This document shows, in pieces, positions 1 to 29,890 of a stretch of DNA of 29,890 bases. The notes below the pieces were generated by a model, which did not search any database, was not told where the DNA came from, and saw nothing but the letters and a program-made list of their open reading frames with translations. Origin of the DNA: a virus (taxonomy: Duplodnaviria > Heunggongvirae > Uroviricota > Caudoviricetes); IMG/VR virus record IMGVR_UViG_2778261248_000002. The stretch is one strand, 5' to 3'. Made by a program: the position numbers and the translations under genes. The number at the start of each line of letters is the position of its first letter. Within the stretch, counting starts at the first letter, position 1.

Positions 1-1164
1 TCACTCATCATCTTCTGTTTCGTACTCCACATCAGAAAGCCTGACCTCAAGCTCCAAGGACGTCGTGAAGCCGCTATTATTCAGAAAATGTGTCACCTTA
101 GTGATTGTCCAGTCCTGCTCGTCTATGACGCGCTTAAAGCCTGACACTTTAACCGGTGTTTCCGTGTAAATATCAGCACGACCGGTAGCCAGACTGATGG
201 AGAACTCCGCAACGCCCCGTTGCAGCTTATCCCACTTCGCCTGAGCGGCGCGCATGGCCTGCGCTTTCGTGGCATATACCGTGGTCAGGGCAAAAACGTT
301 GTCAGCCTCACCGGCCATGTATTCACCTTCACGCGCTTCCGGTACTTTAGGCGCTTTCTTCTGCCTGACCGGTTTCGCTTTCGGGTGCTCCAGTGCGCGC
401 AGGTGTTTCTCTTTCTTTTTGCGTTTCAGTTTTACCTTCTGCTTTTGAGGCTTCGGGTCTTTGGTGTGTAGCCATTTTGCCGTTACACCGGTGTAGGCTC
501 CACGGTCAGCAATCGCAAAATGATGGCGGTCGCCGTCGCTGCGAGTGATGGTAATCTGCGGGATTTTTTTACCGCTGGCCGTCACCCCCTGCCCCGCTTT
601 GAGAAACAGCAGTTTTCCCATTTTTACCGACACCTCACCGCCGTTGCGTTCTGCAAGGCGGGTCAGGAATTTCGCATCAGACTCCTGCGACTGGTCGATG
701 TGCGGAATTTTAATTCCGGCCAGTGACGGAGCGACACTGGCTTCCAGCCTGTTACGGGAGGCTATCGCCTCAACAATCGCACCGAGCGTGGTGTCATGCC
801 AGGAGCCTTCACGGCGGGAATTGAGCGTCCCGCGGAAATCTGCACTCCGGGCGCGGATGGTGACCACATCCGGCGCGCCCCGGTGTTCAACCTCATCAAC
901 GGTGAATTTCCCTTTGCATACCAGGGCAAAACCTTTCCAGCCGATATACACCGTCAGGACAGCGCCACGAACCGGCAGTTCGACCTGCCCGTCGGCATCG
1001 TTCAGTTCAATATCAAGCTGGTCAGCCTCAAAGCCCCGGTTATCCGTCAGAGTCATGCTCATCAGACGGTCGCTGATATTGCCGGTAATATCCCTGCTGT
1101 CGAGCATCAGCATGTAATCCGGCGTCAGCGTACTGCCTGCATCAAATGTCAGCGCATCCAGCAT
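1..1164 (-). CDS. D: tail protein D (gpD-like)
   Basis: 387 aa ORF with TGA stop at 3..1. ATG at 1164-1162 overlaps the U stop (ATGA). Last gene of the FI-FII-E-T-U-D tail operon; length equals P2 gpD as recalled. Confidence 0.8.
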   Translation of the reverse strand: MLDALTFDAGSTLTPDYMLMLDSRDITGNISDRLMSMTLTDNRGFEADQLDIELNDADGQVELPVRGAVLTVYIGWKGFALVCKGKFTVDEVEHRGAPDVVTIRARSADFRGTLNSRREGSWHDTTLGAIVEAIASRNRLEASVAPSLAGIKIPHIDQSQESDAKFLTRLAERNGGEVSVKMGKLLFLKAGQGVTASGKKIPQITITRSDGDRHHFAIADRGAYTGVTAKWLHTKDPKPQKQKVKLKRKKKEKHLRALEHPKAKPVRQKKAPKVPEAREGEYMAGEADNVFALTTVYATKAQAMRAAQAKWDKLQRGVAEFSISLATGRADIYTETPVKVSGFKRVIDEQDWTITKVTHFLNNSGFTTSLELEVRLSDVEYETEDDE

Positions 1165-1643
1165 TATCCTGCCCCCGTCATACCCGTGAATCTGGTCGCC
1201 ATACTGCCAGTCTTACCGATGAGCGACTCCGCCTGTTTACCGATATCGCCATAAAGCGCGGCCAGTGATTCATCAACGCGGGTGAGCGACAGCGTAAAAT
1301 CAATTTTCCGGGGTGTGCCGTCTGCAAAGAAAATACTCCCTGTTTCACTCACCTTGTTGATGACATACATGCCGTAAATCATGCCGGTGCCATCCAGCAA
1401 CGGCCACGCTCGCCCCTCCTCTGCCATCAGCCTGAGCGTGGTCATCGTCAGCTTGCCGCCGGTCAGTTCGGGATAAAGCACACCGGCAAGCGTGATGTTT
1501 TCCTCGCCAACGCCGAGAAACTGGTAGGCATCCCGTTTACCGATACGGGAATTTGACGGCCAGCGATAATCTGATTCACGCTGCATGGTCTGGTGTGGCA
1601 GCGTCTGGCGCATAAAAACAAACATACCTAACGCGAGCATCAT
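1164..1643 (-). CDS. U: tail protein U (gpU-like)
   Basis: 159 aa ORF immediately downstream of the tape-measure gene; 1-nt overlap with D. Position and size match P2 gpU. Confidence 0.8.
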   Translation of the reverse strand: MMLALGMFVFMRQTLPHQTMQRESDYRWPSNSRIGKRDAYQFLGVGEENITLAGVLYPELTGGKLTMTTLRLMAEEGRAWPLLDGTGMIYGMYVINKVSETGSIFFADGTPRKIDFTLSLTRVDESLAALYGDIGKQAESLIGKTGSMATRFTGMTGAG

Positions 1644-1657
1644 TTTTCATCACCTCC

Positions 1658-4105
1658 TTAACCGTCATGCATCATGCTGGCACGGGCGCGCGCACGTTTA
1701 TCCCGCTCGTATTTTTCGAGCGCATCCTGTAACTGGCGGTCAAGCTGTGTCCCCGGCGCAGTACCACCCGTCAGGTTGATGTGATATTCGTTTTTACTCT
1801 GGTCCACATAAGAGCGGCCAGCCGGTGCCGTAACCGGCTGATAAGCCTGATAGCCTGCATAAGAGCTGGTCGCCGGAATATAACCACCGGTGCCATACGT
1901 GGCGGCATGAGTTCTGGCTGCGGTCTGGTCAAGTGTGTCTGACTCTTTGTTGATAACACCGAGTTTTTCCAGTACCCAGTCAATACCGCTGCGCAGTTTG
2001 TTGAACGCATTAAGCGGTAGCATCAACGCGTCAGCCAGTGCCTGCCCGAACATGACGCCCGTGTCACGGCAACGGTTCAGGGTGTCCTGTGTGGCTTTGA
2101 CCGGGGCAATCAGGTTTTTAAACCACTGCCACGCGGCCTGTAACTTTTCGCCCAGCCAGTCAAACACCGGCTTAAGTGGCGTGAACAGTTCCCCCACCGG
2201 CGCAAATGCCGCTTTCAGCCCTTCAACCACACCGCCAAAGAATGCGCTGACAGGCTCCCAGTATTTACGGATAAGCAACGTCCCGGCGACAATGGCAGCC
2301 ACCACGGCCACAACCGGCCAGCTAATCGCCCCGATGGCGGTCATAACAGCACTGCCAACCGTCGTGAAGATTGCCCCCATTGCGCCTGCTGCCGCGATGA
2401 TGGCATTGATGCCGGTGATAACCGGCCAGGCTACAAGACCAATGGCACCGATGATGCCAATAAGCGCCAGCGCGCCACCGACAATGAGGCCGATGGTTGA
2501 CGCCAGTGATTTGTTTTTCTGGATCCAGCCGTCGAGTTTTAACACATACTTTGTGGCCGTCTGAGTGAGCTTACGCAGTGCGCCTTCCTGCTGGTCAAAC
2601 AGGTCTGTCCCCACCGCCTCATAAGCGGACTGAAACTCCTTAAAGTCACCGCCGAGGTTATCCTGCATGATTTTAACCAGCTCTTCCGTTTTACCGTCCG
2701 AGGCTTTCAGCGTGGCGGTCAGCTTATCCAGCTTTCCGCTTGCAGCCGCTGCCAGTAAAACGTTCGCTGATTTCAGGGCTTCCTCACCAAAAATGGTTTT
2801 AAGGTATTCCCCCTTCTGAGACGTTCCCAGCTTGTGTTTATCAAAGCTGGCCTGAATCTCTTTCAGAATGGTGAACAACGGACGCATATTTCCCTTTTTG
2901 TCCGAGGTTTTAACGCCAAGCTCTTTGAGTGCTTCCCATGCTTTCCCTGTCGGAGCCTGTAATCGGGTGACAACGGCACTACTACCAGTACCCGCCATTG
3001 ACCCCCTGATGTTATTGTCATGCAGCACACCGGTCATGGCTGCTGCCTGCTCAAGACTTACACCTGCCGTTCTTGCGACCGGGCCAAGATAAGTCAGTGC
3101 ATCACTGAGTCCCTGAAAATCAGCCGCCGACTTATTCATCGTTGCCGACAACACATCGCCCACATGGCTGACATCATCATTTGACAGTTGAAAAGATGCT
3201 TTAGTCCCCAGCAACAGTTGCGCGTTTTCTTCCATCGACCGCTGATTCGCCAGTGCCATATTCAGCGTGACCGGCGTTGCCGCCTGAATAGCCGCAGCAT
3301 CTCCACCCGCTTTCGCAATGATAATCTGTGCACCGGCTGCATCATCTGCCGAGGCTGCGGTATTGTCGCCGAGCTGGCGCGCCTGTTTGCGTAGCGCGGC
3401 CATTTCGGCGGAGTCTTTTGCGACACCGAGCACAGCCTGCAATTCTGAGTTTTTCTGCGCAAACTCATAACCGGGCATCAGCAGCTTAACACCGGCCATC
3501 GTTCCCGCAGCAGCAATCCCCACACCGGCAGCGCCCACTGAGGCCATATTTCCGGCCAGTTCCTTTCCGGCCTGATAACGCTGTTTTACTGCGTTAAGTT
3601 TTGCCTGTTGCGCACTGACACGCGCCAGCGCGTCACGCTGCCGGTTAAGCTGTACGGTGGTTTCACTGATACGGTTTTTCAGCCCTCGTTCATCATGCGC
3701 CAGATTACGGGTATTAATACCCGCCTGACTCAGTTCCTGACGCTGGCGCTGTACCGACAATCTCAGGCTGTTATATTTCGCCTGTAACTCCGACACATTT
3801 TTACGCGCGGCTTCCATTGCCTTTGCCTGTGCATTTGTTGGTCGTTCAGTATTTTTAAACTGGACAGCCAGTGCTGCGGCTTCCTGTCTGGCTTTTTTCA
3901 GTTCCTGACCAGTCACGGCGAGCTGTGCACTGGTCTTGCGGAACCCCTCAATACGGGATGCCTGACCGTTCAGCTCGCGCAGTGATTTTTGTGTTTCCCG
4001 GATATCCCCCGACAGCGACTTACTCGCTGTGCGGATGGATTTAAACGGGCGGGATGCCTGGTCAACAGCCCTGAGCAATACCTGTAATTTTACATTGTTA
4101 CTCAT
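1658..4105 (-). CDS. T: tail tape measure protein (gpT-like)
   Basis: 815 aa. ATG at 4105-4103 verified. N-terminal half is Ala/Gln/Arg-rich coiled-coil-like, followed by a long Gly/Ala/Ile-rich hydrophobic segment (IGLIVGGALALIGIIGAIG...), typical of tape-measure proteins. Follows E/E' as in P2. Confidence 0.9.
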   Translation of the reverse strand: MSNNVKLQVLLRAVDQASRPFKSIRTASKSLSGDIRETQKSLRELNGQASRIEGFRKTSAQLAVTGQELKKARQEAAALAVQFKNTERPTNAQAKAMEAARKNVSELQAKYNSLRLSVQRQRQELSQAGINTRNLAHDERGLKNRISETTVQLNRQRDALARVSAQQAKLNAVKQRYQAGKELAGNMASVGAAGVGIAAAGTMAGVKLLMPGYEFAQKNSELQAVLGVAKDSAEMAALRKQARQLGDNTAASADDAAGAQIIIAKAGGDAAAIQAATPVTLNMALANQRSMEENAQLLLGTKASFQLSNDDVSHVGDVLSATMNKSAADFQGLSDALTYLGPVARTAGVSLEQAAAMTGVLHDNNIRGSMAGTGSSAVVTRLQAPTGKAWEALKELGVKTSDKKGNMRPLFTILKEIQASFDKHKLGTSQKGEYLKTIFGEEALKSANVLLAAAASGKLDKLTATLKASDGKTEELVKIMQDNLGGDFKEFQSAYEAVGTDLFDQQEGALRKLTQTATKYVLKLDGWIQKNKSLASTIGLIVGGALALIGIIGAIGLVAWPVITGINAIIAAAGAMGAIFTTVGSAVMTAIGAISWPVVAVVAAIVAGTLLIRKYWEPVSAFFGGVVEGLKAAFAPVGELFTPLKPVFDWLGEKLQAAWQWFKNLIAPVKATQDTLNRCRDTGVMFGQALADALMLPLNAFNKLRSGIDWVLEKLGVINKESDTLDQTAARTHAATYGTGGYIPATSSYAGYQAYQPVTAPAGRSYVDQSKNEYHINLTGGTAPGTQLDRQLQDALEKYERDKRARARASMMHDG

Positions 4106-4525
4106 TCGTGTTTCCGCTTCGCCGGAGCGCCTTTTCGCGCCATGTGATGAGTTCGGTCAGGCTCATGGGATACAGTTCTGATGGCGGCCAGTGAAATATC
4201 ACTGCCACATCCGCCATCAGGTCATCGACCGAGAGATTTTTCGGAAACGTCACTGCACCGAGTTCGGCGACAAAAAACCGACCACCTTACCGGCCAGCGC
4301 CACAAGGTCAGGCAGTTCCAGCGCGGCGACCTCCTGCTCGGTCAGCATCGGTGCCGTCATGCGCGGCAGCACTTTAATCAGTGCATCGACTTCGGAGTTT
4401 GCGACCGCAGCCAGACTGACACCGCGCAGCGTCCCGGCATTGGGTTTCATCAGCGTGACCTGTTCGATAACCTGTTCACCACGTTTAACCGGATTATCCA
4501 GGGTAATGACGTTTTCTTTGTTCAT
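4098..4525 (-). CDS. E': E+E' frameshift-extended tail chaperone (programmed -1 ribosomal frameshift product, about 142 aa)
   Basis: Minus-strand heptamer T-TTT-TTG (plus coordinates 4277-4271) lies in the E zero frame (GGT TTT TTG). The -1 frame from codon 4271-4269 is open for 57 codons (VAELGAVTFPKNLSVDDLMADVAVIFHWPPSELYPMSLTELITWREKALRRSGNTNE) to TAA at 4100-4098. Predicted product is 85+57=142 aa, which matches the P2 E+E' size as recalled. Translated by hand. Confidence 0.7.
4250..4525 (-). CDS. E: tail assembly chaperone E (gpE-like)
   Basis: 91 aa ORF between FII and T. Ends ...GFLSPNSVQ with TGA at 4252-4250. Contains the TTTTTTG slippery heptamer near its 3' end. Confidence 0.85.
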   Translation of the reverse strand: MNKENVITLDNPVKRGEQVIEQVTLMKPNAGTLRGVSLAAVANSEVDALIKVLPRMTAPMLTEQEVAALELPDLVALAGKVVGFLSPNSVQ

Positions 4526-4581
4526 GGTTTTCTCACTTCTGAATCGGGGTTAACCGGTCAGCCAGGCTGACCGGATGAAAA

Positions 4582-5100
4582 TCACAGGCCGATATTGCGG
4601 CGGTGTTGCTCCAGCCGGTCGACGCCGTTCACCTTCTCAATCATGTTGATGGTGTCGATTTCGACCAGCTCCTTACCGTCCATCGTCAGCCGGAAATAGG
4701 TGCAGACCACGGAGATTTTCGACTCGGTGTCTTCTCCCTGTTTACCCTCGCCGGTGTCGATTTCTTTCTGACGGCCACGCATGACCACCTCGACGGCCAC
4801 CGTTTCGCCGGTATCGTCGCGCTGGTAAGAGCCTGCAAAACGAATCGGTACGGCATCCACACCGGTTGCGGCGTAAAGCTCCCAGATAACCGAATCCGGG
4901 AAGCCCCCGAGCGACCACTCCATTGACAGCGCATCGTCATCAAGGCCGAGGTCTATCGGTGCGCTGCCGTTCATCCCCGCACCGCGATAGTTTTCGAGCT
5001 TACGGGTCAGTTTTGGCAGCGTGACGGACTTTGCAACGCCCTGATAGCTGTAGCCGTTCAGAAAGACGTTCATTAACTTGAGTTTGCGCGGCATTGCCAT
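4582..5100 (-). CDS. FII: tail tube protein (gpFII-like)
   Basis: 172 aa ORF directly downstream of the sheath gene; size and position match P2 FII. Confidence 0.9.
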   Translation of the reverse strand: MAMPRKLKLMNVFLNGYSYQGVAKSVTLPKLTRKLENYRGAGMNGSAPIDLGLDDDALSMEWSLGGFPDSVIWELYAATGVDAVPIRFAGSYQRDDTGETVAVEVVMRGRQKEIDTGEGKQGEDTESKISVVCTYFRLTMDGKELVEIDTINMIEKVNGVDRLEQHRRNIGL

Positions 5101-5112
5101 TGGTCAGACTCC

Positions 5113-6303
5113 TTAATTGCTGTTAACCGAGGTGACCAGATTTGCCAGGTATTTATCGGTAATACGCTGGCGCAGGGTCAGGTTTTCAAGAGGAGGCACC
5201 GGTGTATAGTCGTAGTCGATATACAGTTTTCCGGCCTTGAGGGTTTCCGCATCGTTGGATTCTTCGCTGAACCAGCAGGTCGCATCCACGATATAGCCGT
5301 TTGTTTTCAGCTCACGGAATTTGGCATTGATGCCGTCAACGATGTCGCGAATCAGCGTTGCGGTGATGGGCTTGTCCACCGCCCACATGTGCGCCTCAGC
5401 CATCGTGTCGGCCAGCACCTGCGCGGTGCGGGTGTAGTTTTCAAAGAGGAACAGCGGGTCATCGGAGCAGGTACGGTTACCCCAGAAGCGGAAACCGTCG
5501 CGGCGAATCAGCGTTGTGACGCCTGACTCGTTAAGCAGGTCAGCATCGGTGCCGGACTCCTGCAAATCCCAGAATACAGATGCGCTGATGCCAGTAACAC
5601 CGTTCACCCCGACGTTGGACAGCGTTTTATGCCAGCCCTGCTCCTGGTCGATTTTGGCACGCAGACCCAGCGCACGGGCGGTGGCATACGCGGTGGCGGT
5701 GGTACTGGTGACCGTATCCCATGCGAGGAAATCCGGCCAGATAACCATCAGCTCACGCTGGCTGAAATTCTGGCGGTAGGCTTTCACCTCGGAAATGGTC
5801 TTACAGCCCCATGCTCTGATATATCCGAAAGCGCGCAGCTTCTGACAGACTGATGCCAGTGCAACAGCCACCTCTTTGGTATCCAGCCCCGGCACACCAA
5901 GAATACGCGGTTTAACACCGGTTACCGACTCCGCCGCCAGCAGGGCTTTCAGTCCGGTGTACTGGCCGTTTTCGTCGGTGGTGCCGATGATATTGGAAAC
6001 GGTCTGCGCGAGCTTCGTTTCTTCGTCGTCGCCGGTTCCGTCTTCCACGCGCACGACAACGGTGACCGGTTTTGACTGGTCAGCGATGGCCTGCAACGAC
6101 GCCGCCAGCGTACCTTTTTTACCGGCCTTTGCAATTGCGCTCTGCACATTGGTAATCAGCACCGGTTTATTGAGGGGGAAGGTTTCCGCATCCGCATCGC
6201 TGGCCGTGCAGACCATGCCGACAATGGCGGTGGATACAGTGGAAATGACGCGGGTGCCGTCGTTAATCTCCAGCACCTGCACGCCATGATGATAGTCGCT
6301 CAT
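5113..6303 (-). CDS. FI: contractile tail sheath protein (gpFI-like)
   Basis: 396 aa. ATG at 6303-6301. First gene of the FI-FII-E-T-U-D operon; size matches P2 FI. Confidence 0.9.
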   Translation of the reverse strand: MSDYHHGVQVLEINDGTRVISTVSTAIVGMVCTASDADAETFPLNKPVLITNVQSAIAKAGKKGTLAASLQAIADQSKPVTVVVRVEDGTGDDEETKLAQTVSNIIGTTDENGQYTGLKALLAAESVTGVKPRILGVPGLDTKEVAVALASVCQKLRAFGYIRAWGCKTISEVKAYRQNFSQRELMVIWPDFLAWDTVTSTTATAYATARALGLRAKIDQEQGWHKTLSNVGVNGVTGISASVFWDLQESGTDADLLNESGVTTLIRRDGFRFWGNRTCSDDPLFLFENYTRTAQVLADTMAEAHMWAVDKPITATLIRDIVDGINAKFRELKTNGYIVDATCWFSEESNDAETLKAGKLYIDYDYTPVPPLENLTLRQRITDKYLANLVTSVNSN

Positions 6304-6525
6304 CCGTTTAACTCCGTGGTTAATGGGTGAGTGGTATTTTCATGTGTGCCGGAGATGTCAGGCTATTTGTCCCGGTTGGCTGATGGATGGCACAATTTAT
6401 TCTTTGTCGCTGATGAGGCGAATTTTTTATAGAGCGTGGACAGGTCAATATCAAAAATCAGCGCCACACGTTGACGTGATTCCCTCGCAGCCAGCAATCG
6501 TCCTGCCTGTTCCCACACAGTCGAT

Positions 6526-6570
6526 TATCTGGAGCACTGGAACTTGTCGAAATTTCCAGTGCTCCAGATA
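6526..6570. repeat. 16-bp perfect inverted repeat with 13-nt spacer in the G-FI intergenic region
   Basis: TATCTGGAGCACTGGA (6526-6541) and TCCAGTGCTCCAGATA (6555-6570) are exact reverse complements. Located 10 nt downstream of the G stop on the minus strand. No strong U-tract follows on either strand. Confidence 0.8.
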
Positions 6571-6579
6571 TTGAATGGC

Positions 6580-7182
6580 CTACGCCTCCGGCAGTTCAGG
6601 CCAGATAACATCAGGCGCGGTGCTGGTATCTGTTGCCGTCACAGCGTCAATGTAATCCAGCACAGCGTTAAGCCGGGTTGTTTCTGCCTGCGTCAGTTTC
6701 CGCCCGGCCTGTAATTTCAGCTGAATCAGACTAATGGAAGCCATTGCTGCATCAATCAGTGACTGGCGCTGTGCTTCTGCTGCATCTACTGCGGCGCTAT
6801 GCTGTGCCTCGGTATCCGTCACCCATTTCTCACCATCCCATTTATCGTATGGCGTTGACGGGGCGATAGTGGTTGCATTTTCAGGGTAATCACCCGGAGT
6901 TTTGATTTCTTTTGATTCACCTGTTTCGGTGCTATAGACAATTTCACCACGATGGTCTGACACATATTCCCATGATTTTAAATCCATAGAACGGCAGATA
7001 GCATAACCCGCCTTATATGTGCCAGGAGCATCTAAACAGGAATATGCCGGGATACCGACACCAACGGCAAGATATTCATTTGAAGTGGAAATATATTCCC
7101 GTGTTTCACCATCATAGTTATAGACGGTAATATTCCCCGCCTTCGTGGCAATAAGTTCGCTATTTAATACGGCTTTATCCAT
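6580..7182 (-). CDS. G: tail fibre assembly chaperone (gpG/Tfa-like)
   Basis: 200 aa ORF immediately downstream of tail fibre H, start overlapping the H stop. Position typical of Tfa. Larger than P2 G (about 175 aa as recalled). Confidence 0.8.
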   Translation of the reverse strand: MDKAVLNSELIATKAGNITVYNYDGETREYISTSNEYLAVGVGIPAYSCLDAPGTYKAGYAICRSMDLKSWEYVSDHRGEIVYSTETGESKEIKTPGDYPENATTIAPSTPYDKWDGEKWVTDTEAQHSAAVDAAEAQRQSLIDAAMASISLIQLKLQAGRKLTQAETTRLNAVLDYIDAVTATDTSTAPDVIWPELPEA

Positions 7183-8705
7183 TATGCAGCTCTCACGATA
7201 TAGTTAAATGCAATATTTCGTGGACGGGTTTCGCTCCCACCTGTGTTACCAATACTCCCTCGTGTATGTAGCGTTGGTGATGGAATCAGAGTTCCTCCGG
7301 CATCGGCAGCATCAAGCCCCCGGCCTTGCGTATATGCTCTTCTGAAGATTGTCGCCAGTTCCCATTCCTCTTTTGAATCATACCCATCGTTGGCAACAAC
7401 AATATGGCGGTGTTTTTCCAGCATCCCAGTCTGAATGCTCAATAAAGCACGTCCTGCATCAATACCACGCCCGTCATCCCATCCACGAATAAACTCACCA
7501 CGGAGATCAGGTAGTTTCCCTGATGGATATGCTGTAGCAAGATGGGGATATTTCACCTTATCAAAGGCAGCGCCGTTGCATTTCAGCCAGCCCGTTGGCG
7601 GGGTTGCGGAGGGCCACGGAACAGGTACACCAACAGGCAATGCAGAGCCTTCTCCCAAACCAAGATAATCAAGAACTCCCTGTGTGCTGGGCTTACTAAG
7701 AATTGCACGACCAACACTTGTCAGTGCAGTTAACGCGGCACGATCTACCCCTGTAAAATAAGGGAGTTTATCTGCCGCTGTAGCAAGCCCTGCCAGAGCA
7801 GTGAGTATGGCGTTTGCCGGTTGTCTTCCATTAGCCAGGTCGTATGCAGCCTTTACCGCTTTTGGCGTTGCAGCCAGTGTTTCAGATGTGCTGTTGGTTG
7901 CACTACTGAGCTGAACAAGCCCTTTTTGCGTCGTGGTGGCGTTCTGGGCGGTATATTTCCCGTTAGCCAGGTCATACGCCGCCTTGACCGCTTTTGGCGT
8001 TGCAGCCAGTGTTTCAGACGTGCTGTTTGTGGCGCTACTGAGTTGAACAAGGCCTTTTCGTGCCGTAGTCGCATCCTGAGCGGTATATTTCCCGTTAGCC
8101 AGGTCATATGCAGCCTTTACCGCTTTCGGTGTTGCGGCCAGTGTTTCAGATGTACTGTTAGTTGCACTGCTTAACTGAGTAAAACCTTTTGCGGTCAGCG
8201 AGGCGTCCGGGTGGCGTCGTGACTGTTCGTGCTCAGAAATTTTGTCATCCACATATTTACGTGTTGCCAGTACCACAGCCGGGTCGATTTTCAGCGTGAT
8301 GGCTTCGGTGTTCGTGACAACCAGAATCATGCGGATAGTCTGGGTACGACCACTGCCTTCCTGCAACTGCGGTTTGTACGTTTCCGGGCAGTTCGCCACC
8401 GCAATGAGTACGCCTTCATCATCATAAAGTCCAATCTCACGGATCCAGAATCCGCCCTCGTTTTCAGGGATGATTTGCTCCGCAATAATCTGGCTCTGAT
8501 TGTTAGGGTCAACACTCAGAAGATTCAGCGGCGCGATGCGTTTCTGGTTAATCAGTTTTGTCTGTGCCGGGTCTGGTGTCGGTAAGACACCATTCGCATC
8601 ACCAACGGCCATTTGCGTCAGATTCAGCTTACTGCCGAGCATCGTCGCGTTAGCCAGCCGTGCTGCGCCCTGATTAGTCAGAATGGCGTAGTATTTCACT
8701 GTCAT
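7182..8705 (-). CDS. H: tail fibre protein (gpH-like), mosaic
   Basis: 507 aa. ATG at 8705-8703 overlaps the I stop. Middle carries three tandem about 44-aa repeats (LSSATNSTSETLAATPKAVKAAYDLANGKYTAQ...). C-terminus carries a tail-collar-like motif set (PDLRGEFIRGWDDGRG ... GGSETRPRNIAFNYIVRA). Confidence 0.85.
   Translation of the reverse strand: MTVKYYAILTNQGAARLANATMLGSKLNLTQMAVGDANGVLPTPDPAQTKLINQKRIAPLNLLSVDPNNQSQIIAEQIIPENEGGFWIREIGLYDDEGVLIAVANCPETYKPQLQEGSGRTQTIRMILVVTNTEAITLKIDPAVVLATRKYVDDKISEHEQSRRHPDASLTAKGFTQLSSATNSTSETLAATPKAVKAAYDLANGKYTAQDATTARKGLVQLSSATNSTSETLAATPKAVKAAYDLANGKYTAQNATTTQKGLVQLSSATNSTSETLAATPKAVKAAYDLANGRQPANAILTALAGLATAADKLPYFTGVDRAALTALTSVGRAILSKPSTQGVLDYLGLGEGSALPVGVPVPWPSATPPTGWLKCNGAAFDKVKYPHLATAYPSGKLPDLRGEFIRGWDDGRGIDAGRALLSIQTGMLEKHRHIVVANDGYDSKEEWELATIFRRAYTQGRGLDAADAGGTLIPSPTLHTRGSIGNTGGSETRPRNIAFNYIVRAA
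7827..8195. repeat. three imperfect tandem repeats of about 132 bp inside tail fibre gene H
   Basis: Protein-level 44-aa unit repeated about 2.6 times (H residues 178-293). DNA copies begin near 8174, 8042 and 7910 on the minus strand and differ mainly at synonymous positions. The plus-strand ORFs 7821-8174 and 7853-8107 are artefacts of the repeat. Confidence 0.8.
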
Positions 8706-9313
8706 GCGTTTACTCTCAGGTTATCAATTAAATGAATGGCCGAGGCCGGGAAATAATCCCCTCCGACAATAATGGCCTCCGGGGTGTAGGGATAAACCGT
8801 CAGGGCGTCGCCGTGATAGCATCCCGCACCGGCAAAAATGTTGCCGGTTGTACTTAAACTGATAGCCAGTCCCGTCAGATGGCGGCTTGCAGGTTTTGCA
8901 TCAGCAACGAGACGCTCCAGCTCCTGATACATTTCCTCGGTAATACCCTGCTCAAGCACGCCAACAACGATGCGGAACGTCCCCGGCTCCTCGTTGAGCT
9001 GCCACCACTCCCTCACCTCAATCAGATAGCCGAGCGGCTCCACCACACGGCGAATCGCACCAATAGTGCCCTTATGGCAGTGAATGAAATACGCATCGCG
9101 GATAACAGCGCGTTTTGTCGCTTCCGGCCACTTATCATCCCAGCGGTCAACCGAAAATGACCACGCCAGCCACGGCAGCAGATTTGCCGGACAGGTATCC
9201 GGGTTCCACAGCTCACGAATACTGACCGGCGTTTTTTCAATTTCCGCACAGGCTCTTGCGGCGGCGACTTCAAGCGGTGATGAGCCGGTCGGCAGCAGGC
9301 GCGAATCACTCAT
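8702..9313 (-). CDS. I: baseplate protein (gpI-like)
   Basis: 203 aa. ATG at 9313-9311. Overlaps the J stop by 8 nt and the H start by 4 nt. Position between J and H as in P2. Confidence 0.8.
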   Translation of the reverse strand: MSDSRLLPTGSSPLEVAAARACAEIEKTPVSIRELWNPDTCPANLLPWLAWSFSVDRWDDKWPEATKRAVIRDAYFIHCHKGTIGAIRRVVEPLGYLIEVREWWQLNEEPGTFRIVVGVLEQGITEEMYQELERLVADAKPASRHLTGLAISLSTTGNIFAGAGCYHGDALTVYPYTPEAIIVGGDYFPASAIHLIDNLRVNA

Positions 9314-10214
9314 CCGAGCCTCCGGTCACGACGCTGTATTCGGTGCAGAAAGACGCCTGCGTACTGTTGAGCACAATGTCAGCCAGAGGTGCAGTCAGTT
9401 CGACACGCTGCACGCCTTCCACATGCAAAGCGGCATAAATGGCAGACAGACGGATGTCGCGCCCAAGCCGGTGCTGTGCCGTGATGTACGCTTCCAGTTT
9501 TTTCACGGCAGCAGCGCGGATGGGTTCGCTTTCGGGACCTGGGTAAAGGTAAAGCGTGGCGTTTATCTGATATTCAACAATGGCGGCAGACTGCACGGTC
9601 ACGCGGTCGGCCACCGGCCTGACGTCCTCGCCATTAAGGGCGTTACGCACCACGGTCAGCAGGTCTTCGGATGCGACGCCGTTATTTTCACGTGACAGCA
9701 CGGAGATAGTGACGCAGGCCGGAGACGGACTGGTGACAGAGATATCCGCGACACGCCCGTCGGCACTGCGACCATGATACTGATAGGCTCCCACCGACCC
9801 GGCGACGCTTAAGCCCTCAAACGCCTGCTGAATACGCAGACGATAATCGGTGTCAGACTCCATCACTGCCGGTGTCGGCGGGATGGTCGAATCATCTGCC
9901 GGGGTGATAATCAGGCGCGTGGTGTTGTAATTGGCACCAATCACATCAAGGTCATTACCGGCGGCACAGGCCAGCATCACCGCCCGTGCGGCCTCATTCA
10001 CACGCTGACGCCAGATAAGCTCACGATAAGCGTTTTCCTCCAGCAGTTTGACGAGAGGCTCGGATTCCAGCGTCAGGGTACGGGCGACCGCCTCCTGCTG
10101 GTCTTCCGGGTAAAGGGAAATCAGTGTCGCCTTGCGTTCGGCAAGAATGGTTTCAAAGTTCAGCTCCTCAACCACATCCGGTGCGGGTAGCTGGTTCAGG
10201 TCGATAATCGGCAT
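9306..10214 (-). CDS. J: baseplate protein J (gp6-like wedge)
   Basis: 302 aa ORF between W and I; size matches P2 gpJ as recalled. Confidence 0.85.
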   Translation of the reverse strand: MPIIDLNQLPAPDVVEELNFETILAERKATLISLYPEDQQEAVARTLTLESEPLVKLLEENAYRELIWRQRVNEAARAVMLACAAGNDLDVIGANYNTTRLIITPADDSTIPPTPAVMESDTDYRLRIQQAFEGLSVAGSVGAYQYHGRSADGRVADISVTSPSPACVTISVLSRENNGVASEDLLTVVRNALNGEDVRPVADRVTVQSAAIVEYQINATLYLYPGPESEPIRAAAVKKLEAYITAQHRLGRDIRLSAIYAALHVEGVQRVELTAPLADIVLNSTQASFCTEYSVVTGGSDE

Positions 10215-10218
10215 GGTT

Positions 10219-10566
10219 TCAACTCACAGGGATGGTTAACGAAAGTGGCTGGCCGGTGTCGTTGTGCTGACCGGTTAACGTGACCGTCATTCGCCCGTCA
10301 AAACTGCGCGCCGTGGTGACGGATGACAGGGTGACGCGGGGTTCCCATTTCAGTACCGCCATGTAACAGGCGACCTTAATCTGCAACTCAAGCGCCGGAG
10401 TCTGCGGCTGGTCAATCATTGATGCCAGCAACGAGCCGTAATCACGACGCATCACCCGTGAGCCGACCGGTGTACGCAGGATATCGCCGATACTCTGGCT
10501 GATATGCTCAAGGTCAGTGACAGTCAGGCCATTACTGCGATTCATTCCGAGATAACGCGCTGTCAT
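10219..10566 (-). CDS. W: baseplate protein W (gp25-like)
   Basis: 115 aa ORF; 4-nt overlap with V; size and position match P2 gpW. Confidence 0.85.
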   Translation of the reverse strand: MTARYLGMNRSNGLTVTDLEHISQSIGDILRTPVGSRVMRRDYGSLLASMIDQPQTPALELQIKVACYMAVLKWEPRVTLSSVTTARSFDGRMTVTLTGQHNDTGQPLSLTIPVS

Positions 10567-11198
10567 AAAGGACTCCCGGTTGTGCCGCCGCTGTCGCCGG
10601 GGTGTTTGTGGGTATGCAGTACCTTACCGTTTGATGAGAGTTCACCGCCGGTGTGTTCAATGTTGCCGCGCATCGTCCCGCCCTTCTGCACTTCCAGCGT
10701 GCCGGTAGTCAGTTTGTTAGTGCAGACCACTTCCGGTGTGTCCAGGGTGACACGGGTTGACGCTTTCACCGTGACCACCGGTACCGTGGCAGTAACAGAA
10801 TCAGAAGCCGTCACGCTGGCCGTTTTAATTCCGCTTACCGTGAGTGCACTGGTTTCGGGTTCATACTCAATCACTGCCCCGTCAGGGAAACGGATATGCA
10901 GGGCATCCGCCGACGCAGACGGCGCGCGGTTATCGCCGGAATAAATCCCCGGCAGAACGAACGCCGTGTCGAGTTCACCGCCCACGGCCAGAATCAGCAC
11001 CTGTTCCCCCACGGAAGGTGCCCACCATGTGCGCGAACGTCCGGCGCGATGGGTCAGCCACTGAAGCCAGTCGGTGCACATGCCGCCGGTCTGCACACGG
11101 CAGCGACCGGCGTTAAGGTCGGTTTCGACGATAATGCCGGTGCGGATCATGTTGCGCAGTGCGCGCGCGAGTTCCTGAATATTTGCGAGTGTGTTCAT
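10563..11198 (-). CDS. V: baseplate spike/assembly protein V
   Basis: 211 aa. First gene of the V-W-J-I-H-G operon, after a 66-bp intergenic gap from S. Confidence 0.85.
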   Translation of the reverse strand: MNTLANIQELARALRNMIRTGIIVETDLNAGRCRVQTGGMCTDWLQWLTHRAGRSRTWWAPSVGEQVLILAVGGELDTAFVLPGIYSGDNRAPSASADALHIRFPDGAVIEYEPETSALTVSGIKTASVTASDSVTATVPVVTVKASTRVTLDTPEVVCTNKLTTGTLEVQKGGTMRGNIEHTGGELSSNGKVLHTHKHPGDSGGTTGSPL

Positions 11199-11264
11199 AA
11201 CGGGAAGGATGCCGCCGGGTCATACCGGCGGCAATGTGACGATGAGGTGTCGGGAATGGCACAA

Positions 11265-11717
11265 CTAACGGTCGAGGTGAGCCAGGATAATCTCTTCAAT
11301 CATCTGCACATCCTCACCGGTAAAGCCGAGCAGAGGACGCGCCGGATAATCAATTTTCTTACCGTCTTTCCGGTTTTCTTCCGACAGACCGAACTGATGC
11401 ACGCTGGCGATTTTCGGTGACTTTCCGCCGTAAAACTCCATTGATGCCTGTTCAGGGCTGGCGCGGATATGCAAAAAACGACTGGTGATAAGTTTCGCAA
11501 ACATTTTTCGCTTAACACGACCGGTCTTTTTTCTGGCGCTCTGCTGCTGGCGTGGCGCATAGGGTGTGCCGTCCGGGGCTTTCTGTGCCATCACCCGACG
11601 CTGCTGACTCTGCCGCAGACGTTTCGCCAGTTCGGCACTCAGTCGCCGACGCCCTGACGGTGACAGCGATTCAATCAGTCCGGCCAGCCGGTCTTCAAAA
11701 CGCTTAAACTCATTCAT
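11265..11717 (-). CDS. S: tail completion protein S
   Basis: 150 aa; overlaps the R 3' end by 8 nt; size and position match P2 gpS. Confidence 0.8.
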   Translation of the reverse strand: MNEFKRFEDRLAGLIESLSPSGRRRLSAELAKRLRQSQQRRVMAQKAPDGTPYAPRQQQSARKKTGRVKRKMFAKLITSRFLHIRASPEQASMEFYGGKSPKIASVHQFGLSEENRKDGKKIDYPARPLLGFTGEDVQMIEEIILAHLDR

Positions 11718-12177
11718 CCCACTTGCTCACCAGTTCGCCATTGATATAAAGCTCCATCGGGCGGGTGACCGGCTCCGGCGGCGGGGGTTCCGGGATATTC
11801 TTCACATGCAGTGCGCCGTCCACCTCACTGACCAGCGTGCGCTCGGTCAGCATCAGGCTGATGCTGATATCAAAGCTGCTGTCATTGTTGATGTCTGCAT
11901 AAAACGTGAAGCCCTTTTTCTGGCCTTCGTCGGTGGTCATGATGTCGGGCTGATTTTCCCGCAGCCACGCCAGCACCGGCACGATGAGCAGGTCAAAATC
12001 ACCGGTAAAGTCGGTCACAATGACATTGAGCGTGTAACGCTTTTCGAATGACAACGACGTCGCCAGTGTGGAGGCAATACTCCCGTTATCCACGAATATC
12101 CGCAGCATCTCGGGACTGGTTTTCAGCACCGTGACGGCATCAGTCAGCGCCCTGCGCAGGCTGTCGGGTTTGAGCAT
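11710..12177 (-). CDS. R: tail completion protein R
   Basis: 155 aa; ATG at 12177-12175; follows the lysis cassette as in P2. Confidence 0.8.
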   Translation of the reverse strand: MLKPDSLRRALTDAVTVLKTSPEMLRIFVDNGSIASTLATSLSFEKRYTLNVIVTDFTGDFDLLIVPVLAWLRENQPDIMTTDEGQKKGFTFYADINNDSSFDISISLMLTERTLVSEVDGALHVKNIPEPPPPEPVTRPMELYINGELVSKWDE

Positions 12178-12430
12178 CGTTTTCGTCCTGACAGTGTTTA
12201 ATCATTTTTACCTGGCTGGCACAGCGTGCCAGCGCGTTCTCAAGCTGCCGGATATCGGCACTTAAATCGCCGTTCGTCTCCGGGTCACTGCCCGGCATCG
12301 GGCAAAGACTCACTTTCGGGCAGGCGTTGGCGACAATCACTGGCGTCGGTGCAGGCCGGGCGCTGGTGCAACCGGCGCACAGCATCAGGCAGGCCAGCGC
12401 CGTACCAGCGGCGAAAATCTTCGTTTTCAT
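12140..12430 (-). CDS. lysC: LysC, Rz1-like outer-membrane spanin lipoprotein, embedded in/overlapping lysB in another frame
   Basis: 96 aa; ATG at 12430-12428. Signal peptide with lipobox-like LMLCAGC, then a Pro-rich segment. Starts inside the lysB reading frame and runs past its end. Confidence 0.75.
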   Translation of the reverse strand: MKTKIFAAGTALACLMLCAGCTSARPAPTPVIVANACPKVSLCPMPGSDPETNGDLSADIRQLENALARCASQVKMIKHCQDENDAQTRQPAQGAD

Positions 12431-12710
12431 TCAGTAACCTCGTGATGGTTTTCTCGCGCTGTGCTTCACGCTTCGCCGCGTTCTCCAGTTCCTGACGCAG
12501 TGCCACCTGCGCCAGCTCGTTTTTGTCTGCTCTGGTGAGGGCAACATGAAGCTGATTTTTCAGCATGGTGATGGTCGTCTGCTGCCCGTTGGCGACGTTG
12601 TTCGCCCTGTCCAGCGAGGTGCGCAGGCTGGCGTTTTCATGCTTCGCCAGAAACAGACCGGCCACCGCCAGTGATAACAACACAACCAGCACAATCATCA
12701 GCTTTGACAT
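12285..12710 (-). CDS. lysB: LysB, Rz-like inner-membrane spanin
   Basis: 141 aa. N-terminal TM segment (LMIVLVVLLSLAVAGLFLA), then a charged coiled-coil-like region. 13-nt overlap with lysA. Confidence 0.8.
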   Translation of the reverse strand: MSKLMIVLVVLLSLAVAGLFLAKHENASLRTSLDRANNVANGQQTTITMLKNQLHVALTRADKNELAQVALRQELENAAKREAQREKTITRLLNENEDFRRWYGAGLPDAVRRLHQRPACTDASDCRQRLPESESLPDAGQ

Positions 12711-13123
12711 GGTTCCCGCCCCTCAAAACGCTGACGACAGGCCGTGCGTATCAACCGGAAGAACACCGACGCCACGAGGTAAATCAGCGCGGTAAAAATC
12801 CACCCGGCAGCGACCAGCGAGATAAACGTCGCCACCATCACCACCAGAGCCGCCGCCCGTCTGCGCCACGGCACCGGCTGCAAAAACAGCGACGCGACAA
12901 TCTTCACGGCCAGCGATTCCGGCGGCAGCTCCCGCCCGTAGCGTTCCAGCACATACTCAGTGGCATACACGCCGATACCACCGGCAACCACACAAATAAC
13001 CGTCGCCAGAATCGCCCAGGCAGCGACAAAATTGACGGCCACGCTCTGCGGGTAAATCAGGGACAGTGCCAGCATCAGCGCCAGCGACACATTCAGCATC
13101 AGTGAAAGGGATAATTTCTTCAT
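12698..13123 (-). CDS. lysA: LysA, membrane lysis-timing protein
   Basis: 141 aa, multiple predicted TM helices; position between endolysin K and lysB as in P2. Confidence 0.7.
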   Translation of the reverse strand: MKKLSLSLMLNVSLALMLALSLIYPQSVAVNFVAAWAILATVICVVAGGIGVYATEYVLERYGRELPPESLAVKIVASLFLQPVPWRRRAAALVVMVATFISLVAAGWIFTALIYLVASVFFRLIRTACRQRFEGREPCQS

Positions 13124-13137
13124 GGTGTTTACTCCGT

Positions 13138-13635
13138 TTAAGCCGGTACACCGCCAGCGGTACGCCAGACGGTGACCAGTTTTTCCAGTGAATGCTCACG
13201 CTGACCGTAACCGGCACCCGGCAGGGACGCCCAGATATTGCGACAGCGTGAAATGGCGCGCTCAATGCGCCCCGCCCGGATGTCATCCAGTGCACCGCGT
13301 TCACGGATCAACTGAATGGCAAGTCTGTCCTGTGACAGCGGACTGAAATCCGGCAGGGCAAGCTGTTTGCGGTAATGCGGCCAGAACAGGTAAAGCTGCT
13401 GATAGCGACCGGAGGCCGTGGATTTTTCACCGCGACGGTTAAACACCTTCGCCGGTCGGCCATGCGCGAACGGGTGGTCACTGTAGTCGGTGAAGATTTC
13501 CGGCTTCCCGTCCAGTCCGGTGACTATCACGTCATAGCCCCGGTTTTTCGTCAGCGGATGATTCGCCGTCCCTTCGGACACGGCCAGCATGTCGAGAAAG
13601 GCGGCGATATTCTGATGCGTGTTAATTACCGGCAT
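13138..13635 (-). CDS. K: endolysin (gpK-like lysozyme/transglycosylase)
   Basis: 165 aa soluble protein immediately after holin Y (start overlaps the Y stop); size and position match P2 K. Confidence 0.9.
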   Translation of the reverse strand: MPVINTHQNIAAFLDMLAVSEGTANHPLTKNRGYDVIVTGLDGKPEIFTDYSDHPFAHGRPAKVFNRRGEKSTASGRYQQLYLFWPHYRKQLALPDFSPLSQDRLAIQLIRERGALDDIRAGRIERAISRCRNIWASLPGAGYGQREHSLEKLVTVWRTAGGVPA

Positions 13636-13916
13636 TACTGTTTCCCCCTGCCCTTAAAGCGGCGCTGAATGGCAATCTCAATCACCTGATAACCGGCGAT
13701 ACCCAGCATGGAGCCGATGCCGCACACCGCAGGCAGTGACAGGTCAGGAAACTGCACCAGAACAACACCGGCAACCATCGAGACAAAACCACCGAGCAAC
13801 ATGCGCCCGATAAACAGACGCGGGGTGATGGGTTCACCACCGGCAAGCACCTTGCCGACAACAATCAGCACCCCAATCATGAAAAGCGACAGGACGCTTT
13901 TTTCTTCTGCTGTCAT
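13635..13916 (-). CDS. Y: holin (gpY-like)
   Basis: 93 aa with TM segments (LFMIGVLIVVGKVLAGG...) and a charged C-terminus (RRFKGRGKQ). Confidence 0.85.
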   Translation of the reverse strand: MTAEEKSVLSLFMIGVLIVVGKVLAGGEPITPRLFIGRMLLGGFVSMVAGVVLVQFPDLSLPAVCGIGSMLGIAGYQVIEIAIQRRFKGRGKQ

Positions 13917-13919
13917 GCG

Positions 13920-14123
13920 TTACTCCCACAGATTGACAGTTTCAGCCACGGGCGCGGTCTGAACGTCGGGCAGTTCGACGGCGGTGCCATGTGGCAGCAC
14001 CGCACCCAGTTCAGCCAGTCCCGGATTTGCGGCGAGCACGGCCTCGACCACGCCCTCAGTGCGCCCGTAATACCGGACACAAATGGCGTCGAGCGTGTCG
14101 CCCTGTAGCGCAAAGGTCTTCAT
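13920..14123 (-). CDS. X: tail protein X (LysM-like)
   Basis: 67 aa from ATG 14123-14121 (MKTFALQGDTLDAICVRYYG...), overlapping the L stop by 1 nt. The longer 90-aa track ORF has no better start. Confidence 0.75.
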   Translation of the reverse strand: MKTFALQGDTLDAICVRYYGRTEGVVEAVLAANPGLAELGAVLPHGTAVELPDVQTAPVAETVNLWE

Positions 14124-14632
14124 CAGATTTGACTCACGATGCAGCGCGGCTTGTCCTGGATGCGCGCCACTGCCCAGCGCATATCCCGCCACAGCTCATC
14201 AATGGTGCTGTCTATGCTGTCGGCCTTTTTGTCGCCTTTCGCACTGGCATCCACGCCGCGATAACGCTCATAAAGCGACGCGGTCGCCATCGAACACACG
14301 GCGCGCTCGTAGTAAAAAACTTTGATGCTTTCACCGTCGATGTCGTCCGCCGGGACGTCCGCCAGACGCGTAAAACCGGCGGCAATTTTCTGTTCGCGGT
14401 ACTCGTACAGCTCCGCATTCGTCTCCGCCATGCCTGACTTGATGGCCTCACGCAGACGGGCGGGGGCGACGGTCTGCTCAAGGCGCATACGTTCCCGGAC
14501 GCGCTTCGGGTCGATATCGGGAAAAAAGAACGTGTTTTTAATCACCGGCTCGTCGCCTGCCGGTTGCGGGATGACCACCGTACCCTCACCGGACACGGGA
14601 GCCTCCTTTCGCGGAATAATCAGCGTCATCAT
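14123..14632 (-). CDS. L: head completion/stabilisation protein L
   Basis: 169 aa from the tandem ATG ATG at 14632-14627 (MMTLIIPRKE...), preceded by GAGG. Upstream part of the track ORF rejected. Confidence 0.85.
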   Translation of the reverse strand: MMTLIIPRKEAPVSGEGTVVIPQPAGDEPVIKNTFFFPDIDPKRVRERMRLEQTVAPARLREAIKSGMAETNAELYEYREQKIAAGFTRLADVPADDIDGESIKVFYYERAVCSMATASLYERYRGVDASAKGDKKADSIDSTIDELWRDMRWAVARIQDKPRCIVSQI

Positions 14633-14731
14633 GACTACCTCTGAAAAGTCGGGCGGTGGACGCCGGTGCAGTGTCAGGTGACTCACCCTCACTGACCGGC
14701 GTGCCGCCCTGGCGCGGGGCGCATTCGGTTG

Positions 14732-15469
14732 TTAACTGGCTTTCTTTTTCGGGCGTCCACGTTTTGCCGGTGTCGCGCTCCGGGTCTTACGCGGGGCGCG
14801 GGTGGCCGCTTTTGGCTGCGGCTTCGGTTTCAGTTCCCGCTCCAGTCGTTCAATCTCTTTTTTGACGCCTGCCTGACAGTCTAGCTGTGTCGCACGTTGC
14901 AGGTGCGCCAGCGCACCGGCGGCATCACCAGCGTCACGCAGAAACAGACCGGTGATTTTGTGCAGCTTTGCGCGCACTTCATCAGGCATGTCAGCAGCGG
15001 CGGTCAGTTCAAGGGTGTCCGTCAGCAGGCGGGTATCCACAGACTCACCGGCAGCGTGGGCGCGCATGGCCGCGAGCGCCACCTCCTCGGTGAACATGTA
15101 CGGCGGGGTGCGGCGGTGTTTACCCGGCATGGTCAGACCGTACTTCAGGGCATAACGGGCAATCTCCAGCGCACCGGCAATATCGCCGGTATCCAGACGC
15201 CACAGCATGACCGTCATCAGAATGTCATCCTGTGCACCTTTGCCCTGCTCCAGCACACCGTTCACCCACGGCAACCAGAACGGCAGCAGTTCGCGCTTTT
15301 TCGCGGCCTTAAGCTCTTTTGAATAAATCGCTTTCAGTGTGCGCTGGTCTGCGGCGAGCTTAACCAGCATCTGCTCATAGACAGTTGCATGTCGCAGCGG
15401 GGCGGCTTCCCGCTGCGCGGTCATCGCTGCCGAGACCCGCATCATGTGGCGCTGTGCGGGACTCGTCAT
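14732..15469 (-). CDS. M: terminase small (endonuclease) subunit M
   Basis: 245 aa with a basic Lys/Arg-rich C-terminal tail; directly downstream of capsid gene N. Confidence 0.85.
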   Translation of the reverse strand: MTSPAQRHMMRVSAAMTAQREAAPLRHATVYEQMLVKLAADQRTLKAIYSKELKAAKKRELLPFWLPWVNGVLEQGKGAQDDILMTVMLWRLDTGDIAGALEIARYALKYGLTMPGKHRRTPPYMFTEEVALAAMRAHAAGESVDTRLLTDTLELTAAADMPDEVRAKLHKITGLFLRDAGDAAGALAHLQRATQLDCQAGVKKEIERLERELKPKPQPKAATRAPRKTRSATPAKRGRPKKKAS

Positions 15470-15472
15470 CGG

Positions 15473-16546
15473 TTACGCTCCCGGCTCTGCGGTCGCCCTG
15501 GCCGGTGTGGAGAAATCACCGACCTTAATTTTTTCCACCAGACAACCGGCGGCGTAGTCTTCCACCACGTAATCAATGTTCATTGACTCGTAGTTCTCCA
15601 CGCGGTCGAGTTTCGGGTTTTCCTCAATCACGCGGCGATGGCTGTCATCCATGTAGTAGATGGACAGGTTTTCCAGCTTCGTGATGAGCATCGCATCCGC
15701 CGGGAAGTACGGGACGCGTACCGCTGGCAGGTTACCGATGCGTTTCTGGCTGATGATGACGTCAGCGGCCAGCATTTCGCTGTTGTCCTGCTCCTTGTTA
15801 ACGATGGGGAAATACTTGTCCGCCAGTAGCTGACGTCCCACAATCACCACAAGGTCAGGGTCTTCCTGATACCACGGCTCAATCAGGTTGTTGGTCGCAT
15901 CCATCACCAGTGCGTCAAGGCTGGCATAATCACCGCCCTTACCCACGCGGATGACCTCAGAGGTGGTGTGCCCTTCCTCGTCAGTGACCTTGCTCATCAC
16001 GCGCGCCGGGGCTTCATTGCGGTATTTCTGCAGCCAGCCGACCGCCACATCCTGCAGCATCGGATTGCTGCTGCGGTCAGAGGTTTCTGCACGCTTCACG
16101 CCGTTAAAACCGGCCATGATGAAATCAAGGGACTGGCGTTTGATAATGGCGTTACGGATACGGAGCTGGAAATCCTGATAACGCGCCCACAGGTCAAGCG
16201 TTTTGTAGCGGATATAAAAATCGAAGTTAATCTGGTCGCATTCGTACTTGTTTGACGCCAGCTTCGAGAAGTCCTTCGGCTGACGCTCGGTTCCACCGGC
16301 GGTGTCGCTGGTGCTGGCGATGGAGCCGGTGACACCAATACCAATTTTTTCCCCTTTCATTTCGCTGACCGGCACAATGTTGATGCGGGTCAGAAAGTCA
16401 GAGGACTCCTGCATGGTGTTCATCAGGGTCTGGGTGACCGACGGTTCAACGGTGAATTTTTTCGACACATCACCGGCGTCGATGCCGTTCAGTTCGGCAA
16501 CACGGGACAGGTAGGCATTAAATTTAAAGCGGGTTTCCTGGCGCAT
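15473..16546 (-). CDS. N: major capsid protein N
   Basis: 357 aa; ATG at 16546-16544; between scaffold O and M; size matches P2 gpN. Confidence 0.9.
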   Translation of the reverse strand: MRQETRFKFNAYLSRVAELNGIDAGDVSKKFTVEPSVTQTLMNTMQESSDFLTRINIVPVSEMKGEKIGIGVTGSIASTSDTAGGTERQPKDFSKLASNKYECDQINFDFYIRYKTLDLWARYQDFQLRIRNAIIKRQSLDFIMAGFNGVKRAETSDRSSNPMLQDVAVGWLQKYRNEAPARVMSKVTDEEGHTTSEVIRVGKGGDYASLDALVMDATNNLIEPWYQEDPDLVVIVGRQLLADKYFPIVNKEQDNSEMLAADVIISQKRIGNLPAVRVPYFPADAMLITKLENLSIYYMDDSHRRVIEENPKLDRVENYESMNIDYVVEDYAAGCLVEKIKVGDFSTPARATAEPGA

Positions 16547-16604
16547 AGTTTTTCCTGAAATTAAGGGTTAATCGTGAAGGTTTTCCCGGACTGACTGACA
16601 CCGG

Positions 16605-17459
16605 TCAGCAGTTCGTCATCAGGGCGTCACCGCCACCGCCGGTGGCTTTACTGCGGCGCTGCTGGGTCAGACTTTCGGTGTGGTCGAGACTGTTTTTCAG
16701 GCGGGTGAATGCCTGGCTGGTTTCATCCGCCCTGTCAGTCACCTCCTGCTTAAGTGCGGAAAAGGCGTTTTCCATCTCAGCGAGGCGCTGCTCAGTGGCG
16801 CTCAGTTTTTCCTGCACATGTTCAGCAACAGCGGTCACCGCTTCATGCACGTCATTCAGACGGGCGTCATCGCTGGCCTGTTTGCGGCCAAAAATGGATT
16901 TCACCTTTTCGGTCAGGGCGGTGAACACGGTTTCAGGCAGGTCTTCAAATTCCAGCTCAACAGGCGTTGCCACTGAAATCAGGTTTTCAGGGCTTAATTT
17001 GAAGCGGTTCAGGGGGTTGTGTTTTGCCGTGCGGCAGAATTCCAGGTATTCCGTGCCGAGGCTTGCCGGGTCATCGGTGACGGCCAGCCCCACCAGATAA
17101 CATTTGCCGGTGTTGGCAAAGTTCGGCTGAATTTCCATTGAGGTGTAGACCTTCTGCGCGGCCTTGTTCATCGCGATAAGGTCATCGGTCGGGGTGATTT
17201 TCGCAAACAGCGCCCATTTGCCTTTCAGCGCCGAATCATCGTCAATCTTTTCGGCCTTCAGTTCGGCCACATCGCCATAACGCTTAAAAATACCGTCAGG
17301 CAGGATGCCGCGCAGATGTTCCAGGTTAATGCGGCAACCATAGACTCGCGGGTCAAAGGTTTCGGCCATTTCCTGAATATCCTGCGCACTGATGACACGC
17401 CCGTCACAGGTGTCACCCTCAACGCCGATACGAAAGAATTTTGAGACTTTTTTTGCCAT
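16605..17459 (-). CDS. O: capsid scaffolding protein O
   Basis: 284 aa from ATG 17459-17457 (MAKKVSKFFRIGVEG...). Acidic, coiled-coil C-terminal half. Divergent from P. Confidence 0.85.
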   Translation of the reverse strand: MAKKVSKFFRIGVEGDTCDGRVISAQDIQEMAETFDPRVYGCRINLEHLRGILPDGIFKRYGDVAELKAEKIDDDSALKGKWALFAKITPTDDLIAMNKAAQKVYTSMEIQPNFANTGKCYLVGLAVTDDPASLGTEYLEFCRTAKHNPLNRFKLSPENLISVATPVELEFEDLPETVFTALTEKVKSIFGRKQASDDARLNDVHEAVTAVAEHVQEKLSATEQRLAEMENAFSALKQEVTDRADETSQAFTRLKNSLDHTESLTQQRRSKATGGGGDALMTNC

Positions 17460-17632
17460 TGTCAGGAGTCCTGAATAGTGATTAGAGGAGTCACATGTCG
17501 GCACCAGTTTCCCGACGATGCGCATCCTCCGCCATCAGTCCCGGATGGCTTATCACTGACACAACAGCACCTTAGCGAATCGCGGGGCGCGACTCAGTAG
17601 CCTTGCCGTGTATTCATCACGGCGAGGTATTC

Positions 17633-19405
17633 ATGACCATCACCACAGACACCACTCTTTTACACGACCCGCGTCGTCAGGCGGCGCTGCTGTACTGGCA
17701 GGGGTTTTCCGTGCCGCAGATTGCCGCCATGTTGCAGATGAAACGCCCGACGGTGCAGAGCTGGAAACAGCGCGACGGCTGGGACAGCGTTGCCCCCATC
17801 AGCCGTGTCGAAATGAGTCTGGAAGCGCGACTGACCCAGCTCATCATCAAACCGCAGAAAACCGGCGGTGACTTCAAGGAAATTGACCTGCTGGGACGCC
17901 AGATTGAACGACTGGCACGGGTAAATCGTTACAGCCAGACCGGCAACGAGGCAGACCTTAATCCGAACGTCGCTAACCGCAACAAAGGCGGGCGGCGCAA
18001 ACCGAAAAAGAATTTTTTCAGTGACGAGGCCATCGAAAAGCTGGAGCAGATTTTCTTTGAGCAGTCTTTCGACTATCAGTTGCACTGGTATCGCGCCGGG
18101 CTTGAGCACCGCATCCGCGATATCCTGAAATCCCGTCAGATTGGCGCAACGTTTTATTTTTCCCGCGAGGCGCTGCTGCGCGCCCTGAAAACCGGTCATA
18201 ACCAGATTTTTCTGTCGGCCAGTAAAACGCAGGCGTATGTATTCCGTGAATACATCATCGCCTTTGCCCGTCTGGTTGACGTTGACCTGACCGGTGACCC
18301 GATTGTCCTGGGCAATAACGGCGCAAAACTGATTTTTCTCGGCACCAACTCCAACACCGCACAGAGTCATAACGGCGACCTGTACGTCGATGAGATTTTC
18401 TGGATCCCGAATTTTCAGGTACTGCGTAAGGTGGCATCAGGTATGGCCTCACAGAGTCACCTGCGCTCGACCTATTTCTCCACCCCGTCCACGCTGGCGC
18501 ACGACGCCTATCCGTTCTGGTCGGGTGAACTGTTCAACCGGGGACGCGCCAGCGCCGCCGAACGCGTGGAAATCGACGTCAGTCATAACGCCCTTTCCGG
18601 TGGTCTTCTCTGTGCGGACGGTCAGTGGCGGCAGATTGTCACCATTGAGGACGCCCTGAAAGGCGGCTGCACGCTGTTCGACATTGAGCAGCTCAAACGC
18701 GAAAACAGCGCCGACGATTTTAAAAACCTGTTCATGTGTGAATTTGTTGACGACAAGGCGTCGGTGTTCCCGTTCGAGGAGCTGCAACGCTGCATGGTCG
18801 ACACGCTGGAAGAATGGGAAGACTATGCGCCGTTTGCCGCCAATCCGTTCGGCTCCCGCCCGGTCTGGATTGGTTACGACCCGTCACACCGTGGCGACAG
18901 TGCCGGATGCGTGGTGCTGGCACCGCCGGTGGTGGCCGGTGGCAAATTCAGAATACTTGAGCGTCACCAGTGGAAAGGCATGGACTTTGCCACCCAGGCT
19001 GAATCCATCCGCAAACTCACCGAAAAATACAACGTCGAATACATCGGTATTGATGCCACCGGCCTCGGTGTCGGCGTGTTCCAGCTCGTGCGCTCGTTCT
19101 ATCCCGCCGCGCGCGACATCCGCTACACGCCGGAAATGAAAACCGCAATGGTGCTCAAGGCAAAAGACGTCATCCGCCGTGGCTGTCTGGAATACGACGT
19201 CAGCGCCACCGACATCACCAGCTCGTTTATGGCTATCCGCAAGACCATGACCAGCAGCGGACGCAGTGCCACCTATGAGGCCAGCCGCAGCGAGGAAGCC
19301 AGCCACGCCGACCTCGCCTGGGCGACCATGCACGCCCTGTTAAATGAGCCACTCACCGCCGGTATCAGCACCCCGCTGACATCCACCATTCTGGAGTTTT
19401 ACTGA
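17633..19405 (+). CDS. P: terminase large (ATPase) subunit P
   Basis: 590 aa from ATG 17633 (MTITTDTTLL...), preceded by GAGGT. Stop TGA overlaps the Q ATG (TGATG). Confidence 0.9.
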   Translation: MTITTDTTLLHDPRRQAALLYWQGFSVPQIAAMLQMKRPTVQSWKQRDGWDSVAPISRVEMSLEARLTQLIIKPQKTGGDFKEIDLLGRQIERLARVNRYSQTGNEADLNPNVANRNKGGRRKPKKNFFSDEAIEKLEQIFFEQSFDYQLHWYRAGLEHRIRDILKSRQIGATFYFSREALLRALKTGHNQIFLSASKTQAYVFREYIIAFARLVDVDLTGDPIVLGNNGAKLIFLGTNSNTAQSHNGDLYVDEIFWIPNFQVLRKVASGMASQSHLRSTYFSTPSTLAHDAYPFWSGELFNRGRASAAERVEIDVSHNALSGGLLCADGQWRQIVTIEDALKGGCTLFDIEQLKRENSADDFKNLFMCEFVDDKASVFPFEELQRCMVDTLEEWEDYAPFAANPFGSRPVWIGYDPSHRGDSAGCVVLAPPVVAGGKFRILERHQWKGMDFATQAESIRKLTEKYNVEYIGIDATGLGVGVFQLVRSFYPAARDIRYTPEMKTAMVLKAKDVIRRGCLEYDVSATDITSSFMAIRKTMTSSGRSATYEASRSEEASHADLAWATMHALLNEPLTAGISTPLTSTILEFY

Positions 19406-20439
19406 TGAGCAAGAAAAAAGGAAAAACACCGCAACCTGCGGCAAAAAAAAAGACCGCCAGCGCCCCGAAAATGGAGGCATTCACCTTTGGTGAGCCGGTG
19501 CCGGTACTCGACCGCCGTGACATTCTGGATTACGTCGAGTGCATCAGTAACGGCAGATGGTATGAGCCACCGGTCAGCTTTACCGGTCTGGCAAAAAGCC
19601 TGCGTGCTGCCGTGCATCACAGCTCACCGATTTACGTCAAACGTAATATTCTGGCCTCGACATTTATCCCGCATCCGTGGCTTTCCCAGCAGGATTTCAG
19701 CCGCTTTGTGCTGGATTTTCTGGTGTTCGGTAATGCGTTTCTGGAAAAGCGTTACAGCACCACCGGTAAGGTCATCAGACTGGAAACCTCACCGGCAAAA
19801 TATACCCGCCGTGGCGTGGAAGAGGATGTTTACTGGTGGGTGCCGTCCTTCCATGAGCCGACACCTTTCGCGCCCGGCTCCGTGTTTCACCTGCTGGAGC
19901 CGGATATTAATCAGGAGCTGTACGGCCTGCCGGAATATCTCAGCGCCCTTAACTCTGCCTGGCTGAATGAGTCGGCCACGCTGTTCCGCCGCAAGTATTA
20001 CGAAAACGGCGCACATGCCGGATACATCATGTACGTCACCGATGCCGTGCAGGATCGCAACGATATCGAAATGCTCCGCGAAAACATGGTGAAGTCGAAA
20101 GGCCGCAACAACTTTAAAAATCTGTTTCTCTATGCCCCGCAAGGGAAAGCCGACGGCATTAAAATTATCCCGCTCAGTGAAGTGGCGACGAAGGACGATT
20201 TTTTTAATATCAAAAAAGCCAGCGCCGCAGACCTGCTGGACGCACACCGCATCCCCTTTCAGTTGATGGGCGGCAAGCCGGAGAACGTCGGGTCACTGGG
20301 AGATATTGAGAAAGTGGCAAAGGTCTTTGTCCGCAATGAGCTTATCCCGTTACAGGACAGGATCCGCGAGATAAACGGCTGGCTCGGTCAGGAGGTCATC
20401 CGCTTTAAAAACTACTCACTGGACACTGACAACGGCTGA
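19405..20439 (+). CDS. Q: portal (capsid vertex) protein Q
   Basis: 344 aa. Followed by a strong intrinsic terminator and then cos, as at the P2 left end. Confidence 0.9.
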   Translation: MSKKKGKTPQPAAKKKTASAPKMEAFTFGEPVPVLDRRDILDYVECISNGRWYEPPVSFTGLAKSLRAAVHHSSPIYVKRNILASTFIPHPWLSQQDFSRFVLDFLVFGNAFLEKRYSTTGKVIRLETSPAKYTRRGVEEDVYWWVPSFHEPTPFAPGSVFHLLEPDINQELYGLPEYLSALNSAWLNESATLFRRKYYENGAHAGYIMYVTDAVQDRNDIEMLRENMVKSKGRNNFKNLFLYAPQGKADGIKIIPLSEVATKDDFFNIKKASAADLLDAHRIPFQLMGGKPENVGSLGDIEKVAKVFVRNELIPLQDRIREINGWLGQEVIRFKNYSLDTDNG

Positions 20440-20444
20440 ACATC

Positions 20445-20466
20445 GCCGCCTGCGGGCGGCTTTTTT
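20445..20466 (+). terminator. rho-independent terminator after portal gene Q
   Basis: GCCGCC-tgcg-GGCGGC perfect 6-bp GC stem with 4-nt loop, followed by TTTTTT (20461-20466), 6 nt after the Q stop. Confidence 0.75.
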
Positions 20467-20608
20467 ACAACCCGTCATCACGCCCTCACACGCTCACCAC
20501 CGCGCAAAACAGCCCGCAGACAAACCAACGCCCCGGCGCACAATCTAAACGCCATCACGACGCGCTCAGACGCTGAAAAAATAAAATCAGCACCACCGCC
20601 AGCGCGCA

Positions 20609-20627
20609 GTGCTTTCCCCGCCTCGCC
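20609..20627. other. cos site, 19-nt cohesive-end sequence (P2/P4 type)
   Basis: Plus strand GTGCTTTCCCCGCCTCGCC is the reverse complement of GGCGAGGCGGGGAAAGCAC, which I recall as the P2/P4 cohesive end. Flanking sequence (minus strand: ...ggaaagcactgcgcgctggcggtggtgctgatttt...) resembles the P2/P4 genome left end from memory. Confidence 0.8.
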
Positions 20628-20834
20628 CGCCCGCTTCATGGGGCGCTTTTAATGCAGTTTCATGAATACGTTGGAAGCGCGCCAGACGTCACGGACAATA
20701 CTTCAAATAAGTAAAGCTAATGCATGCAAAAAAATTCACGTCCATGCATACACCAGAAACTGCCATTTATAAGGATGATGTATGCAGTAGCCATATAAAA
20801 AGCTATACTCTTGCCGGTTTATCAGGGGGAGAAA

Positions 20835-21818
20835 ATGCCAAAAGCTGTATCATTGTTCTCGGGTTGTGGTGGTTCCGATGCTGGATTAAGCAAAGCTGGT
20901 TTCGACATCGTTATGGCAAACGATATTTTGCCATATGCGAGAGAGGTTTATCTCGCAAACCTACCAGAAACAGATTACCTAATCCAAGATATCCGAGAAG
21001 TTGAAAAATTTCCGAGTGCAGACCTTCTTGTTGGATGCTATCCATGCCAAGGATTTAGCCAAGGTGGCGCACGTCTTGCGGACAGGAGTATAAATTTTTT
21101 ATATAAAGAGTTTGCACGTGCATTAACCAATATTCAACCTAAAGCATTTATTGTCGAAAATGTTTCAGGTATGAGAAATAGTACATTTAAGCATCTACTC
21201 GATGATCAAATAAAACGCTTCTCCAATGCTGGTAATATAGGCTATAAAGTTGTTTGGAATATACTCAAAGCTCACCACTACGGTGTACCGCAAGAGCGTA
21301 AGAGATTAATAATTGTAGGTATTCGTAACGACTTCGACCTAGAATATAAATTCCCTGAAGCCACACATGGTGAGGAAAAATCATTACCTTATGTAACAAT
21401 CGGTGAAGCACTAAAGGGATTACCTGAATGGCCAATCGGTGAGTTTTGTGATGACCCATTTCACTGGTACTATTTATCTAGGAATAGACGCCGCAACTGG
21501 GACGAAGTTAGTAAAACTATCGTAAGTAATCTTCGTCATATTCCCTTGCATCCCATCAGCCCCGAATTAAAAAAAGTGGGTATAGACAAGTGGGAGTTTA
21601 TAACAAACTCGCCAGCCAGACGCTTCTCTTATAAAGAAGCGGCGATTCTGCAAGGGTTTAGTAAAGAATATACCAATCATGGTGGTTATCTAACTTTTCC
21701 TGACATGGATAGTTTTGGGGCCGCACGGATGTTAAAAGAGAGATATAAGGTCGTAGGTAATGCAGTTCCACCACCTTTGTTTGAAGCGGTTGTGAGAAAC
21801 ATCCCTGATATATGGTAA
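20835..21818 (+). CDS. DNA (cytosine-5)-methyltransferase
   Basis: 327 aa from ATG 20835, preceded by GGGGGAGA. Motif I FSGCGG, motif IV GCYPCQGFS (catalytic Cys), motif VI ENV, QERKR, C-terminal GNAV. AT-rich codon usage unlike the phage backbone. Confidence 0.9.
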   Translation: MPKAVSLFSGCGGSDAGLSKAGFDIVMANDILPYAREVYLANLPETDYLIQDIREVEKFPSADLLVGCYPCQGFSQGGARLADRSINFLYKEFARALTNIQPKAFIVENVSGMRNSTFKHLLDDQIKRFSNAGNIGYKVVWNILKAHHYGVPQERKRLIIVGIRNDFDLEYKFPEATHGEEKSLPYVTIGEALKGLPEWPIGEFCDDPFHWYYLSRNRRRNWDEVSKTIVSNLRHIPLHPISPELKKVGIDKWEFITNSPARRFSYKEAAILQGFSKEYTNHGGYLTFPDMDSFGAARMLKERYKVVGNAVPPPLFEAVVRNIPDIW

Positions 21819-21819
21819 T

Positions 21820-21841
21820 GGCCCATCACTGGGCCTTTTTT
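21820..21841 (+). terminator. putative intrinsic terminator of the methyltransferase gene
   Basis: GGCCCA-tcac-TGGGCC 6-bp stem followed by TTTTTT, 2 nt after the MTase stop. The stop codon of the convergent 318-aa gene lies inside the hairpin loop. Confidence 0.55.
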
Positions 21842-22782
21842 AATTCTTTACAAAAGGTAATTAACGCATCTAACTCATCCTGCATATCACCAAATTCATC
21901 CTTAAAACGCTCATATGCAATAGTTAAACGGACTCGATCAAATATAATTCCAGCTTCTGCGCTTGCTTCTCTTATCATTTCATCAACTAACACATAAGGT
22001 GTTGAGAAAACTTTAACACACTTAATGTAAGTTAATGGATGAAACCATGGTGTTAACCTTTCAATTTTAATATCCTGAAACTTTGTTGGCCAATCATTAC
22101 CACAAGCGCATTGCCCTAAAGCAAATAAACGTCCATCTCTACCATCCAAAAAATCAACCCATGTAACAAAATCCACACCACAATCTTTAATTCTCAATGC
22201 ATCCTCATCTCTTAAGCCATTCTCTACGCGCCAAGACCATTCTCTTGTATTTGGTGAGATCGAAGAGTTCAGTTTATAAGCTAGTTCCTTATAACTACTA
22301 GGATTTCCATTTGAACGAGGCCAACCAGTATGCATGTGTTTTGCGTGTGAACTAAAAAATTTTGTGAATAATCGCCCAGCCATAACTTCAAAAAATCTAG
22401 GCAACTTAACATTATCTCCTTTTGTTAAATTATTAATTACAGAGACACATAAGCAAAACAGATAAACAAGGGAAGGAGACTCCTTTAATGTTAGATGATT
22501 TTCTTTATATTCAAATGGATACATATCATCCAAAACCTTTGCTCTCCATTGTATATGCTCGGCAATCTGACCAACTAAAAGCTCCTTTCCCTGATCTTCC
22601 ATCATCCATTCTTCTTCCAAATGACCATCTAAATTTTCTAACTCATCATAGATAGTTCCAGCAATTTTATCATCCTCAATTCCTGAGTCTATTGTCGCGC
22701 TAACATCAAGTAATGCATTAAATTCTGCTTGATCCGCATCTGTTGCGAATCCCTGCATTTTAGAGCGTAAACCATAATTCAC
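21826..22782 (-). CDS. hypothetical protein (318 aa), second gene of cargo operon, candidate effector
   Basis: Long ORF in AT-rich DNA, tail-to-tail with the MTase. GTG at 22782 is 2 nt after the upstream gene's TAA, suggesting translational coupling; an alternative ATG at 22758 has no SD. Acidic N-terminus; no family recognisable by eye. Confidence 0.6.
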   Translation of the reverse strand: MNYGLRSKMQGFATDADQAEFNALLDVSATIDSGIEDDKIAGTIYDELENLDGHLEEEWMMEDQGKELLVGQIAEHIQWRAKVLDDMYPFEYKENHLTLKESPSLVYLFCLCVSVINNLTKGDNVKLPRFFEVMAGRLFTKFFSSHAKHMHTGWPRSNGNPSSYKELAYKLNSSISPNTREWSWRVENGLRDEDALRIKDCGVDFVTWVDFLDGRDGRLFALGQCACGNDWPTKFQDIKIERLTPWFHPLTYIKCVKVFSTPYVLVDEMIREASAEAGIIFDRVRLTIAYERFKDEFGDMQDELDALITFCKELKKAQ

Positions 22783-22784
22783 AA

Positions 22785-23960
22785 TTAAAAACCCTCACTA
22801 TCACTTCCAGTAATAGCCTCATTAATTGATACTCTAAAAGATCTAAATTGTTTACTTATTTGCTCAAGATATATATTAAGTTGAATAGCATCCTGCATTG
22901 GTAAATCTTCACGCCCTACCCTCGTAAGACATTCGTCCAATTTACTTCTAATTTCTAACATTAAACTAGTCAACCTATCGCCGATTGGCTGAGTTAGGTC
23001 ATTAATGTCTTCAACATCCTTGCCTTGCTTGAGCAGTATAACTTTTTCTGGAGAAGCAACTATCTCAGCCAAGACACCAAGATTACGAGAGTCTTTAACT
23101 TGTGAGTTTTGTCCTTTATTTTTATTACCAAACATAGCTGTCATTAGAAGCTTCGCATTATCCAATTTCTTTTCATCTATTGGATTAGGGTCTGTAGGAT
23201 TATCTGATAAGCCCACAAAATCCTGAATACTCTTATAACTCAGCAATGTATAAACCCACGAGAATGGATAACTAGTATTGCTCCCTCTCCCTTTCTTCAC
23301 ACTATCATCTTTATTATACTTCCCAGCAGACTCCATTTGTTTAATGAAATTATATCCAGACAAAAGTCTTTTTATAGTGCTATTACGGTCACCAATCATA
23401 GTGGAAATATCAGATACGCTCATATCTCCTTCCTTGATGGTTCGAGATATCCATGCAGCCTTAGCGTATGAATCCCAATCCTTTGTAGATACGATATGCC
23501 TCACACCTAAATATGATATAAGTGATTTTTTATCTACACCATCATCGTCTTCAAAAACTATTGCTGGAACTGGGTCTATTTTAGGGCACCCATGAGAATT
23601 GTATTTATCAATATACTGTTGATGCAGATTAACTTGATCTCTTGCTCTGTCATCATTTTTAAGTATAAGACAGGCAGCCAGCCTTCTATTACCTTCCATT
23701 ACAGTGAATTTCTTATTATTATTTTTCCTCACCACCATTGGCTCAGCAGAAAAATAACCATTCACTGCAATAGAACTTATTACATCAGTAACGCCATAAT
23801 TTTTAACAATATTATTCAGCACATCAACTTGTGTATCAGATGAAGAAGAGTCTTCACCAAAGCGGGGGTTTTCAACATCAAGCTCCAGATCTTCAATATT
23901 AATATATTGAACTGCTTTATGTTTTAATTTATCCTCCACACCTACCGAGTTTTTTTTCAT
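22785..23960 (-). CDS. ParB/Srx-like N-terminal domain + HTH protein (391 aa), first gene of cargo operon
   Basis: ATG at 23960 preceded by GGGGAGGGG. N-terminus matches ParB box motifs (INIEDLELDVENPRFG ... PMVVRK...FTVMEGNRRLAACLIL, compare ParB GERRxRAA). Followed by an HTH-like segment (MSVSDISTMIGDRNSTIKRLL). C-terminal roughly 190 aa unassigned. Confidence 0.7.
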   Translation of the reverse strand: MKKNSVGVEDKLKHKAVQYINIEDLELDVENPRFGEDSSSSDTQVDVLNNIVKNYGVTDVISSIAVNGYFSAEPMVVRKNNNKKFTVMEGNRRLAACLILKNDDRARDQVNLHQQYIDKYNSHGCPKIDPVPAIVFEDDDGVDKKSLISYLGVRHIVSTKDWDSYAKAAWISRTIKEGDMSVSDISTMIGDRNSTIKRLLSGYNFIKQMESAGKYNKDDSVKKGRGSNTSYPFSWVYTLLSYKSIQDFVGLSDNPTDPNPIDEKKLDNAKLLMTAMFGNKNKGQNSQVKDSRNLGVLAEIVASPEKVILLKQGKDVEDINDLTQPIGDRLTSLMLEIRSKLDECLTRVGREDLPMQDAIQLNIYLEQISKQFRSFRVSINEAITGSDSEGF

Positions 23961-24156
23961 ATGTTTACCCCTCCCCTAAATTCTGGAATGCAACAGTGCT
24001 CAACCCTACTCTCGTTTCTGCACACCTAACATACAACAGCTAGTTTTTCCATGATAGCTTTTGCTGTCGATGCTAGACAAGCCAAAGCCTACAGCGGTCT
24101 TATACTATTCTGTTTTAACTGCATACAATCCTACCGTTTATTAACTGATTGTAAAC

Positions 24157-25800
24157 TCAAGCACCACAATCAAAAAAATCAACAGAAGGAAATCCAAGCC
24201 ACTCATCAGCGACCTGATAAGTGAAATGTTTCCCGTCATAATTTACGGTTGCCCCACGCGCCAGCGCCTCAAGCTCCCATCGCTGCGGCCTGATACCGTT
24301 CTGAGCAAGGTCAACGCGGATACGGGTGATTTGCATTCTTTCCGACCGGGTCAGTCTGGCCGATGGTGCAATTTCATGTGGTTTTAACGGGCTTCCGTTT
24401 CTTTGCTGACGGTTTGGCGTTCTCAGGTCGTATTTTAGTGCGCCCCTGAGCGCCCTCACGACCTCCGGTTCATTCCATTCAATAACACCGTCATCAACCA
24501 GATTAAGCACTGCTGCGGCGTGCTCAGAAGGTGTGGGAGCCGGTAACGAAGTATCACCACCGGTGAGCTTTCCACAGTTATTGACAGGACTCCGAGGCGC
24601 GGCGATGCCGCTTTTTAAAGTCAAAGGCTCAACGACCGGAACTTTCGGCACAATGCGCCACTCCGTCGTTCTGGTGATATGAATATGACGCGCGCCGAGA
24701 TGCGGTGCGTAAATGCCGACCACTCTCTCGACCTCTTCCTCGTACTCGTTAACGTCATCCGACGGGCTACGGGCGACCCTGACAGTCTGACAATCGCGCG
24801 GGACATTTGCCCCACCCTGCGCACGGATATACAACGCAAAATCACCACTGTCTGCGGCGGCGTAACGCTCAATACCGGCAATGGTGTTCATCAGCTCCAT
24901 CCGGCGAATTTCAGGATTAGAAATACTGCCCATCACCTTACTGATAAGGTCGATGCGCTCGCCGGTTTCCCTGTTTTCAAGGTCACACGATTTAAGAAAT
25001 TCCAGATTTGCCTGGCGGCGCGCACGCACATCACGAATGGCGTGTTTACTGGCATAAGGAGAACGGTCTTTATTGACCTCCCCGACAGCTATCAGTAACG
25101 CTTCATGCCAGCGCATACGCTGGCCTTTAAGCTGACTAATCCACCACTCATCGTTAAACAGACGGGCAATGGCAGAATATGCCTGCCTCGTGGTCATCTG
25201 TCCTTTACGGTATTTTTTCCAGTAGAGAGGGGAAATATTGAAAGCACGTGCAGCGCCAGCAACATGACCATAGAGGTGAGCCTGCGCCTCATCCGTAAAC
25301 AGCGATTCTTTTTCGCCATGCGCATCCACCCAGGCATCGCAGAGTTCCTCATACATCATGAAAAGCTGCGATGAAATACGGGCGGCAAACTTTTTCAGCT
25401 CCTTATCATTCATCCCCGGCAGACGCGCATAATGGTCACGCTCTGCCAGAAACAGCAACGACGCGTCGGTGTTCATTTCATGGCGCTGATTCACGCGCTC
25501 AATGCGCGGCCATAAACGACGCTGAAAAGTGGATGTGAGGAAATAAAACCCGTGCACCGGGCTTTTATTGCGCCGGATGTAGTCATAGCGTGAAGTAAAC
25601 AGCGAACGCAAAAAGTAAGGCAGGCGGTTAATCGTGGATAAAACACCTTGCACCTGACGCATCTCGTCACGTGTAAGGGGTCTTTCGCGCCCGACGGCCT
25701 CGCGTGGCGCGTTCCATGCATAAGCACCGGTAAACGCCTTACCGGTGCCTGCAGCAAATGCTGAAGGAGGGACAAAACGCCCGGAGGCTTTAACGGCCAT
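24157..25800 (-). CDS. A: replication initiation protein A-like (rolling-circle initiator), apparently shortened
   Basis: 547 aa from ATG 25800 (561 aa from the upstream TTG at 25842). Last and largest gene of the early operon, overlapping orf83. About 200 aa shorter than P2 A (about 761 aa as recalled). Confidence 0.75.
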   Translation of the reverse strand: MAVKASGRFVPPSAFAAGTGKAFTGAYAWNAPREAVGRERPLTRDEMRQVQGVLSTINRLPYFLRSLFTSRYDYIRRNKSPVHGFYFLTSTFQRRLWPRIERVNQRHEMNTDASLLFLAERDHYARLPGMNDKELKKFAARISSQLFMMYEELCDAWVDAHGEKESLFTDEAQAHLYGHVAGAARAFNISPLYWKKYRKGQMTTRQAYSAIARLFNDEWWISQLKGQRMRWHEALLIAVGEVNKDRSPYASKHAIRDVRARRQANLEFLKSCDLENRETGERIDLISKVMGSISNPEIRRMELMNTIAGIERYAAADSGDFALYIRAQGGANVPRDCQTVRVARSPSDDVNEYEEEVERVVGIYAPHLGARHIHITRTTEWRIVPKVPVVEPLTLKSGIAAPRSPVNNCGKLTGGDTSLPAPTPSEHAAAVLNLVDDGVIEWNEPEVVRALRGALKYDLRTPNRQQRNGSPLKPHEIAPSARLTRSERMQITRIRVDLAQNGIRPQRWELEALARGATVNYDGKHFTYQVADEWLGFPSVDFFDCGA

Positions 25801-26065
25801 ATGAGCCAAAAGCCTCTGAACAACGCCTGCTGAGTTGCTCAACCTGCGCGTTTAAATCAGCAAAAGACTTTGCGCTTCCGGTCAGAATATCGTGATGCAT
25901 CAGGCCGGAAACGAGCTGGCTTAATTTCGGATAATAACCAACCACCGCCAGCCATTCCTGACCGGCGTTTTTACCGCTTTCCGCTCTCTTTTTCTCGTGG
26001 AGAATAAACTGAAAGCTGTCACTGGTAACGACATAACGTTCGCCAATTTCAATACGAATACTCAT
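25790..26065 (-). CDS. hypothetical early protein (P2 orf83 position)
   Basis: 91 aa; ATG 26065-26063 overlaps the upstream stop; operon position. Confidence 0.6.
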   Translation of the reverse strand: MSIRIEIGERYVVTSDSFQFILHEKKRAESGKNAGQEWLAVVGYYPKLSQLVSGLMHHDILTGSAKSFADLNAQVEQLSRRCSEAFGSYGR

Positions 26066-26286
26066 GCCATTCTCCGGTAATGCTTGTTTTTTGCTTCAAA
26101 GACTGACTGGCAGGAAACACAACGCGTGGCTGACGGATAAGCCGCACGACGGGCAGCAGGTATTGGCGCGTCACACTCTTCGCAAACCAGCGCAGAAGCA
26201 CCGCAATGTTTTACCCTTGCCGCGTTAATCTGACGCTCCAGTAATTCAGCCTGTTGTTCCTGAATGAAATCTACGTTGTCCGGCAT
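26062..26286 (-). CDS. DksA/TraR-family C4 zinc-finger protein (P2 orf82 position)
   Basis: 74 aa with CEEC...(about 17 aa)...CVSC four-cysteine motif near the C-terminus, preceded by a helical acidic N-terminus. Confidence 0.75.
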   Translation of the reverse strand: MPDNVDFIQEQQAELLERQINAARVKHCGASALVCEECDAPIPAARRAAYPSATRCVSCQSVFEAKNKHYRRMA

Positions 26287-26588
26287 TACCAGTTCCTTTT
26301 GTCGTTAAGGTTCCTGGATACATCAGCGCAATAACTGGCAAGTTCTGTCGTTAATTTTGTCAGTTCATCCACTGAGGAAATTTGCTTGTGGAATACAGCG
26401 CGTTTAACAAGTAAATTGACCACATCAGACAGGAGGTTTAATTCATTCTGATAAATCGCGATAACAGATTCAGTGATGTCGCGTTTTTCTTTATCAAGAC
26501 AAAGTTGAATAAGAGACAAATCGCCATTTTTCATAACGGCGATTTTTAAGGCGTTATTCAGTAATACAACTGAATGAGAACAGGACAT
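26286..26588 (-). CDS. hypothetical early protein (P2 orf81 position)
   Basis: 100 aa from ATG 26588-26586, 1-nt overlap with the upstream stop. The track ORF starts one codon earlier at TTG. Confidence 0.55.
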   Translation of the reverse strand: MSCSHSVVLLNNALKIAVMKNGDLSLIQLCLDKEKRDITESVIAIYQNELNLLSDVVNLLVKRAVFHKQISSVDELTKLTTELASYCADVSRNLNDKRNW

Positions 26589-26812
26589 CAAAGCACCTCC
26601 CCGCGAGACAATCCGATATTGTGAAATTTTTCCGACTCCTGACTGAGCAGCTCGACTATCTCCACGCGGGATAACTCCGCCTTTGTGATATGGCGAATCA
26701 TGGCGTCAAGATGAGAAGAAAAGCGCGTCGCAGCGTCGGCCTGTGCTTCGGTTCTGGCCTGTTGCAGCAGTAATGCGTATATACCGCACTGATTTTCAGA
26801 AACTGTATGCAT
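26588..26812 (-). CDS. hypothetical early protein (P2 orf80 position)
   Basis: 74 aa from ATG 26812, preceded by GGAG at -8. Upstream track extension rejected. Confidence 0.55.
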
Positions 26813-26875
26813 GACTTTCTCCAGACAAAAAGAAGCCCCGCACAATTAAGTGCGTTAAAAACTCTGGTTAATTAC

Positions 26876-27376
26876 TTAATGCAGATATTGCTCTGGTTTT
26901 ACCGACGTCAGAATTGTCGGTGCATACTCAAACAGGCTGAATAATTCACGTAATGCACGGAATAAAGCATCACGCCAGTAACATGACTCTTCATTAATTC
27001 GCCAGTATGGCTGATTAAATTCTTTTTCTGTCAATCCGGCGTGCATAAATAAAGTACGACGCTGACTGACTGTTAAAAAACTAATATATGCATGCTCACT
27101 TGCGCCAACCTGACGGCGTTTTGAGAATGCGCCACGCAATTCATCAATTGCACATACCAGTCGTTCACGTTCGACGTCGTTCATTTCTTCAAAACGCATC
27201 GTTGCGTGACGCTGTTTTAACTGTGCATGAAAGCAAACCGTTAGCCGTTCGCGCTCCATCATCTGATTATAATAATCACATGTATCCTGCCAGCGAGGGA
27301 CGGCAAGATGCTTGCCAATTATCCGGCGCATAGCTGCTGGCTGTTTTTCAACGAGATTGAGCGTCATCACTGTCAT
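26876..27376 (-). CDS. B: replication protein B-like (helicase-loader-type accessory protein)
   Basis: 166 aa; ATG 27376-27374 overlaps the upstream stop; position after cox/small ORFs and before orf80-83/A; size matches P2 B as recalled. Confidence 0.7.
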   Translation of the reverse strand: MTVMTLNLVEKQPAAMRRIIGKHLAVPRWQDTCDYYNQMMERERLTVCFHAQLKQRHATMRFEEMNDVERERLVCAIDELRGAFSKRRQVGASEHAYISFLTVSQRRTLFMHAGLTEKEFNQPYWRINEESCYWRDALFRALRELFSLFEYAPTILTSVKPEQYLH

Positions 27377-27543
27377 TTCCAGACCCTCCGGCTTTTCAGA
27401 AAGGTCAGAGCCTTCTTTAACGGACTCTGTTTTTTGGTGCGGATAATGATTCCCTTGCGTCCCTTCCCGTGGGTGATGGTGAAGTCAATCGCCCTGGGGC
27501 TTTCGTTACGCAATAACTGAGCAATACAACGAGGTTCCTGCAT
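27373..27543 (-). CDS. small basic hypothetical protein (orf78-like position)
   Basis: 56 aa from ATG 27543, preceded by strong SD CAGGAGGAG; 4-nt overlap with the B start. Lys/Arg-rich. Confidence 0.45.
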   Translation of the reverse strand: MQEPRCIAQLLRNESPRAIDFTITHGKGRKGIIIRTKKQSPLKKALTFLKSRRVWK

Positions 27544-27660
27544 AACTCCTCCTGAAACAGAGCCGGTTTTTAGCCATGTCCGGCGCATGGTCTTGTGGTA
27601 CTATCCAATTGCTTTCACTCCAAATGTAAGCAAGTAGTTCGTAACACAAGGAATAACGAC

Positions 27661-27837
27661 ATGAATGATTTAGAAAAAACCAAGTTTCTTTTTGAGCAGA
27701 CCTGTTCAGTCATTGGCGGAGCACTTACTGAACAATCAGTAATGCCTGTTCCTGTAGAAACCCGAGCTTCACGCTTATTTGATGCTATCTATCCAGTTCT
27801 TGAGAAAAAACTCGAAGAAAAACTCGCGAAAAAATAG
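27661..27837 (+). CDS. small hypothetical protein, antisense-oriented inside the early operon
   Basis: 58 aa from ATG 27661 with AAGGA 8 nt upstream. AT-rich. Stop is 4 bp from the stop of the convergent 62-aa gene. Confidence 0.4.
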   Translation: MNDLEKTKFLFEQTCSVIGGALTEQSVMPVPVETRASRLFDAIYPVLEKKLEEKLAKK

Positions 27838-27840
27838 GCA

Positions 27841-28029
27841 TTACTCGCACTGGTGAATAAAGTCCAGTACGCCAGCGATAACGCTGATATCTTTGCCGGA
27901 CACCTGTTTATCTAAGCGTCCGGCCTCTTCTTTGATGAAATCCCCGATTTTTACCGCCAGTTCTAAAATTTCTCTCTGCGTCAGTGCCTTATCTGTGCCG
28001 CACTGGTTCGTACTATTTTTGTTCGCCAT
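27841..28029 (-). CDS. small hypothetical early protein
   Basis: 62 aa; ATG 28029-28027 preceded by AAGGGGA; 54 bp downstream of cox. Confidence 0.5.
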   Translation of the reverse strand: MANKNSTNQCGTDKALTQREILELAVKIGDFIKEEAGRLDKQVSGKDISVIAGVLDFIHQCE

Positions 28030-28083
28030 GATGTTCCCCTTATGCCGTCCGCCCTGTTGCTGACAGCCTGATTTAGCAATGAT

Positions 28084-28356
28084 TTAAAGCCCCATCCACA
28101 GCAGCCACGCGTCCCGCTGTTCTATCGGTCGGTTGTAGAATGCCTCACGCACACCACGATTGAACTCAGGAATGAAAACCAGTTTGTCTCCTGCACGAGC
28201 ATTCGGCTTAGTTGGATCGCGAAATTCAACTACCGGCAACTTGTTAGCTTTGATCATTTCAACGACCGCAGTACGCGGTTTTCCGAGCAATTCTGCAAAC
28301 TTGTCAGGGTGTACCGCATCAATCGGATACTTAACCACATAGTTGTTTGCGTCCAT
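28084..28356 (-). CDS. cox: Cox-like excisionase/early repressor of Pc
   Basis: 91 aa from ATG 28356 (MDANNYVVKYPIDAV...), preceded by GAGAGG. C-terminus ...AFYNRPIEQRDAWLLWMGL resembles the P2 Cox C-terminus as recalled. Divergent from C. Confidence 0.8.
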   Translation of the reverse strand: MDANNYVVKYPIDAVHPDKFAELLGKPRTAVVEMIKANKLPVVEFRDPTKPNARAGDKLVFIPEFNRGVREAFYNRPIEQRDAWLLWMGL

Positions 28357-28473
28357 AAAACACACCTCTCGTGCTAATCTTATCCGTCCAGCCCTCTTAA
28401 AACCGCTCAGGATCGTTCCTGACTGGCTGGACTCACGCCCCAAAAGGTTTCCGAACAAGTACCTTTTGAGGGG

Positions 28474-28503
28474 AATATAGTCTCCATAGGGGAACCATGT
28501 CAA
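28474..28503 (-). promoter_or_regulatory. early promoter Pe candidate (sigma70 -35/-10)
   Basis: Minus strand TTGACA (28503-28498), 18-nt spacer, TATATT (28479-28474). The -35 abuts the C start codon. Flanked by direct repeats GAGGGGAA (28468-28475) and TAGGGGAA (28487-28494). Confidence 0.55.
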
Positions 28504-28797
28504 ATGAAAATATCGGAGAAACTTCGCGCTATTCGCAAGGCCGAGGGATTAACACAAAAAAAATTTTGCGAGCTTAGTGGATTAGCACTTAGTTCGTTGA
28601 AAAATTATGAAGGTGGACATAAAGAGCCAGGACTACAAATCGTAAAGCAAGTAGTCAACACACCGCTGTTTAAAAAATATACATTATGGATTATGACAGA
28701 TGAGATTGCGCCAGAATCCGGGCAGATTTCCCCGGTCGTCGCACACTCTGGGCCAGAAGAAACAACATCGTCACACTCAGGCCGCAAAACTGGCTAA
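28504..28797 (+). CDS. C: immunity repressor C (P2 C-type)
   Basis: 97 aa; C-terminal ...KYTLWIMTDEIAPESGQISPVVAHSGPEETTSSHSGRKTG closely resembles the P2 C C-terminus as recalled; N-terminal HTH-like segment; upstream of int on the same strand. Confidence 0.85.
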   Translation: MKISEKLRAIRKAEGLTQKKFCELSGLALSSLKNYEGGHKEPGLQIVKQVVNTPLFKKYTLWIMTDEIAPESGQISPVVAHSGPEETTSSHSGRKTG

Positions 28798-28909
28798 CTA
28801 TTTACCGACATTACATGCACATAAAATGCATGTTACTGGTAAAAAAATATTCATCACACAACCACAAAGGGCTAAACAACAAGAAAACTCGTGTTCATCG
28901 GGGGGCTTT

Positions 28910-29890
28910 ATGAGTATCAGAAAGCTCGATGATGGACGTTATGAAGTGGATATCAGGCCTCGCGGTCGCGATGGAAAACGCATCCGCAGGAAATTTGAAA
29001 GAAAAGCTGAAGCGGTAGCATTTGAGCGATACACAATCGTCAATGCCAGTCAGAAAGAATGGGGAGGCCAGCGAGCAGACCGCCGAACTTTGACAGAATT
29101 GCTCGACATCTGGTGGAAATACCACGGGCAAAACCACGAGCATGGGACAAAAGAGTTTAATCATCTGCTCAAAACCATCAGCGGCATAGGTGATATACCA
29201 GTGAGTCGGATGAACAAAAGGGCTTTGATGGATTATCGCTCCATGCGACTACGTGATGGCATCAGTGCTGCAACGATAAACCGCGACATGTACCGATTAT
29301 CCGGCATGTTCACAAAATTAATTCAATTGGATGAATTTTCCGGGCAACACCCAATTCACGGACTGCCGCCACTGACGGAGGCTAACCCTGAAATGACGTT
29401 CCTGGAAAAAGCAGAAATCGAAAAACTGCTAAATGTTTTGACTGGTGATGACTTACTTGTCGCGCTTTTATGTCTGAGCACTGGAGGAAGATGGACGGAA
29501 GTTGCCACGCTAAAACCAGCACAGATTACAAGTTGCAGGGTTACCTTCCTGAAAACCAAAAACGGTAAAAAGCGAACAGTGCCGATTTCTGAGGAACTGG
29601 AGAAAAAAGTTAAAGAGGAGGCCAGCGCCAAATTGTTCAAGGTAGATTATGAGAAGTTTTGCGGGATTTTACGCAGAGTGAAACCTGATATACCTCCCAA
29701 TCAGGCAACCCACATTCTGCGGCATACATTCGCAAGCCATTTCATGATGAATGGGGGCAACATAATTGCACTGCAACAGATTCTGGGGCATGCGAGCATT
29801 CAGCAGACAATGACCTATGCGCACCTTGCGCCTGACTACCTGCAGAACGCCGTCGCTCTGAATCCACTAAAAGGCGGAGTGACGTTATAA
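28910..29890 (+). CDS. int: tyrosine integrase (P2 Int family)
   Basis: 326 aa from ATG 28910. Catalytic-region motifs HILRHTFAS and HASIQQTMTYAHL (Tyr nucleophile). TAA at 29888-29890 is the last triplet of the window. Confidence 0.9.
   Translation: MSIRKLDDGRYEVDIRPRGRDGKRIRRKFERKAEAVAFERYTIVNASQKEWGGQRADRRTLTELLDIWWKYHGQNHEHGTKEFNHLLKTISGIGDIPVSRMNKRALMDYRSMRLRDGISAATINRDMYRLSGMFTKLIQLDEFSGQHPIHGLPPLTEANPEMTFLEKAEIEKLLNVLTGDDLLVALLCLSTGGRWTEVATLKPAQITSCRVTFLKTKNGKKRTVPISEELEKKVKEEASAKLFKVDYEKFCGILRRVKPDIPPNQATHILRHTFASHFMMNGGNIIALQQILGHASIQQTMTYAHLAPDYLQNAVALNPLKGGVTL

Follow-up and report, generated by a model that had tools for sequence, protein, structure and literature searches.

Gene A, which encodes the replication initiator of P2-like phages, is markedly short in the prophage analyzed here, and the question it raises is whether the protein is compact by nature or has lost a part of itself. 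The whole stretch of DNA under study, hereafter called the window, is 29,890 nucleotides long (IMG/VR virus record IMGVR_UViG_2778261248_000002) and is a P2-like (Peduovirus-type) prophage of Escherichia coli, otherwise intact. The initial annotation, made from the sequence alone, offered two explanations: an in-frame deletion, possibly of the catalytic core and/or the origin of replication (ori), which would leave the prophage replication-defective yet able to keep its cargo, or a lineage with a genuinely shorter initiator. The comparisons presented below point to the former, i.e. to a loss-of-function deletion allele of a P2-type rolling-circle initiator and not to a naturally short one, with a probability that we put at roughly 93%.

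Length, start and family of gene A

The open reading frame of A (24157..25842, minus strand) encodes 561 residues from a TTG codon at 25842 or 547 residues from the ATG at 25800, which bears out the lengths given initially. The sizes given for its relatives agree with the database records, 761 residues for P2 A (AAD03306.1; AF063097 28034..30319) and 694 residues for the A protein of phage 186 (NP_052289.1). The deficit, first estimated at about 200 codons, amounts to a net 214 codons with respect to P2 A: 217 codons are deleted and three extra codons are present at the C-terminal end, the latter being found also in the A gene of the BEN2908 prophage. The last few C-terminal residues differ from those of P2 gpA, at the place where the cargo hotspot begins. 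The gap in length is structural and deterministic; it is not a matter of statistics.

ATG 25800 is taken as the homologous start because P2 gpA and the RefSeq-annotated A proteins of the closest relatives all open with MAVKASG. The deletion allele proper spans 24157..25800 (minus strand), with 547 codons and a stop, and residues 317–533 of the full-length protein are gone from it. The 14-codon upstream extension from TTG 25842 (25801..25842, minus strand) overlaps the end of the orf83 homologue (DUF5405; 25790..26065, minus strand), an early-operon gene that lies directly upstream of A and whose end overlaps the A start; this extension is probably not translated as part of A. In a collection of 15 billion proteins, the 547-aa form is present and the 561-aa form is absent.

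Window A is a P2-type gpA by descent and by position. It matches PF05840 (Phage_GPA) with an E-value of 6.9e-57, along profile positions 1–186 of 321 only, and phrog_91, "nicking at origin of replication", with an E-value of 6.6e-195. No NCBIfam model was found for either the short or the full-length allele. As in P2, A closes the early operon: it is located downstream of orf80–83 and upstream of the gpA–gpQ hotspot, a cargo site described previously (10.1101/2021.01.21.427644).

A single in-frame deletion between two copies of a 12-bp repeat

When window A is aligned with P2 gpA by BLASTP, two blocks are obtained, residues 1–325 with P2 1–324 and residues 314–540 with P2 531–757, each at 96% identity, and nothing is aligned between them. 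Among complete E. coli genomes, strains 746, SCU-109, CE2050, MS14384, and BEN2908 carry the prophages closest to the window; these are 99.5–99.9% identical to it and sit between fieF/ogrK and cpxP. Those of BEN2908 and 746 have the same cargo and gene order as the window and carry a full-length A (WP_021512553.1, 764 residues, annotated as "replication endonuclease"). At the DNA level, the comparison with the strain 746 prophage gives one block covering 1..24862 of the window and a next one covering 24851..29890; the two share 12 bases of the window, and in strain 746 the distance between them is greater by 651 bases. This 651-bp gap is the only indel, and the only structural difference, between the two prophages. 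Between the A genes of the window and BEN2908, it is likewise the sole difference, as the DNA is base-identical on both sides of it, with zero substitutions. Elsewhere, a clustered patch of 23 substitutions (26313..26825) sets the window apart from the BEN2908-type prophage.

The deletion junction (24851..24862, minus strand) is the single remaining copy of a 12-bp direct repeat, CGCCGCCGCAGA, and corresponds to the exact 12-base BLAST overlap obtained against both 746 and BEN2908. The two copies of CGCCGCCGCAGA in full-length A, at nt 939 and nt 1590, are in the same codon phase; no other 12-mer is repeated in the gene, and no direct repeat in it is longer. Because the junction coincides with the 12-bp overlap, the deletion comprises one repeat copy together with the intervening sequence, and because the two copies share their codon phase, an in-frame product is automatic. 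Residues 1–316 are fused in frame to residues 534–764, and the 217 residues from 317 to 533 are lost. The short A is therefore caused by one 651-bp in-frame deletion between the two copies of the repeat. Slipped-strand mispairing or short-homology recombination would account for such an event, as suggested by the repeat at the junction.

The deleted block carries the three catalytic motifs

P2 A, BEN2908 A, 186 A, and window A were aligned, and the block missing from the window, residues 317–533, proved to be the best conserved part between P2 and 186, whose A proteins are 38% identical overall. It holds all three motifs of rolling-circle Rep proteins. Motif 1 (FxTLT), FITLT at residues 323–327, belongs to the conserved stretch F(I/Y)TLTAPSKYH; the HUH motif is H399-W-H401 in P2 and lies within EPHHDGTPHWHM; the catalytic tyrosines of motif 3, Y450-IAK-Y454 in P2, lie within GY(I/V)AKYISKNIDGYALDG. 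The HUH motif and the Y450/Y454 pair, which the initial annotation had given for P2 A, are thus found there, and each of the three motifs is missing from window A. A passage in PMC3986222 describes three conserved motifs in P2 A, with two active-site tyrosines in motif C, and an ori located within gene A; it cites Odegrip and Haggard-Ljungquist 2001 and Liu and Haggard-Ljungquist 1994 for the tyrosines and the origin.

What is left in the 561-aa frame does not replace these motifs. Its only HxH is HIH at residue 386, which corresponds to P2 H589-I-H591, outside the Rep domain. The only YxxxY is YWKKY at residues 207–211, equivalent to P2 193–197; the earlier remark that LYWKKY (206–211) was the sole pair of this kind, with none near residue 450, was correct. 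Domain profiles reveal the same loss: the full-length A of BEN2908 matches PF05840 over positions 1–321 (residues 133–462) and PF23343 (Rep ORF2/G2P) over residues 360–458, and the PF23343 match is lost in window A. As judged from the sequence, every feature that defines a working HUH initiator is gone from window A.

A profile search against PDB sequences gave no significant match (best E = 0.11). A full-length homologue (P0016) was modelled with AlphaFold2 from an alignment of 56 sequences, with a mean pLDDT of 48 and a pTM of 0.28, too poor for domain boundaries; in this same poor model, the secondary-structure pattern at residues 320–460 appears compatible with an HUH fold.

The flanking blocks and the origin are retained

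Two blocks of the protein are kept. The N-terminal block, residues 1–316 (24853..25800, minus strand), matches PF05840 on residues 133–315 (profile positions 1–178 of 321) and is devoid of catalytic motifs. The C-terminal block, full-length residues 534–764 and the stop codon (24157..24852, minus strand), is the part that is 96% identical to P2 gpA 531–757. Its 231 residues match no Pfam family at E-values up to 10; they match phrog_14675, a family of unknown function.

The C-terminal block contains the origin. The region at 24553..24633 (minus strand) is identical to P2 at 80 of 81 bases around the annotated rep_origin, and the nick site that is annotated in P2 at AF063097 position 29892 falls at about 24593 in the window. 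The statement that ori lies inside A is confirmed by the nick sites annotated within the gene in both P2 and 186, and the same arrangement is observed in the window. The deletion put forward in the initial annotation thus stands as regards the catalytic core, all three Rep motifs being removed by the 651-bp event, and does not stand as regards the origin, which is retained. The origin is kept, but orphaned.

A natural length variant of gpA, i.e. a phage lineage with a genuinely shorter functional initiator, would be compatible with an A frame that is uninterrupted, and the 694 residues of 186 A indicate that the family tolerates some variation in length. Yet 186 A, a homologous initiator, is shorter than P2 A while keeping the three catalytic motifs, whereas window A is short because they are gone: what it lacks is precisely the catalytic core (FITLT, HUH, and YxxxY). 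Nearly all of the best 120 homologue clusters are listed at 731–779 residues, the exceptions being one of 695 residues and two other deletion alleles, which are the only much shorter ones; lengths of 750–780 residues are typical of the family. In addition, the same prophage at the same chromosomal site is known with a full-length allele that is otherwise base-identical, and no other Rep-like gene was found in the window. We consider the chance that this lineage has a naturally short initiator to be negligible, and this alternative is rejected on the homologue lengths and on the absence of the junction from the genomes and phages searched.

The allele is real, rare, and apparently recent and clonal

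At least 19 public contigs, drawn from NCBI, Logan, and ENA, encode the exact 547-aa protein (protein records EFB2850830.1, HBB4805856.1, HBE5107783.1, and HCL8786963.1; UniRef UPI0007ACD888). The carriers are NCBI isolate assemblies, with two contigs above 1 Mb, Logan SRA assemblies, and an ENA SPAdes assembly, and one Logan contig with the 547-aa allele was seen in 11 samples. Public contigs carrying the allele adjoin cpxP, like the prophages of the relatives, and the four carrier loci that were fetched are 100% identical to the window over 3.8–15.7 kb.

The junction was searched with a 116-bp probe at full-length match and was found in none of 5,426 complete E. coli genomes and in none of 50,697 phage records. 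In the complete E. coli genomes, the deleted core block occurs at 1,879 places in 1,607 genomes and its flanks at 1,880 places in 1,606 genomes; these genomes thus have A in its full-length form.

The absence of the junction from the complete RefSeq E. coli genomes is what could be expected if the deletion were an artefact of assembly or sequencing in a genome that really carries a full-length A. Against this, the identical gene occurs on contigs produced by different pipelines, the fetched loci agree with the window base for base, and a 12-bp repeat is below the k-mer size of assemblers, which use k-mers longer than 12 bp, and should not collapse 651 bp. Because the same allele is present in independent NCBI, Logan, and ENA assemblies, the deletion is not an artefact, an explanation that we find scarcely credible; the allele is real and rare, and looks recent and clonal.

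Recurrent deletion through the same 12-bp repeat was considered as well and rejected. Since the junction is present in no complete genome or phage record and all the carriers checked are identical, the allele goes back to one event, apparently recent and clonal, and not to repeated deletion at this site.

The rest of the window is intact

The deletion in A is the only visible lesion in the window. The P2-type late region (1..20439), from gene D to gene Q, is complete, with all frames open and no indels with respect to the strain 746 prophage. Gene D (1..1164, minus strand) stands at one end of the window. The D protein is common to more than 1,400 blocks of the collection, and the loci that it returns are not lineage-specific. 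The late region is followed by cos (20609..20627, minus strand), an exact match to the 19-nt cohesive-end sequence of P2.

The low-GC cargo of the gpA–gpQ hotspot (20835..23960) comes next. It consists of a Dcm-type cytosine methyltransferase (20835..21818, plus strand), a 318-aa protein matching no family (21826..22782, minus strand), and a 391-aa protein with a ParB-N-like domain (22785..23960, minus strand). The cargo proteins are identical to those of relatives with a full-length A, and, compared with strain 746, no more than a few substitutions are seen in the late and cargo proteins.

On the other side of A, the frames of orf78–83 are open, as are those of the gene B homologue (26876..27376, minus strand), the cox homologue (28084..28356, minus strand), the immunity repressor, a C-type helix-turn-helix protein (28504..28797, plus strand), and the integrase (28910..29890, plus strand), with whose stop codon the window ends. 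The assignment of the gene B homologue comes from a Phage_RepB match on the identical gene of locus L004; in P2, gpB is annotated as required for lagging-strand synthesis. No other Rep-type gene was found in the window.

Likely consequences for the prophage

The 547-aa product would be unable to nick ori, given that the HUH motif and the tyrosines are missing, and replication would be lost because these motifs are essential in HUH Rep proteins. P2 gpA nicks ori within its own gene and is described as cis-acting in the title of Liu et al. 1993. If A acts preferentially in this way, the prophage would be left without rolling-circle replication or a normal burst on its own, and a co-resident P2-like phage would help only inefficiently because of this cis action. 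Late transcription of P2 by Ogr normally depends on phage replication; therefore, without help, neither amplification of the prophage nor lysis of the cell is expected. P2-type phages are, moreover, not SOS-inducible. The prophage would persist as a vertically inherited island that gives immunity and keeps the hotspot cargo. A replication-defective yet cargo-keeping prophage, as first suggested, is a sound inference and the most likely outcome.

The prophage could still serve as a helper for P4-like satellites, because the late genes of P2 are transactivated by P4 delta even when P2 DNA does not replicate (PMC12239096). If the deletion has the consequences described here, the strain keeps immunity, its methyltransferase and ParB-like cargo, and possibly the capacity to help P4-like satellites, and its own phage poses no risk of lysis.

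In defective P2-like elements whose neighbouring defence genes stay conserved, pseudogenisation reportedly affects GpA more often than any other core gene (PMC13586616), a trend with which the window fits. Like the grounded P2-like prophages of that study, the window has a replication gene that is probably inactivated, as indicated by the lost A motifs, and unchanged hotspot cargo, and the contigs carrying the allele support its clonal spread; unlike them, it is intact except for A, with zero further decay. It looks like the very first step of prophage grounding and not like a remnant, and it offers a clean example of that step, one short-repeat deletion in the replication gene with zero other decay. 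As such, it is a common form of prophage decay, in a gene family that is well known, and unsurprising to a specialist. In practice, tools based on gene content would score the prophage as intact, as the late genes, cos, int, the repressor, and a "replication endonuclease" frame are all present. This intact-looking prophage is probably replication-dead, which matters for its annotation and for the reading of the strain.

Other core deletions in gpA and the fate of the fusion protein

The two other much shorter homologues mentioned above are, like window A, in-frame internal deletions from which the HUH motif and the tyrosines are gone and in which the C-terminal part with ori is kept. P0017 (553 residues; Logan SRR14306920) carries a 624-bp deletion with 2-bp microhomology, and P0054 (438 residues; GCA_016665245.1) a 675-bp deletion with 4-bp microhomology.

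These alleles bear on the possibility that the protein in which both ends of gpA are fused has been kept because it is useful, as an origin-binding and catalytically dead product that stops superinfecting P2-like phages, or the excised prophage genome itself, from replicating. Such selection would explain three independent in-frame deletions of the core that spare the ori-containing part, and it is in line with the preserved frame and the unmutated state of both retained parts of window A; an in-frame fusion with unmutated halves may have some residual or new activity. Nevertheless, a protein search ranks fusions of two halves highest, and frameshifted alleles would be missing from the list, which introduces a discovery bias. 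In the window, the frame follows automatically from the codon phase of the repeat copies, and the zero substitutions accumulated since the deletion make a test of selection impossible. The allele is also rare, and P0054 belongs to a heavily decayed remnant. Furthermore, the P2 early operon, of which A is the last gene, is kept silent in a lysogen by the immunity repressor, so that the A protein would not normally be made. We therefore regard a selected function of the fusion as quite unlikely, although somewhat less implausible than a natural length variant or an artefact.

The loss-of-function deletion remains the preferred reading for window A, and P0017 and P0054 are events independent of it, with other end points and other prophage backgrounds and cargo. 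In the prophage stretch around P0017, genes are open from int through L and the cargo is not the same, while the remnant that holds P0054 adjoins yegR and has lost int and all late genes.

Further deletion alleles and fragments of the replication gene A

Two other loci carry a P2-type A gene with an in-frame internal deletion: in the first, a Logan contig of SRR14306920 (positions 3645..5306), 624 bp are missing with a 2-bp microhomology, and in the second, from GCA_016665245.1 (positions 5192..6508), 675 bp are missing with a 4-bp microhomology. The two deletions are independent events, and in both the HUH/Tyr core is gone and the ori-containing part is kept. The Logan allele lies in a prophage stretch in which the genes from int to L are open, with cargo unlike that of the window, while the second allele sits in a decayed remnant adjoining yegR. 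Fragments corresponding to the A product (window 24157..25800) also have their own families of "unknown function" in PHROGs, phrog_12979 matching the N-terminal ~190 aa and phrog_14675 the C-terminal ~220 aa of gpA; split or truncated A genes therefore exist in deposited phage genomes.

Annotation of gpA homologues

Several full-length gpA homologues (P0026, P0072, P0099, and P0108) are named "large subunit ribosomal protein L30" by JGI, which is probably a mis-annotation. In a PDB profile search, the retained C-terminal region gave weak, non-significant matches to mitochondrial uL30 (E = 0.2–0.4, profile positions 571–647); even so, both oddities concern one stretch of gpA.

The A-gene ATG of this prophage is also the exact first base of many complete E. 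coli RefSeq chromosome records, for example, NZ_CP051733.1, NZ_CP104509.1, and NZ_CP172134.1. In the records that open at this ATG, the core block lies at 951–1589 and the prophage at 2452–26457, and it seems that a prophage "replication" gene, rather than dnaA, was taken as the starting point when these assemblies were rotated.

Substitution cluster and contig ends

Over its rightmost 5 kb, the window differs from the prophage of E. coli BEN2908 by 23 substitutions, all of which fall within 26313..26825, in the homologues of orf81/orf80. This zone looks like a recombination patch within otherwise identical DNA.

Two Logan contigs on which the deletion allele lies end at window position 20607, which is 2 bases from the cos 19-mer (20609..20627); one of these contigs occurs in 11 samples. 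A contig break at this point would be expected if the same genomes also harbored a further element with a cos site, for instance a P4-like satellite or an additional P2-like prophage.

Cargo of the gpA–gpQ hotspot

The cargo of the gpA–gpQ hotspot (20835..23960) has a low GC content of 36 to 39% and may constitute an uncharacterized defense or modification module. It includes a Dcm-type cytosine methyltransferase, whose top PADLOC matches are the DruM and MTase_II models, and a 391-aa protein that is ParB-N-like according to the RefSeq annotation of relatives and aligns to the initial ~160 positions only of the PD-Lambda-5_A models (best E = 3e-19). A further protein of 318 aa had no match in Pfam or PADLOC.

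Tail-fiber region

Between the sheath gene and the tail-fiber assembly gene (window ~6363..6608), the RefSeq annotation of relatives lists a fragmentary HTH protein together with pieces of an additional tail-fiber assembly gene, which may be remnants of an invertible tail-fiber segment. A direct repeat of ~84% identity with an offset of ~130 bp (7808..8171) lies inside the tail-fiber gene H, whose length in BEN2908 differs from that in the window.

Follow-up and report, generated by a model that had tools for sequence, protein, structure and literature searches.

A conserved convergent gene pair in the early operon of P2-like prophages, possibly wired for reciprocal expression

A convergent pair of small early-operon genes

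We focus here on a convergent pair of small ORFs in a P2-like prophage, one encoding 58 aa on the plus strand and the other 62 aa on the minus strand, within a 29,890-nucleotide stretch of DNA that we refer to as the window (Table 1). Three bases (27838-27840) lie between the two stop codons. The pair is flanked by cox (28084-28356; Pfam Phage_Cox, E=1e-22) and by an orf78-like gene (27373-27543), beyond which B (26876-27376) comes next. The plus ORF is antisense to the Pe-driven operon, and its predicted promoter faces C (28504-28797; Pfam HTH_3) and int. The initial annotation had put the pair between cox and B, which is right on the cox side, while the left neighbour is the orf78-like gene and not B itself. 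Its description of the plus gene as antisense inside the Pe early transcript, in the interval between cox and the orf78-like gene, is borne out by the mapped ORFs and by Pe at 28503..28474, and both ORFs are present with the Shine-Dalgarno sequences that it had read for them. The span it assigned, on the other hand, began at 27595, the GTG of an 80-aa form whose extension is unconserved and is located ahead of the predicted transcription start; the true start of the plus gene is placed at the ATG at 27661. It had also called both genes AT-rich, which holds for the plus ORF (38.4% GC, the 8th percentile within the window) and not for the minus ORF (46.6%), whose value is close to those of B (44.3%), C (43.2%) and int (47.2%) and slightly below that of cox (49.1%).

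Table 1. Coordinates of the genes and predicted signals at the locus
Feature	Position	Strand	Details
Pe early promoter	28474..28503	-	TTGACA-18-TATATT, 11/12 match; drives cox, minus gene, orf78-like gene, B, A
Minus gene, 62 aa	27841..28029	-	PGAP CDS WP_001284599.1; phrog_12968, E=1.4e-47; within Pe early operon
Shine-Dalgarno AAGGGGA of minus gene	28035..28041	-	read from sequence, 5 nt from ATG
Plus gene, 58 aa	27661..27837	+	PGAP CDS WP_000998639.1; phrog_14615, E=8e-45
Shine-Dalgarno AAGGA of plus gene	27648..27652	+	read from sequence, 8 nt before ATG
Predicted plus-gene promoter, extended -10 TGgTACTAT	27596..27604	+	hexamer 27599-27604; sequence-level call
5' stem-loop of predicted plus mRNA	27609..27633	+	TTGCTT 27609-27614 / AAGCAA 27628-27633
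Two interleaved inverted repeats upstream of plus promoter	27562..27590	+	repeats A and B
Terminator-like hairpin of plus transcript	27895..27934	+	GCCGGAC 27895-27901 / GTCCGGC 27918-27924, tail CTCTTCTTTG 27925-27934

Both ORFs are annotated by PGAP in E. coli genomes and match PHROG entries over their full length (residues 1-58/58 for the plus and 1-62/62 for the minus protein), the entries themselves carrying no function. Purifying selection acts on both, with dN/dS of 0.06-0.5 for the plus gene and 0.17-0.35 for the minus gene and with dS saturated in each case. The plus frame is the only one open in 22/22 related loci and the minus frame the only one in 20/20, the other five frames of both genes' loci carrying stops in 18-22 loci. 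A profile search for relatives of the plus protein returns a coherent family of 56-72 aa with the motif M-x-x-E-E-K-x-x-F-L-F-x-Q-T-C ... F-D-x-x-Y-x-x-L-E-x-K-L-x-E-K-L, its invariant motifs holding across 35-88% identity, while the minus family shares L-T-x-x-E-x-x-x-L-A ... K-A-x-x-x-x-K-x-x-S-G-x-D. Furthermore, Shine-Dalgarno sequences and start codons are conserved, and the context of the plus-gene Shine-Dalgarno, ACACAAGGAA, is kept in relatives. A reading of one or both ORFs as non-coding spacer or leader sequence in the early operon could appeal to their very short length and to the lack of detectable known domains, but against this selection, these closed alternative frames, the conserved initiation signals and the coherent protein family it is extremely improbable. 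In particular, conservation of the same sequence as a non-coding leader in related phages, which the initial annotation had set against its own proposal, is excluded by dN/dS of 0.1-0.35. Sequence comparison thus identifies both ORFs as real genes, far beyond chance.

The AF2 model of the plus protein is a helical hairpin (helices 3-24 and 32-57; pLDDT 86), and that of the minus protein has a disordered N-terminus followed by helices 18-39 and 45-60 (pLDDT 74); both families are acidic to neutral. Searches of Pfam, NCBIfam and PADLOC gave no significant match for either protein, sequence profile searches of the PDB gave nothing below E=0.05, and Foldseek of both models against the PDB gave nothing below E=3, helical hairpins of ~60 aa being uninformative in fold searches. 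The two families were also considered as diverged paralogues, which they are not, since hhalign gives a probability of 0.1%. Our literature search returned no mention of these proteins, of the carrier phages vB_YpM_115 and vB_YpM_117 or of such a pair.

Distribution, co-inheritance and position of the pair

P2 and L-413C have no cassette, and the gap between cox and orf78 is 2 bp there. It occurs in 47 E. coli genomes, as against 1906 copies of the B-orf78 backbone in 1669 genomes, which amounts to ~2.5% of E. coli P2-like prophages. Known lysogens that have it are many, among them E. coli 746 (NZ_CP023353) and a set of 43 identical carriers. Besides E. coli, the source hosts include Klebsiella, Salmonella, Enterobacter, Citrobacter, Yersinia and Edwardsiella. 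A first profile search of genome contigs returned no carriers, a second with a wider profile returned three loci, including carriers in Trabulsiella and Kluyvera, and a metagenome scan added little. When five family members were compared by tblastn with 50,697 phage records, the only matches were the isolated phages vB_YpM_115 and vB_YpM_117, which carry the cassette; its presence is therefore compatible with phage viability.

In 20/22 distinct lineages both families occur, always in convergent orientation and with their stops -18 to +21 nt apart, and this co-occurrence persists down to ~35% identity for the plus and 15-30% for the minus protein. Co-occurrence is also the sole basis for regarding the two proteins as partners. 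Within the early operon the pair occupies one of three sites, always in the same orientation to Pe: most commonly immediately downstream of Pe and ahead of cox (L022, L024, L029, L033, L035, L036, L037, L047, L049 and L050), after cox (the window, L001, L004, L008, L010, L019 and L052), or after cox plus two genes (L046, L048 and L051). In L024, the stretch adjoining the minus gene is homologous to the C-cox region of the window.

As judged from this distribution, the two genes form an old cassette that has been inherited jointly in P2/186-like prophages throughout Enterobacterales and has moved as a unit. The initial annotation had proposed a moron and a comparison with other P2-like prophages for presence or absence. 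Absence from P2 and L-413C and the plus gene's own promoter and terminator signals agree with that proposal; the idea of a recent, AT-rich, phage-specific acquisition has to be abandoned, since the cassette is old, shared across Enterobacterales and mostly located between Pe and cox.

The two genes could nevertheless be functionally unrelated cargo neighbours, one an early gene and the other an independent lysogenic-conversion moron. Two lineages (L013/L014 and L020/L023) do keep the plus gene beside an unrelated convergent partner, and the lack of homology between the families points the same way. Such independence is difficult to square with co-occurrence down to such low identities, with joint moves to three positions in the same relative orientation and with near-abutting stops, and with a plus-transcript hairpin that codons of the partner form and that paired amino-acid changes preserve (see below), and we consider it distinctly unlikely.

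Transcription signals of the two genes

No promoter-like site lies between the minus-gene Shine-Dalgarno and the end of cox, and a promoter scan of 27300-28900 found only Pe; the minus gene is thus predicted to have no promoter of its own and to depend on Pe for its expression. The plus unit looks as though it carries its own promoter and terminator signals. Its predicted promoter is an extended -10 element with only a poor match at the -35 position (ATGTCC), from which transcription would start at about 27610-27612. The element, TGnTAnnn(T/A), is found in 22/22 lineages, 41-77 nt upstream of the plus ATG, while the flanking sequence diverges. A hairpin of differing sequence occupies the same place in 20/21 leaders (mean z = -2.4 vs shuffles), the window's own 5' stem-loop being weak (dG -4.7, z -0.6).

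Two interleaved inverted repeats precede this promoter, A pairing GCCGG (27562-27566) with CCGGC (27580-27584) and B pairing CCATG (27574-27578) with CATGG (27586-27590). Repeat B lies 2-6 nt before the TG in 18/21 distinct lineages (shuffles: mean 1.4, max 5) and is 94% paired, with 8 double-change cells vs 1.6 in shuffles. In 301 kb of fetched loci, the composite A+B motif occurs at this site only, apart from one second copy in L022. An operator, a hairpin in the minus-strand early mRNA and an insulator are candidate roles for the conserved repeats, which the model of reciprocal expression set out below leaves unexplained. Two other readings were rejected. A plus-strand promoter upstream of A, which would make A/B a leader attenuator, finds no room and no conserved motif in the interval from the neighbouring gene's RBS to hairpin A, and an H-type pseudoknot formed by A and B would have a connecting loop of 0-1 nt, which is too short. 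By eye, no LexA box or C-operator-like repeat was seen upstream of the plus gene in the window sequence.

At its other end, the plus transcript has a terminator-like hairpin inside the partner gene, embedded in minus-gene codons about 32-46 (K-E-E-A-G-R ... V-S-G-K). In the window it is only moderate (dG -12.9; tail CTCTTCTTT), so that read-through toward cox, C and int is possible. The homologous codons hold a hairpin in 19 lineages. It is 89.5% paired, as against 76% for shuffled and 33-43% for slid positions, and shows 25 double-change cells vs 10 in shuffles (0/500) and a covariation score of 0.42 vs 0.21, and its arms are kept through paired amino-acid changes (A-G-R/V-S-G, A-R-E/L-S-G, V-R-D/F-S-D). 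The hairpin and its T-rich tail, which is found on the plus strand only, lie 31-90 nt past the plus stop and ahead of the switch region, and the hairpin is strongest (dG -15 to -23) in loci where read-through would reach Pe/Pc. Where the plus gene has another partner, as it does in two lineages, its stop is directly followed by a canonical hairpin and T-run. The loops are long (12-18 nt), longer than those of canonical terminators, and the wobble pairs (8 G.U vs 6 A.C) do not single out the strand whose RNA is selected. The T-rich tail is made of Lys/Glu codons that the minus protein itself may need. Rfam returned no RNA family over 27200-28900.

These signals also bear on whether the plus unit acts mainly as RNA, its backward-firing promoter damping Pe-driven early expression and the ORF being secondary; the antisense transcript, like 186 pE, lambda PRE or lambda OOP, might then continue into C and int. 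The promoter does face C and int, the commonest arrangement puts it just downstream of the first early gene, like pE and PRE, the predicted transcript and the early mRNA share ~320 nt of complementarity, and the window's terminator is of limited strength. P2/186 switches, moreover, already use convergent promoters (PMC3448106). The plus protein, however, is under strong purifying selection, with motifs that stay invariant over a wide range of identity, and a conserved hairpin with a T-rich tail stands before the switch, strongest precisely where read-through reaches Pe/Pc. There is no CII-like protein among the neighbouring ORFs, in which Pfam matches only Cox and HTH_3 (C), and the window's unit, which lies downstream of cox, is thus unable to oppose cox expression. 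A mainly RNA-based role is, in our view, quite improbable.

The initial annotation had also suggested a toxin/antitoxin-like pair. A toxin-antitoxin or abortive-infection module on convergent, 3'-overlapping transcripts, like txpA/RatA or bsrG/SR4, would suit the layout in a prophage, the co-inheritance of the partners and the small size of the genes. Neither protein is hydrophobic, however: the highest 19-aa Kyte-Doolittle means are 0.18-1.41 in the plus family and 0.45-1.2 in the minus family, and GRAVY is -0.21 (plus) and -0.28 (minus). Both partners are protein-coding and under purifying selection, which leaves no non-coding antitoxin RNA; the genes are on opposite strands and share no operon, so the pair is not type II; and a would-be antidote that is dependent on Pe would be off in the lysogen. 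Taken together with the lack of PADLOC, Pfam or NCBIfam matches, this makes such a module very unlikely.

Reciprocal expression and relation to known systems

For expression timing, interference and the interaction or function of the proteins, we infer the following model. The cassette may be wired for reciprocal expression, the plus gene being active in lysogens and the minus gene during lytic growth, a proposal to which we give an even chance. The plus gene would be an autonomous unit running from the extended -10 and a start at ~27611 through the 5' stem-loop, Shine-Dalgarno and ORF to the hairpin inside its convergent partner, and the minus gene would be transcribed from Pe only, together with the rest of the early operon. 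In the lysogen, Pe would be silenced by C, and the plus gene could thus be expressed alone, as a transcript of ~320 nt ending before cox or the Pe/Pc switch. Upon derepression or infection, the strong Pe would transcribe across the whole plus unit, yielding the 62-aa protein and silencing the plus gene, either through collision of polymerases or through occlusion of its promoter, with pairing of the two fully complementary RNAs as a second route. The initial annotation had envisaged mutual interference with early gene expression, and, given the convergent layout, such mutual interference with transcription from Pe is very likely. As for the products, both of them small acidic helical-hairpin proteins, they would be functional partners, one a lysogen-phase factor and the other an early lytic factor taking its place or neutralising it, and their target might be the lysis-lysogeny decision or a prophage-protective function that has to be lifted for the phage's own lytic growth.

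A more specific and, we think, unlikely proposal is that the cassette adds a further layer, at the protein level, to the P2/186 lysis-lysogeny switch, with the minus protein as a commitment factor and the plus protein as its lysogen-phase antagonist. The minus protein, the first Pe product in most carriers, would then antagonise, for example, the non-cleavable C repressor, Cox or Int, and each state would exclude the other by virtue of a third convergent promoter and of a terminator written into codons of the partner.

P2 and 186 are textbook models of bistable switches and of transcriptional interference between convergent promoters. A conserved, undescribed convergent unit in their early operon, often right after Pe, would add a new element to them, and since it is carried by about one in forty E. 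coli P2-like prophages and by many in Klebsiella, Salmonella, Enterobacter and Yersinia, the tuning of lysogeny, induction or superinfection may differ in carriers. The terminator-like RNA hairpin maintained in a convergent gene via paired amino-acid changes is a clean natural example of dual coding. Furthermore, both proteins are unannotated, small and without known relatives, so that any function found would be new; the families phrog_14615 and phrog_12968 record neither the pairing nor the regulatory anatomy.

Several known systems resemble the cassette in part. First of all, a moron, in the definition that Hendrix and colleagues reportedly gave for lambdoid phages, is a promoter-gene-terminator insertion that forms an autonomous unit within a phage genome. 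The cassette is similarly missing in close relatives with conserved flanks, and its plus gene has promoter and terminator signals of its own, a GC content below that of the genome and a predicted placement for expression when the surrounding operon is repressed. It differs in being a two-gene unit whose second gene uses the host operon's promoter, in having its terminator-like hairpin within the partner's coding sequence, in always lying in the early operon beside the immunity switch instead of at the usual P2 cargo sites, and in being old and widespread, not sporadic.

Second, promoters that fire backward in lytic operons include pE of coliphage 186 (anti-apl) and lambda PRE (anti-cro), and lambda OOP RNA is antisense to the 3' end of cII. 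Like pE and PRE, the predicted plus promoter is located beyond the lytic promoter and fires back in the direction of the repressor gene; as with all three, the transcript would be antisense to an early gene, and, as with OOP, it is predicted to end inside the 3' part of a convergent gene. Unlike all three, the plus unit encodes a conserved protein. Unlike pE and PRE, it has a conserved terminator-like hairpin that argues against the transcript reaching the repressor gene, and it has no CII-type activator, its full extended -10 looking constitutive.

Third, txpA/RatA and bsrG/SR4 are type I toxin-antitoxin pairs of Bacillus subtilis prophages with convergent 3' overlap. Small convergent transcription units with overlapping 3' ends in a prophage are common to these and to the cassette, which, on the other hand, has no membrane peptide, encodes a soluble conserved protein in each partner and has one partner belonging to the phage early operon.

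Finally, the switches of P2 (Pe/Pc) and 186 (pR/pL) are built on convergent promoters (PMC3448106) that interfere face to face (PMC3448106, PMC1904263). The cassette occurs in the same phage family and likewise opposes a strong lytic promoter with a weaker one on the opposite strand. It differs in that this predicted promoter is an additional one, located downstream of Pe at a distance of ~850 bp in the window and of ~300-400 bp in relatives that carry the cassette before cox, and in that it would control not the repressor but a separate small protein.

Two convergent genes in the early operon

A P2-like (Peduovirus) prophage's immunity and early region makes up the right end of the window; in it, a plus gene of 58 aa and a minus gene of 62 aa converge, their stop codons separated by 3 bases (see table). 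Since cox and the orf78-like gene lie only 2 bp apart in the P2-type phage L-413C, the window carries an insertion of ~540 bp (27544-28083) relative to P2. The Shine-Dalgarno (SD) sequences proposed for both ORFs in the initial annotation are present, while its description of the pair as AT-rich holds for the plus ORF (38.4% GC, 8th percentile of the window) but not for the minus ORF, which at 46.6% GC resembles its neighbours. The more upstream start implied by its span (27595), a GTG-started 80-aa version of the plus ORF, is not conserved.

Both ORFs are annotated by PGAP in 43 E. coli genomes with an identical segment; they are also annotated in Yersinia phages vB_YpM_115 and vB_YpM_117, and each protein has a full-length match to a PHROG family of unknown function. 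Across relatives, the plus gene has a Nei-Gojobori dN/dS of 0.06-0.5 and the minus gene one of 0.17-0.35, and dS is often saturated. Only the called frame is stop-free in every locus (22/22 plus, 20/20 minus), all others having stops in 18-22 of the compared loci. These comparative data exclude non-coding sequence at the two ORFs, including the non-coding state in relatives that the initial annotation had set against its own reading.

An inverted repeat directly downstream of the −10 of Pe, the early promoter, is likely an operator for the repressor C or else a hairpin at the 5' end of the early transcript. Replication gene A encodes only 561 aa, compared with 762-795 aa in relatives, and its match to Pfam Phage_GPA covers positions 1-186 of 321; gene A seems to lack the catalytic half, and the prophage is therefore probably replication-defective. 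The three genes downstream of A (20811-23960) are possibly defence or restriction cargo at P2's tin/old site.

Coordinates of features in the window and in relative loci (L numbers)
Feature	Coordinates	Strand	Remark
C-5 cytosine DNA methylase	20811-21818	+	downstream of A
ORF without family	21826-22782	-	downstream of A
ORF without family	22785-23960	-	downstream of A
Replication gene A	24157-25842	-	
B	26876-27376	-	
orf78-like gene	27373-27543	-	
Inverted repeat A	27562-27566/27580-27584		GCCGG/CCGGC
Inverted repeat B	27574-27578/27586-27590		CCATG/CATGG
Predicted extended −10	27596-27604		TGgTACTAT
Leader stem-loop	27609-27633		weak
Plus gene, 58 aa	27661-27837	+	
Minus gene, 62 aa	27841-28029	-	
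Terminator-like hairpin	27895-27924	+	GCCGGAC/GTCCGGC
cox	28084-28356	-	
Inverted repeat at Pe	28442-28448/28461-28467		AAAAGGT/ACCTTTT
Pe	28503..28474	-	TTGACA-18-TATATT
C	28504-28797	+	
int	28910-29890	+	
Unrelated partner ORF, 132 aa	L013 4194-4592		same lineage: L014
Unrelated partner ORF, 103 aa	L020 2684-2995		same lineage: L023
Second inverted repeat + TGnTA	L022 3955-3986		before 153-aa plus-strand gene

Joint inheritance and the shared hairpin

Among the fetched loci, a convergent minus-family gene follows the plus gene in 20 of 22 distinct lineages, with stop-to-stop distances from −18 nt (overlap) to +21 nt; the pair is an old cassette, inherited jointly. Source-named hosts are E. 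coli, Klebsiella spp., Salmonella enterica, Enterobacter, Citrobacter, Yersinia, Edwardsiella, Trabulsiella and Kluyvera, and in Providencia the plus gene occurs with a different partner. The cassette occupies three positions in the early operon, namely directly after Pe and before cox (L022, L024, L029, L033, L035, L036, L037, L047, L049, L050), after cox (window, L001, L004, L008, L010, L019, L052), or after cox and two further genes (L046, L048, L051), and the minus gene is co-oriented with the operon at every one. In L024, the stretch from C to the minus gene has recognisable homology to the C-cox switch region of the window, so the minus gene is the first early gene there. The cassette is present in 47 of 5426 complete E. 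coli genomes; set against 1906 copies of the B-orf78 backbone in 1669 genomes, this amounts to ~2.5% of E. coli P2-like prophages. The two Yersinia isolates are the sole carriers in a set of 50,697 phage records. The window itself has a mosaic joint within the plus ORF (examined over 27560-27940): 27560-27713 is 100% identical to vB_YpM_115 and the E. coli Trh52 prophage, with divergence from 27714 rightward, where the minus gene, cox and C are of a different immunity type.

Every cassette has, 31-90 nt past the plus stop and inside the minus gene, a hairpin on the plus strand followed by a T-rich tail (in the window, the tail is CTCTTCTTTG). It is made of homologous minus-gene codons across lineages, and its arms change in pairs (A-G-R with V-S-G, A-R-E with L-S-G, V-R-D with F-S-D). 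In an ungapped alignment of 19 sequences, 89.5% of cells are paired, where column shuffles give 76% and slid partners 33-43%; double-change cells number 25 against 10 expected (0/500 shuffles), and covariation scores 0.42 versus 0.21. Wobble counts (8 G.U, 6 A.C) do not discriminate between the strands. T-richness of the tail is confined to the plus strand, and the hairpin should therefore stop plus-strand transcription and spare the early transcript. In the two lineages with an unrelated convergent partner ORF (L013/L014 and L020/L023), the plus gene retains its position, orientation and promoter, and a canonical hairpin with a T-run lies directly 3' of its stop. That the two genes are merely unrelated neighbours is contradicted by their co-inheritance, their joint relocation and the hairpin common to both.

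Promoter region and predicted expression

A nonamer, TGnTAnnn(T/A), lies 41-77 nt upstream of the plus ATG in 22/22 lineages while its surroundings diverge; it matches an extended −10 at the key positions and is the predicted plus-gene promoter, with only a poor −35 match in the window. A stem-loop of lineage-specific sequence follows 3-6 nt past the −10 in 20 of 21 leaders (mean z −2.4), compatible with a 5'-terminal stabilising hairpin and a predicted start near 27611, and is followed by an SD of the ACACAAGGAA type. Directly upstream of the −10 lie two interleaved inverted repeats (27562-27590). Repeat B recurs in 18 of 21 lineages (shuffles average 1.4, with a maximum of 5) with compensatory arm variants (CCATG, CCACG, CCCTG, GCTGC), 94% pairing and 8 double-change cells against 1.6. 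It lies roughly between −37 and −21, not within the predicted plus mRNA, and could be an early-mRNA hairpin ahead of the next ribosome-binding site, or an insulator; its variable spacing (5-9 nt) and two different-armed copies in L022 argue against a simple operator. In 301 kb of loci, the composite of repeat and promoter motif is found only at the cassette position, bar one copy in L022. This second copy precedes a 153-aa gene at the site of C in relatives, and the element thus appears to be a portable promoter module.

Comparison across lineages thus shows a plus gene with its own conserved predicted promoter, leader and terminator-like hairpin, in a co-inherited pair. The minus gene has no promoter-like site in front, and its predicted expression depends on Pe. 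In the lysogen, with Pe held off by C, the plus gene alone would be expressed, as a transcript of ~320 nt ending within the minus gene. Firing of Pe would yield the minus protein and transcribe through the entire plus unit, suppressing it via collision or occlusion and RNA duplex formation. Coupling to Pe looks essential, as the cassette lies strictly within the early operon and never at the usual P2 cargo sites. An antisense promoter acting at the RNA level, as in pE, PRE or OOP, agrees in orientation and disagrees with the strong constraint on the plus protein and with the conserved stop ahead of the switch. We give the reciprocal logic of Pe and plus promoter roughly even odds.

The two proteins and known systems

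Word-indexed searches returned few relatives; a full profile search revealed a wider plus family of 56-72 aa, with invariant N-terminal (EEKxxFLFxQTC) and C-terminal (FDxxYxxLExKLxEKL) helices around a variable loop. The minus family (52-82 aa) has the motif LTxxExxxLA...KAxxxxKxxSGxD. Both are predicted to be helical hairpins (pLDDT 86 for plus, 74 for minus); the families are acidic to neutral (pI 4.3-8.9), have no hydrophobic segment and no relationship to each other, and neither protein has matches in Pfam, NCBIfam, PADLOC, PDB sequences or PDB folds. In character the two seem closer to protein-binding modulators than to DNA binders or membrane toxins. A toxin-antitoxin pair, which the initial annotation had given as one example, or an abortive-infection pair fails on the defining features tested. 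One protein may instead be a factor for the lysogen phase and the other its counterpart in early lytic growth, both targeting the switch or a prophage-protective function; any specific role for either is much less probable than the expression logic.

In the searchable literature we found no description of the pair, its proteins or the phages that carry it. Conceptually it comes nearest to morons, to the promoters of temperate phages that fire backward, and to the interference between convergent promoters in P2 and 186 (PMC3448106, PMC1904263). The cassette differs from these in having two genes, with predicted reciprocal wiring, and a terminator-like hairpin written into the codons of the partner.
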